Source: Nitrospinaceae bacterium (lineage in GTDB: Bacteria > Nitrospinota > Nitrospinia > Nitrospinales > VA-1). Taken from it: a stretch of 51,457 nucleotides of DNA. Position 1 is the first letter of the stretch; each line of letters begins with the position of its first letter. Where the stretch lies: positions 1-51,457 of the forward strand of contig JAJDBE010000104.1 of assembly GCA_029261515.1 (NCBI GenBank). Direction: 5' to 3'. This document shows positions 1 through 51,457 of the stretch, piece by piece. The position numbers and the translations under genes were made by a program. The notes beneath the pieces were generated by a model. That model was not told where the DNA came from and made no database searches. It was given only the letters and a program-made list of their open reading frames with translations.

Positions 1-506
1 TTTGAGTATGAATAATGAATCAATGGTTCCTCGATCGTTCCCGCCTCGTCGTCTGGAATCAGTTTTTCATGCACCACCGATTCGGAAAAGGAAACCCGGC
101 TTTTATCGTAAAGCCTTGAAATAAAATCAGGATACCAACCTCCGTGACGCACCCAATGGCCGCCAAAAAAATTTTTCCGCGGCATTTGATAGACAGGATG
201 TTCCGGCTCTTTTGCCAGCAATGCTTTGATGGCTTCGGCGCATTCCGGGGGGACCACTTCATCGGCATCGACATTGAGCACCCATTTGTTTTCCGCCAGC
301 TGGGCGCATAGATTTTTCTGCTTTCCGTAACCCTGCCATTTATCCTGAAACACCTTGTCTGTATATTTTCGGCAGATTTCTGCCGTCTTATCGGTGCTGA
401 AGGTATCGAGAACGACGATTTCATCGGCCCACTCAAGGCTTTTGAGACAGCGTTCGATATTTTTCTCTTCATTCAGCGTGATGATCGTAACTGAAATCTT
501 TTCCAT
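1..506 (-). CDS. Glycosyltransferase family 2 (N-terminal part; gene runs off the left edge)
   Basis: This gene is not in the supplied ORF track because it has no stop codon in the window. I translated the minus strand from the ATG at 506..504: MEKISVTIITLNEEKNIERCLKSLEWADEIVVLDTFSTDKTAEICRKY...NVDADE...HGGWYPD. The frame stays open to position 1. The DxxSxDxT and DADE (DxD) motifs are the GT-A/GT2 signature, LPS-core WaaE/KdtX-like. The track ORF 59..472(-) is a different, basic, low-complexity frame. Confidence 0.8.
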   Translation of the reverse strand, partial: MEKISVTIITLNEEKNIERCLKSLEWADEIVVLDTFSTDKTAEICRKYTDKVFQDKWQGYGKQKNLCAQLAENKWVLNVDADEVVPPECAEAIKALLAKEPEHPVYQMPRKNFFGGHWVRHGGWYPDFISRLYDKSRVSFSESVVHEKLIPDDEAGTIEEPLIHYSYS

Positions 507-773
507 AAGTTATCTGGCAAGAGTGAAGAATATCCCAATAAAAATAAAGATTATAGCATTTTAATAGATTGCCCCCTCTTGACCCAAGGGATTAAATTCC
601 CTGCATTTTCCCGAATGTGATAACATAATGCCTTGGTAAACTGGGCTTTAAATCTCAGCAGACATTTTTCCATAGAGATTTAAGCCGCCTTTTGCTCTAT
701 CCGAGAGCATTATAATAACGGGGACAAGTCGTGGGGAGAAACCTGTGGTCTTTCTCCTCCCTGTTGAGATCTG

Positions 774-2009
774 ATGCCGGACAATCTTTTCATTATCGAC
801 ATAAAAGAATTTTTAATGAATGCCTACGAGCAGTTCAGGCTCTGGTTCCATTCGCAGCATTTCGGGCTGTATGAAACTTTCAAACCTTATATCTTCAAAG
901 CATTAAAAAATCCATTGGCAACCGCCATTACCCTGATCGCTTTGTTTGGAATTCCCTTCACGCTCATCAAAATCAAGAAAACCAGCACGGAAGCCGGAAA
1001 ACGACTGGATAAATTGATTGAAGAGTTAGATCAATACGAAGTCAACAAACCCAAAATCAATTTAAAGAAAAAACCTCAGCAGGATTCTACGGAAGAATCG
1101 GAAGCCCTGGAGAGTTTCAGTGCAGTTGACGATGAAAGCCATTCATGCCCTCCCGAGCCGGCAGATGAAAATGACCTCATTGTCCGAACCTTGAATCGGC
1201 CCAAAGAACGGCTTGCGACAGATAGCTTAGTTGCGCTGCCTCCGCTTTACTTCAAAGACGAGGCGACAGAGGCAACAGATGTCGAGCAGGAAACCCTTTC
1301 CGCACCCCAAAATGAGGAAGAAGAGGAGTTTTCCTTTATCGAGCCTGCTCAAAAAACATTTTCCCTCACAGGTGAGGATGACGAACCGGATTGGGATCAG
1401 TTGACCGAGGAGAGTGCCGGCAGTGAAGTCCCGGCGGCGTCCGCTGGGTCGAAGTACGAAGAGAGTGATTTTGCAGGCTTGGAAATACAGGACCTGCAAC
1501 AGGAAATGGAAAAAACCATCCAGAAACTCACGCGTCAAATGTCCTCTCAGGATTCGGAAGAAGCTCCTGATGAAGAAGCTCCTGATGTTGAGAAAGTTTA
1601 TGCCGTTCCCACTCTTTCAGACTTCCACTCGATCGAACCCCAATCTTCTGCCGAAGAAATTTATGACAACGAGGAACCGGATGAGCCGTTTCAGGAAACG
1701 AGGCTGGAGTCTCAACCCCAGGAGGTCTTAGAAGAAACCACTTGGGACGAAGAAGAACCCGGTCCAACAAAATCGGATTCGATCGTCACGCAATTAAAAA
1801 CGTTTCAGGAAAAGCTGGCGACCCGGTTTCAACCGGAAGGGGGTACTAAAATACAGGATTCCAATGAACCCGAAAATGCTAAAACTGGAGAAACCTTCTT
1901 AAAGCCAACTGGAATCGCCTGCTCCCTGCCTTCCAAGGCAAAGAACAGAGATTACCAGGAGCTATTGGAATCACTCATTTTATTAAATAATCCCAGGAAA
2001 AATTCCTGA
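774..2009 (+). CDS. Hypothetical membrane-anchored, strongly acidic low-complexity protein
   Basis: This 411-aa ORF has one hydrophobic helix (PLATAITLIALFGIPFTLIKI). About 340 aa dominated by E/D/S/P/Q follow, with no catalytic motif. The start is uncertain (ATG 774 or ATG 816). The coding call rests on ORF length and same-strand packing with the next gene. Confidence 0.55.
   Translation: MPDNLFIIDIKEFLMNAYEQFRLWFHSQHFGLYETFKPYIFKALKNPLATAITLIALFGIPFTLIKIKKTSTEAGKRLDKLIEELDQYEVNKPKINLKKKPQQDSTEESEALESFSAVDDESHSCPPEPADENDLIVRTLNRPKERLATDSLVALPPLYFKDEATEATDVEQETLSAPQNEEEEEFSFIEPAQKTFSLTGEDDEPDWDQLTEESAGSEVPAASAGSKYEESDFAGLEIQDLQQEMEKTIQKLTRQMSSQDSEEAPDEEAPDVEKVYAVPTLSDFHSIEPQSSAEEIYDNEEPDEPFQETRLESQPQEVLEETTWDEEEPGPTKSDSIVTQLKTFQEKLATRFQPEGGTKIQDSNEPENAKTGETFLKPTGIACSLPSKAKNRDYQELLESLILLNNPRKNS
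1557..1586 (+). repeat. Perfect 15-nt tandem duplication (gaagaagctcctgat x2) inside the acidic ORF
   Basis: Read directly: 1557-1571 and 1572-1586 are identical and in frame, encoding EEAPD-EEAPD. Confidence 0.95.
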
Positions 2010-2078
2010 GTCCCCTTTGAATTTCTGAAAAACTGGAGCCTGATCTTGTCTGGCAGATCGGGTACTGCGAATTAAAAA

Positions 2079-3056
2079 ATGGCCTCATCTGCAAATATCA
2101 TCGCCGTTGGCGGGGGCAAAGGCGGCATCGGGAAAAGTATTGTCTGCACCAATCTCGCCATCGGCCTGGCGCTGTGCGGAAAAAATGTCGTCCTGATGGA
2201 CACGGATTTCGGCGCTTCCAACCTGCATGCACTCCTCGGCGTGGACGCCCCAAAGCACGGGTTTGGCGATTTTTTCCACAAAAATTCGACCGACCCGGAA
2301 TCTCTTTTGCTCGATACGGGCATACGCGGCCTGAAGTTCGTTTGCGGAGCCGGGGACAACCCCGGAAGCGCGGACCTCGATCAAGACAATACCGCAATCA
2401 TTACAGAATTCATTCACAACCTGGATGCGGATTTTGTTTTTCTCGATTTGGCGCCTGGGACCAGTTATAACGTGCTGGATTTTTTCAACCTGGGCGAAAC
2501 GGGGTTGGTTTTGACCACTCCGGAAATCACTTCGGTCATGAAAACTTTCAGTTTCATCCGCTCCGCACTGTTCCGCAAAATCGGCAAAGCGTTTCAGGGA
2601 AATCCCGAACTGGAGCGACTGGTCGATCATTCCAGCCCTGCTAAAGCCGATAGGGAAACTCACTCCATAGACACGCTAATGGAACAATTGATCGAAATAG
2701 ATCAGGGCCAGATTCCCGTGGTAAAATCCATTGTCGACGCTTTCAACCCAGGTCTTATTGTCAACCGCGTCCGTTACACAAAAGATCTGATAGCAGGAGA
2801 AAACCTGATTCAACTGGTCAAAAAACATCTGGGCATAGAACCTGTTTTTCTCGGCTATCTGATAGAAAGCGACCGGGTGAGGGACTCGGTGGATGAAATG
2901 GTTCCTTTCCTTATCAAAGAACCGGAAAGCAAACCCTCCAGGAACCTGCAGAAAATCATTGGCGCGCTGACTCACACGGATTTGGAATTGGTGCAAAAAG
3001 ACGGAGAGATATTTCTTTCACAACAAGCTCAGCTTTTCCCGGACCTGGATACCTGA
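2079..3056 (+). CDS. MinD/ParA-family P-loop ATPase (deviant Walker A)
   Basis: The N-terminus IIAVGGGKGGIGKSIVCTNLAIGLA carries the deviant Walker A motif. DTD is switch I-like, and FVFLDLAPG is Walker B-like. The ~325-aa length fits FlhG/MinD/BcsQ-type positioning ATPases. Confidence 0.85.
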   Translation: MASSANIIAVGGGKGGIGKSIVCTNLAIGLALCGKNVVLMDTDFGASNLHALLGVDAPKHGFGDFFHKNSTDPESLLLDTGIRGLKFVCGAGDNPGSADLDQDNTAIITEFIHNLDADFVFLDLAPGTSYNVLDFFNLGETGLVLTTPEITSVMKTFSFIRSALFRKIGKAFQGNPELERLVDHSSPAKADRETHSIDTLMEQLIEIDQGQIPVVKSIVDAFNPGLIVNRVRYTKDLIAGENLIQLVKKHLGIEPVFLGYLIESDRVRDSVDEMVPFLIKEPESKPSRNLQKIIGALTHTDLELVQKDGEIFLSQQAQLFPDLDT

Positions 3057-3149
3057 CTTTAGCGTCCAACAATTAACCCCTTGCGAATTTTTATCTCCTT
3101 TCTCATTTAAAACCCACATAATTTCTTTTCTTCTTCTGGATCTATAACC

Positions 3150-5108
3150 ATGTGCGGAATTGCGGGAATCATCCATTTAGACGGGAAAAGTATCGATTTT
3201 GAAATTCTCGAAAAAATGACGACTTCGGTGTCTCATAGAGGTCCGGATGGTTATGGCTTCACCGCAATCTCCTCTCAATCCGGCGCCTTCCGGACCTTTC
3301 ACAATCAACCGATCAAAGACCGTATCGGCTCCCAGGATTCGCAGGCATTCAACATTGGCCTGGGGCATAGAAGACTGGCCATCATCGACTTGTCCCATTC
3401 GGCGGATCAACCCATGCAGAACGTACGCGGGGATATCTGCATCACCTACAACGGGGAAGTTTATAACTATATCGAGTTGATGCAGGACCTCAAAAGCCGC
3501 GGTCACAAATTTTTTTCACACTCGGATACAGAAGTGATCCTGCACGCTTATGAAGAATGGGGAATCGACTGCCTGGAAAAACTGGAAGGTATGTTTGCCT
3601 TTGGCATCTGGGATCAGAAAAAACGCAGGCTTTTCTGTGCCAGAGACCGGTTCGGGATGAAACCTTTTTATTTTTATCACGATGGAAAATCTTTCCTATT
3701 CGGTTCGGAAATCAAGCAATTTTTCTTTTTTCCATTTATCACAAAAGAAGCGAACGACTTGCCGGTCTACGATTACCTCATGCACGGTTTTCTCGATCAT
3801 TCCAATCAGACCTTGTACAGGAATATCTACCAGTTGGAACCGGGACATTTTCTGACTCTCGATCTCGATGCATCGAGGAAAGAACCCGATGTCGCCTCTT
3901 ACTGGCAATTGAAAGATGGCCTGAATGGCAACCGCTCAGGTACGGACGACGATTATTCGAATCAGTTTTACGAAATTTTTGCCCGTTCGGTCAGCAAGCA
4001 TTTGCGCAGTGACGTTCAAGTGGGAAGCTGCCTGAGCGGAGGACTCGATTCTTCCAGCGTCGTGGGGATGATTCATCACCTTAGAACCCAGGGATCGTTC
4101 TCTGACACCCGTCAACTCACGTTCACATCCTGTTTTGACGAAAAATCCGCGGATGAACGGCCCTTCTCCGACGCGGTGGTCGACATGACAAAAGCCGTCA
4201 ATCACCAACTGTTCCCCAATATGAATCAGACTCTGGACACGGTTTCCAATATGTTGTCCTACCACGATGAACCCTTCGGGTCCACCAGCCAGTATGCCCA
4301 ATGGTGCCTGTTCAGGGAAATTCAAAAATCCGGAACCAAGGTGGTCCTCGACGGCCAGGGAGCTGATGAGGTTCTGGCGGGTTACCACAGCGTTTACGGC
4401 GCCTACTTCCTGGAATTGTTTAAGCAACTCCGGTGGTTGAAATTACTGACAGAGATAAATTCCTGCCGGGATTTACACCACTACAAAAATAAGGACCTGC
4501 TGAAATTCGTCCTGTCTTCCCTGGCAATTCACACGTTGGGAATGCGTTTGGGGTTTTTGCGCTCGCCCCCACCGTGGATGGGGACCGACTTTTTCAACAA
4601 AGCCAAAAAAGAACTCAACGCAAAACACCGGCGTTTTTCTGCAAAACCTCTGCACAACTTTCTCGCTCTTCTCATTCAATTTAATTTAAACGGCCTGCTT
4701 CGATACGAAGACCGTTCTTCCATGGCGCATTCCGTGGAAGCCCGGCTGCCCTTTCTCGATCATCATTTGGTTGAATTTTTGTTCAACATTCCAAGCGGCG
4801 AAAAAATTAAAAATGGATGGACCAAATCCATCCTGAGGGAGTCCATGAAAAACCGAATTCCCGAAATGGTAAGACTGAGAAAAGATAAAATGGGATTTGT
4901 GACACCGGAACATCAATGGATGCGGACACTGTCAAACACGGTGGCTTCGGATTTGCTGCACTCCTCCGCCGTCCGGGATTCGGGATATTTCAAGGTGGAC
5001 AAGGCTTTGGAAGAATTCAGATTCATTGCCAGAGGAGAAAAACCTTTTAATTTCCGGGCATGGCGGATATTAAACCTGAGCCTTTGGCTGATCGACTTAA
5101 AAAAATGA
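3150..5108 (+). CDS. asnB: Asparagine synthase (glutamine-hydrolysing) family amidotransferase
   Basis: MCGIAGI gives the Cys2 nucleophile of an Ntn glutaminase domain. A HRGPD motif is present, and SCLSGGLDSS is the PP-loop of the synthetase domain. The protein is 652 aa. Confidence 0.92.
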   Translation: MCGIAGIIHLDGKSIDFEILEKMTTSVSHRGPDGYGFTAISSQSGAFRTFHNQPIKDRIGSQDSQAFNIGLGHRRLAIIDLSHSADQPMQNVRGDICITYNGEVYNYIELMQDLKSRGHKFFSHSDTEVILHAYEEWGIDCLEKLEGMFAFGIWDQKKRRLFCARDRFGMKPFYFYHDGKSFLFGSEIKQFFFFPFITKEANDLPVYDYLMHGFLDHSNQTLYRNIYQLEPGHFLTLDLDASRKEPDVASYWQLKDGLNGNRSGTDDDYSNQFYEIFARSVSKHLRSDVQVGSCLSGGLDSSSVVGMIHHLRTQGSFSDTRQLTFTSCFDEKSADERPFSDAVVDMTKAVNHQLFPNMNQTLDTVSNMLSYHDEPFGSTSQYAQWCLFREIQKSGTKVVLDGQGADEVLAGYHSVYGAYFLELFKQLRWLKLLTEINSCRDLHHYKNKDLLKFVLSSLAIHTLGMRLGFLRSPPPWMGTDFFNKAKKELNAKHRRFSAKPLHNFLALLIQFNLNGLLRYEDRSSMAHSVEARLPFLDHHLVEFLFNIPSGEKIKNGWTKSILRESMKNRIPEMVRLRKDKMGFVTPEHQWMRTLSNTVASDLLHSSAVRDSGYFKVDKALEEFRFIARGEKPFNFRAWRILNLSLWLIDLKK

Positions 5109-5204
5109 CTCAACCTTCCTCAAAATAGAGACAATCACCTCCGCTTACAAAGAATCACGACAACTTGAATTTCCGCCGGTTAAATACCGGAAAAGTAACT
5201 TGAG

Positions 5205-5234
5205 TTGGACTTCACCCTCTCTAAACCCTATAAT
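5205..5234 (+). promoter_or_regulatory. Candidate sigma70 promoter (TTGGAC-18 nt-TATAAT) upstream of the glycosyltransferase gene
   Basis: The -35 element ttggac is at 5205-5210 and a perfect -10 tataat is at 5229-5234. It lies in the 239-nt gap after asnB. A 7-bp hairpin (agggaac/gttccct, 5287-5304) follows in the leader. Confidence 0.3.
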
Positions 5235-5347
5235 AGAATTGAGAAGAGTTTGATTTTATTGGCTTTAAATGACTCAGCGTTTGTTCAGGGAACCCATGTT
5301 CCCTTGAAGCAATCCGGCTTCCCTCCAAAAAGTTAGTTTCATTCACG

Positions 5348-6424
5348 ATGACAAATAACCCCGGCGGATCTCTAAAAAACAGACGGCTCTTATTTCTCAG
5401 TCACGCCACGCTGCCTTTCGTCAGGCAAGATGAGGCTATTCTGAGAAAACACTTCGACCTAAAACCCTTTTATTTAAAATACTACGGTACTGTGCCCGAG
5501 GCCCTTCTCAATTACGCAAAGGTCATCTTCTGGCTCTCAAAAAATATTCGCCAATGTGATGGTTTATTTTTAAGGTTCGCGGATATTTATGGATTTTTCT
5601 TTTCTATTTTCGCCCGTCTGTTCAAAAAAAAACTGTTCGTCGCCGTAGGCGGCTTCGATGTCACCTGGATTCCGGAATTAAAATACGGCACTTACCACAA
5701 CAAACGCTCGCGCTTTTTTACACGGTTCACATTCCAGACCGCTTGCAAGTTACTCCCAGTCTGCGAATCACTGGTTCAAAACCGGGGAAAGATTTTCGGG
5801 CTGAAGATTAACAAACAGGGAATTAAAACTCTGTATCCGGAAATAGATTCTAAGAAGATTGTGGTGATTCCTAATGGATATCGAAACTCTCACTTCAAGC
5901 CTGACGATCAAATAAAAAAAGCTGATGAAGTCATCATGGTGGCGAGCATTAAAGATCATCAAACATTTAAAGTAAAAGGGGCCGACACCTTTATTCACCT
6001 GGCCGCCGCGTCGCCGGAATACAATTTCACCCTGGTAGGAGCCGACCCTGAACAAGTCAGACAATGGGCGGAGCTTCCGGCTAATCTAACGATCGTCCCC
6101 TATGTTCCACACGACGCGCTTGTCCAGTATTATCAAAAAGCCAAAGTATTCACGTGCCTCTCTCTTACCGAGGGAATGCCCAACGTGTTGTCCGAAGCCA
6201 TGTTGTGTGAGTGCGTCCCGGTAGGATTTGATATCAGCTCCATTCCTGAAATCATAGGCGACACCGGAGTGGTATTGGATTCAATGGAAATGGATCATAT
6301 CAAAACCGGTTTGCTAAAAGCCATGAGCCTGAATGGTCAAAGAGCCAGAGAAAGAATCGTGAGCCATTACCCGCTTGAAGCCAGAGAAAAAAAACTGACG
6401 GAAATCATCGAATCTTCATTGTGA
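5348..6424 (+). CDS. GT-B fold glycosyltransferase (GT4/group 1-like)
   Basis: The C-terminal LTEGMPNVLSEAMLCECVPVG matches the E-x7-E nucleotide-sugar binding motif of group-1 glycosyltransferases. The protein is 358 aa. Confidence 0.78.
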   Translation: MTNNPGGSLKNRRLLFLSHATLPFVRQDEAILRKHFDLKPFYLKYYGTVPEALLNYAKVIFWLSKNIRQCDGLFLRFADIYGFFFSIFARLFKKKLFVAVGGFDVTWIPELKYGTYHNKRSRFFTRFTFQTACKLLPVCESLVQNRGKIFGLKINKQGIKTLYPEIDSKKIVVIPNGYRNSHFKPDDQIKKADEVIMVASIKDHQTFKVKGADTFIHLAAASPEYNFTLVGADPEQVRQWAELPANLTIVPYVPHDALVQYYQKAKVFTCLSLTEGMPNVLSEAMLCECVPVGFDISSIPEIIGDTGVVLDSMEMDHIKTGLLKAMSLNGQRARERIVSHYPLEAREKKLTEIIESSL

Positions 6425-6444
6425 GTTCTTAATTAAGGATTGAG

Positions 6445-7716
6445 TTGAAACTTGCCACCAAAATTGCGCTTCTTGCCGGATTAAACGTTCTCCTGGCATT
6501 TGCTATCAACTGGTACACCATGACCACCCTTGGCCCGGGACCGGAAACGGACGCCCTCTTTGCCGGCCTGGTCATCCCCAACTTGATGCTGGCAATATTC
6601 AGCGGTTCACTTGCAAATGTACTCGTGCCAATATTGACCGTTGAAAAAGATTTTCACTTTTCAAAACAGGCCTGGAATTTCTTTCAACTGGTTGGTTTTT
6701 TCTACACCGCCCTGGCCATCCTTCTACTATTCACCGAACCCGTTTGGGTCCCTCTCGTGGTTCCAGGGTTTGATGACGCAACAAAAGCTCTGACCATTTC
6801 CTTGATCCAGATCCAGTTGATCAGCATGGTCGGAGGCGCTCTGATCGCGACTTTGACCTCGGTCTACCACGCCAGCCAGAGATTCATTCTAGTCGAATTC
6901 ATCACCACCATTGCCACCGTGATCGGACTTGGATTGCTGATATGGGGTTTGCCACGCTTTGGTGTGAAAGCGGCTGCCTGGTCCAGTGTCGCCAAAACCT
7001 TATTTCAGATCCTGTTTCTGGTTCCCGGCATGGGGGCTTACGCGACTCCAGACTGGAAAGATAAATCGATTAAAGAATCCTGGCGGCGATTGCGGCCGCT
7101 GATCGCCGGCACAATTTACATGAGAACCGATCAATGGGTGGACACGTTCCTGGCATCTCTGGCCCCTGCGGGAAGTATTTCGCTCCTTTACATTGCAAGA
7201 CAAATTTATAGTGCCGGGCATCAGATACTCGGCAAAGCCATTGCCAATCCCACCGTACCGGTGCTGGCAAAGATGGCCAAACAAGGAGAATGGAAATCCT
7301 ACTCCGGCATGACCAATAACCGCATTGGCTGGATGTTTTTATTAACGGCCAGCGCATTTCTTGGACTTGCCCTTTTAGGCAAACCGGTCCTAAACCTGAT
7401 TTTTGGCCATGGCAGGTTCGATGAATCCAGCCTGTCTTTGCTGTGGTTGATATTATTGGCTCTCGTGGGATTCTGGATGGGCGGTCCCATAGGGCAGATT
7501 CTGGCAGGAAGCTTCTACGCTAAAGGGAACACAGTAACCCCCACAAAAATCGGCATCTTCGGTTTTACCATCGGCATCTTTTTAAAATTAGGAGGGTTTT
7601 ACCTGTGGGGCATTATCGGAATCGCTGTGGGCACCAGCCTTTACTATTTCCTCAATTTAATCTTGCTTCGTTATGCACTATCGCTTAAATTGAATAAACG
7701 CATGTCAGACTCTTAA
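6445..7716 (+). CDS. MurJ/MviN-like MOP-superfamily flippase (short form)
   Basis: This is a polytopic membrane protein with about 12 hydrophobic segments. Its N-terminal ETDALFAGLVIPNLMLAIFSGSLANVLVPIL lines up with the MurJ motif [32 protein letters not shown]. The start codon is TTG. At 423 aa it is shorter than canonical MurJ. Confidence 0.72.
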   Translation: MKLATKIALLAGLNVLLAFAINWYTMTTLGPGPETDALFAGLVIPNLMLAIFSGSLANVLVPILTVEKDFHFSKQAWNFFQLVGFFYTALAILLLFTEPVWVPLVVPGFDDATKALTISLIQIQLISMVGGALIATLTSVYHASQRFILVEFITTIATVIGLGLLIWGLPRFGVKAAAWSSVAKTLFQILFLVPGMGAYATPDWKDKSIKESWRRLRPLIAGTIYMRTDQWVDTFLASLAPAGSISLLYIARQIYSAGHQILGKAIANPTVPVLAKMAKQGEWKSYSGMTNNRIGWMFLLTASAFLGLALLGKPVLNLIFGHGRFDESSLSLLWLILLALVGFWMGGPIGQILAGSFYAKGNTVTPTKIGIFGFTIGIFLKLGGFYLWGIIGIAVGTSLYYFLNLILLRYALSLKLNKRMSDS

Positions 7717-7728
7717 CCTATTGAGTTT

Positions 7729-8715
7729 ATGAGTACTATTGAATTAGAACAGCTGCCGAACAACGTCGAGATGGAATCCCTTCCCTGTCCCTTGGGGTGC
7801 CCGGCAGGAAATGAATTTGTTCTCAAAGGCAGAGACCGTCTGCATGATCTTCCTGGCGAATTCAACGTCATCCGGTGCAAAACCTGCGGGTTGATGCGAA
7901 CCGACCCACGGCCCACCCCGGAATCCATCGGGTTTTACTATCCCGAGTCCTATAGGCCCTGGGCAAGACCTTCAAAAAATAATTCCTTGCCCAAAGAAAA
8001 ACCAATTCCGGCATGGAAAAGGACAATTAAAAATTTGCTCTTCGGCAAACCTTTGATCGCCACACCTCCCCTGCCATCGGGAAAGCTACTGGAAATCGGT
8101 TGTGGCAGTGGATCGTTTTTGCACTCTATGGCTCTCAAAGGCTGGCAGGTTCAGGGCATCGAATATTCCGCCCAGGCAGGGGAAGCCGTAAGAGAATTAA
8201 GGTATCCCATTCATGTGGGCCCCCTTGAATCCGCCCCCGGCCCCGAAAATCCGGTTGATTTGATTGTGGGCTGGCAGGTTTTAGAGCATTTGCATGATCC
8301 TCTGCCGTCTCTAAAAAAAATGGCCCAATGGGTAAAACCGAATGGCTATTTGGTTCTTTCAACACCTGACGCAGCAAGTTTCGATTTTAAATTGTTTAAA
8401 CATCGTTGGTATGCATTGCAACTGCCCACTCACCTTTATCACTTCACCCCCAAAACGGCAGACAGAATGCTCAAGGCTGCGGGGTGGAAGGTAGAAAAAA
8501 TATTCCATGAAAGAAATATTGGAAACTTGATAGCAAGCCTGGGTTACTTTCTTCAAGATTATCTGGGCAAAACCAACGGTCTGGCCAATTACCTGGAAAA
8601 ATTTCCCAGCCGCGAGACACGATTAAAAATATTCCTGATTCCCGTGGCGAGAATCCTGGCCTCTTTGGGGCAAACAGGGCGAATGATCATCTGGGCAAAA
8701 AGAATGGGCGATTGA
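7729..8715 (+). CDS. Class I SAM-dependent methyltransferase with N-terminal Cys-rich (zinc-ribbon-like) segment
   Basis: LLEIGCGSGSFL is SAM-binding motif I. A downstream acidic loop (QGIEYS) is present. The N-terminus carries CPLGCP...CKTCG. Confidence 0.85.
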   Translation: MSTIELEQLPNNVEMESLPCPLGCPAGNEFVLKGRDRLHDLPGEFNVIRCKTCGLMRTDPRPTPESIGFYYPESYRPWARPSKNNSLPKEKPIPAWKRTIKNLLFGKPLIATPPLPSGKLLEIGCGSGSFLHSMALKGWQVQGIEYSAQAGEAVRELRYPIHVGPLESAPGPENPVDLIVGWQVLEHLHDPLPSLKKMAQWVKPNGYLVLSTPDAASFDFKLFKHRWYALQLPTHLYHFTPKTADRMLKAAGWKVEKIFHERNIGNLIASLGYFLQDYLGKTNGLANYLEKFPSRETRLKIFLIPVARILASLGQTGRMIIWAKRMGD

Positions 8716-8801
8716 ATACGAAACAAATCCATTCCACGGACGGCAGCCTTCATTTCCCCTATTCTCGAGTTAAATTTACTAGAACAATTCCTTTCACTAC
8801 A

Positions 8802-9884
8802 ATGCCAAAATCCATCCTATTCATCATTCCCTGTGGAAGATTCGCACTCAGCGGCGTGTTTCGCGTCATGGATTATTTCCCATTCCTTAATAAGGAAGGC
8901 ATTACCTGCAAAGTCATCAATTACCAAAGTCCTATTTTATACGAATGGTTGTATTTGAAGGGAGGAGTGCACTCCTTCTGGAACAAGAAAAACTACAGTG
9001 TTTATTTAGAGAGGGTTTACGCCCTGTTCAAAATGGTCTACATTCTTCTCATCGCCAGGCGGTACGATGTCATTTTTATTGAAAAAATCACGCCGCCCCA
9101 ATGGTGGGTTCGCTGGCTTAAAAAAATAAACGACCAAATAATTTTTGACATCGACGATGCTGTGTTCACCCAGTTCCCGGAACGGACACATTATTTGACA
9201 ATAAATGCCCGGCGCGTTGCCGCGGGAAGTCATTTTCTTTTGGATTATTGCCGTTCCATCAATCCCAAAACTGTTTTACTTCCCACTCCGGTTCCACTAC
9301 ACATCTATCCAGAACATGTAAATGCGTCAAAAGAAAACCAGACTGCCCTGAATCTCGGCTGGATAGGAACATCCGGCAACCTAAAGTACCTCAAGCTGCT
9401 GAAAGAACCCCTGGCCCGGCTTGCTGAAAAATTTCCCGGCAGACTCCAGCTCACCATCATCGGACATATCAAACAATTTGAGGCCTGGAGACCTTTATTT
9501 CCGGACATGCAAATCGATCTCAAACCTTATATCGACCCTGAAAAAATCTTCGACTCCCTGGCGACATTTGATATCGGGCTGATGCCTCTATTTGATGGCG
9601 ACTGGGAAAGAGGCAAATGCGCCTCGAAAGCCCTGGTCTACATGGCGGCCTATGTTCCGGCCGTCTGTAGCCGGGTTGGAGAAAATATTGAAGTCATTGA
9701 GGACGGAGTGAACGGTTTCCTCGCCTCCAATGAAGAGGAGTGGATACTGAAATTGTCCAAGCTCATCGAGAATCCGGGTTTGCGGGAAACTATGGGAGCG
9801 GAAGGAAGAAGAACGGTCGAGCAGAAGTATTCGACGGAGGTCTGTTACAACATTCTTCTAAATGATGTTTTACTAAAACTTTGA
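8802..9884 (+). CDS. GT-B fold glycosyltransferase (group 1-like)
   Basis: The C-terminal KALVYMAAYVPAVCSRVGENIEVIEDGVNGFLA is a GT1-type motif. The track ORF starts at TTG 8712, overlapping the methyltransferase stop. I prefer ATG 8802 (MPKSILFIIPCG), which is the usual GT-B N-terminus. Confidence 0.72.
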   Translation: MPKSILFIIPCGRFALSGVFRVMDYFPFLNKEGITCKVINYQSPILYEWLYLKGGVHSFWNKKNYSVYLERVYALFKMVYILLIARRYDVIFIEKITPPQWWVRWLKKINDQIIFDIDDAVFTQFPERTHYLTINARRVAAGSHFLLDYCRSINPKTVLLPTPVPLHIYPEHVNASKENQTALNLGWIGTSGNLKYLKLLKEPLARLAEKFPGRLQLTIIGHIKQFEAWRPLFPDMQIDLKPYIDPEKIFDSLATFDIGLMPLFDGDWERGKCASKALVYMAAYVPAVCSRVGENIEVIEDGVNGFLASNEEEWILKLSKLIENPGLRETMGAEGRRTVEQKYSTEVCYNILLNDVLLKL

Positions 9885-9914
9885 TCATGGTGAATACTAA
9901 AAGCTCAAAATGGA

Positions 9915-11018
9915 TCATTCAGTAACGCTGGAAATCACCTCTTCCCACTGTCCGACGATCTTATCCTTGCTGAACCGCTCCACCACTTCCGGCGCATTGG
10001 CGGCCAATCGTTTTAGTTCCTTCTCATCCCCCATCAACCGGTCCAAGCCATCAGCCAGAGCCGTGACATCTTCAGCCGGAATTAACAGACCGTCGATTTC
10101 ATGACGAATGATTTCCCTGGGACCGCCAGGGCAATCGAAACTCAATACGGGAAGACCGCAGGCCATAGCTTCACCCAGAGAATTGACGAACCCTTCGTAA
10201 TATGAAGACAGCACGAACAATTGCGCCTTCTTCAATAAAAGAAAGGGATCTTTTAAACTACCGGGCAGAACCACCCGGTTCTCTAGATTTAAATTTTTGC
10301 TGAGGCTCTCTAACTCTGGACGAAGACTGCCCTCTCCCAGAATAATCAATTGCCAGTCGGGGTACTTATCAGCAATCTTCTGATACGCGGACAATAAAAG
10401 GTCGTAGCCTTTTGCATAACTAAGCCGCCCCATCGCCATCAGCCATTTTTTTCCCGGGTCGATACCCTTTGGCAACTGCAATTCGTCTGAACTCAAACTC
10501 GGGGACATGACCGGGTTCGAAATGACACACCTTTTGTCCTGCGGCAGCCATTTCAGGTAATCATCCGCTGATTTCGTAACACTCACCACCTTTGCAGCCA
10601 GGGGATAGGTCCATCGCCGCAGTTTGTCCCAGATGCCGCCGTGTAAATGTTTACTGGGCTCGCTCCGCTCTGACACGATCACCGGCACTCCCAAACCAAT
10701 GGTTGAAACAAGCGTGTGAACATTGATCTCCTCTAAAAAGGAAATAACGACCTGCGGTTGACTTTCTTTAATGGCTTTGCGCAAAACCCATAGCCGTTTG
10801 AAATTAGCGAGAAATCGTTGCACCGCGAAACGGGCCCGCTTTTGAAGACTCAAAGGGGAGTATTTTACGGAAGGGTGAAGATCAAAAAATGAAGGGCCAT
10901 CGGCAAACGTCAGAATCGTTATATCCCAGCCTTTCTCAGCCCAGTGATTCGCCAGAATGGACAAAACCCGTTCCGCGCCGCCTACTTCCATGGATGAGAT
11001 TACGAATGTAATTTTCAT
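9915..11018 (-). CDS. Glycosyltransferase family 4 (group 1)
   Basis: MKITFVISSMEVGGAERV is the typical GT4 N-terminus. YYEGFVNSLGEAMACGLPVLSFDCPGGPREII...DGLL is the E-x7-E motif. The start was trimmed from the track (11057) to ATG 11018, which is preceded by GGGG. Confidence 0.88.
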   Translation of the reverse strand: MKITFVISSMEVGGAERVLSILANHWAEKGWDITILTFADGPSFFDLHPSVKYSPLSLQKRARFAVQRFLANFKRLWVLRKAIKESQPQVVISFLEEINVHTLVSTIGLGVPVIVSERSEPSKHLHGGIWDKLRRWTYPLAAKVVSVTKSADDYLKWLPQDKRCVISNPVMSPSLSSDELQLPKGIDPGKKWLMAMGRLSYAKGYDLLLSAYQKIADKYPDWQLIILGEGSLRPELESLSKNLNLENRVVLPGSLKDPFLLLKKAQLFVLSSYYEGFVNSLGEAMACGLPVLSFDCPGGPREIIRHEIDGLLIPAEDVTALADGLDRLMGDEKELKRLAANAPEVVERFSKDKIVGQWEEVISSVTE

Positions 11019-11162
11019 TTTTACCCCAAATATCCGTTTAAAACCAAAGAGTTCCACACAGGCAAAGGCATTTGCCTGCCTTTGGAGTTTCCGGTAATCT
11101 CATGTAGAATAAATTCAAAACCCTTTATTTTCCAGTAAACTTTGTCTTTTCAATCCGATTGT

Positions 11163-12539
11163 ATGACCGAATTGCAAAATAAATATTTTAACACTCTGCT
11201 GGAGCAGGCGGACAAAACCGGCACTCAACTGTTCCTGGTTGGCGGCACCGTGCGCGACCATATACTGGGAGCAGAATGTGCCGATGTTGACTTCACCGCA
11301 AAAAATGTGCGGGCCATTGCCCGCGAGTTCGCCAAGGAAACGCAATCAACCTGCGTTCCACTGGATAAAACTCCGGGCCGGGAAACGTTTCGCGTGGTTA
11401 TCGACAATAATTTCAACTTTGACTTTACCGAGATGCAGGGAAACTGCATCGAAGAAGATTTGAGCCAAAGGGATTTTACCATCAACGCCATGGCCGTCCC
11501 TCTCAAAGATTTCACCGCTGGCACCACAAATATCGTTGACCCGCATGATGGAAAATCAGACCTCAAGGACAAGATCGTTCGCGTCGTTCCCGGTCCTATT
11601 TTCACGGCGGACCCCTTGCGCATGCTCCGGGCCTTCCGCTTTGCAGCAACTTTGAAGTTTGCAATCGAGCCGGAAACTCTAAAAAAAATTGCAACAACAA
11701 GCGCTCGAATCAGTGAGACGGCTCCCGAACGTATCTATTACGAACTCATCTTGTTTTTAAACGCTCCTCGGGTATTTGATTTTCTAAACCAGATGGATCA
11801 AACGGGACTTCTCGAATGTATTCTTCCAGCAGTAGCAGCGCTCCGCCAAACTCCGGCAGGCCAAAGCAACGACTGGACTCTCTGTCTTGAGGCGTTTAAA
11901 ACTCTGGAAGATTATCTTTCATCCCCGGAGTCTCTCTCTTTAGTAAAAGAGGCCGAGGCCATTATTGCAGGAAGAAAGTCCGCCTTGCTCAAACTGTCCT
12001 GTCTTCTTCAAGGACTGGACACGCGTCCTCCGGAATCCAAGCCATCCACCCAAAGTGCTTCTGAGGAATCGAACACTGTTTCTTTGCTAAAAAGCTTGCG
12101 GGCCAGCAACGCCGATATCCATTTTGTCTTTCAGACGATTCAATGCCAAAAAGAAGCAATCACGACCAGACTCAACTTCGCGGAAGAACCGATCAACAAA
12201 TCCGGACTCTACCAGTTTGTAAAAAAATACGACGCAGAATTGATACCGGGACTGCTTCTGGCCTGTGTGGTGTCGGCTTCTCTGTCTGAAGACCAAGAAA
12301 CGGAAAATTTTTTGGAAGCAACCCGGCGGGTGAGTGATTTTTACTTTCACCGTTACCTGCCGTCCATGAAAAGTGACGCCCTTCTCAGTGGAAACGATCT
12401 GATCCGTCAATTCCAGCTTTCCCCTTCTCCTTTGTTTCGGGTAATATTGGACCGTGTGGAAGAAGGCCGTGTTCTGGGAACGATCACAACTCGAATAGAA
12501 GCCGAACAGGTGGCACGCAATATCATCAACGCTCAGTGA
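11163..12539 (+). CDS. cca: CCA-adding enzyme / poly(A) polymerase-family tRNA nucleotidyltransferase
   Basis: LFLVGGTVRDHILG...DVDF is the class-II nucleotidyltransferase head motif (GG-x-VRD, DxD). RDFTINA and DPLRMLRAFRF motifs are also present. ATG 11163 is preferred over the upstream TTG. Confidence 0.8.
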   Translation: MTELQNKYFNTLLEQADKTGTQLFLVGGTVRDHILGAECADVDFTAKNVRAIAREFAKETQSTCVPLDKTPGRETFRVVIDNNFNFDFTEMQGNCIEEDLSQRDFTINAMAVPLKDFTAGTTNIVDPHDGKSDLKDKIVRVVPGPIFTADPLRMLRAFRFAATLKFAIEPETLKKIATTSARISETAPERIYYELILFLNAPRVFDFLNQMDQTGLLECILPAVAALRQTPAGQSNDWTLCLEAFKTLEDYLSSPESLSLVKEAEAIIAGRKSALLKLSCLLQGLDTRPPESKPSTQSASEESNTVSLLKSLRASNADIHFVFQTIQCQKEAITTRLNFAEEPINKSGLYQFVKKYDAELIPGLLLACVVSASLSEDQETENFLEATRRVSDFYFHRYLPSMKSDALLSGNDLIRQFQLSPSPLFRVILDRVEEGRVLGTITTRIEAEQVARNIINAQ

Positions 12540-12554
12540 TCTGGAAATTACATC

Positions 12555-13211
12555 ATGTCGATTAAATACACCAACGCGGAATGGCAGGGTAAAAAAGTCA
12601 TCATCGGTGAAACCGATCTCGACCCGGCGCGCCCGGCCAATCTTCTGCTGGGATTTCATGGAGCCGAATCGACCCCGGAGAATATACTGGTGCATGGCAA
12701 CCGGTTGCGGTTGAAGAATGCTGTCATGGTTTACCCGGAGGGCCCTGTGGATGCAGGCGAAGGGCTTTGGAGCTGGTGGGAGGACGGGCCGCGTCAGAAA
12801 GAGGCGGTCATCCGGTTTTTACAATATACGGCGCAAACGATCGAACAAGCTCATAGACATCTTGCCGGCAATTTTCCCGATGCCCAGTTCCGCACCTGTC
12901 TGTGGGGATTTTCCCAGGGAGGCGCCGCGTCTCTGGTGTACACTTTATTCGGATCGCATCCCTTGCACAAAGTGGCTTCCGTTTGCGGGTTTCTGCCCGA
13001 AATACCTGAAGAAGCCGCGCAACAACCCACGGCTGTTGATATCCTTGGAATTTATGGGATGAATGATGACATCGTCCCTTCCTTTCTTGCCGACCACGCT
13101 CTTGATGAAATGAAAGCCAAAGGTCATAAACTCACCGCCAGGGAAACCCGGCAAGGCCATGAGGTCAATCAGGAAAACCTAAAAGACATATCTGACTTTT
13201 TCAATTCCTGA
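12555..13211 (+). CDS. Alpha/beta hydrolase (phospholipase/carboxylesterase-like)
   Basis: LWGFSQGG is the GxSxG nucleophile elbow. A late D (NDDIVP) and H (QGHEV) are consistent with a Ser-Asp-His triad. The protein is 218 aa. Confidence 0.78.
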   Translation: MSIKYTNAEWQGKKVIIGETDLDPARPANLLLGFHGAESTPENILVHGNRLRLKNAVMVYPEGPVDAGEGLWSWWEDGPRQKEAVIRFLQYTAQTIEQAHRHLAGNFPDAQFRTCLWGFSQGGAASLVYTLFGSHPLHKVASVCGFLPEIPEEAAQQPTAVDILGIYGMNDDIVPSFLADHALDEMKAKGHKLTARETRQGHEVNQENLKDISDFFNS

Positions 13212-13277
13212 TTTCACCTCGCCCATTTCTCGCATTGCTTTTGGCCGCTACCCTACCAAATAAAAGCAACTATTTTA

Positions 13278-13305
13278 TTGACACTGTAGAGGCTTCTGCT
13301 ATGAT
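13278..13305 (+). promoter_or_regulatory. Candidate sigma70 promoter (TTGACA-16 nt-TATGAT) driving riboswitch 1
   Basis: A consensus -35 ttgaca is at 13278-13283 and tatgat is at 13300-13305. It lies about 20 nt upstream of the riboswitch P1 stem. Confidence 0.5.
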
Positions 13306-13324
13306 CCATTCAAATTCAATTTGT

Positions 13325-13480
13325 GACCCTGTTCAAGTTTAAGGGAAGACGGTGCAAAACCGTCGCGGACCCGCCGCTGTAACCGGGAACGAACTCCGCA
13401 AATACCACTGCCTGATTTCCAGGTGGGAAGGTGCGGGAAGTAGGTCGATCCGGAAGCCAGAATACCTGACTGAACAGTCT
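13325..13480 (+). promoter_or_regulatory. Cobalamin (B12) riboswitch 1
   Basis: The conserved core is readable: AAGGGAAGACGGUGCAAAACCGUCGCGGACCCGCCGCUGUAACCGGG. A B12-box-like ACCACUGCC...GGUGGGAAGG and GAAGCCAGAAUACCUG are also present. The P1 stem pairs ctgttca (13329-13335) with tgaacag (13471-13477). This matches the RF00174-type consensus as I remember it. Confidence 0.9.
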
Positions 13481-13530
13481 TCGCAAACTCTTCGTGGACT
13501 TGAGGGGTGAAGGGTAAAGCAACCAAAAAC

Positions 13531-13556
13531 CCATTCCCTTAGAATGGTTTTTTTTT
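13531..13556 (+). terminator. Candidate attenuator terminator of riboswitch 1 (short hairpin plus U9)
   Basis: ccattc (13531-13536) pairs with gaatgg (13542-13547) across a 5-nt loop, followed by nine T (13548-13556). The stem is only 6 bp, so strength is uncertain. aaggg (13510-13514) could pair with ccctt (13536-13540) as an alternative structure. Confidence 0.5.
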
Positions 13557-13588
13557 GCCCTTTTTCCCACTGGAACGAGGCATTTCCG

Positions 13589-14617
13589 GTGGCAGAATCA
13601 ATCACATTTTCCGATCAGGGTGTCACCCGACCTGGGCCACTTGCGTTCGATAAACAGCCGCTTGCGACTCGACGCACACGCTCTGTCCGCAGCGTATGCC
13701 CCCTCCTTTTCCGCATTACCTGTCTTATCGTTCTGACGCTTGTTCTTTTTCAACCTGCCAGCGGTTGGTCTGAAGAAAACCCATCGTCTTCCCCACAAAG
13801 AATCGTCTCCATGTCTCCCGGCATCACCGAAATCCTGTTTGCCCTGGGCGTGGGCGACCGGGTAGTGGGAGTCACGGATTTCTGCAACTACCCTGAAGCC
13901 ACAAAATCAATCGCCAAAATCGGCGGCTTATTAAACCCAAGTTATGAAACGCTGATTACTCTCAAGCCCGATCTCATCGTCCATCAACCCGACAGCCACA
14001 AGGTGGATAATTTCGTGGAAAAACTCGGCATTCGGGGATTGCCAGTATCCATGCTCTCACTGGAGCAGATATTCGATACGATACAAACGATCGGCGCCGC
14101 CACAGGCAGTGACAAAAAAGCCGGGGAATTGATCCGGCAAATGAAGGATGAAATCCAGTCCTACCGCACCCGGCTGGCAGGGATTTCGACAAAATCCGTT
14201 CTGCTTGTACTGGGAATCAGCAACCATTCCATGCGTGACATTTACGGCGTCGGACCCAATACCTATCTGGACGAACTCCTGACCATCGCCGGAGGAGAGA
14301 ATCTGCTGGCGGACTCTCATTCGTCCTATCCGAAAATTTCCAAGGAATTCATCATTCACAAATCGCCGGAAGTCATCATCGAAGTCGGACCCACAAGAAT
14401 TTTGACCAGTGAGGCCAACATAAGCCGGAAAGCCGGCTGGAAAAAGTTTTCCACCATTCGCGCGGTAAAAAATAATGCCATCCATTTTGTCGCCAGCGAT
14501 TACGTCCTCATCCCTGGCCCGCGTCTCATCAATATCATCGCAGACTTTGCCAAAGCCATTCATCCCGGAGTTTTCCAGAACGTCGCGCCTTCAACAAGCG
14601 GGAGTACTTCCAAATGA
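13589..14617 (+). CDS. btuF: Periplasmic corrinoid-binding protein of an ABC importer (BtuF-like)
   Basis: RIVSMSPGITEILFALGVGDRVVGVTDFCNYPEA...LKPDLIV is typical of BtuF/FhuD-type class III binding proteins. The track start ATG 13544 sits inside the terminator hairpin and U-tract. I prefer GTG 13589, which has GAGG 8 nt upstream. A hydrophobic signal-like segment (LLFRITCLIVLTLVLF) is present. Confidence 0.82.
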   Translation: MAESITFSDQGVTRPGPLAFDKQPLATRRTRSVRSVCPLLFRITCLIVLTLVLFQPASGWSEENPSSSPQRIVSMSPGITEILFALGVGDRVVGVTDFCNYPEATKSIAKIGGLLNPSYETLITLKPDLIVHQPDSHKVDNFVEKLGIRGLPVSMLSLEQIFDTIQTIGAATGSDKKAGELIRQMKDEIQSYRTRLAGISTKSVLLVLGISNHSMRDIYGVGPNTYLDELLTIAGGENLLADSHSSYPKISKEFIIHKSPEVIIEVGPTRILTSEANISRKAGWKKFSTIRAVKNNAIHFVASDYVLIPGPRLINIIADFAKAIHPGVFQNVAPSTSGSTSK

Positions 14618-15396
14618 GTGCACCCATTTTACAACTCCAGGACGTTTCATTCGCTTACCAAAAGGACCCTGTTGTCAAACAAGTTTCTCTCAATATTCAT
14701 CCTGGCGAGTTTGTCGGCATTCTGGGGCCGAACGGGTCCGGCAAATCCACTCTGTTGAAATTAATGGGAGGTCTTCTAAAAAACGATTTGGGAAGTGTGC
14801 TCTTTAAGGAAACAGAGCTTGCTCAATATTCGAGAAAGCGTTTGGCCCAATCCATCGCCTGGATACCACAGGAACATCCCATGGTCTTTCCGTTTCGGGT
14901 TGCGGAAATCGTCCTCATGGGGCGTCATCCCTACCTCTCGCCATTGACGTTCGAAACGGAAAAGGATTTCGACATCGCGGGCCGGGCCATGGAAATCACC
15001 GACACCACGCATTTGTCCGGGCGCTCCTTCAATGAAGTCAGCGGCGGCGAAAAACAGCGCGTGGTCATCGCCAGCGCTCTGGCTCAGGAGCCGGAAATCA
15101 TGCTTCTCGACGAACCGACGTCGGCGCTGGACATCAAATACCAATTGGAAGTTCTGAATATTCTAAAACGCCTGAATCAAGAAAATGGCATGACGCTACT
15201 GCTGGCCATGCACGACCTGCACCTAGCCTCTAAATTCTGCCAACGCCTGATTCTCATCAACCAGGGACAAATTGTTAAAGACGGAACTCCGGAAGAGGTT
15301 TTGCAAAAAGAAGTACTCGAAAAAGTGTACGACGTTCGCATCAAACTGTTTCGCGATCATGAAGACGGTAGCGTCATGATCTCCCCGGAGTCGTGA
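14614..15396 (+). CDS. btuD: ABC transporter ATP-binding protein (BtuD/FepC-like)
   Basis: Walker A is GPNGSGKST, the signature is SGGEKQRV, and Walker B is LLDEPTSALD. The start overlaps the btuF stop as ATGA. Confidence 0.9.
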   Translation: MSAPILQLQDVSFAYQKDPVVKQVSLNIHPGEFVGILGPNGSGKSTLLKLMGGLLKNDLGSVLFKETELAQYSRKRLAQSIAWIPQEHPMVFPFRVAEIVLMGRHPYLSPLTFETEKDFDIAGRAMEITDTTHLSGRSFNEVSGGEKQRVVIASALAQEPEIMLLDEPTSALDIKYQLEVLNILKRLNQENGMTLLLAMHDLHLASKFCQRLILINQGQIVKDGTPEEVLQKEVLEKVYDVRIKLFRDHEDGSVMISPES

Positions 15397-16433
15397 TGCA
15401 CACGTTGAGTTTACCCATGATGAACCGCAGACGTTATCTATCGACCATCGGATGGTTCGGGCTGTTTTTTCTCGTGACGCTGGTCGCCGCTCCATTGATC
15501 GGTTTCACCCACATTGACCTTGGCAAAGCCCTGTCCAGCGAAATCGAATTTTCTGAGAACGTGGATGCCATGATCCTGTTCCTGGCGCGTCTGCCAAGAG
15601 TTCTATTGGCGGCCATCACCGGCGCGTCTTTAGCTGTTGCGGGTGCCGTGTTTCAAGCCATTTTGCGGAACGACCTCGCCGCTCCGATCACTCTTGGCGT
15701 TTCCAGCGGTGCGGCCTTCGGCGCGGTGCTGGCCATCAGCATGGGATTGTCCTTCACCGTTCTGGGGTTTTCCAGCATTCCGGTCGCGGCTTTTTTAGGA
15801 GCATTGGGAGCCATTACTCTCGTCTTCAGTCTGGTGAGAACCCGGCAAGGGGAATTGCCAACGTCAATGGTTCTTCTTGCAGGTGTGACGGTTAACTTCT
15901 TTTTCGCCGCAATGGTCATGTTCATTCATTATCTTTCAGATGTCACGCAATCGTTCCGCATCGTCCGCTGGCTGATGGGGGGACTCGACATCACCGATTA
16001 TCAGACCGTATTGTCAATTTGTCCCCCTGTTGTAATAGGAATGGGCATTCTGGCCTACATCGCCCGCGACCTGAACCTCATCAGCACCGGTTCGCAATCG
16101 GCTTTAAGCCGTGGCGTGGACGTGCCCAAAATACAAAAGCTGGGACTGGTCAGTGCTTCATTGATTACTGGAGCGGTCGTCGCTGTTTGCGGCCCCATCG
16201 GTTTTGTTGGCTTGATGGTCCCGCACATGGTGCGTCTACTCATCGGGCCGGATCAACGTTTGCTGATTCCCGCGTCGATGCTGTTCGGCGCCAGCTTCTT
16301 AATCATCTGTGATACCGTCGCCCGGACCGTCATTGCCCCGACGGAAATTCCTGTGGGCGTCATCACCGCTTTGATCGGCGGACCGTTTTTCGTGTGGCTG
16401 CTCAAAAAACAACATTGGATGTTCGGCAAATGA
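15393..16433 (+). CDS. btuC: FecCD-family ABC permease (BtuC-like)
   Basis: About 10 TM segments are visible. RLPRVLLAAITGASLAVAGAVFQAILRN and the C-terminal IPVGVITALIGGPFFVWLL are FecCD/BtuC hallmarks. It overlaps the ATPase gene by 4 nt. Confidence 0.9.
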   Translation: MMHTLSLPMMNRRRYLSTIGWFGLFFLVTLVAAPLIGFTHIDLGKALSSEIEFSENVDAMILFLARLPRVLLAAITGASLAVAGAVFQAILRNDLAAPITLGVSSGAAFGAVLAISMGLSFTVLGFSSIPVAAFLGALGAITLVFSLVRTRQGELPTSMVLLAGVTVNFFFAAMVMFIHYLSDVTQSFRIVRWLMGGLDITDYQTVLSICPPVVIGMGILAYIARDLNLISTGSQSALSRGVDVPKIQKLGLVSASLITGAVVAVCGPIGFVGLMVPHMVRLLIGPDQRLLIPASMLFGASFLIICDTVARTVIAPTEIPVGVITALIGGPFFVWLLKKQHWMFGK

Positions 16434-17941
16434 CTGCAAAAACTTTAATGATCCAGGGCACAGGTTCCGGCGTCGGCAAAAGCATCATCACTGCCGCGTT
16501 GTGCCGGTATTTTTACCGGGAAGGATGGCGCGTGGCTCCTTTCAAGGCGCAAAACATGTCGCTCAACTCCTTCGTCACCGAAGACGGAGGCGAATTGGGC
16601 CGCGCCCAGGCTTATCAGGCGGAAGCCTGTGGCATCAAACCGCATGTGGCTATGAACCCCATCCTGCTGAAACCCAGCGGCGACAACCTGTCGCAGGTCA
16701 TCGTCATGGGAAAAGTGACGGAAAACCGCGATGCCAAAAACTATTATGCCCAGCACAACAAGCACAAGGAAGAAGTTCGCAATGCCTTCGGTCAATTGAG
16801 CCGCGACTATGATCTCATCATCATGGAAGGCGCCGGCAGTCCCGCTGAAATCAATCTCAAGCAATACGATCTGGTCAACATGCCAATGGCAAAGATGGCG
16901 AAAGCGCCGGTCCTCATCGTCGGTGACATTGACCGCGGCGGGGTGTTCGCCTGGATGAAGGGAACATTCGATCTCTTGACTGAAGAGGAAAAAGATCGCG
17001 TGGCCGGGTTCATCATCAACAAATTCCGTGGCGACATCAATCTGCTCAAACCCGGACTGGAGCAATTTGAGGAAATGGTCGGCAAACCCATTCTCGGAGT
17101 CATTCCCTACTCCCGCGACTTGTTTGTGGATGAGGAAGACGCGATCCCGGCGGCCAACCATCCAGCCATGCAGAATGAAACCGCTCCGCTCGATGCCGCC
17201 GTTATCTGGTATCCCCGGATTTCCAATTTCACCGATGTGTCCCCTCTAGCCGCCGACCCCTCGGTCAATTTGCGTTATGTTTCGCATTCGGCGCAACTGG
17301 GGAATCCCGATCTCATCGTCCTTCCGGGAAGCAAGAATACGATTGACGATCTGACGTTTTTAAATAACAACGGTTTGGCAAAAACCATCAGCAACCGGTT
17401 TCACTCAGGCTGTGTCCTGCTTGGCATTTGTGGAGGATTCCAGATTCTGGGGAAAACAGTACGCGATCCGAACCATGTCGAAAGCAGGCTTACTGAAGCG
17501 GATGGTTTTAACTTATTCGATTTTGAAACAACTTTAACACCGCATAAAAATACTTGCCAGGTCCGGCAAACAACCGTAGCCAGTGTTATTTTTAAGGAAG
17601 GGTTGACCGTCGAAGGCTATGAAATTCATATGGGGGACACCCGGTTCAAGACAGAATATCCTGCACTATTCGCCAATTCAAACGGAGACCACTCTCTCCA
17701 TACGGGAATCACCAATCAAGACGGCACATTGGTGGGAACCTACCTCCACGGTTTTCTCGACAGTGATGAATTAAGAAACGGTTTCCTCAAACATGTGCGT
17801 TCTTTGCGGGGTTTACCTTTTTCTGAGAAAACATTCAGCTATCGGGAATTTCGACAGGAACAATTCAACCGCTTGGCGAAACTGGTGAGCGATTCTTTAA
17901 ATATAAAACAAATCGAAGAAATCATCCATGGCACATGGTGA
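16430..17941 (+). CDS. cobQ: Cobyric acid synthase
   Basis: LMIQGTGSGVGKSIITAALCRYF...FKAQNMSLNS is the CobQ/CbiP N-terminus. A C-terminal GATase domain carries GICGGFQ and YLHG. ATG 16430 overlaps the btuC stop as ATGA, so I prefer it over the track start 16394. Confidence 0.95.
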   Translation: MTAKTLMIQGTGSGVGKSIITAALCRYFYREGWRVAPFKAQNMSLNSFVTEDGGELGRAQAYQAEACGIKPHVAMNPILLKPSGDNLSQVIVMGKVTENRDAKNYYAQHNKHKEEVRNAFGQLSRDYDLIIMEGAGSPAEINLKQYDLVNMPMAKMAKAPVLIVGDIDRGGVFAWMKGTFDLLTEEEKDRVAGFIINKFRGDINLLKPGLEQFEEMVGKPILGVIPYSRDLFVDEEDAIPAANHPAMQNETAPLDAAVIWYPRISNFTDVSPLAADPSVNLRYVSHSAQLGNPDLIVLPGSKNTIDDLTFLNNNGLAKTISNRFHSGCVLLGICGGFQILGKTVRDPNHVESRLTEADGFNLFDFETTLTPHKNTCQVRQTTVASVIFKEGLTVEGYEIHMGDTRFKTEYPALFANSNGDHSLHTGITNQDGTLVGTYLHGFLDSDELRNGFLKHVRSLRGLPFSEKTFSYREFRQEQFNRLAKLVSDSLNIKQIEEIIHGTW

Positions 17942-18669
17942 ACTTTTTTTCAGCTCTGGGATTTCTGACCATCATTCCCATGCCCAAAAAGGCATTCAGG
18001 CAAGATGGCCGTCAGATATTGTATTTTCCGCTAGTCGGGTTGTTGATCGGAGCGTTGCTATTCTGCGTCGATCAAGTATGCGCCGCATTCACCTTTACCG
18101 AAGTTCGGGTGGTCATCGACACCCTATTTCTCGCCGCCATTTCGGGAGCGCTGCATCTCGACGGATTAGCGGACACCGCCGACGGTTTGTTCTCGCACCG
18201 GAGCAAAGAGCGGAAACTGGAAATCATGAAAGACCCGCGAATAGGGGTCATGGGGACCCTGGTCGTATTTTTTGTTCTGGCGCTCAAAATGGCGGGACTC
18301 GCGGGATTGAAAAATTCGGGATACGAAATCTGGCTGTTCATCGCTCCGGCGTTGGCGCGCGGCAGCCAGGTTATCGGGCTCGTCTTTATGGATTACGCAC
18401 GCAACGACGATGGCAAGTCGCACCTGTTTTTTCAAAAAGGCAATTACCGGCTATTGGCCTTCATCCTGATCCCCATTGCCCTGCCCTTTTGGCTGTCGCT
18501 GGCAACGGGATTCATTGTTCTGGTCTTATTCTTGACGATGAACGTTTTGCTTCTCTGGTTTTTTCAGAAGCAAATCGGCGGCATCACGGGAGATACATTA
18601 GGGGCGGCAACAGAAATCAATGAAGCGTTGTTCCTTGTGACCGCAGGGATTTTATTTTTTAACTCATGA
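17935..18669 (+). CDS. cobS: Adenosylcobinamide-GDP ribazoletransferase (cobalamin synthase)
   Basis: ALGFLTIIP...LVGLLIG...GALHLDGLADTADG are CobS signature motifs in a multi-TM protein. It overlaps cobQ by 7 nt. Confidence 0.93.
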   Translation: MVNFFSALGFLTIIPMPKKAFRQDGRQILYFPLVGLLIGALLFCVDQVCAAFTFTEVRVVIDTLFLAAISGALHLDGLADTADGLFSHRSKERKLEIMKDPRIGVMGTLVVFFVLALKMAGLAGLKNSGYEIWLFIAPALARGSQVIGLVFMDYARNDDGKSHLFFQKGNYRLLAFILIPIALPFWLSLATGFIVLVLFLTMNVLLLWFFQKQIGGITGDTLGAATEINEALFLVTAGILFFNS

Positions 18670-18697
18670 TTTTAAGCATTTTAAAAAGAGTTGAGCC

Positions 18698-19942
18698 ATG
18701 ACGAAAAAAACTTTTCTCATTACCGGCGGTTGCAGAAGCGGCAAAAGCCGGCACGCGCTGAAATTAGGGAATCTATTTCCGGGCCGCAGAGTCTACCTCG
18801 CTTCAGCCGAGCCTCTGGATGAGGAAATGGAAGAGCGTATAAAAAAACACCAGATAGAACGCGGAACCGACTGGATCACGATCGAAGAAGCGCTCGATCC
18901 TTCTTCGGTCTTAAAAAATGAAACCGCCAAGGCATCCGTGCTGATTCTCGATTGCCTCACTCTTTGGATCAGCAACATGATGATGAAAGATCTAAATCGC
19001 GAATCCATCTTGAAAAAAGTGGATGAGTTGATGGATGAATGCAAACGCTTTCAGGGGACAGTCATCCTCATCACCAACGAAGTGGGCGCCGGCATCGTCC
19101 CCGACAATGAACTCAGTCGCAGTTTCCGCGACATTGCCGGAGAGACCAACCAGAAGGTGGCTTTCAAATTTGATGAGGTGGTGCATATGGTTTCCGGCAT
19201 TCCTGTCACCATCAAATCCGAATCGCCTCAGGCTCCGTCCGAAGCAAAAGATTCTCCGCACGAATTTTCCCAGGAGAAAAAACAAGGCCTATACGAAGCG
19301 ATCTACAAGAGGAGGGATGTTCGTCATTTCATTTCCCGCCCGGTTGCCCCGGAAGTTCTGGGACGAGTGCTCGATGCGGCGCACCACGCGGGTTCTGTTG
19401 GATTCATGCAGCCCTGGAACTTTCTGGTCATCGACGATGAAAACGTAAAAAAGAAAGTGGCGCGAAATTTTAAAAAAGCCAGTGACGAAGCCTCGGAAAA
19501 ATTTTCCGGTGAAAAACAGGAGTTATACAAGTCGCTGAAACTGGAAGGCATAACGGAAGCCTCTGTCAATATCTGCATCACCTGCGACAGCAAGCGATTC
19601 GGCCCGAACGTTCTGGGGCGGGACACCATCAAGGAAACGGACCTTTTCAGTACTTGCTGTGCCGTACAAAATTTTTGGCTGGCCGCCCGTGCAGAAGGGC
19701 TGGCGGTGGGATGGGTCAGCATCCTTTCTCAGAAGCAACTCAAAAAGGACCTGGGCATACCGGAACATGTATTTCCGGTCGCTTACCTGTGCCTCGGACA
19801 CACGGAAGAATTTTATGAAAAACCAATGCTGGAATCGGCGGGTTGGGCCAACCGCCTGCCACTCAGGGATTTAATTTTTTACAACAAGTGGGAGGGAGAT
19901 CCGATCGGCCCTTCAATCCCGCTTCCTGGTCCAGTTCTATAA
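18698..19942 (+). CDS. cobU-bluB: Fusion protein: adenosylcobinamide kinase/guanylyltransferase (CobU, aa 1-~173) plus 5,6-dimethylbenzimidazole synthase (BluB, aa ~197-414)
   Basis: The N-terminal part, LITGGCRSGKSRHAL...ITNEVGAGIVP, is the CobU/CobP P-loop. The linker is SESPQAPSEAKDSPHEFSQEKKQ. The C-terminal part is LYEAIYKRRDVRHF...AAHHAGSVGFMQPWNFLVI...AVQNFWLAARAEGLAVGWVS, the BluB branch of the nitroreductase fold. It is one uninterrupted ORF with no in-frame stop or internal ATG at the junction. Confidence 0.9.
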   Translation: MTKKTFLITGGCRSGKSRHALKLGNLFPGRRVYLASAEPLDEEMEERIKKHQIERGTDWITIEEALDPSSVLKNETAKASVLILDCLTLWISNMMMKDLNRESILKKVDELMDECKRFQGTVILITNEVGAGIVPDNELSRSFRDIAGETNQKVAFKFDEVVHMVSGIPVTIKSESPQAPSEAKDSPHEFSQEKKQGLYEAIYKRRDVRHFISRPVAPEVLGRVLDAAHHAGSVGFMQPWNFLVIDDENVKKKVARNFKKASDEASEKFSGEKQELYKSLKLEGITEASVNICITCDSKRFGPNVLGRDTIKETDLFSTCCAVQNFWLAARAEGLAVGWVSILSQKQLKKDLGIPEHVFPVAYLCLGHTEEFYEKPMLESAGWANRLPLRDLIFYNKWEGDPIGPSIPLPGPVL

Positions 19943-21117
19943 TGCAAACTTTAGCCAACAGTAAAGAAAAAATGCCCGCCTTAGCTTCTGAAATGGAGCT
20001 GATGAATGCGGCTCATGGGGGAAATCTTGCGGAAGTGTGCCGAGCCACAGGGCTTAACACACGGAACATTCTCGACTTCAGTGTCAATCTCAATCCACTG
20101 GGTTCTCCATCCTCTATGGAAGATTTATATTCCCAATCGTTTCATCGTTTGCAGGAATATCCCGATCCTGATTGCCGTATTTTCAAGCGTGACTTGGCGA
20201 AAACCCTGGGAGTTGCAGAAGATAATCTTGTCATTACCAATGGTTCCACCGAACTTATTTATCTCCTACCAAAACTTTTAGATCCCGGCAAAGAGGTGTT
20301 GATAGCGACTCCCTGTTTCTCAGAATACGCACACGTATTTGAGCAGGAAAATTTTGTCATTCACATTTTCCCTCTCGACCGGGAAAATGATTTTTCTTTT
20401 AATCTCGATACCTTTCTTACATATATTGAAAATTACCCCAACGTGGGCGCTATTGTGGTTGGTCATCCGAACAACCCCACGGGAGAACTCCTGCCCCGAA
20501 ATTCACTAGAGGAACTTTGTTCTTTTTGTGAACGGGGAAATATTTTGCTCATTGTCGATGAAGCTTTCATCGACTTCGTTGCTCCTGAAAACTCGTTCCT
20601 AAAGTTTCTATCCTCTTGCTCCAATTTAATTTTGATTCGATCGTTCACCAAGTTTTACTCGATTCCCGGCCTGCGCTTGGGTTATGGAATCATGGCGCCG
20701 GAACTGGCAAATAAAATCGAGTCTTACCGTCCAACGTGGTCGGTCAATGTGTTGTCGCAGTTGATCGGCTCGGCAGTTCTTTTCGACAGAGAGTTTCGGC
20801 AAAAAACCAGAAGTTACGTGGAAGAAGAGAAAAATTTTCTGGCGAGCCAACTCAGCAAAATTCCTTTTTTAAAAGTTTTTTCGTCCGACGCTAATTTCAT
20901 TCTCTTCCAGCTACTTCCCGAAAGTAATACAGAGCCGGATATATTTTATTTGGATCTCTTACATAACGGAATTTTGTTAAGAAACTGCGGCAATTTTACC
21001 GGTCTGGATGAGAGTTTTTTCCGCATCGCGGTTCGCGGTAGAGAAGATAACCAGCAATTGATTTCCCACATCCAGAAATTTTTTCAAAAGACAGAGGGCA
21101 AAGGGCTATGGATCTGA
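19942..21117 (+). CDS. cobD: L-threonine-O-3-phosphate decarboxylase
   Basis: Similarity to Salmonella CobD as I recall it runs along the whole length: AHGGN, DFSVNLNPLG, HPNNPTG, DEAFIDF and the PLP-Lys motif SFTKFYSIPGLRLGY. The start is ambiguous: ATG 19942 (TAATG overlap with the previous stop) or downstream Met codons before AHGGN. Confidence 0.9.
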   Translation: MQTLANSKEKMPALASEMELMNAAHGGNLAEVCRATGLNTRNILDFSVNLNPLGSPSSMEDLYSQSFHRLQEYPDPDCRIFKRDLAKTLGVAEDNLVITNGSTELIYLLPKLLDPGKEVLIATPCFSEYAHVFEQENFVIHIFPLDRENDFSFNLDTFLTYIENYPNVGAIVVGHPNNPTGELLPRNSLEELCSFCERGNILLIVDEAFIDFVAPENSFLKFLSSCSNLILIRSFTKFYSIPGLRLGYGIMAPELANKIESYRPTWSVNVLSQLIGSAVLFDREFRQKTRSYVEEEKNFLASQLSKIPFLKVFSSDANFILFQLLPESNTEPDIFYLDLLHNGILLRNCGNFTGLDESFFRIAVRGREDNQQLISHIQKFFQKTEGKGLWI

Positions 21118-22064
21118 TCTGGCAAATCGCCATCGCATTTATTCTCGATCTGATCCTCGGCGATCCCCGAGGATACCCGCACCCGGTGCGGATCATCGGA
21201 TTCCTTGCCAAAAGACTGGAAAGCTTGACCCGGCATTATTTTCCCAATCTTTTTCTCGCAGGGGCCATCACCACAATTTTTATTGTTGGCGGAACTTTTG
21301 TCTGCGGCTTGGCCCTGCTTAGCGGATTGAGCTTGTTACACCCTTTTGCAGAAACCGCAGTTTCTATTTTCCTCATCTACACCTGCCTGTCGGCACGCAG
21401 TTTGTACGATGAGAGCCTTCCCGTTTTACACGCATTGAAGCAGGACCAGATAAACCTCGCACGAAAGCGCTTGTCGCGAATCGTTGGCCGGGACACAAAG
21501 AATTTGAATCCAAAAGAGATCGCCCGCGCCACGGTGGAAACCGTTGCAGAGAGTACCGTGGATGGAATTATCGCCCCACTATTCTATGCATTTATTGGCG
21601 GAGCGCCTCTGGCCCTCGCGTACAAGGCAATCAACACGCTGGATTCCATGTTTGGTTACAAAAACGCTGCTTATAAAAAATTTGGGATGATCCCCGCCCG
21701 TCTCGACGATGCGGCCAACTGGGTTCCCGCCCGGCTGGGAGGCGTTATCATGGCCATTGCCGCAGCGGTCAGCGGTTTCGATGGAAAACGTTCGTGGAGC
21801 ACCCTTCAACGCGATGGCGCCAAGCACCTCAGCCCCAATGCGGGGATTCCTGAATCGGCAGTCGCCGGAGCGCTGGGCATCCAGCTTGGCGGATCAAGCT
21901 TCTATGGTGGCCAGCGGGTGGACAAGCCTTGTATAGGAAGAAATCAAAAAGAAATTGCCGTGACAGATATTTCACATAGTCACAAGATCATGTTCGTCTC
22001 TTCAGCTTTAGCTTTAGTAGCACTCATGGTCTTAAAAAAAATAATGGAGAATTTTATGCTGTAA
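21108..22064 (+). CDS. cbiB: Adenosylcobinamide-phosphate synthase
   Basis: The N-terminal LDLILGDPRGYPHPVRIIG is the CbiB/CobD(Pd) signature. The protein is membrane-embedded. It overlaps cobD by 10 nt. Confidence 0.93.
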   Translation: MDLIWQIAIAFILDLILGDPRGYPHPVRIIGFLAKRLESLTRHYFPNLFLAGAITTIFIVGGTFVCGLALLSGLSLLHPFAETAVSIFLIYTCLSARSLYDESLPVLHALKQDQINLARKRLSRIVGRDTKNLNPKEIARATVETVAESTVDGIIAPLFYAFIGGAPLALAYKAINTLDSMFGYKNAAYKKFGMIPARLDDAANWVPARLGGVIMAIAAAVSGFDGKRSWSTLQRDGAKHLSPNAGIPESAVAGALGIQLGGSSFYGGQRVDKPCIGRNQKEIAVTDISHSHKIMFVSSALALVALMVLKKIMENFML

Positions 22065-22084
22065 ACATTTTCATTAGTGCCAAA

Positions 22085-22230
22085 CGTTCCGGTTCAGGGA
22101 AGTCCGGTGAAAGTCCGGCACTGCCCCGCAACTGTAAATGGGAACGAAAACCGCATCTTTAGCCACCTTTCTTGCCGGAGGGGAAGGCGCGGTGAGTAGG
22201 CCGCCCAAAGTCAGGAGACCTGGCGGAACG
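22085..22230 (+). promoter_or_regulatory. Cobalamin (B12) riboswitch 2
   Basis: The core is GGUUCAGGGAAGUCCGGUGAAAGUCCGGCACUGCCCCGCAACUGUAA. AGCCACC...GGGGAAGGCG and AAGUCAGGAGACCUGGC are also present. P1 pairs cgttcc (22085-22090) with ggaacg (22225-22230). It starts 21 nt after the cbiB stop. No U-tract terminator follows. A small hairpin, ccttc (22241-45)/gaagg (22250-54), overlaps the btuB Shine-Dalgarno sequence. Confidence 0.93.
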
Positions 22231-22262
22231 CATTATAAATCCTTCGCGGGAAGGGGCAAACT

Positions 22263-24113
22263 ATGCTTTGTTTTAGATTGTTTTCGTGCTGTTTTTTGTT
22301 TCTATTATCAATCCTTGTACTGTCACCCATGAATCACGTGGCCGAAGCTACCCAGAAGTTAAATACACTTTCAGTCATATCCACCCGTGCTCAGTTTGGG
22401 GTGAATGAAGCCCCGACTTCCGTGTCGGTCATCACCAAAGAGGAAATTGAGCAAAAGCAGGGGTTTCAGGTGAAAGACCTTTTAAAAGAAGAACTGGGAA
22501 TGGATGTGATTCAAAACGGCCCGCCGGGAACCAATACCAGTGTTTTCATGCGCGGCGCGGGTTCCAGCTCGACACTGGTACTGGTGGACGGGGTGCAAGT
22601 CAACACAAATACCGTTGGGTCTTTCAACTTTGCCGATCTTACCGTCGATAATATCGAGAAGGTCGAAATTCTGAGAGGACCGCAAAGCACTCTCTGGGGA
22701 TCGGATGCAGTCGGAGGGGTGATCAACATCATCACAAAAAAAGGCACCGGAGCGCCAACTCATTCCTTCTCTTTTGAAGGCGGAAGTTTTGGAACCTTCA
22801 AGGAAACAGGAAACAGTTCGGGCGATCTCGGCTTCATGGATTATTCCCTTAGCATTTCCCGGACCGACAGCGAAGGTTTCTCCGCCGCCAATGAGGATCG
22901 CGGGAATAATGAGCAGGATGGCTATGAAAATACGACTCTCTCGACCCGGCTGGGCCGTAATTTCCTTGAAGACGGACGCGTCGAGTTCATTGGACGCTAC
23001 ACCAAATCCCAGGTGGATTTCGATTCCTTCGGCCCCGTCGATGGCAAAGACTTTAGCAAACTGGATGCATTGTATCTGGCGGCGCCTGTGCAAAAATCCT
23101 TTTTCGGCATCTGGGACGTGAAAGTCAATCCCACGTTCGCCTACGACGATCTCGATTCGTCCAATAACTCTTCCACCCAGTCATTTATCATCAACCGCAC
23201 CTACGGCGTGGACGTGCAGAATAATGTCGAAATCACCGACTTTCTCTCCACTACGTTTGGTTTCGAATATGAAATCCGCAATGGCGTGAACGAGAATAGC
23301 AGTCTGAGGCAAAACATTTACAACCAGGGATATTATCTTCAGACGCAGTTGCACCCGGGAGAACGGATCGTGTTGACGGCGGGATTCCGTCACGACGTCA
23401 ACTCGGTGTTTGAAGACCCGACCACTTATAAGTTTGAAGGCGCGTACCGGATACTGGAAACAAACACCCGCATTCGCGGGGCCTACGCCACCGGCTTCCG
23501 CGCCCCAAGTATCAACGAACTGTTCTTCCCCAACTTTGGCACTCCAACCCTGAAGCCGGAAGAGAGCGAAGGCTGGGAAGTGGGGATCGATCAATCCTTA
23601 TTGGAAGGCGTTGTGCAGGTGGGCGTCACTTATTTCCAGATGGACTTCGATAATTTAATCGAAACAGTGGACCTTGGCGGATTCACTTTCCGCGCGCAAA
23701 ACGTGGCCAAAGCCACCACCGAAGGCGTGGAAACTGCCATTGATGTCGCATTACCCAAGAATTTCAAGGTCGCTTTGAACTACACCTGGCTGAAGGCAAG
23801 GGATGATGACGATCAACCCCTACAACGCCGGGCCGAGCATAGTTTTTCCGCCAATTTGAGCCATACCTGGGACAAGAAACTTCATTCTCTGGTCGGCGTT
23901 CGCGTACGAAGCGATACCCGCTCCAACAACACGGGGACACAGACCGCGGATGCGTTCACCGTGGTGCGTGCGGCGCTGAGTTATAAGGTCAATAAAAACC
24001 TCAAGGTTACCGCGCGTGGCGAAAACCTTTTTGATGAACAGTATGAAGAAATCTTCGGATTCGGAACCGCGGGGATTTCCGGGTATGCCGGGTTCACCTG
24101 GACATTCAACTGA
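22263..24113 (+). CDS. btuB: TonB-dependent outer-membrane corrinoid receptor
   Basis: A signal peptide is followed by a TonB-box-like LNTLSVIS. The plug motifs are VSVITKEEIEQ...FMRGAGSSSTLVLVDGVQVN...IEKVEILRGPQSTLWGSDAVGGVINIITK. The C-terminus is barrel-like. The gene sits directly behind a B12 riboswitch. Confidence 0.9.
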   Translation: MLCFRLFSCCFLFLLSILVLSPMNHVAEATQKLNTLSVISTRAQFGVNEAPTSVSVITKEEIEQKQGFQVKDLLKEELGMDVIQNGPPGTNTSVFMRGAGSSSTLVLVDGVQVNTNTVGSFNFADLTVDNIEKVEILRGPQSTLWGSDAVGGVINIITKKGTGAPTHSFSFEGGSFGTFKETGNSSGDLGFMDYSLSISRTDSEGFSAANEDRGNNEQDGYENTTLSTRLGRNFLEDGRVEFIGRYTKSQVDFDSFGPVDGKDFSKLDALYLAAPVQKSFFGIWDVKVNPTFAYDDLDSSNNSSTQSFIINRTYGVDVQNNVEITDFLSTTFGFEYEIRNGVNENSSLRQNIYNQGYYLQTQLHPGERIVLTAGFRHDVNSVFEDPTTYKFEGAYRILETNTRIRGAYATGFRAPSINELFFPNFGTPTLKPEESEGWEVGIDQSLLEGVVQVGVTYFQMDFDNLIETVDLGGFTFRAQNVAKATTEGVETAIDVALPKNFKVALNYTWLKARDDDDQPLQRRAEHSFSANLSHTWDKKLHSLVGVRVRSDTRSNNTGTQTADAFTVVRAALSYKVNKNLKVTARGENLFDEQYEEIFGFGTAGISGYAGFTWTFN

Positions 24114-24155
24114 TTTCCCAAAATGACTCGATTCATCAATTACCCGGAGGAGACT

Positions 24156-24740
24156 ATGACTTCAGACAAATATTTTAAAATTAAACTGCTTGCGGGTCTC
24201 GTCGTTTTAATGGTCCTGACCCGCTACTCAATATTTCGGCCACTCGGGTTGCCAAGTGCGACCCTGGTGGTTTTCTTCATCGCCGGCATTTACCTAAGGC
24301 AATGGATTTTTCCGGCCCTGCTTATCGGCGCCGCCGGCTTCACCGATTACTTGTCTGTTCAAGGTGGCAGCGGCATTTGGTGCATCACTCCTGCCTATAG
24401 TTTTCTGATCCCCACCTACCTCGCTTTATGGTTCGGAGGCCGCAGATTTCAAAGCCTTCAAACAGAGGACTTACGACAGGCAGCTTCTATGGCCTTGGTT
24501 TTATGGATCGCTTCCACTGCCGCGTTTATGATTTCCAACGGCAGTTTTTACGCACTCTCCGGACATGAGGTTTATGAAAATATGAATTTGCTGGATTACA
24601 TCCAAATTCAAATCAATCGCTATCCGGTCTACATTTTAAAACCGTTTCTCTATTTAGGAACTTTGATTGCGATTTTTTATAAGGGAATTTTTCCACAATA
24701 CTTAAAATCGAAAGAATTGTCAGCCAGCATTCCTAAATGA
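24156..24740 (+). CDS. Uncharacterised ~6-TM small membrane protein (candidate corrinoid transporter, BtuM/DUF6580-like)
   Basis: The protein is 194 aa from ATG 24156, which has the strong SD GGAGGAG at 24146-24152; the track start is 24123. Six hydrophobic segments are visible, and there is a single Cys (C76, codon 24381-24383). Its stop overlaps the cbiA start as ATGA. No catalytic motif is recognisable. Confidence 0.6.
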   Translation: MTSDKYFKIKLLAGLVVLMVLTRYSIFRPLGLPSATLVVFFIAGIYLRQWIFPALLIGAAGFTDYLSVQGGSGIWCITPAYSFLIPTYLALWFGGRRFQSLQTEDLRQAASMALVLWIASTAAFMISNGSFYALSGHEVYENMNLLDYIQIQINRYPVYILKPFLYLGTLIAIFYKGIFPQYLKSKELSASIPK

Positions 24741-26140
24741 AAACTGTCATAAAAAAATTGGATCGCTCTCCTCCCGGCTTTGTTATTGCCGGAACCCACA
24801 GCGGAGTCGGAAAAACTTCCATCACCGTGGGATTCATGCGCCTGTTGACCCGGAGGGGGGTGCGCGTCCAACCGTTTAAAGTGGGCCCGGATTACATCGA
24901 TCCGGGCCATCACACCCGCGCCTGTGAACAACCCGCGTACAATCTGGATTCCTTCATGAGTTCACGCAAGTATGTACAACGCCTTTTTCATGATGTCGCG
25001 CAGAAGTCGGATGTTGGCGTTGTGGAAGGGGTGATGGGTCTGTTCGATGGCGCATTTTCCAAAAAGGAGAAAGGCTCCACTGCGGAAATCGCCAAACTCC
25101 TCAACCTTCCGGTCATCCTGATTTTTAACGGCGAGGCCATTGCCCGTTCTGCCGCAGCTCTGGTCAAGGGTTTTCTGGAGTTTGACCCTGACGTGAAGTT
25201 TCTGGGAGTCATAGCCAACCGGGTCACCCATCCCAAACATGCCGAACTTCTAAAACAAGCCATCGAACGCTACACCCGCGCCCGGTTCTTGGGGCACCTG
25301 CCCTCTTCACCAGAATTATCCATTCCCAGCCGCCATCTCGGTTTATTTCAGAGCCATGAGAATCAATCCACGCTGTACGACCAATGGGCGGACCATTTGG
25401 AAAAACACCTCGACATCGATGCTATTTTGAGGAAAGCCAGGGTTCCGCAAAAGATTCCTTCCCGAAAAAAGGCGCCCACCGTTTTTCGCTGGCCTCGAAG
25501 GCCGTCTTCATTTTCCTTTAAAGTGGCAATTGCCAGGGACGACGCTTTTCAATTTTACTATCAGGACACCTTGGATTGCCTGGCGCACAACGGCGGCGAA
25601 ATCCATTACTTTTCTCCCCTCCGGGATAAAAAATTACCCGATGGTACCGATTGGATTTATCTCCCAGGCGGATATCCCGAACTGTTCGCAAAAAAATTAA
25701 GCTCCAACCAAAAAATGTTGCAAGTCATCCGAACCTTTGGAGAAACCGGAAAAGTGATTGTCGGAGAATGCGGCGGCCTGATGTATCTGGGGCAATCCAT
25801 TACAGACGAAAAAAATAAAGTGTTTCCGATGGCGGGGTTATTCGACTTCTCCACTTCGATCCAAAATAAGAAACTGACGCTCGGCTATAGGAAGTTGGCT
25901 TACCGTCCAAACGACGACTCAAAAAAAAATCTAGTTTTAACCGGACATGAATTTCATTCTTCCAGTTTCACGGAGAATGAGGAAGCTCCCCAGATGACTC
26001 AAAAATCGAAAGAAAACAGCCGCTCGGTTAAAGACGGGTACCGGGTCAAAAATTCTTTCGCTTTGTATTCACATATTTATTGGTCGAGTTCTCCAGGGTG
26101 GATGAATTATATTTTGAATACCGTGCAGAGGACCCAATGA
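24737..26140 (+). CDS. cbiA: Cobyrinate a,c-diamide synthase
   Basis: FVIAGTHSGVGKTSITVGFMRLLTRRGVRVQPFKVGPDYIDPGHH and VEGVMGLFDG are the CbiA/CobB N-domain. The C-terminal GATase part carries ECGGLMYLG. Confidence 0.93.
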   Translation: MKTVIKKLDRSPPGFVIAGTHSGVGKTSITVGFMRLLTRRGVRVQPFKVGPDYIDPGHHTRACEQPAYNLDSFMSSRKYVQRLFHDVAQKSDVGVVEGVMGLFDGAFSKKEKGSTAEIAKLLNLPVILIFNGEAIARSAAALVKGFLEFDPDVKFLGVIANRVTHPKHAELLKQAIERYTRARFLGHLPSSPELSIPSRHLGLFQSHENQSTLYDQWADHLEKHLDIDAILRKARVPQKIPSRKKAPTVFRWPRRPSSFSFKVAIARDDAFQFYYQDTLDCLAHNGGEIHYFSPLRDKKLPDGTDWIYLPGGYPELFAKKLSSNQKMLQVIRTFGETGKVIVGECGGLMYLGQSITDEKNKVFPMAGLFDFSTSIQNKKLTLGYRKLAYRPNDDSKKNLVLTGHEFHSSSFTENEEAPQMTQKSKENSRSVKDGYRVKNSFALYSHIYWSSSPGWMNYILNTVQRTQ

Positions 26141-26691
26141 AAAAGCGACCTCCATCCGATCCCAGGAAACGCAAAGGCCTGATCATCGTCAACACCGGCG
26201 AGGGCAAGGGGAAATCCACAGCCGCTTTTGGAGTGGCTTTGAGGGCCGCTGGCAACAAAATGAATGTGTTCATCATGCAATTCATGAAAGGCAACTGGAA
26301 GGCCGGAGAAAGGAAATCTTTTGAGAAGCTCGGGGATTATGTCGAAATCATACCGATGGGAGACGGGTTCACCTGGGACACTCAAAACCCGGAACAGGAC
26401 CAGAAAACGGCAAGAAAAGCCTGGGACATCGCCGTTGAAAAATTAAACAGCGGCAACTACGACCTGGTGGTTCTCGATGAAATCAATTACGTTCTTGATT
26501 ACGGTTTTTTTCCGCTTGATGAGTTTCTACAAGCGATCCAAAATAAACCGCCTCATGTGCATGTGATCTGCACAGGGCGAAACGCGCCTGAAGGACTCAT
26601 CGAACTTGCGGATCTGGTCACTGAAATGCGCAGCGTCAAACATCCATTCAAGGACCAGCAAATTCCAGCGCAAAAAGGCATTGAATTCTAA
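26137..26691 (+). CDS. cobO: Cob(I)yrinic acid a,c-diamide adenosyltransferase
   Basis: KGLIIVNTGEGKGKSTAAFG...QFMKG...LDE are CobO/BtuR motifs. ATG 26137 overlaps the cbiA stop as ATGA, so I prefer it over the track start 26080. Confidence 0.93.
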   Translation: MKKRPPSDPRKRKGLIIVNTGEGKGKSTAAFGVALRAAGNKMNVFIMQFMKGNWKAGERKSFEKLGDYVEIIPMGDGFTWDTQNPEQDQKTARKAWDIAVEKLNSGNYDLVVLDEINYVLDYGFFPLDEFLQAIQNKPPHVHVICTGRNAPEGLIELADLVTEMRSVKHPFKDQQIPAQKGIEF

Positions 26692-26695
26692 AGTA

Positions 26696-28102
26696 ATGAT
26701 ACCGATGATGAATTTAACTTCTCTCAAACAGGCCATGAAGAAACGCCCGCTTCGCTACACGGTCGTGCTGTCTGTCATTGTACATATGGCGGTCCTTGTT
26801 TTTTTCCAATCCTGGGAACTGCTTCCCATGAAGAAAAACGAAATCCCGAAAAATACCATTCGCATTAAAACCATTCAAAAACCCGAAGAAATCAAGCCCG
26901 CGGAAAAACAGATTGTCCGGGAAAAGAAAATTATGCATATAAAACCTCCTGAAAAACGTCAACCAGTGTTAAAATTTCAAGAGGTTATGACCAAAGCTCC
27001 ATTAGTAAAATCCGCAATGATTGACAAGCCCAGACACGTGCAGATGAAACAAAGAACTCCTGAAAACACCCTAAAGCCTGATTTCAAAATTCAACCTGTG
27101 GCGATATCCCAACCAGACGCGATCAGCCATCGTTTAAATAAAGTCCCATTGAAATCGCAAAAACTAAAATTTCTATCAGACACTCGACCCACTGCCATTT
27201 TCACAAAGCCCCATGCGAAACTTCCGCAAACGATTTCGCTTGCCGCCAAACAGCCCGCTAATTCGATTTTGACATTCCAAGCACAGAAAGCTCCCGTTCA
27301 GACGGCAATTCATTCTTATGCAATAGCACAAAACTTAAGCCCGCAAAAGGCCGTGCAACCGCAACGGGTTTTTGTAAAAATGGAATCCATCACAAAACCC
27401 TCTGTTGTCCGAATATCAAAATCAAAGGAACCCGAAAGAACCCAACCCGTCAACCCCGTTCAACCCAGCGACCTGCGACAACTTGCATCCGGTTCCACAA
27501 ACGCTCCGGTTTCTCAGAGGAAATCCGATTTTGCTACTTCAACACAAAAAATGACGGGGATCGAGGCGCGGTCCATTCAAGGTTTAACCAGCCAGTCACA
27601 AACGAAAATTAAGTCCGCATCCGCTGTCGTACCCGAAACAACCTCTTCCTCTGTTCGGCACATAGCGCCTTTACAAATGGCATCCATTCCGGCTGATTTT
27701 TCAGAAATCATTCCTGGCGCTGGAAAAGAGCCGGTTTCCGAACCGACCAATCCCAATGCAAACTCCACCGAAAACCTGCAAGAGAATTCTACTGAATTTC
27801 TGGGAGAAGCCCGGAAGCAGTTTTCGTCTCAGGTCTGGAACAGAATCGCCCAGTTCAAACACTATCCCAGAATTGCCAGAAACCGCGGATTTGAAGGGCA
27901 GCCGGTCGTCGCTTTCACGCTCGGCCATAACGGAGAACTCCTGGAAATTTCCGTTGAGCAACCCTCTCCTTTCAAATTACTGGATCAAGCCGCACTGAAA
28001 GCAGTCCGGGCGGCAAGCCCTTATCCTTCGATTCCCAAATCGCTTAATTTGCAATCCATTCGGTTTAAATTACCCGTATCCTTTATACTGGAGGAACCAT
28101 GA
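26696..28102 (+). CDS. TonB-family energy-transducer-like protein with unusually long linker
   Basis: The N-terminal TM anchor is LRYTVVLSVIVHMAVLVFF. About 330 aa of K/P/Q/S/T-rich linker follow. The C-terminal TonB domain is YPRIARNRGFEGQPVVAFTLGHNGELLEISVEQPSPFKLLDQAALKAVRAASPYPSIP. ATG 26696 is 4 nt after the cobO stop. Confidence 0.75.
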   Translation: MIPMMNLTSLKQAMKKRPLRYTVVLSVIVHMAVLVFFQSWELLPMKKNEIPKNTIRIKTIQKPEEIKPAEKQIVREKKIMHIKPPEKRQPVLKFQEVMTKAPLVKSAMIDKPRHVQMKQRTPENTLKPDFKIQPVAISQPDAISHRLNKVPLKSQKLKFLSDTRPTAIFTKPHAKLPQTISLAAKQPANSILTFQAQKAPVQTAIHSYAIAQNLSPQKAVQPQRVFVKMESITKPSVVRISKSKEPERTQPVNPVQPSDLRQLASGSTNAPVSQRKSDFATSTQKMTGIEARSIQGLTSQSQTKIKSASAVVPETTSSSVRHIAPLQMASIPADFSEIIPGAGKEPVSEPTNPNANSTENLQENSTEFLGEARKQFSSQVWNRIAQFKHYPRIARNRGFEGQPVVAFTLGHNGELLEISVEQPSPFKLLDQAALKAVRAASPYPSIPKSLNLQSIRFKLPVSFILEEP

Positions 28103-28830
28103 GAGCTAGAGTTTGGATAACCCTGTTTTTGTTCGTAGCGATTGGACTCCTGCCCTTTCCTGCCCGTGGTGAAATTCTTCAAATAGACAGCGACTTTGAC
28201 GGCAAGCTGGACCAGTGGCACGAATTGTCGGCGGATGGTCAAATCCTTAAAATCGAATATGATTCCAACGGCGACGGCAAGCTCGACCAGGTGGACATCT
28301 ACGAAGGCAACAAAAAACCTATTCTTGCCAAGCTCGACCGGAACTACGATGGCATCCTCGACCAATTTCAGTTTTACTCCAAAAATGGAGGATTGGAACG
28401 CGTCGAGAAAGATTCCAAATTCAGAGGCATGGTGGATTGGAAGGAATATTTTGATCCCAAGCAGAAATTGATGCGGATCGAAATGGATGAAAACCTCGAT
28501 GGCAACATGGACGTTTTCCACTTTCTCGATGAAAAGGGAAAGCTGGTTCGGGTGGAATACGACACCAATCACAGTGGGAAAATTGATCGCTGGGAATATT
28601 TTAAAGGAGATAAAGTCCTTCACTCCGCCGCCTTTGATGCCAATGAAGACGGCAAACAGGATCAATGGCAGTATTTCCTGGAGTCCACCAAACTTGAAAA
28701 AGTAGAGTTCGACACCAATGCGGACGGCAACGTCGACCGCTGGGAATTTTATAATCCTTCGGGGCAATTGCTCCGAGTGGAATTGGACCGCAATCACGAC
28801 GGCACAATGGATCTGGTAAAACGCAGATAA
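28099..28830 (+). CDS. Secreted protein made of nine 25-aa DxNxDGxxD (EF-hand/dockerin-like Ca-loop) repeats
   Basis: The signal peptide is MRARVWITLFLFVAIGLLPFPARG. After it come nine tandem units such as DSNGDGKLDQVDIYEGNKKPILAKL, DENLDGNMDVFHFLDEKGKLVRVEY and DTNADGNVDRWEFYNPSGQLLRVEL. The start overlaps the TonB-like stop as ATGA. Confidence 0.7.
   Translation: MRARVWITLFLFVAIGLLPFPARGEILQIDSDFDGKLDQWHELSADGQILKIEYDSNGDGKLDQVDIYEGNKKPILAKLDRNYDGILDQFQFYSKNGGLERVEKDSKFRGMVDWKEYFDPKQKLMRIEMDENLDGNMDVFHFLDEKGKLVRVEYDTNHSGKIDRWEYFKGDKVLHSAAFDANEDGKQDQWQYFLESTKLEKVEFDTNADGNVDRWEFYNPSGQLLRVELDRNHDGTMDLVKRR
28186..28827 (+). repeat. Coding tandem repeat, ~75-nt period, nine copies (protein-level conservation)
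   Basis: I aligned the units by eye from the translation. The consensus is D-x-[ND]-x-D-G-x-x-D-x-[WF]-x-[YF]...G-x-L-x-x-V-E. Confidence 0.8.
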
Positions 28831-28842
28831 CAGGAGTTCATC

Positions 28843-29226
28843 ATGTTTTTTTTTCGTTCGGGGATTTTACTTTTAGTTGTGTTTCTCGCGTCCTGCGCGC
28901 CGCAGCCAACCAAGGAAGTTCCCGCAGAGTTTAAGCTGGGGCAAAAATATTTCCACAAAACCTGTTCCAACTGTCATGGTTCGGACGCAATGGGCAAACA
29001 CACCCAGGCCCCCACGATCATCGACGCGGAATACATTGAACCAAACTTTACAGACGATGATTTCCGCGAAACCATCATCAACGGTGTCAACAAAATGCCT
29101 CCGCAGCGCAACAAGGTCAACGATGAGGAAATAAACGAAATCATCAAATACCTGCGTTACTCCCAGAAAGCCGCGGACCTTGTCGTGGAAGAAGACCCGG
29201 ACTCGGAAGAAATGCTTGAGGAATAG
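28843..29226 (+). CDS. Monohaem class I c-type cytochrome, lipoprotein
   Basis: The lipobox is VFLASC. The single haem motif is CSNCH, and the distal Met context is GVNKMPP. The tail is acidic. The protein is 127 aa. Confidence 0.8.
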   Translation: MFFFRSGILLLVVFLASCAPQPTKEVPAEFKLGQKYFHKTCSNCHGSDAMGKHTQAPTIIDAEYIEPNFTDDDFRETIINGVNKMPPQRNKVNDEEINEIIKYLRYSQKAADLVVEEDPDSEEMLEE

Positions 29227-29256
29227 GGAAAACGAAAAAGCCGGATTGAATAAGCA

Positions 29257-30318
29257 ATGACCGAAATAATCAAGCACACTCTCAATCAAATCCAGGCGGT
29301 TGATCCACGCAATCTGGAAATTGCCCAGGAACGCCTGGATATCCTGACAAAACCTCCCGGCAGTCTGGGACGCTTGGAAGAGTTCGCCCGCCGCTACGCC
29401 GCCATCAAGGGGACGGACTCTCCTCGGGTCCGCAACAAAACGGTTTTTGTTTTTGCCGCCGACCATGGGATCGTCGCCGAAGGAGTCAGCGCTTATCCTG
29501 CGGAGGTCACCCCGCAGATGGTGCAGAATTTTCTGAATGGCGGAGCGGCTATCAATGTCCTGGCGCAACATGCAGGAGCGGAGGTGGTCGTGGTCGATAT
29601 CGGCGTCAACTTCGATTTCGAAGCCTGCCCGAACCTGATTCACAGGAAAATCGCTCCCGGAACCCGCGACATGTCCAAGGAACCCGCCATGACCCGCCAA
29701 CAGGCGGAAGAAGCCTTGCAAACCGGCATCGAACTGGCCGGACAATGGGTAGAGAAGCAGACCGACATTTTTGCCACCGGCGACATGGGAATAGGCAACA
29801 CCACTGCCGCCGCCGCCATCATGTCTCTATATGGAAACAAAACCCCGCGCCAGGTCACCGGCAAGGGAACCGGCATCGATGAGGCCACGCTTTCCAGAAA
29901 AATCCAGCTAATTGAACAGGCCATCCGCATCAATCAGCCAGACCCGAAAGACCCAATCGATGTTCTTGCCAAAGTGGGCGGGTTCGAGATCGCCGGTATC
30001 GCCGGACTTATTCTAGGAGCGGCGGCCAACAAAACCCCCGTCGTCATCGACGGATTGATCTCCGGCGCCGCCGCCGTATGCGCCTGTCACATGAATTCCG
30101 CTATTCGGGATTACCTCTTCCCTTCGCACAAATCCCAGGAACCGGGGCATGATGTGTTTTTCCAGACTTTAGCTTCCCCTCCCCTGTTTGATTTCGGCAT
30201 GCGCCTGGGAGAAGGCACCGGAGCCGTTCTGGCTCTGAACATTCTCGAAGCGTCCGTAAAAATCTACTCCCAAATGGCCACCTTTAGAGAAGCGCACGTT
30301 TCCGCCAATGCCATTTAG
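29257..30318 (+). CDS. cobT: Nicotinate-nucleotide--dimethylbenzimidazole phosphoribosyltransferase
   Basis: LTKPPGSLGRLEE, FAADHG, GDMGIGNTT and MRLGEGTGA are canonical CobT motifs. Confidence 0.95.
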   Translation: MTEIIKHTLNQIQAVDPRNLEIAQERLDILTKPPGSLGRLEEFARRYAAIKGTDSPRVRNKTVFVFAADHGIVAEGVSAYPAEVTPQMVQNFLNGGAAINVLAQHAGAEVVVVDIGVNFDFEACPNLIHRKIAPGTRDMSKEPAMTRQQAEEALQTGIELAGQWVEKQTDIFATGDMGIGNTTAAAAIMSLYGNKTPRQVTGKGTGIDEATLSRKIQLIEQAIRINQPDPKDPIDVLAKVGGFEIAGIAGLILGAAANKTPVVIDGLISGAAAVCACHMNSAIRDYLFPSHKSQEPGHDVFFQTLASPPLFDFGMRLGEGTGAVLALNILEASVKIYSQMATFREAHVSANAI

Positions 30319-31240
30319 GTGCATGATGCAAAAATCCATCCTGATATTTTTTGCTTTTTGGTTTTGCATCCTCTTCCTGGCCAATCCAGTTTTTAGCTTC
30401 GACGACGATTCCACCGACGACACCCGCAGTCTCCTGGAAATCCGCACCATCTGTAACAACGGAAGAACCGTTATCGACAGCGACTTGAACCGGTCCTCCT
30501 GCCAAGGTGACAACGCCTATTTAAACCAACTGCAATCCGCCCTGTTCAAAAACGACAAGGAATTGATTCACAAGGATATTCTAGATTTTAAGATCGCCAG
30601 AAATGGAAACGTCTTTTACCGCACGGAAATCGGACCTTACCTTTATAGCGAACAGGGGCAACTCAACAGCAACGGAAGCATCGTCACCCTGTTTCTGGTT
30701 TCATCCTCCGGCGATGTCGTGTATCTCAACGACCGGGGCGACATTTTCAAAAACGGAGTGGAACTGAACCGAGGTCCCGCCAGAATTCCCGTGAGATTTG
30801 CAAAAATCAGGTTTCTCGGTGAAAGGATCATCCTTTTTCAAAATCCAGTGGTTTCGCGCAACGGAAAAGCCATTTACATCAACGATGCGGGGCAGTTGCT
30901 TGTGGATGGCAACCGCATCGATCCCAAAACAGGCAACGTCGTCGCGCTCCGGTTGAATTCCGAAGGCGATGTTTACTTCATCGACGATAACAACCGTCTC
31001 TACCGAAATACCCAACGACTGTTTGACGGACGATTTAGAATTCTTGAGTTTCAGCTCAGCAACACAGGTCAGGTCGCCTACCTGACCGATGCCATATCCA
31101 ACAACCTCTTCCTGGAGGACCAGGTCCTTTCCGCGGGATCACAAAAGGTGGTCCGCTTCAACTTTGACAGCTCCGGCGATATCATTTATCAGGATGAACT
31201 TGGCCGTCTCTGGAAAAACGGTCAACAGATCGGCTATTGA
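30308..31240 (+). CDS. Secreted hypothetical protein with about six degenerate ~35-40-aa blade-like repeats
   Basis: A signal-like N-terminus (MMQKSILIFFAFWFCILFLANPVFS) is present. Recurring units include SSSGDVVYLNDRGDIFKNGVEL, SRNGKAIYINDAGQLLVDGNRI, SEGDVYFIDDNNRLYRNTQRL and SSGDIIYQDELGRLWKNGQQI. The start could be ATG 30308 (11-nt overlap with cobT), 30323 or 30326. Confidence 0.6.
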   Translation: MPFRCMMQKSILIFFAFWFCILFLANPVFSFDDDSTDDTRSLLEIRTICNNGRTVIDSDLNRSSCQGDNAYLNQLQSALFKNDKELIHKDILDFKIARNGNVFYRTEIGPYLYSEQGQLNSNGSIVTLFLVSSSGDVVYLNDRGDIFKNGVELNRGPARIPVRFAKIRFLGERIILFQNPVVSRNGKAIYINDAGQLLVDGNRIDPKTGNVVALRLNSEGDVYFIDDNNRLYRNTQRLFDGRFRILEFQLSNTGQVAYLTDAISNNLFLEDQVLSAGSQKVVRFNFDSSGDIIYQDELGRLWKNGQQIGY

Positions 31241-31261
31241 ACTTCCCACCCCGTCCTTTTC

Positions 31262-31290
31262 TTGACAGAAACCCCGTTTTTGGCTAAATT
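31262..31290 (+). promoter_or_regulatory. Candidate sigma70 promoter (TTGACA-17 nt-TAAATT)
   Basis: A consensus -35 ttgaca is at 31262-31267 and taaatt is at 31285-31290. The track ORF begins at this very TTG, so I read it as a promoter element rather than a start codon. Confidence 0.45.
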
Positions 31291-31351
31291 GAACGGTTCT
31301 ATCAGCATCAATCAACCTATTAGAATTCCTGATTCCGGAGAAGAACACACC

Positions 31352-32593
31352 ATGTCCGATAAAGAAAGTTATATACAGTCCCTTTTTGCCGAGAGACTGG
31401 GGGGGAACCAGTTTGGCAAAGACACCAAAATTTATAAATTTGAAAAAATTAAACGCGCCAAACGCGCCGCCCTCGATGCCAACCCCGGTAAGGAGTTGTT
31501 CGACATGGGAGTGGGTGAGCCGGACGAAATGGCCTATCCCGGCGTCATCAAGTCTCTGCAACTCGAAGCGGAGAAACCCGAAAACCGCGGCTACACCGAT
31601 AACGGTGTCCAGGAATTCAAGGAAGCCGCAGTGACTTACATGAAAAACGTGTTCGCAGTCGATGGACTGGATGCGAACAAGCACGTGAACCACACCATCG
31701 GGTCCAAGCCCGGTCTGGCGATGGTTTCCGCAATCTATATCAACCCCGGCGACGTCACACTCATGACGGTTCCCGGTTACCCGGTCATGGGGACACATGC
31801 CCAGTTTTATGGAGGCGAGGTGGTCAACCTACCATTGACCGAGGACAATCATTTCCTTCCCGATCTCAAGAACATCGACCCCAAAACTATTGAGCGGACG
31901 AAACTGCTTTACCTCAACTACCCCAACAATCCGACAGGGGCCAACGCCACACGCGAGTTTTTTGCAGAAGCGGTGGAGTTTGCCAAAAAGAATAACATCG
32001 TGGTCATTCAGGATGCGGCGTATGCGGCGTTGACATACAACGACAGTCCCTTAAGCTTTCTTTCCGTACCGGGCGCGATGGATGTTGGCATTGAGTTTCA
32101 CTCCTTATCCAAGGCCTACAATATGACCGGGTGGCGCATCGCCTTCGCCGTCGGCAACGAACTCGTGATCAAAGGTCTCGCGCATGTGAAGGACAATATT
32201 GATTCCGGGCAGTTCGCCGCCATCCAGAAAGCCGGGGTTTACGCTTTGAATCATCCGGAGATCACCGAGGAAATCCGTGATAAATACAAGAGGCGGCTCG
32301 GCCTGATGGTGGACGCTCTCAACTCGGTAGGGTTCAACGCTGGCCTGCCGGGAGGTTCGTTTTTCCTGTACGTCAAAGCGCCCAAGGCAATCGCAGGCGG
32401 GCAGGAGTTTAAAAGCGCCGAGGACTTTTCCCAGTTCATGATAAAGGAAATGCTGATCTCCACCGTCCCGTGGGATGATGCGGGACCCTTCGTCCGTTTT
32501 TCCGCCACCTTTGCGGCAAACGGAGCCGAAGAGGAAAAACGCATCATGACGGAAATCAAGAAACGGCTGTCTTCGGTAAAATTCGTTTTTTAA
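31352..32593 (+). CDS. Class I/II PLP aminotransferase, LL-diaminopimelate aminotransferase-like
   Basis: DMGVGEPD, YPNNPTG and the PLP-Lys motif HSLSKAYNMTGWRIAF are present. The N-terminal FGKDTKIYKFEKIKRAK segment resembles DapL-type enzymes as I recall them. ATG 31352 has GGAGAAG upstream. Confidence 0.8.
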   Translation: MSDKESYIQSLFAERLGGNQFGKDTKIYKFEKIKRAKRAALDANPGKELFDMGVGEPDEMAYPGVIKSLQLEAEKPENRGYTDNGVQEFKEAAVTYMKNVFAVDGLDANKHVNHTIGSKPGLAMVSAIYINPGDVTLMTVPGYPVMGTHAQFYGGEVVNLPLTEDNHFLPDLKNIDPKTIERTKLLYLNYPNNPTGANATREFFAEAVEFAKKNNIVVIQDAAYAALTYNDSPLSFLSVPGAMDVGIEFHSLSKAYNMTGWRIAFAVGNELVIKGLAHVKDNIDSGQFAAIQKAGVYALNHPEITEEIRDKYKRRLGLMVDALNSVGFNAGLPGGSFFLYVKAPKAIAGGQEFKSAEDFSQFMIKEMLISTVPWDDAGPFVRFSATFAANGAEEEKRIMTEIKKRLSSVKFVF

Positions 32594-32658
32594 GTTTTGC
32601 AGTTTGAGGAAAATTTAAAACGCATCGGCAGACAGGCCTTACAGGATAAAATCACTAA

Positions 32659-33150
32659 ATGCCCAATATGGCCTATATAGGAATCGGTTCCAATCTGGGC
32701 GATCCCCTGGAAAACTGCCGGCGGTCGATCGCCCTGCTAGACAATCCCCCGGAAACGAAAGTTCTGACAAGTTCGTCGTTCTATAAAACCGAGCCTGTTG
32801 GCGAAGAGGATCAGGACTGGTTCATCAACGCTGTGGCCCAAATTGCCACCGAATTGGAACCGGAAGACTTACTGGATTCGCTGTTGCAGATTGAAACGGC
32901 GATGGGAAGAATCCGCGAGGAGAAATGGGGACCGCGCATCATCGATCTGGATTTGCTGTTATATGAGGACCGGGTTTTGAATTCCGATGCGCTTCAGGTT
33001 CCGCATCCTGAGATGACGCATCGGTGCTTCGTGCTGATGCCGTTATGCGAACTAGCGGCGGATCAGGCCCATCCCACAGCGGGGAAAACCATTCGCGAAC
33101 TGTTAGCGGAATTGCCGGAGGGCAAGCAGGTTCATCGAGTTTCCACCTGA
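32659..33150 (+). CDS. folK: 2-amino-4-hydroxy-6-hydroxymethyldihydropteridine diphosphokinase
   Basis: AYIGIGSNLGDP, FYKTEPVG, WGPRIIDLDLLLY, LQVPHPEM and RCFVLMPL are HPPK motifs. Confidence 0.92.
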   Translation: MPNMAYIGIGSNLGDPLENCRRSIALLDNPPETKVLTSSSFYKTEPVGEEDQDWFINAVAQIATELEPEDLLDSLLQIETAMGRIREEKWGPRIIDLDLLLYEDRVLNSDALQVPHPEMTHRCFVLMPLCELAADQAHPTAGKTIRELLAELPEGKQVHRVST

Positions 33151-34337
33151 GTCGCAGATTCCGGCTCAATCACTTCCATTGTTTCGATCGCGGCCTGCAT
33201 CAGTTCCTGCCAGGGAAACTTGTTTTCATCCCGCTCCAGTTTTTCAATCCGGCTTTTAGTGGCGGGACGCGGCGGCATGAAAATCGAGCAACAGTCCGGC
33301 TGTGGTTCGATGCTGATTTCATAGGTGCCGATCTTTCTTGCATGCGTGATGATCTCCTGCTTGTCCATCCCGATCAAGGGGCGGAACACGCTGATGGGAA
33401 CCACGCAGGACACGGCGGCCAGATTTTCGAGAGTCTGCGATGCCACCTGCCCCAGAGATTCTCCCGTCACCAGCCCCAGGTATTTATGCTTTTCCGCCAC
33501 TGCAAGAGCGATGCGGTACATCATCCTACGGTATAGAACCACCCGGTTTTCTGACGAGCAATGGTCGCGGATCGCCACCTGCATGTCCTGAAAGGGAACC
33601 ACATAGACATTGCCGCCTGTCTGGTAGCGGTTGAGGCTACGGGACAACCGGAGCACCTTGTCATATCCTCCACGACCGAGGAATGTTTGATTGTCAAAGA
33701 AGATGTAGTCAACTTTGCATCCGCGCCGCATCATCAAAAACGAAGATACGGGGCTGTCGATACCGCCTGAAAGCAAACTGAGCACAGAGCCTGAACTTCC
33801 CACCGGCAGTCCACGGATTCCCGCAACCCGATTATCGAACACCACGCATTCCTTGTGGCTGATTTCGATTTCCAGAACAAACTCCGCTTCATTGATATTG
33901 ACTGTCAGCCCTTTCGAAGCAAGCGCTCCCATGATGCGCGATCCCACTTCAAAGTTCACCTCCTGAGACGTTTTGTAAAATCCCTTGTCGGTCCGTTGCG
34001 TGCGGACGCAGAATTTCAGCTCTCCGCCTTCCTTTAAATGCGGTTCAATGAGCTGAACTCCCAGTGCCGCAAGTGCGTCAAAATCCGGCTGCATGGGAAA
34101 GCCAACACTGAACGAGGCCACTCCCGGAACAAAATGCAGCCGCCTCGCACACTCTTCTGCATGGGAAGCGGAAGTGTCGATCATCACCCGGCCCCGGGGC
34201 ATGCGAAAACGAATACCATGGATTCCCTGAAAAGCCTGCCGGATATTCTCGAGCAGACAGTTTTCGAAAAACCTCCGGTTGCGTCCTTTAAGACCGATCT
34301 CATCGTAGCGGATCAAAATGGTTCTGGCTTCGTTCAT
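33132..34337 (-). CDS. thiI: tRNA 4-thiouridine synthase ThiI (no rhodanese domain)
   Basis: ILIRYDEIGLKGRNRRFFE is the ferredoxin-like/THUMP region. The PP-loop is SLLSGGIDSPVS. ATG 34337 overlaps the upstream stop as ATGA, so I prefer it over the track start 34460. The 3' end overlaps folK convergently by 19 nt. Confidence 0.92.
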   Translation of the reverse strand: MNEARTILIRYDEIGLKGRNRRFFENCLLENIRQAFQGIHGIRFRMPRGRVMIDTSASHAEECARRLHFVPGVASFSVGFPMQPDFDALAALGVQLIEPHLKEGGELKFCVRTQRTDKGFYKTSQEVNFEVGSRIMGALASKGLTVNINEAEFVLEIEISHKECVVFDNRVAGIRGLPVGSSGSVLSLLSGGIDSPVSSFLMMRRGCKVDYIFFDNQTFLGRGGYDKVLRLSRSLNRYQTGGNVYVVPFQDMQVAIRDHCSSENRVVLYRRMMYRIALAVAEKHKYLGLVTGESLGQVASQTLENLAAVSCVVPISVFRPLIGMDKQEIITHARKIGTYEISIEPQPDCCSIFMPPRPATKSRIEKLERDENKFPWQELMQAAIETMEVIEPESATQVETR

Positions 34338-35527
34338 TTTCCAGCAGGCTTTTTGCAAAAGGTGGGATAAAGCGACTGATAAGCGCGGGAAAACTCCTGC
34401 AGGAAAATATCCACTTCCTCCAGCGTGTTCTGTCGGGAAAAGGAAACGCGCAAACTGCACCGGGCTTCTTCCTCAGTCAACCCGATTCCGGTGAGGATTT
34501 TTGAAGGTTCTTTAGAGTGGGCGCTGCAGGCGCTTCCGAGGCCCACATAGATTTCTTTTTCTTCCAGGTGGTGCAGAAGAACCTCGCCCTCCACGGGAGG
34601 AAAACTAAAATTCACGATGGCCGGGGACTGACGGCTCGCATCCTCCTCAGTCAGAGAGTTGAAGCGAATATTCAAATCCGATTGGCTATCCTCCAGGCTT
34701 TTTAATCCTTGAATGAGATGCCGGTTTAATTTTTTCAGATGCGTTTGAGTTTCCCCAACTTCTTCCACAGCGAGTTGAATGGTTTTTGCCAATCCCAGAA
34801 TCAGCGGCACAGGCAACGTTCCCGAACGCACGCCGCATTGTTGTTTTCCACCATGAATCTGAGGAGTCAGGGAAAGCCGCGAGTCATAAGCCAGCAAACC
34901 GATTCCCTTGGGGCCATGGATTTTATGTGCCGAAATAGAATACCCGGCAAGACCCGGCCAGACTTCAGGAGACAGGCTCAGTTTTCCTATGGCTTGAACG
35001 CCATCGAGAAAAATCCGCGTTTTAGCCGATTCCTTGCGAAGGGCGGCAATCAGAGGTTCCGGGTCATTCACCGTTCCCAATTCATTATTAACGTGAGACA
35101 AACAAAGCAACCGCACCCGTTCTTTTTTAAGAAACGCAACCGCCTCCAAACTCATCCGGCCCTGCCGTTGAAATTCCAGAAGCCGGACAGGTTCGTTGCC
35201 AAATATCCCAAAGTAATTCAGCGTCGCTAACACACTGGGATGCTCCAGCCCCAGGTACGCGGTCTTCTTGTCGGGGAAGCAAAGGCCCTTGATGAAGAGA
35301 TTGTTCGATTCACTGCCGCCGCTGGTAAAAATCAGCCGATGGGTCGAAGGCAGCCTGAGTGCCTCAGCGATTTCTTCCGCCGCTTTCTCAATGCGTTGTT
35401 TTGCATCCAGACCGATCCTATAAACCGTGCCCGAGTTGGCAAAGTCCCGGCGCATCGATTGCTCGACCGTTTCGGTCACTCTGGGGTCCATCGGCGTGGT
35501 GGCGGCGTTATCGAGATAGATCATCAA
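34334..35527 (-). CDS. Cysteine desulfurase (class V aminotransferase, NifS/IscS-like)
   Basis: IYLDNAATTP is present. SISAHKIHGPKGIG holds the PLP Lys, and GLGSACSA the catalytic Cys loop. The track start is TTG 35527; ATG at 35524 is equally possible. Confidence 0.9.
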   Translation of the reverse strand: MMIYLDNAATTPMDPRVTETVEQSMRRDFANSGTVYRIGLDAKQRIEKAAEEIAEALRLPSTHRLIFTSGGSESNNLFIKGLCFPDKKTAYLGLEHPSVLATLNYFGIFGNEPVRLLEFQRQGRMSLEAVAFLKKERVRLLCLSHVNNELGTVNDPEPLIAALRKESAKTRIFLDGVQAIGKLSLSPEVWPGLAGYSISAHKIHGPKGIGLLAYDSRLSLTPQIHGGKQQCGVRSGTLPVPLILGLAKTIQLAVEEVGETQTHLKKLNRHLIQGLKSLEDSQSDLNIRFNSLTEEDASRQSPAIVNFSFPPVEGEVLLHHLEEKEIYVGLGSACSAHSKEPSKILTGIGLTEEEARCSLRVSFSRQNTLEEVDIFLQEFSRAYQSLYPTFCKKPAGK

Positions 35528-35547
35528 ATGTTTTCTTTTCGGTACGG

Positions 35548-36108
35548 TTAGGATTGGTAAGGCGCCAGCAAATCCTGCGGCATGCCCAACTGATCGAGAA
35601 TTCGCGCAACAACGAAATCGATCAGATCCTGCATCGTTTTCTGTCCCTGGTAAAACCCTGGTGAAGCCGGCAGGATCAAAGCGCCGGCCTGATCGAGCGC
35701 AAGCAGGTTTTTCAGGTGAATCGTGCTGAACGGTGTTTCCCTGGGGACCACGATAAGTTTTCGCTTCTCCTTCAGCATCACGTCCGCCGCGCGTTCGATC
35801 AACGTCCCTGAAACGCCTGCGGCAATGCGACCAATGGTTCCCATACTGGCGGGAACGATCACCATTCCATCGAGAGGGAAAGAACCGCTGGCAATGGAAG
35901 TATTGACGCGCGTGTTTTTATAAAGCGTGACATTTTCTCCGGCGAAACAGGACGTTTTCAACCCCAGTTCGAGATGCAGCAATTCGACACCCCGGTCGGA
36001 AACGACCACATGCAATTCCGCATTTCCCTTGAGGCAGTCAAACAGCCGTTTGGCGTATGCCGCGCCGCTTGCCCCTGTTATCGCCAATACAAATCGTTTC
36101 ATAATCAC
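35548..36108 (-). CDS. ubiX: Flavin prenyltransferase
   Basis: FVLAITGASGAAYA and IVPASMGTIGRIAAGVSGTLIERAADVMLKEKRKLIVVPRETP are the UbiX/Pad1 signature. Confidence 0.93.
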   Translation of the reverse strand: MIMKRFVLAITGASGAAYAKRLFDCLKGNAELHVVVSDRGVELLHLELGLKTSCFAGENVTLYKNTRVNTSIASGSFPLDGMVIVPASMGTIGRIAAGVSGTLIERAADVMLKEKRKLIVVPRETPFSTIHLKNLLALDQAGALILPASPGFYQGQKTMQDLIDFVVARILDQLGMPQDLLAPYQS

Positions 36109-36719
36109 TTCGGTAAAGGTAATAAATCGCTCACTTCGCGGCGCAGATGCGCGTGCACTTCATCCGCAGGCGGAATGCTGTCTATTCGGCGGATGACCGG
36201 GTCGGAAAACGAGTCGAATATCGTTTGCACTTTTTTTAAATATTCCAGTTTCTCAAACGCGCTGTGCTTCTCTCGTGAACTTTGAATCCGTTCAAGGCAA
36301 TGCTCCGGCGTGGTGGTGAATAGAAACACCCGGTCCGGCTTGGGAGCAAAGGCTTCATTTTCCCGAATGATTTTTTCCGGGTTCAGTCCCAAGGCGCCCT
36401 GATACGCGGCGGTGGAATAATAATACCGGTCCAGAATGACGATTTTATTTTTTGCCAGTGCGGGCTGGATATTTTGTTCGACATCCTCCTTACGGTCATT
36501 GATGAACCAGGACAGCTCTTCTTCAGGAGAGATGTCCCCCCTACCCTCCACCAGGAGTTTGCGGATCTTCATGCCCCAATACCCTATGGTCGGCTCGAAT
36601 AATCTTTGCACCTGCAAGCCTAAACTTTCCAGATAATCCCCCAGCAGACGGCAATGGGTACTTTTCCCCGTCCCGTCAATACCTTCAAACACAATCAAAT
36701 AACCTCGGTCGAGTTTCAA
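36105..36719 (-). CDS. tmk: dTMP (thymidylate) kinase
   Basis: The P-loop is IVFEGIDGTGKST, and a DRY motif (LDRYYYS) is present. The TTG start has GAGG 5 nt upstream. It overlaps ubiX by 4 nt. Confidence 0.92.
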   Translation of the reverse strand: MKLDRGYLIVFEGIDGTGKSTHCRLLGDYLESLGLQVQRLFEPTIGYWGMKIRKLLVEGRGDISPEEELSWFINDRKEDVEQNIQPALAKNKIVILDRYYYSTAAYQGALGLNPEKIIRENEAFAPKPDRVFLFTTTPEHCLERIQSSREKHSAFEKLEYLKKVQTIFDSFSDPVIRRIDSIPPADEVHAHLRREVSDLLPLPK

Positions 36720-36894
36720 AATTGCCTCACGATCATTAGAAAAACCGCTTATTTTATATAAGTTTATTAGATTATGGGAGCAGAGACAACCGCTATCAGA
36801 CTGGGCAGGAAAAGATAAATCAACTATATCCGCAGGCAGAACTCAAAAATAAAGGGCATTCGTCCTTTAAGATCGAAAAAATCTGCCGGAGTGC

Positions 36895-36932
36895 ACAAAA
36901 AGAAACCGCCTGCCTTGGTTAAAGGCAGACGG
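36895..36932 (-). terminator. Rho-independent terminator of the chemoreceptor gene
   Basis: The minus-strand RNA reads CCGUCUGCCUU-UAACC-AAGGCAGGCGG. This is an 11-bp stem including one G.U pair, followed by UUUCUUUUUG. It lies 29 nt after the stop codon. Confidence 0.72.
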
Positions 36933-36960
36933 TCGGCTTAATTAAGATTAATGGATAAAA

Positions 36961-39414
36961 TCAATATTTAAACTTGTGCACCAGTTTTTGCAGATCGGTA
37001 GCCATCCGGGAAAGCTCGGTGGCCGCCTGCTGAGTTTGACCGACACCAGAGGACGTTTCCATAGCCGCCTGAGCGACACCGGAAATATTCTGCGTGATTT
37101 CCGCGCTTCCCTTGGCGGTTTCACCGACATTGCGCCCAATTTCCGCTGTCGTCGCCGTCTGTTCTTCCACGGCGCTGGCAATGGTGTTGGAAATATCATT
37201 GATCCGATTGATGATTTCCGTAATTTCGCCAATCGCATCCACGGAACTTTTAGTATCCGCTTGAATGGCCTCGATCTTCTGGCTGATGTCCTCGGTCGCT
37301 TTCGCGGTTTGGTTCGCCAGTTCTTTAACTTCGTTGGCCACTACCGCAAAACCTTTACCGGCTTCACCGGCCCGCGCCGCTTCGATCGTGGCGTTCAAGG
37401 CCAGCAGGTTGGTCTGTTCCGCAATGGAAGTGATGACCTTGATCACCTGGCCGATTTCGGCACTGCTATCGCCCAGTTTGGCAACAGTGGCATTGGTGTT
37501 TTCCGCCACCTTCACCGCCGATTTAGCCACCTTCGCCGCTTCATTGGCGTTCTGCGCAATTTCTTTGATGCTGGCACTCATCTCTTCCGCGCCAGTCGCA
37601 ACCGTTTGCACGTTGCGGCTGATTTCCTCGGAAGCCGCCGAAACCACATTCGCCTGAGCCGAAGTTTCCTCGGCATTTCCCGCCATGGTCTGGCTAATAG
37701 AGTTCAGTTCCTCCGAAGAACTTCCCAGGGTTTGTGCGGTTCCTGCAATATTGGAAACACTCTGCCTAAGATCCCGGAAAAACCTTCCCAATCCTTCGCC
37801 CATTCTGCCAATGGCATCCTCGCCCTTGACCGGAACTTCTTGCGTGAGGTCGCCCTCAGCGGCGGCATTGACCACTTTCAGCATGGAGTCAACTTTCTCC
37901 TGGAGTTCACGCGCCTGACGTTGATCCTGCTCCACCATTTCCCTGGCCTTTTTCTCGTTTGCGAGTTTTTCCGTCACAATCTGCCAGGTCAACATGGGTC
38001 CCAGATAATTCTTGTCCTTATCGAAAATACCTGATACCAGCAAATCAAACGTTTCCGGCCCCACCTGAATCAACGCCTGATGCGGCAGGTTATTGGGATC
38101 GGAAATGATCTTGCGTACGTTTGCCGGGTTTTTATGGAACACATCGATCGACTGCCCGATTGCCTTATCTACAGGAACCGGAATATGTTGCTGTAGCTGG
38201 CTCAACGTTTTGACTGCCGCCGGGTTGGCGTATTCAATAATCAAGTCCTGGTTCGCATACATCATGTTGCCGGGGTTGTTCTCCACCATTCCCGCCACAC
38301 GCGACATTCTCATTTCCGCTTCCACCTTCTCGGTGACGATTTCCCAGGCAATCATCGGCCCTAGATAATTATTGTTCTGATCAAAAACCGGGCTGATGGT
38401 CAGGTCGACTGTTTCTGGCCCCACCTTGATCAACGAAGTCATGGGAAGGTTTTTGGGATCCGAAACAATCCGCCGCTGGTGATCCGGATTCTTGTGAAAA
38501 ATATCAATGGTTTTTCCGATGACATCGTCCTTACCTACCGGCAGATATTTTTCCAGCTTTTCCAAAATATTCATGGATTCGGCGTTCATGTATTGAACCT
38601 TGTGGTCCGTGTCGGCAAACATGGTTCCCTGCGGAGTGTTCTCCATCATCGAAACGATTTTAGCGGTTTCCGTCTCGGATTTTTTCATTGACCGCATCAG
38701 CATCATGATTCCACCGACCATCAGGGCCACCAAAGCCAGACAAAAAACGGTAATGCCCGTCACCCGGTTCACCATTGAGCTGTTAGCAGCCAACTGAGTG
38801 TCGACCGGGGAAATGACTTCCAGCACCCCGCGCACATCATTCAATTTCCAGTCGTTTTTCGGGGTGTCGGCGCGGGTGTTGTGACAATTGACACAGGCTT
38901 CGGCGACCATTTTATCCGCCATCGCCACACGCACTACATCCTGGCCATTCAGGTTTTCATGGCGAACAAATTCCTGATCGGGATTGGATTTAAAAAAAGC
39001 CATTGCATCTTTGCCAAAGGAATCCAGAGTGCGGTCTTTACGGTTGGGGAATGGATATTCGCTGTAAAGTTTTAACTTGATTTTATCCTCCCCCTTTTTA
39101 CTGAGAAGGGCACTCATATCATGAATCACTGTAGCGGGAAGGGGGATAGCATCGTCCATGGTCGCATGGTCATAAGAAATTTTAAGGCCGGTGTCATTGC
39201 CTTTGACCTTTTTAATGACGCTTTTTACATAATAAGCTCTCAGCGTTTTAAACTGGTCGATGATGGAAAGCGCATTCAGCGTGGCTCCCTTTTGGGTATT
39301 TTGTGAACTGGCGTTGGAAATGTATATGATCAGGCCGACAATACTGACGGCCAGAATCCCCACTACGCCAAACATCATCTTGCCCATGTGCTTCCTTAAA
39401 AAGTCCTCTCGCAT
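36961..39414 (-). CDS. Methyl-accepting chemotaxis protein: periplasmic CxxCH (DUF3365/Tll0287-like) sensor, two PAS domains, MCP signalling domain
   Basis: TM1 is aa ~13-33, followed by a periplasmic domain with ACVNCH (codons 38881-38895). TM2 is aa ~219-241. Two paralogous PAS units (aa ~253-363 and ~373-483) share IDxFHKNP...SDPxNLP...VGPETxDL...NYLGPMxxWxIVTEK. The highly conserved [35 protein letters not shown] hairpin tip is present. Confidence 0.93.
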
Positions 39415-39831
39415 TTTCTCCCCCTGCTCTTTATAAAAACTATAAAATTGTTAATGATAAATTGATATTTTCTATAGGAATTTTCCTGCTCTGAGCGAAT
39501 TGGTAAAATAGGTGTTCAGGCACCTTTGAGCGTGTTTCCATACAATAACTAGCAGAAATTATTTTATACAATAAATGTAATTCTGTAAAGCCAAAATATT
39601 GTTTTAATTGAAATTGGCCTCTTAAAAAAGAAAAATAAAATCCAAGCCCGAATTGTGTTTTCTTTAGGAAGGAATCGCGAACGACGCTGGTTGCAAACCT
39701 CGGCATTTTATTTAATAATAGCGTTCCGAATAAATCCTGTTTTTTCAATGGTTATGAAAAACAGCCCTAAACGGCTCTCAAATGGGCTTATCGACAAAGT
39801 TTCCATAAAGATTAGTTCTCTATAAGAATAT

Positions 39832-40365
39832 ATGAAACGATTTTTCAAAAATTTAGGCTGGGTCTGCCTCGGGATTTTTCTCCAGTTCAAATTCAACGCC
39901 CTGTATGGAATCGTGTTTCTGGAAAACCTGAATTTTCACGAGCGGACGTATTATGTGAAAATGCAGGAAACTCCGATTGACGGCAAAACCGGGCTCATCA
40001 CCATCGGCACCACTGTCCATCATTCCCTGGGTCCGGATTATTTTGCTTATGTGTACATTCCCTCTCATTTCAAGGTATTGAATCAACCTCTCTATCAGGG
40101 AACCGAGGCTATAGAGGGTTACCTGACCTATAAAATGGACATGAAACGCCGTTACCGGGATGTTCTGGCTACAGCTGATTTTATTATCACGCCAGCGAAC
40201 GGGAAAAAGGACATCCCTCCTGCCCCCATCATTGTCCATTTTGAGAACATGAAACAACAGCTTCATAAAGACGCCACCTACCAGCTTGCGGTGAAAAACA
40301 AAAAAATTCACCTGGAAGGCCCGGAATTGGTGGAAGTCAAATACCCGCAAAAATTAGGCATGTGA
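39832..40365 (+). CDS. Hypothetical protein with hydrophobic N-terminus
   Basis: This is a 177-aa ORF with a signal/anchor-like LGWVCLGIFLQF segment and no recognisable motifs. It is followed 28 nt later by the J-domain gene. Confidence 0.45.
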   Translation: MKRFFKNLGWVCLGIFLQFKFNALYGIVFLENLNFHERTYYVKMQETPIDGKTGLITIGTTVHHSLGPDYFAYVYIPSHFKVLNQPLYQGTEAIEGYLTYKMDMKRRYRDVLATADFIITPANGKKDIPPAPIIVHFENMKQQLHKDATYQLAVKNKKIHLEGPELVEVKYPQKLGM

Positions 40366-40393
40366 GTCCTTTTTTTGAGATACGATAAAGGGT

Positions 40394-41242
40394 ATGAATC
40401 GGCGCACCAAAGAATATAAAGACTACTACAAAATCCTGGGAGTCCCGGAGAACGCCCCGGATGCGGAGATCAAAAAAACCTACCGCAAACTGGCTCTGGA
40501 AAATCACCCCGACCACCATCCCGGCGACCCAACGAGAGAAGACAAGTTCAAGGAAATCACCGAAGCCTATGGGGTGTTGATCGATCCCGGTAAACGCCGG
40601 GAGTACGACCGCTTCCGCGCCGCGTATCAATCCGGTGGAAGACCGGGGGCGGACCAGTTCAGCTATTCCCAGGAAGAGATTTTCGAGAACATGTTCCGGC
40701 AGGGCTTTTCCCGTGAGATGTTTGAGGATTTGAACCGGGAATTCAGCAAATCGGGTTTTCGGTCGGGCAACACTTTTTTTCAAACCGTCTTTTTTGGCGG
40801 CGCCGTCAGCGGCTTGAGCCGCATCCTCGGCATGATTCCAGGCCCTATCGGAAAAATCGGCTACGGCCTGCGGTTGGCCCATATGGTCGGCTCCTCCATC
40901 ATGGCGTATAACCGCCTGCGCCAGACCCAAAAGGGAAATGGAAGCGTCGAAGGCTCTCCTAATGTAATGGATTCCATCAAAGGCGCCTTTAAAAAAGACG
41001 CTGGCGTGAATCCAATGGACATCCATTTTTCGATCACCCTGCCTCCCGCCGAGGCCCTGACCGGAACGCGCAAAAAGATCTCCTACAAAGCCGGAGATGA
41101 AATGGAACAACTCTCTGTCCGCATCCCGCCGAACTTTCCCAACGACGGCAAACTGCGAATTCGTGAAAAGGGCAACATAAAAAATGGAGAACGCGGCGAT
41201 CTGATCCTGACGGTCAAGGTTCAGCCATCCGTTAAGAACTAA
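40394..41242 (+). CDS. J-domain co-chaperone (DnaJ/CbpA-like, no zinc finger)
   Basis: The J domain is [36 protein letters not shown]...[16 protein letters not shown], with the HPD motif. The C-terminal [12 protein letters not shown] resembles a DnaJ C-terminal beta-domain. The central segment is hydrophobic and Gly-rich. Confidence 0.85.
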
Positions 41243-41344
41243 CACTTCGTTTTCCATTGGAGATAAAGTTATTTTAGCCTATTTGGACGTATAACTGAAT
41301 TTAGCTTTGGACAATGGCATTTCCTTAAAGAAGGAGCAAACCTC

Positions 41345-41980
41345 ATGACAAAAAATTTCCTCCACATGAAAAGGTTTTTAATATTTTTTATTCTTGCCCT
41401 GACTCTGTCTCTAGCCAGTTCCAGTTGGGGAGAGGAAAAGGAAGAAGGTTCCGGAGGTCAGATGATGGATGCGGAAACTCAGGCCATGATGGAAAAATTT
41501 GCGCAATATGCCACGCCCGGCGAAAACCATAAGATACTGGATATTCTTGTCGGACGGTGGGATCACGTGGTGAAGTGGTGGATGACCGCGGACAGCCCGC
41601 CGGAAAAATCAACCGGCACTACGGAAACCAAATGGATCATGGGAGGGCGTTATCTGCAAGCTCTTGTCAGCGGGACTTCCATGGGCCAGCCTTTTGAAGG
41701 CATGGCAATCACAGCTTATGACAATGCCCTGGGAAAATACCAGCTGATCTGGATCGACAATATGGGAACAGGCATGATGATTGGAGAAGCCACCTATGAT
41801 GCCAAAAAAGAAATTATGATGGAACGCGGGCATTTCTCCGATCCTCTGACAGGTCAGGTTTCATACAGAGGGGAAACAAAGTTCACTGATGACGACCATT
41901 ATACCTATGAAATGTTCCGCACCGGACAGGACGGCAAGGAATACCGGATGCTGGAGATTTCTTATACGCGGATAAAGTGA
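41345..41980 (+). CDS. Secreted DUF1579-like protein
   Basis: A signal peptide is present. GRWDHVVKWWM...WIMGGRYLQ...YDNALGKYQLIWIDNMGTGM matches the DUF1579 pattern as I recall it. AAGGAG lies 8 nt upstream of the ATG. Confidence 0.72.
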   Translation: MTKNFLHMKRFLIFFILALTLSLASSSWGEEKEEGSGGQMMDAETQAMMEKFAQYATPGENHKILDILVGRWDHVVKWWMTADSPPEKSTGTTETKWIMGGRYLQALVSGTSMGQPFEGMAITAYDNALGKYQLIWIDNMGTGMMIGEATYDAKKEIMMERGHFSDPLTGQVSYRGETKFTDDDHYTYEMFRTGQDGKEYRMLEISYTRIK

Positions 41981-41993
41981 ACGGATTGCCTGA

Positions 41994-42024
41994 GGTGAGG
42001 CGTTTTTTTTAAAGATGCCTCACC
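41994..42024 (+). other. GC-rich hairpin after the DUF1579 gene (possible terminator)
   Basis: ggtgaggc (41994-42001) pairs with gcctcacc (42017-42024). The T8 run lies inside the loop rather than after the stem, so the terminator call is weak. Confidence 0.3.
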
Positions 42025-42160
42025 CCTAGGCTTTCACCCTACCTTTGCGCTTCCCCTCTTAACGGCTTCAGCACACTGCCGAAATTCCTGTTATTTTTGT
42101 CAACACCATCGTATAATCGACTGTAAATCCATAACTTATCACTTTCCAATCTAATTTTTG

Positions 42161-43474
42161 ATGGCGAAACTATTTTTCGCGGGAAACCGTATCCACATCG
42201 CTCTCTTGGCTCTGGCCATTCTCCTTGGATGCGGGAAAACCAACGCGGATGACAAAACCGCGAAACCCGAAAAGCCCGTTCCGGTGGTGGTGGCGAAAGT
42301 GCAACGGCTGGCGGCGCAAACCAGGATCGAACTTCCAGGGAGCATTCTTCCCTGGGCGATCACCCGAATGGCGGCTGAAATCGATGGGCGGGTCGAGGAA
42401 TTTTTCTATCAGGAAGGAGAATATGTCAAAAGGGGTGAACCCATCGTGCAACTGCACACGCGGCCTCTCGAACTGGAATTGAACCTGGCGAAAGCGGAAA
42501 AACGGCGCGCGGCCAATCGTCTTGAGGAATTAAAGACCGGAACGCGGGTGGAAGTTCTCGAAGCCGCCAGGGCAGCTCTGGGAAAAGCCAAAGCCCGGCT
42601 GGAACTGACAAACAATGAATTAAAACGCATCAAAACATTAAAAGACGACGGGGTTTTGAGCGTCAACGATTATGACAACGCACTCGCTCAAGCGGAAGAA
42701 GCCAAGGCCCAGTACGATGAGAAAAAAGCCCAGTTGGATGAACAGGTCGCCGGTCCCCGAATCGAACAGATTCAGCAGGAAGAAGCCAATTTTTCCGCTG
42801 CCGAAGCCAAAGTCAAAATCATTCAGGATCAAATTCACCGGGGAACCGTTTTCGCCCCCTTCGATGGCTTTCTCGTGAAAAAGGAAACCGAGGTGGGTCA
42901 GTGGCTGGAAAAAGCCGACCCCTTGCTGACTTTGATCGCCACCCATCCGGTAAAAGCGGAGGTGAACCTGCCGCAATCGCAGTTCAGCAAAATCAAATTG
43001 GGAATGACGGCGGAGGTGATGCTGGAATCCGAATCCCCCAACGAATCCCCGCAGGTGTTTAAAGGCGAAGTCATCGAAAAAATTCATTCCGGCGACCCGG
43101 CTTCGAGAACGTTTCCCGTGAGGATCAAAGTCGACAATCCCGAATCCGAGATCGCCGTGGGCATGCTGGTCCGCGTCAAATTCCAACACCAGACCGAGAC
43201 CACGACCCGGCTTTATGTTCCCAAGGATGCTTTGGTCCGGTCGCCTTTCTCCATCGTCGTCTGGCGGGTGGATGAAGATGACGGACAAACGCTTTCGGTC
43301 CATAAAGTCGTGGTGAAACCGGGCGAACTGTTCGACAGCCTGGTTGCCATCGAGCCTGTGGATGGGGAAGTCATGGAAAACGACCGGGTCGTGGTGCATG
43401 GCAATGAACGTCTGCGGCCAGGAGGTAAGGTCACCCTCACTCAAAATCCGCCTGATGGGCAGAATTCTCCATGA
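42161..43474 (+). CDS. RND efflux periplasmic adaptor (membrane fusion protein, HlyD family)
   Basis: A lipoprotein-like LLGCG is present. A long coiled-coil hairpin (LELNLAKAE...LKRIKTLKDDGVLSVNDYD...) and beta-barrel segments follow. A perfect TATAAT lies at 42112-42117 upstream. Confidence 0.88.
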   Translation: MAKLFFAGNRIHIALLALAILLGCGKTNADDKTAKPEKPVPVVVAKVQRLAAQTRIELPGSILPWAITRMAAEIDGRVEEFFYQEGEYVKRGEPIVQLHTRPLELELNLAKAEKRRAANRLEELKTGTRVEVLEAARAALGKAKARLELTNNELKRIKTLKDDGVLSVNDYDNALAQAEEAKAQYDEKKAQLDEQVAGPRIEQIQQEEANFSAAEAKVKIIQDQIHRGTVFAPFDGFLVKKETEVGQWLEKADPLLTLIATHPVKAEVNLPQSQFSKIKLGMTAEVMLESESPNESPQVFKGEVIEKIHSGDPASRTFPVRIKVDNPESEIAVGMLVRVKFQHQTETTTRLYVPKDALVRSPFSIVVWRVDEDDGQTLSVHKVVVKPGELFDSLVAIEPVDGEVMENDRVVVHGNERLRPGGKVTLTQNPPDGQNSP

Positions 43475-46400
43475 AATGGATTGAAGGTTCGCTAAAGTAT
43501 GGCGTCACCGTGGCTGTCGGGGTCATCCTGATCCTCATGTTCGGCGCCATGTCGCTTTTCCGCATTCCTGTCCAGTTGGTCCCCGATGTCAGCCAGCCCG
43601 AATTGACCATCTCCACCGAGTGGCCCGGAGCCAGCCCGGAAGAGGTCGAGCGCGACATCGTCGATGAGCAGGAAAAGCATTTGAAATCGATCGTCGGCCT
43701 CGTGGAAATGAAAAGCCTCTCGCAAACCGGAAACGGGCAGGTTTACCTCACCTTCCAGACCGGAGTGGACCTTCAGGAAATTCTGGTGCGCACTTCCAAC
43801 GCTTTGCAACAGGTCTCTTCCTACCCGGAAGATGTCGATCAACCCATCATCAAAACCGTCAACGTGTCCGACCGCCCCATCGCCTGGTTCGTGCTTCAGC
43901 CGTTGCCGGGAATGGAGGACAAGGTCAACGTTTACCAGTACCGCGACTTCGCCGAAGACAAAATCAAATCCCGGTTCGAACGCATTGCTGGTGTCTCCGA
44001 CAGCGAGGTCCGCGGCGGCAGCCGGCTGGAAACCCATGTGACGTTCAACCCGGATGCCCTTGCGGAACGCGGACTCAGTATTTTCGCCATGCGCGAGGCT
44101 CTCCGCCAACAGAACCACAATATCAGCGGCGGCGATTTTGACGAGGGAAAACGCCGCTACATCATCCGCACCCAGGGGGAATTTCAGTCGGTCGAAGACA
44201 TCGAAAATGCCATTCTCACTTATGTCAACGGACGCGCCGTCTACACCAGGGATATCGCCAAAGTGACGGTGGGTTACGACGAGCTCAGAGATTACGTCCG
44301 GCACAACGGGCTGCCGGGGATCGCGGTCAACGCCCGGCGGGAACTGGGATCGAACATTCTCACCGTCATGCAGGAACTCAAACGCGTGCAGAAGGATCTC
44401 AATGAAAACCTGCTCAACCCCCTGGGCCTGCATCTGGTACAAACCGCCGACAAGACCGAATACATCACCCGTTCCATCAAAATGGTGCAGATCAACCTGG
44501 TGGTGGGCGGCATCTTCGCCACGCTCATCCTTTTACTTTTCCTGCGCAGCTTTTACAGCACGATGGTCATCGCCATCGCCATTCCCATCAGCGTGATCGG
44601 TTCGTTTCTGGTCATCACTCTGATGGGCCGGACCATCAACGTCATAATGCTGGCGGGCATGGCATTTGCTGTGGGCATGGTGGTCGACGCCTCGATCATT
44701 GTTCTGGAAAACATTTACCGCCACAAGCAAATGGGGAAACCCACTTTTCAGGCGGCCCTGGAGGGCGCAAGCGAAGTCTGGGGAGCCATCCTCGCGACCA
44801 CACTCACGACACTGGTGGTGTTCATCCCCATATTGTTCATCGAGGAGGAAGCCGGGCAGTTGTTCCGCGATATCGCCGTGGCCATCAGCGCGGCAGTGAC
44901 GTTGTCCATGATCGTGAGCATTCTGGTCATCCCCGCTTTAAGCAATAAACTGCTGGAATATGAATCCCGCCATCAAGGCGATCGTTTATCCTCCTTGACG
45001 AAAGAATTGAAAAATCTTTTCGGGCTGTACAGCCTAGCCGCGAAGTTCAGGGAAATGGTGGTCGCCGGGCTGAAGGCTCTCTTTCGTTCCCGGATAGCTC
45101 AATGGACGGTGGTGTTTTTATTGACCGTGCCACCCGTTGCCGCCGCCTGGATCATGGTTCCCAAAGCGGAATACCTGCCGGAAGGCGATCAGAACGTCAT
45201 CATCGGCATGATGATTCCGCCGCAGGGTTACAACATTCATGAAATGCACCGCCTCGGCAATGAAATGGAAAAAACCTACAGGCCTTATTGGGAAGCGATA
45301 CCGGGAAGCCCGGAAGAGAAAAAGCTGAATGCGCCTGCGGTGCGCAATTTTCTCTTTATCGGCAGCGGCGGAAGATTATTCACAGTGGTCAAAGCCAAAG
45401 ATCCTCACCGCGCAAAAGAATTGATTCCCTTTCTTAAAAGCGAACTGGAAAAGGTTCCCGGCATGATCGCCGTCACGCGCCAGCTCTCGCTGCTCTCAAG
45501 CGCGTTTCGCGGCTCGCGGGGAATTGAAATCAATATCCTCGGGCCCGATCTGGCAAAATTAACGCTCATCACGCAAAATGCGTTTTTCAAACTCAAAAAA
45601 TTGATGCCGGACGCGCAGATCCGCCCGGTGCCCGGAATGGAACTGGGACAACCGCAAATCCAGATCCGGCCGAAATGGCGGGAAATCGCGGAGATGAATG
45701 TCAACGTGTCGGAACTTGGCTATTCCGTTTCCGCGCTGGTCGATGGCGTTTTCGCCGACGAAGTCTATCTGAACCCGGATAAACTTCAGGTCCCCTACGT
45801 TCCTAGAGACGGCATCGACCTTATTCTGAAAAGCCGGGAGCAGGACGTGCAGAAAACCCAGGACATCGGCAAGATGGTGGTCTATACCCGAATGGGCAAA
45901 ACGGTGCCGTTGACCAGCGTGGCCCTGCTGGTGGAAACCGTCAGTTCGGAACAGATTCAACATTTCGAGCGGGAACGATCGATCACGCTTGAAGTGGTGC
46001 CGCCTCCCCAAATGCCTCTGGAAGAAGGCATCGAGATCGTCCGCCAGGAAATCATTCAGCCTCTCACAGACGACGGCACTCTGAGCGGTGGTTACTCCAT
46101 CCGCCTCACCGGCAACGCGGACAAACTGGAGAAAACCCAGGAAGCGATGTCGGGCAATTTTATTCTGGCAATTATTATCACCTACCTGTTGCTGACGGTT
46201 CTATTTCAACACTGGGGATATCCTCTAATCATCATGCTGAGTGTGCCGATGGCCGCGGTGGGGGGTGTGTTCGGCCTGTGGGCGTTGAACCTGTTCGTGC
46301 TTCAGCCGCTGGATGTGCTGACCATGCTGGGATTCATCATTCTCATCGGTGTCGTGGTCAACAACGCGATTCTGATCATCTATCAAAGTTTAAGAAATAT

Positions 46401-46659
46401 GCGGCATGATAATATGCCACCAGAGGAAGCGATTCTCGACAGCGTCCACACCCGCATCCGGCCCATCTTCATGAGCACGCTGACCAGTATTTTCGGGCTG
46501 ATGCCGCTGGTGGCGATTCCCGGCGCCGGCAGTGAAATTTACCGCGGCATCGGGGTGGTGATTCTTTCCGGTCTTTTCCTGAGCACGATTTTCACGCTGG
46601 TTCTCATCCCCTGCCTGATGAATCTGAGCACCGCCAAAAACCAATCGACGCATGGATAA
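43471..46659 (+). CDS. RND efflux transporter permease (AcrB/HAE-type)
   Basis: The 1062-aa protein has 12 TM segments and two large periplasmic loops. Typical AGMAFAVGMVVDASIIVLENI and GFIILIGVVVNNAILI motifs are present. It overlaps the adaptor gene by 4 nt. Confidence 0.95.
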   Translation: MKWIEGSLKYGVTVAVGVILILMFGAMSLFRIPVQLVPDVSQPELTISTEWPGASPEEVERDIVDEQEKHLKSIVGLVEMKSLSQTGNGQVYLTFQTGVDLQEILVRTSNALQQVSSYPEDVDQPIIKTVNVSDRPIAWFVLQPLPGMEDKVNVYQYRDFAEDKIKSRFERIAGVSDSEVRGGSRLETHVTFNPDALAERGLSIFAMREALRQQNHNISGGDFDEGKRRYIIRTQGEFQSVEDIENAILTYVNGRAVYTRDIAKVTVGYDELRDYVRHNGLPGIAVNARRELGSNILTVMQELKRVQKDLNENLLNPLGLHLVQTADKTEYITRSIKMVQINLVVGGIFATLILLLFLRSFYSTMVIAIAIPISVIGSFLVITLMGRTINVIMLAGMAFAVGMVVDASIIVLENIYRHKQMGKPTFQAALEGASEVWGAILATTLTTLVVFIPILFIEEEAGQLFRDIAVAISAAVTLSMIVSILVIPALSNKLLEYESRHQGDRLSSLTKELKNLFGLYSLAAKFREMVVAGLKALFRSRIAQWTVVFLLTVPPVAAAWIMVPKAEYLPEGDQNVIIGMMIPPQGYNIHEMHRLGNEMEKTYRPYWEAIPGSPEEKKLNAPAVRNFLFIGSGGRLFTVVKAKDPHRAKELIPFLKSELEKVPGMIAVTRQLSLLSSAFRGSRGIEINILGPDLAKLTLITQNAFFKLKKLMPDAQIRPVPGMELGQPQIQIRPKWREIAEMNVNVSELGYSVSALVDGVFADEVYLNPDKLQVPYVPRDGIDLILKSREQDVQKTQDIGKMVVYTRMGKTVPLTSVALLVETVSSEQIQHFERERSITLEVVPPPQMPLEEGIEIVRQEIIQPLTDDGTLSGGYSIRLTGNADKLEKTQEAMSGNFILAIIITYLLLTVLFQHWGYPLIIMLSVPMAAVGGVFGLWALNLFVLQPLDVLTMLGFIILIGVVVNNAILIIYQSLRNMRHDNMPPEEAILDSVHTRIRPIFMSTLTSIFGLMPLVAIPGAGSEIYRGIGVVILSGLFLSTIFTLVLIPCLMNLSTAKNQSTHG

Positions 46660-47344
46660 ACCCAACCTCATTCAATTCTGGCAGAGGTTCTTCGCCGATC
46701 TGTTCATCGGCACGTTTAAAAGTTTTTTTATTTTCAGCCTGGCCGGGTTTGCCGTTGGCGTGACAACGCTCTATGGGTTCAAACTGACAATACTGGCGGA
46801 ACTCGATTGGCAAGCCTGGATCGAAACTCTCATTCTCGTGTTCGCATTTTTCTGGTTTGTCGGATTTGGCATTTTTCATGCCTTGATTTCTTCGGTCGTC
46901 CATATCGTCGGGAAAAAGTTTACCGAGATGGTGGGCGGACTGCACGATCTACTCGATCTGTTCACGCGGGAAGTGATTGCAAGAATCCCCAAATTCAGTA
47001 AAAATATCCCCAAAGAAGAACTGGCGAAAAAATTTGACCAAATAGGCAAGGAGTTTCAAAGCAAACTTCGCTTGAAAGGCATTACTGGATGGATTTCGAG
47101 TGTTTTTTTCGGAATCATTCTCAAGGCGCTCAAATTCTTCTTCCTCGATCAGGTGGTGGAGGAATTGCAGAAAAACCCTGCGGAGCAGATCACCTCCAGC
47201 CACATCGAACACGCCGTCCGGCGCGTGGGGGTCGAAATAATTCTTGCGCCCATCACCGATAATCTGATATTACTACAAATCCTGAACGGTGTTTTAATCA
47301 TCCTACTCTTTTCGGTCCCGTTCGGGATTTTCTGGTTTATTTAG
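46652..47344 (+). CDS. Hypothetical membrane protein coupled to the RND gene
   Basis: This 230-aa protein has hydrophobic segments at both ends and an amphipathic middle. Its ATG overlaps the RND stop by 8 nt. No motif is recognisable. Confidence 0.55.
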   Translation: MDKPNLIQFWQRFFADLFIGTFKSFFIFSLAGFAVGVTTLYGFKLTILAELDWQAWIETLILVFAFFWFVGFGIFHALISSVVHIVGKKFTEMVGGLHDLLDLFTREVIARIPKFSKNIPKEELAKKFDQIGKEFQSKLRLKGITGWISSVFFGIILKALKFFFLDQVVEELQKNPAEQITSSHIEHAVRRVGVEIILAPITDNLILLQILNGVLIILLFSVPFGIFWFI

Positions 47345-47369
47345 AGCAACAATGGGTTTTTAGGCCATA

Positions 47370-47675
47370 ATGGACTTGATTTTAAAACAGTTAAAGCGTT
47401 TCCTCCCCAAACTCGGAATCGTACTGGTTCTCCTCAGCTTTGGGGTCATGACAGGGCTTTCCCCCGTTCTCCATGCCCACGAACTGGACCTGGCCCACGC
47501 CCACGACGATTGCGCCCCCTGTCACTGGAGCCAATCGAACCAATCGGTCAACACCGACTTCCAGGTATTTTCTGCGACTTCCGGGTTCCAGTTCTTTTTC
47601 TACACTCCTTCTCAAGTTGCATGCCAGCAATCCAGAAGCAGTATTCTCAATCGCGGTCCTCCTCTCCTTTCGTAA
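47370..47675 (+). CDS. Small exported His-rich protein with CxxCH/CxxC motif
   Basis: The 101-aa protein has the N-terminal anchor/signal LGIVLVLLSFGVMTGL. HAHELDLAHAHDDCAPCHW follows. It precedes the metal-uptake genes. Confidence 0.45.
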   Translation: MDLILKQLKRFLPKLGIVLVLLSFGVMTGLSPVLHAHELDLAHAHDDCAPCHWSQSNQSVNTDFQVFSATSGFQFFFYTPSQVACQQSRSSILNRGPPLLS

Positions 47676-47777
47676 ATACTTTTTTTCATCACTCCAAACT
47701 AATTTTTTAAGAGCTCATAGGGACCCCTTTTTCTAGAAATGTGTCTCTGTGCGGCTTTTTCCTACAGGAGAGTATTT

Positions 47778-48941
47778 ATGAAATTCATAAAATCCCTCTC
47801 TTTGGCGTTGGCGTGTGCCCTGCTGGGCCAGACCGCCTTTGCCGAAGAGAAACAATATTTCGACAACCGCATCGAAACACTGGAAACACGCGTCAAACAA
47901 CTGGAAAGCGAAAAAGCAAAACGGGAAACAGCGACTTCCGGTTCCACCACCGCAACAGGGCTTTCCCGTTACTTCAACCCCGCTATCAGCATTAATGGCT
48001 TGTTGCTTGGGACTTACGTCAATCAGGGACGTACCGATTCCACCCGCGAAGTGAAGACAGGCTTTAAGGTTCAGGAAGTGGAAATGCGCTTCACCGCCAA
48101 CGTCGACTCTTACCTGACAGGAGACCTGACCATCGCGTTTGAAGGCGATGAGGTCGAGGTCGAGGAAATCATCGCATCCTTGCTCATCTCGAACAGACTG
48201 TCTCTCCGAGCCGGAAAGTTTTTCACTCCTTTTGGAAAACACAATCTCCTGCACACACACGCCTTTCCGTTCATCGACGCACCTCTGATCAACGAAGAAA
48301 TTCTGGGTGAGGAGGGAATCAACGAGGTCGGCGTGGGTCTTGCGGTTTTATTGCCCGCACCCTGGTATTCGGAGATCCAACTGCAATTTCTTGAAGGCGA
48401 CAATGCCTTGTTCAAGGGCGCCTTGAACGATGATTTCCTTTACCTTGCGCATTGGAAGAATCTCGTTGAACTGGGTGAGGAACTCACCGCAGAGCTGGGC
48501 GGTTCTTTCGCTTATGGGAAAAACGATCTTGCCTCCGGTCCCTACAACAGCACACAGTTGGCAGGAGCCGACTTGACGTTTAAGTGGAAACCCGCAGGAC
48601 GGGAACGGTACCGGACTTTTGTCTGGCAAACCGAGTTCATCAATTCTTCACGCGATGTCGATAAAAAGGGCATTTACACTTTGATGCAATACCAGTTCGC
48701 ACGCCGGTGGTGGATTCAGGGACGATACGACTTTTTAACCCTGCCCCGCGACCAGGTGGGCGGCGGCGAAGTCGCACAGGACAAGCACCGCTATTCAACC
48801 TTGCTGGCTTTCGTTCTGAGTGAATTTTCCGCCCTGCGCCTGCAGTACAACTATCTGGATCAATTTCAGAGCGAAAACGAGCATCAGGTATTTCTGCAGC
48901 TCAATTTCACATTCGGGTCGCACCCCGCACATTCGTACTGA
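47778..48941 (+). CDS. Outer-membrane beta-barrel (porin-like) protein with N-terminal coiled coil
   Basis: The signal peptide is MKFIKSLSLALACALLGQTAFA, with AGGAGAG upstream of ATG 47778. The coiled coil is IETLETRVKQLESEKAK. Alternating amphipathic strands follow. A His-rich loop (LLHTHAFPF) is present. Confidence 0.62.
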   Translation: MKFIKSLSLALACALLGQTAFAEEKQYFDNRIETLETRVKQLESEKAKRETATSGSTTATGLSRYFNPAISINGLLLGTYVNQGRTDSTREVKTGFKVQEVEMRFTANVDSYLTGDLTIAFEGDEVEVEEIIASLLISNRLSLRAGKFFTPFGKHNLLHTHAFPFIDAPLINEEILGEEGINEVGVGLAVLLPAPWYSEIQLQFLEGDNALFKGALNDDFLYLAHWKNLVELGEELTAELGGSFAYGKNDLASGPYNSTQLAGADLTFKWKPAGRERYRTFVWQTEFINSSRDVDKKGIYTLMQYQFARRWWIQGRYDFLTLPRDQVGGGEVAQDKHRYSTLLAFVLSEFSALRLQYNYLDQFQSENEHQVFLQLNFTFGSHPAHSY

Positions 48942-48996
48942 GTCGTTGAAGTTCCACTTAATAACAATTTGAAACAAACTTCTTCAAGGTGAAAAC

Positions 48997-49923
48997 ATGA
49001 GACCTTTTAATTGGATATATTCCATTTGTATTTTTTTCCTGCTGGCTGTTTCCATCCCCGGCCTCGCAATTGCCAAACTCAATGTCGTCGCCACCACGGA
49101 AGACATTGCCTCTATCGTCAAAGAAGTCGGAGGTGACCTGGTTGACGTAAAAGCCATCGCCAAAGGCTATCAGGACCCGCACTTGATCGAGGCAAAACCG
49201 AGCTACATGCTGAAAGTCAACCGGGCCGACCTGCTCGTCTACCAAGGGCTGGAGCTGGAAGTCGGGTGGCTGCCCCTACTCATCCAGGGTGGAAGAAACC
49301 CTAAAGTGTTGCCCGGAAAACCGGGACATCTGGATCTTTCCCAAGCCATCGCGCCTCTCGAAGTTCCTACTGGCACATTGGACCGCTCGATGGGTGATGT
49401 TCATCCACTGGGAAATCCGCACTACCATCTCAACCCGGAGAACGGCCTGCTGATGGCCCAGTCGATTGCAGATCGCTTACATCGGCTCGATCCTGCCAAC
49501 GCCGAAATCTATACAAACAACCTGGAGCGTTTTCGTCACCGCCTGCAAAACAAGATCGCCGAATGGAAGGCGAAATTGGAAGGGTTTCGCGGCACAAGAC
49601 TGGTCACCTACCACGCCACCTGGCTTTACCTGCTGGATTATTTTGGGTTCGAGAGTATCGGCACGATCGAAAACCGTCCCGGCATCCCCCCCAGTAGCAA
49701 ACACCTGGCAGAGTTGTCGGCGGTCATGCAGCAAACCGGCACAAAAACTATTCTGCAGGCGAACTTTTACGACGATGAATTTTCGGAATTGCTGGCGGGT
49801 AAAGCCCAGGGAACGGTGATGATTCTTCCGGTATCTGTAGGAGGTGTTACCGAAGCTACAGACTATTTCAGCCTGTTTGATGTGCTCACAGGGGAATTGG
49901 AAAACGCATTTTCTAGACCTTAA
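48997..49923 (+). CDS. znuA: Metal (Zn/Mn) ABC transporter substrate-binding protein, ZnuA/TroA family
   Basis: KLNVVATTEDIASIVKEVGGD...GYQDPHLIE...HPLGNPHYHLNP...TYHATWLYL are cluster A-I binding-protein motifs with the metal-ligand His residues. No long His-rich loop is present, so metal specificity is open. Confidence 0.85.
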   Translation: MRPFNWIYSICIFFLLAVSIPGLAIAKLNVVATTEDIASIVKEVGGDLVDVKAIAKGYQDPHLIEAKPSYMLKVNRADLLVYQGLELEVGWLPLLIQGGRNPKVLPGKPGHLDLSQAIAPLEVPTGTLDRSMGDVHPLGNPHYHLNPENGLLMAQSIADRLHRLDPANAEIYTNNLERFRHRLQNKIAEWKAKLEGFRGTRLVTYHATWLYLLDYFGFESIGTIENRPGIPPSSKHLAELSAVMQQTGTKTILQANFYDDEFSELLAGKAQGTVMILPVSVGGVTEATDYFSLFDVLTGELENAFSRP

Positions 49924-50052
49924 AATTCACGTTGTCCTTTGTTAAATATCCGGGCCGGTTCCCGCGAACTCTAAGGAAAGAAGGAGAGGAGGTGATATTC
50001 TCTGATTGAAGCAACTAAAGAAGCGATCACAATCACCGGATTTATCCTAACC

Positions 50053-51024
50053 ATGATGCTTGTCATCGAATACATCAATGTATTTTCCCAGGGGAAGTGG
50101 CAAAATCGATTGAGCCGATACCAGGCCGGTCAGTATTTCTTTGCCGCTCTCCTCGGTACGGTACCAGGATGTCTTGGGTCTTTCGCCATTGTGTCCATGT
50201 ACACTCATCGGATGATTTCCTTTGGGGCTGTGGTCTCGGCGATGATCGCAACGAGCGGAGACGAATCATTCGCCATGTTGTCGCTGGTTCCCAAAGATGC
50301 ATTGCTCTTAATCGTTCTGTTATTCGTCCTGGGCGTTGCGGGAGGTGCATTGACGGATGCGTTTATAGGCAAGCGGTATCGACCATTGAACACCCTCTGC
50401 CCCGGCCATGAGTTTCACATTGCAGGGAAGTGCGAATGCTTCCCTTCTTTTAAAACCGTTTTAGGCCAATGGAAAAGATGCACTCCCACTCGGGGAATGC
50501 TCAGTTTTTTTGTTACAGTTCTTTTAAGTTCTCATCTTTTCGGAATCATCGGTCCCGCTTCCTGGGATGGAGTACGCATTGCGTTATTCCTGATTACATT
50601 TTTGACATTTTTTATTGTCGTCACGGTTCCGGATCAGTTATTGAAGGATTATTTTTGGGATCGCGTGGTGCAGAAGCAATCTTTAAAAATCTTTTTCTGG
50701 ACATTTGGCGCGCTGGCGGCTCTATTTTTTCTGTCACACAACGTTTTTCTGGAAGGAATACTGAAAGAGAACCAATGGACTGCCATGATTACGGCATCTG
50801 TTGTCGGTTTAATTCCGGAATCCGGTCCTCACTACATTTTCACCACCTTATACGTGAAGGACTTGATTCCGTTCAGTGTATTGTTAGCTAATTCCATTGT
50901 TCAGGATGGACATGGTCTGCTCCCCATGCTTTCCTACTCCAGAAAAGCTTTTATCGGGATCAAAGCCATCAATCTCGCGATTGGCCTTCTAGCCGGAATC
51001 ACGGTGATGTGGGTCGGAAAATAA
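50053..51024 (+). CDS. Polytopic permease, putative 10-TM heavy-metal transporter (ArsP_2-like)
   Basis: LLGTVPGCLGSFAIVSMY...ATSGDESFAML and a second half with IPESGPHYIF suggest an internal two-fold repeat with Cys/Asp/Glu/His ligand candidates. The real start is probably upstream of ATG 50053 (see findings). Confidence 0.6.
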   Translation: MMLVIEYINVFSQGKWQNRLSRYQAGQYFFAALLGTVPGCLGSFAIVSMYTHRMISFGAVVSAMIATSGDESFAMLSLVPKDALLLIVLLFVLGVAGGALTDAFIGKRYRPLNTLCPGHEFHIAGKCECFPSFKTVLGQWKRCTPTRGMLSFFVTVLLSSHLFGIIGPASWDGVRIALFLITFLTFFIVVTVPDQLLKDYFWDRVVQKQSLKIFFWTFGALAALFFLSHNVFLEGILKENQWTAMITASVVGLIPESGPHYIFTTLYVKDLIPFSVLLANSIVQDGHGLLPMLSYSRKAFIGIKAINLAIGLLAGITVMWVGK

Positions 51025-51045
51025 AAAACAAATGGATGACTAATA

Positions 51046-51457
51046 ATGAGTGAATTCATCACCTTCATGGGCGCTCCCCTAGCCGCGTGTTTTTTGCTGG
51101 TCATCGCCTACACTTACTTTGGCTGTCATGTTTTGAAGCGAGAGATCATTTTCATTGATCTCTCGCTGGCGCAACTGGCGGCTCTCGGAACGACAGTGGC
51201 GTTTGCCTGGGAGATGGATCTCGATTCCGCAGGCTCTCTGGGGTTATCCCTGATATTTATCATGCTGGGAGCCGGATTTTTCGCGTTCACCCGCTCGCTA
51301 TCCGAAAGAGTGCCGCAGGAGGCGATCATCGGCATCGTCTATGTCGTGGGGGCCTCGGCAGCATTGCTGCTGGCCAGCGGCATGCCGCACGGGGCGGAAC
51401 ACTTGAAAACTCTTTTGAACGGCTCTATCCTGTGGATCACCTGGGGCGGGGTGTTGC
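51046..51457 (+). CDS. znuB: ABC-3 family metal transporter permease (ZnuB-like), N-terminal part running off the right edge
   Basis: This gene is not in the ORF track because it has no stop. My translation from ATG 51046 is MSEFITFMGAPLAACFLLVIAYTYFGCHVLKREIIFIDLSLAQLAALG...QEAIIGIVYVVGASAALLL...LLNGSILWI. The frame is open to the window end. The pattern is typical of ZnuB/MntB/TroD permeases. Confidence 0.8.
   Translation, partial: MSEFITFMGAPLAACFLLVIAYTYFGCHVLKREIIFIDLSLAQLAALGTTVAFAWEMDLDSAGSLGLSLIFIMLGAGFFAFTRSLSERVPQEAIIGIVYVVGASAALLLASGMPHGAEHLKTLLNGSILWITWGGVL

Follow-up and report, generated by a model that had tools for sequence, protein, structure and literature searches.

Among the closest known relatives of the two enzymes considered here are free-standing proteins. 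CobU of Salmonella enterica (PDB 1CBU/1C9K) and CobP-type enzymes such as 8YEP have ~180 aa, and BluB of S. meliloti (PDB 2ISJ/2ISK/2ISL) has ~227 aa. CobU forms homotrimers and BluB homodimers. BluB also occurs joined to a second enzyme, as in BluB/CobT2 of P. freudenreichii, where BluB and CobT form one polypeptide and channelling has been reported (PMC4657239); there, channelling is possible because CobT consumes 5,6-dimethylbenzimidazole (DMB). The system closest to the gene described here is found in Nitrospina, represented by the fused proteins of N. gracilis 3/211 (CCQ90420.1 / WP_005007878.1 / UniRef100_M1ZAV6) and N. watsonii (CAI2719337.1). N. gracilis is auxotrophic for B12. In B12-replete medium it releases DMB, and in co-culture its '5,6-DMB synthase' transcript is up (PMC11428151). 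More generally, the Nitrospinae have been described as corrinoid salvagers (PMC8026999).

In this study, we analyzed a window of 51,457 nucleotides (contig JAJDBE010000104.1 of a Nitrospinaceae bacterium, assembly GCA_029261515.1), in which a single gene encodes CobU followed by BluB. The N. gracilis protein has the same domain order, a length of 408 aa, and 61% identity over 399 residues. As in BluB/CobT2 of P. freudenreichii, BluB is combined with a nucleotide-loop enzyme via a spacer, in a cobalamin-specific and O2-dependent context. In P. freudenreichii, however, BluB is N-terminal and its partner is CobT, whereas in the window BluB is C-terminal and its partner CobU belongs to the other branch. 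An initial annotation had been aware of no characterisation of this architecture. This holds for its biochemistry, since no paper discussing or assaying a CobU-BluB fusion was found in the searchable literature; the fusion is absent from the text of Shelton et al. 2019, and B12 genes are not a topic of the N. gracilis genome paper. The architecture as such had already been flagged, though, by the deposition of CCQ90420.1 with a "fused bifunctional ... CobU/..." name and by at least 141 public fused clusters.

Domain architecture of the CobU-BluB protein

The gene at 18698..19942 (+) is a single open 414-aa ORF with an ATG start, a TAA stop and zero internal stops in translation, as the initial annotation had stated. 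The motifs quoted there were all located, namely GGCRSGKS at aa 10-17, YKRRDVRHF at aa 203-211, SVGFMQPW at aa 233-240, and QNFWLAARAEGLAVGWVS at aa 324-341 of the CobU-BluB protein.

The CobU domain covers aa 1-173 (18698..19216, +). The Pfam model CobU (PF02283) matches aa 7-172 with 191 bits (cut-off 27; E 1.5e-56) over model positions 2-168 of 168, and aa 4-174 score above the CobU equivalog cut-off (NCBIfam PRK05800 / NF004469; 180.5 bits vs 161). The same region aligns end to end with the Salmonella and CobP-type enzymes, with the P-loop and the guanylylated His conserved. In the P-loop (G10-S17), residues G10, G11, R13, S14, G15 and K16 are invariant in 46/46 fused homologues. H51 is likewise invariant in the 46 fused homologues; across 120 homologues, its conservation is at least 98%. 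In the alignments to 1C9K and 8YEP, it falls on chain position 46 of 1C9K and is thus the equivalent of His46 of Salmonella CobU, which we take to be the site of the covalent GMP intermediate. With a full-length match, the Walker-A motif and the guanylylated His all present, aa 1-173 are assigned by sequence to the CobU/CobP family. Unlike the free-standing enzymes, the C-terminus of this CobU runs on into BluB.

The BluB domain, of the 5,6-dimethylbenzimidazole synthase family, comprises aa 188-414 and, with the stop codon, 19259..19942 (+). Pfam Nitroreductase matches aa 202-368 (E 1.7e-27), and aa 190-390 exceed the BluB equivalog cut-off (TIGR02476; 251.4 bits vs 150). The active-site motifs RRDVR (aa 205-209) and GWVS (aa 338-341) are shared with S. 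meliloti BluB, which differs in lacking the N-terminal CobU domain. Residues D207, R209 and S341 are invariant in 46/46 fused homologues and align with active-site residues in 2ISJ; their counterparts in S. meliloti BluB are presumably Asp32, Arg34 and Ser167. A Pfam search of the fused ORF returned no DBI_PRT (CobT) domain, and the protein is not a BluB/CobT fusion. Both halves were thus correctly identified at the outset, each passing its curated threshold with the catalytic residues kept.

The junction is clean, as had been proposed: The stretch 19217-19285, translated as SESPQAPSEAKDSPHEFSQEKKQ, contains neither an in-frame stop nor an ATG, GTG or TTG. The in-frame start-type codons closest to it correspond to aa 154-164, within the CobU domain. 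Production of a free BluB from an internal start was considered and rejected, as the linker has no in-frame ATG/GTG/TTG and the consensus no conserved Met. The linker itself had been drawn too long at aa ~174-196. It spans only ~aa 174-187 (19217..19258, +; SESPQAPSEAKDSP), because BluB homology begins at ~aa 187-190 already, where HEFS corresponds in the alignment to the S. meliloti BluB N-terminus. These ~14 residues are variable, hydrophilic and predicted to be flexible. Mean conservation is 0.47 for aa 174-196 vs 0.68 and 0.80 in the two domains. In the predicted structure, pLDDT is below 50 at aa 177-186 and 188-190, and both domains are confidently folded. The fusion resembles a pair of independent modules joined by a short flexible tether.

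Genomic context, distribution and origin

The fused gene lies in a series of cobamide genes on the same strand. A promoter-like site (13278..13305, +; TTGACA-16-TATGAT, 11/12 matches, TG extension), which is a consensus match only and the top score in an 11-kb scan, is located just upstream of a cobalamin riboswitch (RF00174; 13318..13487, +; 100.1 bits vs gathering score 31.5, E 6.4e-24, full-length model). This first riboswitch forms the leader of the btuF...cbiB block and is followed by a terminator-like stem and T-run at 13531-13547. The block begins with a BtuF-like periplasmic binding protein of the corrinoid/heme type (13544..14617, +), which lies below the equivalog cut-off for BtuF (NF002894; E 6.9e-28) and passes the TroA-like subfamily cut-off. 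It continues with an ABC transporter ATPase of the BtuD/heme type (14614..15396, +), whose first 4 nt overlap the end of the btuF-like gene, and a BtuC-like permease of the FecCD family (15393..16433, +; BtuC NF007081, E 1.2e-77). The next genes encode the cobyric acid synthase CobQ (16394..17941, +; NF001989, 620.7 bits vs 273), whose true start is probably slightly downstream of the first GTG, and the adenosylcobinamide-GDP ribazoletransferase (cobalamin-5'-P synthase) CobS (17935..18669, +; TIGR00317, 140.9 bits vs 110). Downstream of the fused gene, the ATG of cobD overlaps its TAA (TAATG); CobD, the L-threonine-O-3-phosphate decarboxylase (19942..21117, +; TIGR01140, 305.2 bits vs 290.55), is followed by the adenosylcobinamide-phosphate synthase CbiB (21108..22064, +; TIGR00380, 223.4 bits vs 165.9).

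A second cobalamin riboswitch (22073..22241, +; 82.3 bits, E 8e-19) is the leader of btuB and downstream genes. The BtuB-like TonB-dependent corrinoid receptor (22263..24113, +; TIGR01779, E 8.1e-91) scores below its equivalog cut-off. Further downstream are the cobyrinic acid a,c-diamide synthase CbiA/CobB (24737..26140, +; NF002204, 495.8 bits vs 254), the ATP:corrinoid adenosyltransferase CobO/BtuR (26080..26691, +; PF02572, 228.6 bits), whose true start is probably later because the Pfam match begins at aa 32, and, as a separate gene, the NaMN:DMB phosphoribosyltransferase CobT (29257..30318, +; PF02277, 468.7 bits; TIGR03160, 467.4 bits vs 319.3). Among the window ORFs scanned, there was no alpha-ribazole phosphatase of the CobC type. 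Around the fused gene, neighbouring genes overlap or nearly overlap at their boundaries. From this arrangement we infer the operon structure and a cobalamin-riboswitch-controlled salvage and late-pathway regulon to which the fused gene would belong. The N. gracilis locus is similar, with cobS upstream and btuB, cbiA, cobO and cobT near, but there the fused gene is followed directly by btuB, whereas in the window it is followed by cobD and cbiB.

At least 141 distinct public protein clusters of 407-440 aa show the CobU-then-BluB order, and all those with a name come from Nitrospina, Nitrospinaceae or Nitrospinota. The window protein is 58-88% identical to the Nitrospinota fused homologues listed, with 88% for the best public match. 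In 6/6 gene maps of relatives, cobS is directly upstream of the fused gene; by domain order, size of ~407-440 aa and upstream cobS, the window gene is a member of this Nitrospinota group. When 1.84 billion representatives at the 50% identity level are searched, fusions in this order reduce to one cluster and one fragment. Candidates for further same-order fusions were rejected: In the genome scan outside Nitrospinota, one (L006) turned out to be separate adjacent cobU and bluB genes with 60 nt between them and two (L048, L050) to be separate genes in the order bluB-cobC-cobU-cobT, and for the sole extra divergent case of the representative search (P0168) the BluB half was sub-threshold (138 vs 150).

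In a neighbour-joining tree, the BluB halves of the fused proteins form one clade. The tree of the CobU halves is less clean, with two short standalone CobU representatives inside the fused clade. Taken together, public sequences indicate that the fusion is the usual form of both genes across the Nitrospinota, a marine phylum of nitrite oxidisers, and a single origin close to the base of the Nitrospinota sampled, with subsequent retention, is most likely. In this scenario, adjacent cobU and bluB genes would have lost the intervening stop codon and spacer; an unfused neighbouring pair of this kind is present in L006. The aerobic or microaerobic lifestyle suggested by the initial annotation fits this distribution, as BluB would require O2 and the gene is found in aerobic nitrite oxidisers.

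The same two families also occur in the opposite order in two metagenomic proteins, P0122 (BluB-CobU) and P0139 (HAD-BluB-CobU), both with both halves above the curated cut-offs and only 37-44% identical to the window protein. They appear to be fusion events independent of the Nitrospinota form. P0122 adjoins corrin-ring genes (CbiG, methyltransferases), so it likely stems from a de novo producer. Elsewhere in public data, BluB is fused to CobT, CobO, CbiX and a His-phosphatase.

Proposed function and competing readings

Both the enzyme activities and the selective advantage of the fused protein are what we infer from sequence. The host belongs to the Nitrospinota, which are unable to synthesize the corrin ring and instead salvage corrinoids. 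By homology, the CobU domain would phosphorylate adenosylcobinamide to AdoCbi-P and transfer GMP from GTP onto it via a covalent His51-GMP, yielding AdoCbi-GDP. The BluB domain, also by homology, would fragment FMNH2 with O2 to DMB, which the separately encoded CobT (29257-30318) would convert to alpha-ribazole-5'-phosphate before CobS joins both branches to cobalamin-5'-phosphate. We consider it quite probable that the protein is a two-domain nucleotide-loop assembly enzyme that was fused once and kept for equimolar co-expression, with channelling being unlikely. The benefit would likely be an obligatory, equimolar and riboswitch-controlled co-expression of two branch-point enzymes, possibly together with a co-localisation of the fused protein near membrane-bound CobS. 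The initial annotation had gone further and proposed a coupling of 'upper-loop activation' with lower-ligand synthesis. The first term is a misnomer, as what CobU activates is the aminopropanol arm, for assembly of the nucleotide loop, and the coupling was overstated: CobU (AdoCbi-GDP) and BluB (DMB) act on converging branches that meet only at CobS. Also, the channelling argument from P. freudenreichii is not transferable because DMB must first pass through a separate CobT.

Two other readings question the protein itself. That a junction indel introduced by sequencing or assembly merged two genes has a negligible probability and is already refuted, given a single ORF in the at least 141 clusters from independent assemblies, including those of the isolates N. 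gracilis 3/211 and N. watsonii and contigs of 3.25 and 3.37 Mb. One fused protein (P0033) is listed, in identical form, for 33 contigs, 23 contigs with this protein were read, and the reading frame is preserved despite linker lengths that differ between relatives. It is also very unlikely that the C-terminal domain, which does fall within the nitroreductase superfamily, functions not as a DMB synthase but as an ordinary flavin nitroreductase or as a cob(II)yrinic acid a,c-diamide reductase. The latter is suggested by the GenBank name of CCQ90420.1, which begins 'CobU/Cob(II)yrinic acid a,c-diamide r...'; we read this truncated name as the old BluB misnomer. The CobR label is a historical misannotation of BluB. 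In RefSeq, the name now used is '5,6-dimethylbenzimidazole synthase'. While TIGR02476 reaches 251.4 bits, other nitroreductase-type models stay below 50 bits and far under their own cut-offs (next best 47.8 bits vs 304). The BluB half matches crystallised BluB (2ISJ) at E 1.7e-71, with 52% of residues identical over aa 187-398, whereas other nitroreductases reach E 6e-15 at best. Finally, the Asp and Ser critical for BluB are invariant, and DMB is produced by N. gracilis (PMC11428151).

A different matter is whether the two domains communicate, so that BluB is active only with CobU engaged by cobinamide/GTP, or whether a trimer-dimer scaffold acts with CobS and CobT at the membrane. BluB destroys its flavin cofactor and might for this reason be gated, and the BluB/CobT2 precedent demonstrates a functional gain from a BluB fusion (PMC4657239). 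The fusion is kept phylum-wide, and the segment aa 174-196 is tightly held at 23-26 residues in 118/120 homologues, but its sequence is unconserved and predicted to be disordered. That CobU and BluB have been joined independently in either order, with P0122 and P0139 above both curated cut-offs, could signal a specific functional interaction; on the other hand, BluB is fused to many different, unrelated cobamide enzymes, which therefore argues for a general effect of co-expression and gene adjacency rather than a mechanism specific for CobU and BluB. Moreover, the two reactions are not consecutive, as the separately encoded CobT stands between DMB and the condensation by CobS, and the release of DMB by N. 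gracilis into B12-replete medium argues against a tight gating of its synthesis (PMC11428151). On balance, such communication seems unlikely. The ~14-residue tether between a trimeric CobU and a dimeric BluB could nevertheless force a particular higher-order assembly that affects function. A defined assembly, e.g., a hexamer of two CobU trimers and three bridging BluB dimers that gates flavin destruction by BluB through the corrinoid/GTP occupancy of CobU, or that nucleates a complex with membrane-bound CobS and CobT, would be a long shot. If true, gating or complex formation would make DMB output dependent on how much salvaged corrinoid is available, DMB being a metabolite that Nitrospina releases to the community.

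Implications for corrinoid salvage in Nitrospinota

The fusion is one more case among the recurrent fusions of BluB with cobamide enzymes, and it extends existing knowledge without overturning any because both halves are textbook enzymes. It also corrects annotation: Most databases label such proteins only "5,6-dimethylbenzimidazole synthase" or only "adenosylcobinamide kinase", so that reconstructions searching for a separate cobU or bluB can wrongly count one pathway step as missing. The Nitrospinota are the main marine nitrite oxidisers and depend on other microbes to supply the B12 corrin ring. The fused protein is the probable source of the DMB released by N. gracilis.

Reading frame, domains and junction of the fused gene

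As the initial annotation describes, the gene at 18698..19942 (+) is one uninterrupted reading frame; translation runs through 414 codons from ATG to TAA and meets no stop on the way. All motifs quoted there were recovered, namely the CobU P-loop GGCRSGKS (aa 10-17) and the BluB motifs YKRRDVRHF (aa 203-211), SVGFMQPW (aa 233-240) and QNFWLAARAEGLAVGWVS (aa 324-341). Pfam CobU matched aa 7-172 over its whole model (191 bits) and Pfam Nitroreductase aa 202-368. Both curated NCBIfam cut-offs were passed, by the CobU equivalog NF004469 with 180.5 bits (cut-off 161) and by the BluB equivalog TIGR02476 at aa 190-390 with 251.4 bits (cut-off 150). These domain matches are far beyond chance and bear out an N-terminal CobU and a C-terminal BluB domain.

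The C-terminal half is 52% identical to S. meliloti BluB (PDB 2ISJ; E 1.7e-71), while other PDB nitroreductases reached E 6e-15 or weaker. D207 and R209 (RRDVR) and S341 (GWVS), which we take to be the literature BluB residues Asp32, Arg34 and Ser167, show no variation across an alignment of 46 fused homologues. The N-terminal half aligns end-to-end with Salmonella CobU (1C9K) and CobP-type structures (8YEP); H51 pairs with the histidine that becomes guanylylated in CobU (1C9K chain position 46) and is invariant among fused homologues together with the P-loop.

The junction at 19217-19285 translates to SESPQAPSEAKDSPHEFSQEKKQ and contains no in-frame stop, ATG, GTG or TTG, confirming that neither a stop nor a start interrupts it; the closest in-frame start-type codons correspond to aa 154-164, within the CobU domain. 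A linker does exist, but not with the proposed extent of aa ~174-196: by profile and alignment, similarity to BluB already sets in at about aa 187-190, with "HEFS" pairing with the N-terminus of S. meliloti BluB, so the true linker comprises about 14 residues (aa 174-187), not 23. It is unconserved in sequence, predicted to be flexible, and tightly constrained in length, the aa 174-196 segment having 23-26 aa in 118 of 120 homologues. An AlphaFold2 model from the 46-sequence alignment (mean pLDDT 75) has two folded domains and low confidence at aa 177-190.

Spread and origin of the fusion

The best 120 database matches to the fused protein are all 407-440 aa long with 96-100% query coverage and both Pfam domains, and their named members are all Nitrospina, Nitrospinaceae or Nitrospinae. 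A second search seeded with Nitrospina sp. 32_T5 added cultured N. gracilis and N. watsonii. Clustering at 90% identity gave at least 141 distinct same-order fused clusters. In six of six gene maps, among them the N. gracilis 3/211 chromosome and two contigs measuring 3.25 and 3.37 Mb, the fused gene is called as a single gene with cobS directly upstream. One identical fused protein (P0033) is recorded on 33 contigs, and 23 contigs bearing it were read. An indel or assembly artefact at the junction is excluded by these single-gene calls, the large contigs, the isolate genomes and the 33 contigs of P0033; the refuting case named in the initial annotation, a junction indel merging two genes, thus falls away with the same fusion in independent genomes.

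A search of 1.84 billion 50%-identity representatives placed the same-order fusion in a single cluster, P0022, alongside a truncated fragment, P0121. By neighbour joining, the BluB halves of fused proteins group as one clade; a single nominally "unfused" protein falls inside it, and this is a 256-aa piece of a fused cluster. The separation is almost as good for the CobU halves. The fusion would most simply have arisen once, within the sampled Nitrospinota or at their base.

Outside the phylum, three candidate loci were rejected as same-order fusions, since their gene maps show separate genes. A lake-sediment "Proteobacteria" MAG (L006) has cbiB-cobD-cobU followed by bluB 60 nt on, an arrangement from which stop codon loss would give the fusion; an Omnitrophota MAG (L048) and an uncultured bacterium (L050) have the order bluB-cobC-cobU-cobT. 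A 381-aa JGI metagenome protein (P0168 / P0270) joins CobU to a degenerate BluB-like nitroreductase domain (TIGR02476 138 bits, under the 150 cut-off, in two stretches); lying outside the main family, it could represent a same-order fusion that is decaying or has been repurposed.

Public BluB fusion partners comprise CobT, CobO, CbiX, a CobC-like His-phosphatase and, in reverse order, CobU (examples from the representative search: P0130 with 18 further cluster members, P0124, P0266, P0139 and P0172). BluB then CobT proteins occur in forms of ~600 aa and ~1500 aa (the long forms spanning about 1000-1600 aa), CbiX and the His-phosphatase precede BluB (CbiX-BluB, His-phosphatase-BluB), the BluB-CobO fusion is named DMB synthase/cob(I)alamin adenosyltransferase by JGI, and one reverse-order case carries an extra HAD phosphatase domain (HAD-BluB-CobU). 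For types other than BluB/CobT, no discussion was found in the literature searched. The reverse-order BluB-CobU protein P0122 (449 aa) passes both curated cut-offs and appears to have joined these two enzymes in a separate fusion event. Its gene (4587-5947 in L085/L086, metagenome contigs FWPV01030194.1 and FWWL01017941.1) immediately follows CbiG and three precorrin methyltransferase genes, which makes a de novo corrin producer its probable host.

The surrounding cobalamin regulon

The fused gene is placed inside a large cobalamin regulon. Its first block starts with a strong promoter-like site (13278-13305) and a cobalamin riboswitch (13318-13487; 100 bits), followed by eight co-directional genes (btuF-like, ABC ATPase, btuC-like, cobQ, cobS, cobU-bluB, cobD, cbiB) with overlapping or nearly overlapping boundaries; the TAA of the fused gene overlaps the cobD ATG as TAATG. 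A second cobalamin riboswitch (22073-22241) opens a block of btuB, a 205-aa hypothetical, cbiA/cobB, cobO, a TonB-like protein and an EF-hand protein, with cobT (29257-30318) farther downstream. A terminator-like hairpin with T-run straight after the first riboswitch (13531-13547 (+)), overlapping the btuF-like start codon, is probably its expression platform; a weaker one (18632-18649 (+)) lies in the final cobS codons, just upstream of the fused gene. Terminator-like sites overall numbered 22 versus 15.7 ± 4.2 in shuffles, with no clear enrichment.

Judged by sequence, the window would encode corrinoid uptake and each cobyrinate-to-cobalamin step sought except a CobC-type alpha-ribazole phosphatase, which was not found among the window ORFs scanned; corrin-ring synthesis genes are likewise absent from it. 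This content fits published descriptions of Nitrospinae as B12 auxotrophs that may salvage cobinamide (PMC8026999) and of N. gracilis as having the steps from cobyrinate onward (PMC11428151). Two ORFs have no Pfam/NCBIfam match, the 205-aa ORF between btuB and cbiA (24123-24740 (+)) and a 310-aa ORF overlapping the cobT end by 11 nt (30308-31240 (+)); because no CobC-type phosphatase was found, either could have an unrecognised cobamide-related function.

Between cobO and cobT lie a 498-aa protein with a C-terminal TonB domain (26606-28102 (+)) and a 243-aa protein with EF-hand and DUF6802 matches (28099-28830 (+)); the corresponding place in relatives (L083/L084) holds a TonB_C protein, a hypothetical protein and a small cytochrome c. 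TonB-domain genes near cobO/cobT suggest that corrinoid uptake has a TonB system of its own. The gene at 36961-39414 (-) encodes an 817-aa methyl-accepting chemotaxis protein with an N-terminal Tll0287-like sensor domain, and N. gracilis (L087, HG422173.1) has a Tll0287-like protein near its cobalamin cluster (19301-20407). There, cobS-cobU/bluB adjoins an opposite-strand contractile-injection-system/phage-tail-like cluster (739-6646; phage sheath, gp19-like tube, Pvc16_N, AAA ATPase), which is absent from the window.

Proposed function and naming

By homology, the CobU domain would convert AdoCbi to AdoCbi-P and then AdoCbi-GDP via His51-GMP, and the BluB domain would form DMB from FMNH2 and O2; CobT would convert DMB to alpha-ribazole-5'-phosphate, and CobS would condense the products of both branches. 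Since DMB passes via CobT and the branches join at CobS, the two activities would converge rather than follow each other, and the "coupling" proposed initially was overstated. In P. freudenreichii BluB/CobT2, for which channelling was reported (PMC4657239), a DMB producer is fused to a DMB consumer, whereas the present fusion joins enzymes on separate branches.

We consider it likely that the fusion ensures that two nucleotide-loop enzymes are made in equal amounts under riboswitch control, and perhaps in the same place, while each domain works independently. This reading is preferred because BluB fuses promiscuously, the linker is unconserved and predicted to be flexible, and the fusion probably arose from adjacent genes. 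The main alternative, which we regard as unlikely, is functional coupling, in which flavin destruction would be gated allosterically or trimers and dimers would build a scaffold. CobU is a trimer and BluB a dimer, and this oligomeric mismatch, the constrained linker length and the recurrent, independent CobU/BluB fusions lend such coupling some support, but DMB release by N. gracilis even in B12-replete medium (PMC11428151) argues against tight gating.

The closest known relative of the fused protein is CCQ90420.1 / WP_005007878.1 of N. gracilis 3/211 (61% identical). Its original deposited name contains 'fused bifunctional' and pairs CobU with cob(II)yrinic acid a,c-diamide reductase, presumably an outdated misnaming of BluB, so annotators had already noted the architecture. 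The orthologue is now "5,6-dimethylbenzimidazole synthase" in RefSeq and "Adenosylcobinamide kinase" in UniRef, single-function names that conceal the fusion. No paper mentioning or assaying a CobU-BluB fusion was found in the literature searched, and the words "fusion", "fused" and "Nitrospin" are all absent from a comparative-genomics survey of cobamide genes (PMC6461909). As a sequence the gene is new, with no public match above 88% identity; its kind is already catalogued and uncharacterised. The initial annotation therefore overreached on novelty, as on coupling, and was right about the fusion, the identity of both domains and what they imply about O2; the aerobic or microaerobic lifestyle it deduced is consistent with Nitrospinota biology.

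The fusion is real, conserved and correctly identified. Its practical value is that genes and pathways of an important marine nitrifier can be annotated and called more accurately; the fused protein is a candidate for Nitrospina DMB release, and how a trimer and a dimer would assemble within it is a possibly interesting problem.

Follow-up and report, generated by a model that had tools for sequence, protein, structure and literature searches.

A probable BtuM-family protein encoded between btuB and cbiA in a Nitrospinaceae B12 locus that also carries btuFDC

A contig assigned to a Nitrospinaceae bacterium (GenBank assembly GCA_029261515.1, contig JAJDBE010000104.1), analysed here over its 51,457 nucleotides (the window), contains a small open reading frame (ORF; 24156-24740, + strand) wedged between the gene for an outer-membrane vitamin B12 receptor and that for a cobyrinic acid a,c-diamide synthase. 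The original prediction described its product as a BtuM-like or new corrinoid permease or decyanase. Since the same locus also encodes a predicted BtuFCD importer, the question arises as to what this protein is and what role it could have beside that importer. The comparisons described below make it very probable that the protein is an unannotated member of the BtuM family, with a function in corrinoid import assigned from its homology to BtuM of Thiobacillus denitrificans (BtuM_Td).

The ORF is real and specifies a product of 194 aa. Read off the sequence, a Shine-Dalgarno element, GGAGGAG (24146-24152, + strand), ends 3 nt 5' of the ATG at 24156. The last nucleotide of the btuB stop codon is 24113; the gap is thus 42 nt and the ORF begins 43 nt past btuB, while at the distal end the TGA stop codon (24738-24740) and the cbiA ATG (24737-24739) share the sequence ATGA in a 4-nt overlap. 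An alternative, longer frame begins at an ATG at 24123; ATG 24156 is favoured as the start because the N-termini of homologues, M[TKN]S[DN], line up with it in the family alignment. The sole cysteine of the protein is C76, within GIWCITPAY, and D64 and Y81 are also present. Protein length, Shine-Dalgarno element, 43-nt spacing, cbiA overlap, single cysteine and the D64/Y81 pair had all been pointed out in the original prediction and were confirmed in the sequence; the six hydrophobic segments that it reported correspond to six long helices in an AlphaFold2 (AF2) model.

To place the ORF in its setting, the genes of the locus were assigned with NCBIfam and Pfam scans and its riboswitches with Rfam; every feature given here with coordinates lies on the + strand. 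The window contains two cobalamin riboswitches, both matching the RF00174 aptamer. Riboswitch 1 (13318-13487, 100.1 bits) precedes btuF (13544-14617; NCBIfam BtuF NF002894, E = 6.9e-28), btuD (14614-15396; corrinoid ABC ATPase NF007082, E = 1.2e-69) and btuC (15393-16433; BtuC NF007081, E = 1.2e-77), each of which scores below the equivalog cutoff with the named family as its best or near-best match. Together, btuF-btuD-btuC (13544-16433) are predicted from sequence to give the locus of the ORF a complete type II ABC importer for corrinoids, and the run continues with cobQ, cobS, a cobU-bluB fusion, cobD and cbiB. Riboswitch 2 (22073-22241, 82.3 bits, E = 8e-19) lies directly ahead of btuB (22263-24113), which encodes the TonB-dependent outer-membrane vitamin B12 receptor (NCBIfam TIGR01779 TonB-B12, E = 8.1e-91; best family, below the equivalog cutoff). 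The ORF is next, followed by cbiA/cobB, encoding cobyrinic acid a,c-diamide synthase (24737-26140; NCBIfam NF002204, 495.8 bits against a cutoff of 254), cobO/btuR, encoding ATP:corrinoid adenosyltransferase (26137-26691; Pfam PF02572, E = 6.9e-68), a gene for a TonB-like protein with a C-terminal TonB domain (26606-28102; Pfam PF03544 TonB_C, E = 1.6e-14), genes for more envelope proteins, and cobT. The start of cobO/btuR was set at the ATG that gives 184 aa, matching the 184-aa orthologues in two other Nitrospinaceae loci (L001 and L002), and the true start of the TonB-like protein is probably downstream of 26606.

A scan of 21900-31500 returned no promoter-like or terminator-like site in the gap between btuB and the ORF; because the counts over the whole scan were at chance level, we infer co-transcription of btuB, the ORF and cbiA from gene spacing. 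Between 13544 and 30318 the window encodes post-cobyrinate steps only (cbiA, cobO, cobQ, cobD, cbiB, cobU-bluB, cobS and cobT), and the NCBIfam and Pfam scans of this interval detected no corrin-ring genes, which fits the B12 auxotrophy published for Nitrospinae. The retention of cbiA in a locus lacking corrin-ring genes raises a question of its own.

The family of the protein was established by sequence and by predicted fold. A single-sequence phmmer search of PDB chains retrieved 8c7p_A/8ovv (199 aa) at E = 2e-16 over residues 14-169, and a profile of 27 family members retrieved the same chain at E = 2e-44. These entries are deposited as “Cobalamin ABC transporter” and are titled in Foldseek as tagless BtuM with cyanocobalamin or hydroxycobalamin. 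Counted along the alignment, the cysteine of 8c7p_A is residue 80, and it is aligned to C76 of the window protein. The AF2 model, built with the family alignment as input, has a pLDDT of 86.6 and a pTM of 0.82, with long helices at residues 2-23, 36-46, 51-69, 79-95, 106-134 and 145-189; comparison of this model with 8c7p/8ovv by Foldseek gave a probability of 1.00, TM scores of 0.73-0.80 and 30% identity. Sequence, predicted fold, the Cys/Asp/Tyr triad and gene context thus agree with the original assignment as BtuM-like, and the S-component-like family to which profile similarity had been sought proved to be BtuM itself. The ORF was therefore designated a btuM homologue, encoding a six-helix, S-component-like protein that is a predicted corrinoid transporter/decyanase with Cys76 as predicted cobalt ligand.

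Could the resemblance to BtuM conceal a protein of another kind? An ECF S-component, or another small permease such as a DUF6580 protein or a CbiM-like cobalt uptake protein, with a different substrate and only a likeness to BtuM, is very unlikely. S-components (RibU, FolT, ThiT, PanT and the B12-specific CbrT) resemble the window protein in being small six-helix vitamin-binding membrane proteins, and RibU, FolT, ThiT and PanT were the Foldseek runners-up, but only as weak fold neighbours (E > 0.4, TM 0.43-0.56) and with no detectable sequence similarity: S-component sequence families were not matched in Pfam to E ≤ 10, in NCBIfam, or by the profile against PDB. The BtuM match is stronger by orders of magnitude, the BtuM-specific Cys, Asp and Tyr are conserved, and no EcfT or EcfA gene was found among the window neighbours scanned with NCBIfam and Pfam. 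For the window protein and 27 relatives, the Pfam-A and NCBIfam models gave sub-threshold noise only, namely DUF6538 (E = 0.037) and CbiM (NCBIfam, E = 0.67); CbiM, at 9.6 bits against a cutoff of 172, was rejected. DUF6580, named as an alternative in the original prediction, was likewise discarded, having no Pfam match at E ≤ 10 for the protein or at E ≤ 1 for the 27 family members. The published description of BtuM is of an S-component-like fold without sequence relatives, and BtuM-type proteins function without an ECF module (PMC6072759). That Pfam and NCBIfam leave the protein unannotated is also the sole point in favour of a chance ORF, a reading that hundreds of homologues of conserved length with invariant residues effectively refute; a chance ORF or a decayed, functionless gene is barely conceivable given the strong Shine-Dalgarno element, the cbiA overlap suggesting translational coupling, the confident fold and the conserved synteny.

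The relationship to BtuM_Td (Tbd_2719; PDB 8c7p, 8ovv; PMC6072759; Martinez Felices et al. 2024, Structure 32:1165) extends beyond the fold. Both proteins have about 190-200 aa and six helices in an S-component-like arrangement, a single conserved cysteine in loop 3 (C76, equivalent to C80), equivalent Asp and Tyr residues (D64 to D67, Y81 to Y85) and a TR motif ending helix 1, and both are encoded right after btuB, near btuR/cobO and under cobalamin riboswitch control. In contrast, identity is about 30%, the window protein has Ile26 for His28, Ser34 for Asp37 and Ile for Arg153, and it carries a two-residue insertion in loop 5. Its host belongs to Nitrospinota, outside the published proteobacterial host list, and its gene, apparently coupled translationally to cbiA, shares a locus with btuFDC. 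The departures in sequence are minor, and the protein itself is an ordinary member of the family.

The residues that define the family were examined in an alignment of 211 sequences, comprising the window protein, BtuM_Td residues 7-179, the proteins of 85 loci and 124 representatives. BtuM_Td D67 (window D64) is present in all 211, C80 (window C76) and Y85 (window Y81) in 209 each, R25 (window R23) in 207 and T24 (window T22) in 202. The positions at which the window protein departs from BtuM_Td are less constant: His occupies position 28 in 182/211 (window I26), Asp position 37 in 182/211 (window S34), and Arg position 153 in 114/211 (Ile in the window protein). Within the Nitrospinaceae clade the position of His28 varies, being His in L001 and L010, Ala in the L002/L011 group, and Ile or Leu in the window protein and its 79%-identical relatives. 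In BtuM_Td, Cys80 is the cobalt ligand and its replacement (C80S) abolishes complementation and decyanation; the binding-pocket residues listed are H28, D67, Y85 and R153, and the mutants H28A, Y85L and R153A keep cobalamin binding and decyanation (PMC6072759). The alignment of C76 with Cys80 accords with the original expectation of a cobalt-ligating cysteine near residue 80. Since the H28A and R153A mutants still bind and decyanate, the missing His and Arg are no argument against function in the window protein, and since the family itself also varies there, they do not define BtuM membership. In the tagless BtuM structures of Martinez Felices et al. from 2024, His28 is reportedly the native β-axial ligand; if so, the β position in the window's clade would be left to solvent or another group.

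The BtuM family is of moderate size. Searches at E ≤ 1e-3 yielded 45 homologues in a set of 5.8 billion proteins and 396 clusters at 50% identity, and 561 relatives were found across 185,579 species genomes; among named relatives, a hypothetical protein from a Nitrospinae MAG is the closest. In a maximum-likelihood tree, the window protein falls in a clade with 98% support together with L001, L010, L002, L011 (Nitrospinaceae) and L024 (Nitrospina sp.). In the same tree BtuM_Td branches within the proteobacterial part of the family, which places the window protein inside the BtuM family and not beside it. The published host list covers alpha-, beta- and gamma-proteobacteria, with no Nitrospinota, and one of the hosts on it, Methylobacter tundripaludum SV96, is represented among the loci (L046).

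Two members of the set call for comment on their labels. L010 (JAJFIL010000105.1) is labelled as an Alphaproteobacteria MAG, and yet it is syntenic with the window (cobS, cobU-bluB, cobD, cbiB, riboswitch, btuB, btuM), and its BtuM, at 64% identity, groups inside the Nitrospinaceae clade; a wrong bin or a wrong label is probable. P0104, an 865-aa protein from the representative search, has a BtuM domain at about residues 51-215, with a full BtuB in the same polypeptide. It was not accepted as a BtuM-BtuB fusion: the BtuB part retains its own Met and a signal-peptide-like segment, and a read-through gene call over a btuM-btuB gene order is for this reason at least as likely.

The gene context of the homologues was surveyed with tblastn, using the B12 proteins of the window as queries against 89 loci, 85 after removal of duplicates. 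Where 2.5 kb or more of upstream sequence was available (68 loci), the gene immediately preceding btuM in the same orientation is btuB in 60. Of 24 loci scanned with Rfam, all but L051 have a cobalamin riboswitch upstream in the same orientation (23 of 24), so that the linkage to B12 riboswitches on which the original prediction had placed weight is conserved among homologues. Downstream, cobO/btuR occurs within 2.5 kb of btuM in 8 loci, in agreement with the published co-localisation of btuM with btuR (PMC6072759), and cbiA comes immediately after btuM in the window, L001, L002, L011, L008 and L057.

Several arrangements in this survey are of interest in their own right. In L008 (7689-11886), from a long-branch lineage, a minimal operon consists of riboswitch, btuB, btuM and cbiA, with a 4-nt btuM/cbiA overlap, and no other cob gene lies within 10 kb, leaving a lone cobyrinate a,c-diamide synthase tied to B12 uptake genes. 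In L034 (10568-13023; Gallionella sp.), riboswitch, btuB and btuM are followed directly by a 586-aa ABC_membrane+ABC_tran half-transporter of exporter-type fold and a 1-Cys peroxiredoxin. This arrangement is found again in L016, L049, L087, L025, L038 and L070 (Gallionellaceae and some Methylococcales), and is a second kind of ABC transporter recurring next to the supposedly solitary BtuM. In L037 (Candidatus Manganitrophaceae), tandem cobalamin aptamers (7626-7824 and 7943-8114, within 7626-8114) stand ahead of btuB-btuM-cobT-cobS-btuFCD.

How unusual is the presence of BtuFCD beside BtuM? Among the 43 loci flanked by 8 kb or more on each side, a BtuC-like gene lies on the same strand within 10 kb of btuM in 4 (L001, L024, L037 and L065), and L064, with shorter flanks, is a fifth BtuC-containing btuM locus. 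The taxa concerned are Nitrospinaceae (L001, L024), Candidatus Manganitrophaceae (L037), Nitrospiria (L064) and a Methylococcaceae MAG (L065). The pairing is thus a minority arrangement but a recurrent one, concentrated in phyla related to nitrite oxidisers; the original view that it would be unusual holds as to its frequency, whereas the arrangement is not unique to the window. In L024 and L065, btuM closes the btuFDC/btuCD operon itself. In L024 (5364-10766; uncultured Nitrospina sp.), a single run comprises riboswitch, btuF, btuD, btuC, cobQ and btuM, and a second riboswitch (10601-10766) is followed by btuB-cbiA-cobO, such that btuM is operonic with BtuFCD and not with btuB. BtuM hosts have been described as being without ECF modules, and a lack of BtuCDF is not stated for them (PMC6072759). 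For Nitrospinae, B12 auxotrophy has been described, and btuCDF and btuB are given as their only B12 uptake genes, BtuM being unmentioned (PMC8026999).

The homology with BtuM_Td and the order of genes suggest a model for the locus. BtuB, energised by the locus-encoded TonB, would bring corrinoid into the periplasm. The BtuM homologue would bind it in the base-off form, the thiolate of Cys76 (loop 3, facing the periplasm) serving as α-axial cobalt ligand; this ligation would labilise and remove the β-ligand, for example cyanide, and the protein would then move the corrinoid across the inner membrane without ATP. In the cytoplasm, CbiA and then adenosylation by CobO/BtuR would modify the corrinoid and so trap it. 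Riboswitch 2 would switch off the btuB-btuM-cbiA-cobO-tonB transcription unit when B12 is present. Corrinoid binding, decyanation and transport by the window protein are thus proposed by analogy with BtuM_Td, and no in vitro transport has been reported for BtuM_Td itself (PMC6072759).

The main challenge to this model comes from the ABC importer. The proteins encoded by btuFDC, 8-10 kb upstream, share with BtuM a substrate class, an inner-membrane location and riboswitch-type regulation, but they form an ATP-driven, multi-subunit system of unrelated fold, and no chemical modification of substrate is known for BtuFCD. With a full BtuFCD at the locus a second importer seems redundant, and the main role of the BtuM homologue may be corrinoid processing. 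The protein would then be a true BtuM homologue but not an importer here, serving instead as a partner at the periplasmic face, in β-ligand removal and base-off conversion, or as a carrier of incomplete corrinoids, while BtuFCD carries out bulk import. We regard this as improbable, although a number of observations are in line with it: in the window and in L001, BtuFCD and BtuM share a riboswitch-controlled locus, btuM is the last gene of the importer operon in L024 (Nitrospina) and L065 (Methylococcaceae), Gallionella and some Methylococcales have the half-transporter after btuM, and btuM stands directly ahead of cbiA in the six loci named above. In addition, BtuM_Td binds cobinamide with a sub-micromolar Kd, with decyanation as a separate, slow step (PMC6072759). 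However, in E. coli without BtuFC, BtuM_Td on its own is sufficient for B12-dependent growth, and its support of hydroxycobalamin uptake argues against a pure decyanase (PMC6072759). Moreover, BtuC is absent nearby in 39 of the 43 fully flanked btuM loci, and adjacency of genes is no proof of physical or functional coupling.

The coexistence with BtuFCD would allow a more specific proposal, which we offer as speculation. In nitrite-oxidising Nitrospinota and Nitrospirota, BtuM might be a co-regulated partner of BtuFCD and not a substitute for it, taking up or processing corrinoids that are poor substrates for BtuFCD and passing them to CbiA, to which it would be translationally coupled, and to CobO. 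Conceivable substrates, put forward with equal reserve, are incomplete corrinoids, for instance cobinamide and cobyrinate, as well as cobalamins whose upper ligand, such as cyanide or nitrite, is tightly bound.

What is new here is the extension of the known BtuM family to Nitrospinota; the only unusual point is the B12-regulated locus shared with a complete BtuFCD. BtuM was characterised in 2018 (Rempel et al., PMC6072759) and its structures have been solved, and Pfam-A and NCBIfam nevertheless still miss it. The relatives in the protein set carry the label hypothetical because BtuM-family proteins are not picked up by any model in either library. The presence of a BtuM homologue in this B12 locus refines the picture of corrinoid acquisition in these nitrite oxidisers, abundant in the sea and B12-auxotrophic according to the literature on the phylum, and the recurrence of btuM with ABC importers bears on the question of whether solitary S-component-like proteins are full transporters or processing partners. 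If BtuM does act as a partner of BtuFCD in these organisms, B12 auxotrophs would salvage a wider corrinoid pool than has been assumed, and the cysteine chemistry of BtuM would gain an ecological role.

Follow-up and report, generated by a model that had tools for sequence, protein, structure and literature searches.

The segment between positions 26696 and 31240 of the Nitrospinaceae contig analysed here (51,457 nt, hereafter the window) is, in the reading that we favour with moderate confidence, the 3' half of a riboswitch-led corrinoid uptake and salvage operon of B12-auxotrophic Nitrospinota, made up of a TonB-CaRep unit, a B12-linked cytochrome c and an optional blade-repeat protein. Operons of this kind are known; what is new is an undescribed family of TonB partners, here called CaRep, and a B12-linked periplasmic cytochrome whose role is possibly reductive. 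Nitrospinae have been reported to be B12 auxotrophs that carry btuBFCD and salvage genes (PMC8026999). In the ocean, nitrite is oxidised mainly by Nitrospinota, which rely on B12 from outside (PMC8026999); the way in which they acquire it therefore bears on marine nitrogen cycling and on culturing.

Organization and control of the operon

A cobalamin riboswitch aptamer (22073-22241; RF00174, 82.3 bits against a gathering score of 31.5) heads a packed string of nine genes, all of them, like the aptamer, on the + strand. As the initial annotation had it, the first gene of the run is btuB (22263-24113), which encodes a TonB-dependent outer-membrane receptor with a PF07715 Plug and a PF00593 barrel; the best NCBIfam match of its product is TonB-B12 (TIGR01779, 305 bits), under the equivalog cutoff. 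It is followed by genes for a BtuM-like 6-TM cobalamin transporter (24123-24740), a cobB/cbiA-type a,c-diamide synthase (24737-26140; PF01656 and PF07685) and the ATP:corrinoid adenosyltransferase CobO (26137-26691; PF02572, 229 bits). The four envelope genes, i.e., tonB (26696-28102), CaRep (28099-28830), cytochrome c (28843-29226) and blade (30308-31240), are interleaved with cobO and with cobT, which encodes nicotinate-nucleotide:dimethylbenzimidazole phosphoribosyltransferase (29257-30318; PF02277, 468.7 bits). The genes btuF, btuC and btuD lie within the same cluster at 13544-16433, with salvage genes alongside.

The junctions read from the sequence agree with those reported initially: 4 nt from cobO to tonB, an ATGA overlap of tonB and CaRep, 12 nt from CaRep to the cytochrome gene and 30 nt from there to cobT. 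The blade gene either overlaps cobT by 11 nt (start at 30308) or begins 7 nt past the cobT stop (start at 30326). No intergenic terminator-like site was found to interrupt the run, and terminator and promoter counts in the region were at the level of shuffled sequence. The aptamer thus stands upstream, on the same strand, of an uninterrupted string, which is the arrangement that defines an RF00174 regulon, and a riboswitch also heads the equivalent string at six related loci (L054, L016, L040, L044, L036, and L060). As judged from sequence and fold, the riboswitch's 3' hairpin, CCUUCGCGGGAAGG (22241-22254), covers the Shine-Dalgarno sequence of btuB and lacks a U-run; therefore, direct control is probably exerted on btuB translation. 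The B12-riboswitch control that had been proposed for the whole segment is thus borne out as far as the aptamer and the unbroken string behind it are concerned, whereas the direct effect probably reaches btuB only, so that control of the genes lying 4-9 kb downstream is something we infer.

The B12 cluster ends at 31240. Its 3' boundary is marked by a sigma-70-type promoter (TTGACA-N17-TAAATT, 31262-31290, + strand; a 10/12 match) ahead of dapL, which starts at 31352 and was identified by NF004937 (688 bits against a cutoff of 585). Across related loci, the gap between the last B12 gene and dapL has medians of 121 to 160 nt.

A cytochrome c lipoprotein confined to the B12 locus

The third envelope gene encodes a monohaem class I cytochrome c lipoprotein of 127 aa with an acidic C-terminal tail (PF13442, 50.6 bits against a cutoff of 27; PF00034). 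The haem motif is CSNCH and the Met ligand lies in KMPPQ; CSNCH and KMPxQ are invariant across 27 sequences, as is characteristic of class I cytochromes. Lipidation is predicted from the lipobox L-A-S-C18, whose Cys is at least 90% conserved and preceded by A/T/S-A/S. The nearest solved structures are the haem domains of CcoP (profile E = 1.5e-14); c552 is another respiratory electron carrier that the domain resembles.

In a survey of loci seeded with this cytochrome, it was single-copy in all 61 Nitrospinota loci recovered and was found at the B12 locus only, where it stands at or close to the end of the riboswitch-led string. The survey reaches genomes that carry the cytochrome, and Nitrospina gracilis is absent among its hits. 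The gene is retained where CaRep, cobT and blade are missing, and in the exbBD-type operons described below it never follows CaRep. We propose that one transcript serves for the cytochrome and the uptake proteins and that, most likely, the cytochrome would perform or support periplasmic electron transfer tied to corrinoid acquisition, for example by reducing Co(III) corrinoids and so freeing the upper ligand ahead of capture by BtuF or BtuM. What links it to corrinoids is its position, its conservation and the lack of a conserved promoter of its own; it is the chemistry that we infer. To our knowledge, no periplasmic cytochrome is known to take part in B12 uptake, and the confinement of this one to the terminal position of the B12 operon suggests either a redox step not described so far or an unexpected regulatory coupling of B12 supply to the electron pool of the periplasm.

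A related arrangement is known for FoxB/PepSY_TM proteins, haem proteins whose genes adjoin that of a TonB-dependent receptor and which reduce an imported metal chelate in the periplasm. We know of no corrinoid reductase activity in a FoxB/PepSY_TM-like system or in the cytochrome of the window, which differs from FoxB, a siderophore reductase (doi 10.1101/2021.01.28.428567), in being a small monohaem c-type lipoprotein and not a PepSY_TM membrane protein. Some Nitrospinota genomes do carry a second riboswitch-led operon, of the order riboswitch-TBDT-PepSY_TM-tonB-CaRep, in which a protein resembling the FoxB/PepSY_TM inner-membrane reductases, itself a haem-type redox candidate, is encoded between the receptor and tonB-CaRep.

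It is also possible, although we think it rather unlikely, that the cytochrome and with it the blade protein are unrelated to B12, the former being a respiratory carrier of nitrite oxidation that descent has placed between the B12 cluster and dapL, and that only TonB and CaRep serve BtuB. The synteny of the whole neighbourhood is conserved phylum-wide and extends far into unrelated genes (dapL, HPPK, and thiI), and therefore positional conservation alone is weak functional evidence. A nitrite oxidiser needs carriers like the CcoP haem domains and small soluble cytochromes that this protein most resembles, its mean column identity (66%) is higher than that of its neighbours, as would be the case for a core respiratory protein, and the 83-99 nt upstream of it in the btuB/TonB-cytochrome architectures leave space for a promoter. 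However, the B12-specific gene cobT lies downstream of the cytochrome gene on the same strand at 33 loci, at a median gap of 36 nt, and the median gap from CaRep to the cytochrome gene is 9 nt (n = 42). Moreover, when loci were scanned for sigma-70-like sites at a threshold of at least 10/12, such a promoter occurred upstream of the cytochrome gene at 1 of 62 loci, as against 54 of 63 at the equivalent position upstream of dapL. An essential respiratory carrier would also seem poorly suited to an operon repressed by B12. Were both the cytochrome and CaRep mere passengers, the locus would be an ordinary btuB-tonB salvage operon.

CaRep, a proposed partner of TonB

The tonB gene of the B12 locus encodes a paralogue of 468 aa that consists of an anchor, a basic linker and a C-terminal domain. 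The latter (residues 388-465) matches PF03544 TonB_C with 54.7 bits against a cutoff of 24.6 and TIGR01352 with 59.5 against 27.1. The single N-terminal membrane anchor, RYTVVLSVIVHMAVLVFF, carries the S-x3-H motif (S26VIVH30) that is defined from E. coli TonB, and the linker (~345 aa) is rich in Lys, Pro, Ser and Gln, with a net charge of +25. This TonB is an ordinary member of its family. ExbB and ExbD are often co-encoded with TonB, although the family does not require it; when Nitrospinota ExbB and ExbD were used as tblastn queries, neither was found in the 51-kb window, while paralogous tonB copies in related genomes adjoin exbB-exbD-exbD. We propose that the paralogue is dedicated to energising the riboswitch-controlled BtuB and, because the window holds no ExbB/ExbD, that it presumably works with proteins encoded elsewhere in the genome.

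CaRep, whose start overlaps the tonB stop, is a repeat protein of 243 aa with DxDxDG-type loops and a signal peptide (cleavage between PFPARG and EILQ). It has nine 25-residue repeats, eight of which fit D-x-[DN]-x-[DNSR]-G-x-x-D, the one at 105 being degenerate. The AF2 model (pLDDT 86) is elongated and all-beta, with ~18 strands and the loops set between them, and its Foldseek matches are the single-layer sheet of OspA and Rhs/teneurin repeats. The initial annotation had taken CaRep for a Ca-repeat protein. A canonical helix-loop-helix EF-hand was rejected, since the model shows beta-hairpins and the Pfam EF-hand profile finds no individually significant stretch. Lanmodulin was likewise rejected (NF053806, 25.3 bits against a cutoff of 135; profile match to PDB 6mi5, E = 0.0015). 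CaRep would thus be a periplasmic, elongated beta-hairpin repeat protein that is probably loaded with Ca2+.

The distribution of CaRep follows that of TonB. Among 82 distinct Nitrospinota CaRep genes, tonB is directly upstream of 57, and cbiB or cobU, not tonB, stands upstream of 20 at the B12 locus; in the survey of about 60 loci, the gap from tonB to CaRep has a median of -4 nt (n = 22). Paralogous operons occur in two orders, TBDT-exbB-exbD-exbD-tonB-CaRep and tonB-CaRep-exbB-exbD-exbD, in which riboswitch and cob genes are absent, and RF00174 was found at none of five exbBD-type tonB-CaRep loci tested. An exbB-exbD-tonB-CaRep arrangement was also found at one Methylomirabilales locus. The same three classes, which correspond to locus types, are obtained with CaRep and with the TonB C-terminus; for 45 of 46 CaRep proteins, the nearest CaRep neighbour comes from a locus of the same type, and the CaRep and TonB distance matrices are correlated (r = 0.80). 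In one instance (P0026), TonB and CaRep are fused in frame as a single called protein. CaRep, then, tracks TonB and not B12, and accompanies TonB in genomes throughout Nitrospinota. Adjacency, co-duplication and fold class suggest that the two genes form a unit that was duplicated jointly to give at least three paralogous pairs, the copy at the B12 locus being one of these. CaRep may therefore be considered a candidate lineage-specific accessory of the Ton machinery generally, one that might interact physically with TonB. One paralogous tonB-CaRep operon is flanked by genes for a Fur-family regulator, a cation-efflux protein and a ZIP transporter.

TonB systems are usually described as TonB-ExbB-ExbD; in Nitrospinota, operons of three paralogous types add a fourth protein family alongside tonB throughout the phylum. 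The situation resembles that of the TonB2 and TonB3 operons of Vibrio, which encode extra essential subunits (TtpB, TtpC, and TtpD) required for transport (PMC6957404). Both are lineage-specific extra proteins encoded next to tonB. However, CaRep is an all-beta protein of DxDxDG hairpin repeats, and the likeness is one of gene placement, with no relationship of sequence or fold implied. It is conceivable, if doubtful, that Nitrospinota and a few neighbouring lineages have in CaRep an unrecognised Ton subunit, i.e., a periplasmic, Ca2+-loaded beta-hairpin rod duplicated along with every TonB paralogue, and that it is joined at this locus by a dedicated periplasmic cytochrome doing a redox step on the incoming corrinoid. 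If so, that step could, in nitrite-exposed cells, reduce Co(III) and set an upper ligand free, nitrite for example, and the redox processing of B12 would start in the periplasm.

It is improbable that CaRep instead serves the substrates of adjacent receptors by binding or buffering a metal (Ca2+, a lanthanide, or some other cation) and is no mechanical partner of TonB. Its nine EF-hand-like loops (D-x-[DN]-x-DG), the marginal lanmodulin matches and the metal-related neighbours of the one paralogous operon are what such a protein might show. Those matches fall far under the family cutoffs, however, and the same family accompanies TonB at loci of very different cargo (B12 as well as metal-type receptors), lies between tonB and exbB in one operon type, and follows TonB paralogy and not receptor type.

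An optional blade-repeat protein

The last gene of the string encodes a member of a Nitrospinota-restricted family, of 304 aa from the likely start at 30326 chosen by gene callers or 310 aa from 30308. The predicted signal peptide is cleaved between NPVFS and FDDDS, leaving a conserved N-terminus, FDDDS(T/R)DD. About seven repeats, each of ~33 aa and 3-4 strands, make up the protein, which also has two Cys that are invariant. Searches of Pfam and of PDB sequences gave no match, none of 25 homologues carries a Pfam domain, and about 16 clusters were found at E < 1e-30 among 1.84 billion representatives. The AF2 model (pLDDT 90) matches propellers in Foldseek with a probability of 1.0 and E of 1e-8 to 1e-5, but with TM of only 0.25-0.33 and rmsd of 11-15 Å.

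BtuG and BtuH of Bacteroides are surface B12-binding lipoproteins that serve as accessories in riboswitch-controlled btuB loci (PMC10404256). BtuG folds as a beta-propeller, the type of structure that the blade protein also matches in Foldseek; however, the blade protein has a signal peptidase I-type signal without a lipobox, is not encoded next to btuB, reaches a TM of at most 0.33 to any propeller and is missing from most Nitrospinota with btuB. A BtuG-type propeller lipoprotein was rejected on these grounds, no BtuG being among the top 50 Foldseek hits.

Of the species genomes scanned, 12 had the blade gene, invariably in a single slot (cobT to blade, median -1 nt, n = 12), and others had decayed remnants; in deep-branching lineages, the slot is taken by an unrelated SGNH/TPR gene. 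This distribution suggests an optional periplasmic accessory, which in a minority of the lineages fills the operon's last slot and which others are losing.

The four envelope proteins vary independently

All four exported or anchored proteins of the initial annotation are present, and the nine-gene arrangement recurs in related genomes L001, L002, and L007. Across about 60 Nitrospinota species (cytochrome-seeded loci, 61 species genomes), however, the four genes vary independently. The orders seen include TonB-CaRep-cytochrome without cobT or blade, btuB-TonB-cytochrome without CaRep, btuB-cytochrome alone, CaRep-cytochrome-cobT without TonB or blade, and cytochrome-blade without cobT. Co-occurrence of the families with each other and with RF00174 had been named initially as a check. 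They do not co-occur as a set, blade being patchy and CaRep occurring also in Ton operons, and the riboswitch accompanies the six related loci given above and not the five exbBD-type CaRep loci. The initial proposal of one periplasm-spanning relay, in which TonB, CaRep, cytochrome and blade would capture corrinoids, possibly reduce them and pass them from BtuB to BtuF or BtuM, is thus sound as regards real, exported proteins packed into a riboswitch-led B12 string, and the elongated CaRep model would suit it, but as an obligate system it is very improbable, given that blade is missing from most species and CaRep or a local tonB from many, that the cytochrome alone accompanies btuB in some, that CaRep paralogues occur in Ton operons unrelated to B12, and that blade decays or gives way to an unrelated gene.

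Read instead as an uptake and salvage operon with a TonB-CaRep unit and a B12-linked cytochrome, the locus resembles the BtuB-TonB-BtuFCD system of the E. coli type in its riboswitch-led btuB, its TonB with S-x3-H anchor and TonB_C domain, btuFCD in the cluster and its salvage genes. It differs in that a tonB paralogue is encoded inside the B12 operon, and it adds CaRep, the cytochrome, the blade protein and a BtuM-type transporter, which have no E. coli counterparts. The last of these is the '6-TM protein' of the initial annotation, whose presence was confirmed and whose identity is corrected here: without a hit in Pfam or NCBIfam, it aligned by phmmer with BtuM (PDB 8c7p, 'Cobalamin ABC transporter'; cobalamin-binding and ECF S-component-like) over 156 residues (25-180; E = 2.3e-16), with GIWCITPAY set against the Cys motif DFCVSPAY. 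This BtuM homologue stands outside the four envelope proteins and occurs in few related loci only (L040 and L095).

Organization of the B12 Gene Cluster

The window is of Nitrospinota origin; Nitrospinales/Nitrospinaceae MAGs supply the most similar loci (66-70% protein identity). A single same-strand B12 cluster spans positions 13318-31240. Two cobalamin riboswitches, beginning at 13318 and 22073, lie inside this cluster. The first (13318-13487, + strand; 100 bits) is followed by btuF, btuD, btuC, cobQ, cobS, a CobU-BluB fusion, cobD, and cbiB, and the second (22073-22241, + strand; 82 bits) by btuB, a gene for a six-transmembrane (6-TM) protein, cobB/cbiA, cobO, tonB, a gene for a DxDxDG-repeat protein (CaRep), a gene for a cytochrome c lipoprotein, cobT, and a gene for a blade-repeat protein. 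The cobS gene was placed at 17935-18669 (+; PF02654, 188 bits); an overlapping ORF (17928-18623, +) was rejected as cobS because it lies in a different frame and has no family match, and it is probably spurious. The CobU-BluB fusion is a single 414-aa ORF (18698-19942, +) joining an adenosylcobinamide kinase/guanylyltransferase (CobU, 180 bits) to a dimethylbenzimidazole synthase (BluB, 251 bits); gene calls for further Nitrospinota loci include the same fusion at about 419 aa. Encoded between btuB and cobB, the 6-TM protein (24123-24740, +) gave no Pfam or NCBIfam match and is a clear BtuM homologue: it matches PDB 8c7p at E = 2.3e-16, and its Cys motif, GIWCITPAY, is part of the alignment. 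Of the related loci, just L040 and L095 were seen to have such a protein. Directly 3' of the cluster on the same strand is dapL (NF004937, 688 bits vs. a cutoff of 585), which is unrelated to B12.

The junctions within the second string are short: cobO is separated from tonB by 4 nt, tonB and CaRep share an ATGA overlap, and gaps of 12 and 30 nt separate CaRep from the cytochrome gene and the latter from cobT. The blade gene either overlaps cobT by 11 nt (start at 30308) or begins 7 nt past the cobT stop (start at 30326). A terminator and promoter scan of 21500-33500 yielded no intergenic terminator-like site within the run; counts of both elements were at the level of shuffled sequence, and the sole useful match was a promoter of dapL. 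The junctions, protein domains, and RF00174 match thus bear out the initial annotation's description of four envelope proteins in a tightly packed run starting with a riboswitch and btuB. Its interpretation, i.e., that TonB, CaRep, the cytochrome, and the blade protein form one periplasm-spanning corrinoid relay under B12-riboswitch control, was partly supported. The locus belongs to a known kind of operon, the riboswitch-led btuB/tonB uptake and salvage operon, and its host group is reportedly auxotrophic for B12 (PMC8026999). What it adds to that kind of operon is a TonB partner family, a B12-locus cytochrome c lipoprotein, and a patchy blade protein, with all functional links between components drawn from genomic context.

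Riboswitch Control

A hairpin 3' of the second riboswitch covers the Shine-Dalgarno sequence of btuB. Since this hairpin is without a U-tract, direct riboswitch control is probably translational and exerted at btuB, and we infer B12 control of the genes distal to it. Riboswitches also head the equivalent strings in six representative loci. No riboswitch was found in the 10 kb upstream of L003, L004, or L005, related loci whose strings begin still further upstream. In one further locus (L056 4887-5727, - strand, the same as L096 3876-4716, + strand), two tandem cobalamin riboswitch aptamers ~480 nt apart lie upstream of a single btuB-tonB-CaRep operon.

Variation of the Locus among Nitrospinota

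Locus surveys were seeded on the studied proteins themselves (cytochrome, CaRep, and blade protein). The cytochrome-seeded scan, limited to one genome per species and annotated by tblastn with the window's proteins, gave 61 Nitrospinota loci. The full order btuB-cobB-cobO-tonB-CaRep-cytochrome-cobT-blade recurred in L001, L002, and L007, so that co-localization extends beyond the window. The commonest form was cbiB-CaRep-cytochrome-cobT with the blade gene absent; also observed were cbiB-CaRep-cytochrome-cobT-blade, cobQ-tonB-CaRep-cytochrome, tonB-CaRep-cytochrome-blade with cobT absent, btuB-tonB-cytochrome (including cultured Nitrospina sp. 32_T5), and btuB-cytochrome. The four envelope proteins are therefore not an obligate set, their genes varying independently between species across these 61 loci. 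One 4-Mb long-read MAG (L006/L018) has btuF broken into ORFs of 132 and 135 aa (4047-4855, +), reflecting either a frameshift error or gene decay; at the same locus tonB matched just short fragments (8994-9264), and cobT and the blade gene were absent.

CaRep as a Companion of TonB

TonB (26696-28102, +) is anchored at its N-terminus by a segment bearing an S-x3-H motif; a basic linker of ~345 residues, rich in Lys, Pro, Ser, and Gln and with a net charge of +25, leads to the TonB_C domain. In CaRep (28099-28830, +; 243 aa), a signal peptide precedes nine repeats of 25 residues, eight of which fit D-x-[DN]-x-[DNSR]-G-x-x-D. Its AF2 model (pLDDT 86) is a row of beta-hairpins, with the OspA single-layer sheet and Rhs/teneurin repeats as best structural matches. 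A helix-loop-helix EF-hand was rejected on the basis of this all-beta-hairpin model; at the sequence level, the EF-hand, lanmodulin, and Leptospira Lsa25.6 adhesin families were matched only below threshold. Integrin FG-GAP blades have Ca2+ sites of this kind, a D-x-D-x-DG-x-x-D loop within a beta-hairpin, and Ca2+ binding by CaRep is plausible from its repeat sequence.

The initial annotation had placed CaRep in a candidate module for corrinoid acquisition. Of the surveys, the CaRep-seeded scan altered this picture the most. It counted 82 distinct Nitrospinota CaRep genes; these include copies away from the B12 locus, at 43-49% identity, with a tonB paralogue directly upstream. One such operon (L120) comprises a divergent Fur-family gene followed by a TonB-dependent receptor, exbB, exbD, exbD, tonB, and CaRep, a second type reads tonB-CaRep-exbB-exbD-exbD, and a Methylomirabilales locus reads exbB-exbD-tonB-CaRep. 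None of five exbBD-type loci tested carried a cobalamin riboswitch. Within the 82-gene set, tonB was immediately upstream of CaRep in 57, and the cytochrome gene directly followed CaRep in 51, every one at a B12 locus; it followed the CaRep of an exbBD-type operon in zero cases. Since CaRep and the TonB C-terminal domain sort by locus type into three shared classes, with the nearest CaRep neighbour being of the same locus type in 45/46 cases and the CaRep and TonB distance matrices correlating at r = 0.80, the tonB-CaRep pair must have been duplicated as one unit. We conclude from these gene neighbourhoods that CaRep is a lineage-specific TonB companion, not a corrinoid-specific factor. Within the searchable literature, no DxDxDG-repeat protein was found described as partnering TonB, and a TonB partner family general to the phylum's Ton systems is apparently undescribed. 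The nearest precedent, for which homology is not claimed, is the Vibrio TonB2 system with its extra, essential Ttp proteins (PMC6957404).

CaRep was rejected as a general marker of B12 or TonB genes across other phyla, its distant relatives occupying unrelated neighbourhoods: no Ton or B12 genes were near three of them (Myxococcaceae and two metagenomic contigs), and tblastn detected no TonB or ExbB at Acidobacteriota and Myxococcota CaRep loci. Genes for cation efflux, a ZIP transporter, and a Fur-family regulator flank the L120 operon (618-1696, -; 8834-10736, -), and these metal-related genes suggest a metal-uptake role for its Ton system. On a 16.9-kb ENA contig, a called 380-aa protein (P0026) runs in frame from the TonB C-terminal domain straight into CaRep, including the CaRep signal peptide; it is a genuine fusion, the product of a lost stop codon, or an assembly error.

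Cytochrome c Lipoprotein

In the cytochrome (28843-29226, +; 127 aa), the lipobox is LASC, the haem motif is CSNCH, and the methionine lies in KMPxQ; the tail is acidic. It has a standard monohaem class I domain that most resembles CcoP haem domains and Kuenenia c552. Across the 61 Nitrospinota loci it is single-copy and always at the 3' end of the same-strand B12 string, upstream of dapL. It is the sole component of the four seen only at the B12 locus, and is kept where all but btuB is gone.

Considering this position, the gene might be assigned either to the B12 string or to dapL. The sigma-70-type dapL promoter (31262-31290, +; TTGACA-N17-TA[ACG]ATT) is strikingly conserved at equivalent positions in L001-L070, ~78-93 nt upstream of dapL, and scored at least 10/12 in 54/63 Nitrospinota loci. 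A comparable site preceded the cytochrome gene in 1/62 loci, a level no higher than that of internal operon genes. Median gaps over related loci were -4 nt (tonB to CaRep), 9 nt (CaRep to cytochrome), 36 nt (cytochrome to cobT), and -1 nt (cobT to blade), very short vs. the consistently long gap of 121-160 nt between the last B12 gene and dapL. Since in-string gaps are short, the dapL gap is long, and the promoter stands at dapL rather than at the cytochrome gene, sequence organization assigns the cytochrome to the B12 string rather than to dapL.

We favour true membership of the cytochrome in the uptake operon, with a redox role in the periplasm, because the gaps are short, cobT lies downstream, and the gene has no conserved promoter of its own. 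Support also comes from a parallel, a second riboswitch-led operon, receptor-PepSY_TM-tonB-CaRep, present in some Nitrospinota; FoxB-type PepSY_TM proteins reduce imported ferric siderophores (doi 10.1101/2021.01.28.428567). The less favoured explanation, that the cytochrome is a respiratory carrier held at the locus by descent, is consistent with its CcoP-like domain and high conservation. As an operon member, the lipoprotein possibly has a reductive role, in which it might reduce a Co(III) corrinoid or release its upper ligand; the occurrence of nitrocobalamin in nitrite-rich waters has been reported (as cited within PMC8026999). Literature searches on cytochrome c in B12 regulons and on Nitrospina B12 riboswitches gave nothing relevant beyond that paper.

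In L090 (3038-8708, +), the riboswitch of the second operon precedes genes for a TonB-dependent receptor of 709 aa that is 24% identical to the window's BtuB, a PepSY_TM protein of 473 aa, a TonB of 328 aa, and a CaRep of 243 aa; L087 (2755-8702, +) has the same riboswitch-receptor...TonB-CaRep layout by tblastn. The cargo of this operon may be a corrinoid or a cobalt chelate. L090 further encodes, behind a divergent cobalamin riboswitch of 117.7 bits (826-2374, -), an exported YVTN/cytochrome-d1-like beta-propeller of 409 aa, possibly a B12-related propeller of a different family from the blade protein.

Blade-Repeat Protein

Besides its signal peptide, the blade protein (30308-31240, +) shows two invariant cysteines and, at the N-terminus of the mature chain, a conserved FDDDS(T/R)DD. 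Gene callers place its start at 30326, and an exact look-up of the sequence starting at 30308 returned no record. The protein belongs to a small family confined to Nitrospinota, with a Pfam domain in none of its 25 clusters at 90% identity; a search of 1.84 billion proteins gave ~16 representative clusters at E < 1e-30, followed by weak repeat-level matches. The AF2 model is confident (pLDDT 90) and all-beta, with about seven repeats of ~33 residues. Many beta-propellers came up in Foldseek (E values 1e-8 to 1e-5), but their TM scores were just 0.25-0.33, and BtuG was not among the top 50 matches. Membership of the BtuG/BtuH group was therefore rejected, the protein being without a lipobox or a Pfam, NCBIfam, or PDB sequence match and resembling only generic, low-TM propellers; kinship with the 409-aa L090 propeller was likewise rejected (hhalign probability 1.4%).

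The blade-seeded scan recovered 12 loci, all with the gene in the same slot, and remnants were seen in L039, L058, and L063. From this distribution, the blade protein appears patchy and dispensable. In deep-branching Nitrospinia (L067-L069, ~11650-13600, +; L068, 11670-13604), the position between cobT and dapL is occupied instead by a 644-aa protein, unrelated to the blade protein, that is rich in TPR repeats and weakly matches GDSL/SGNH hydrolases.
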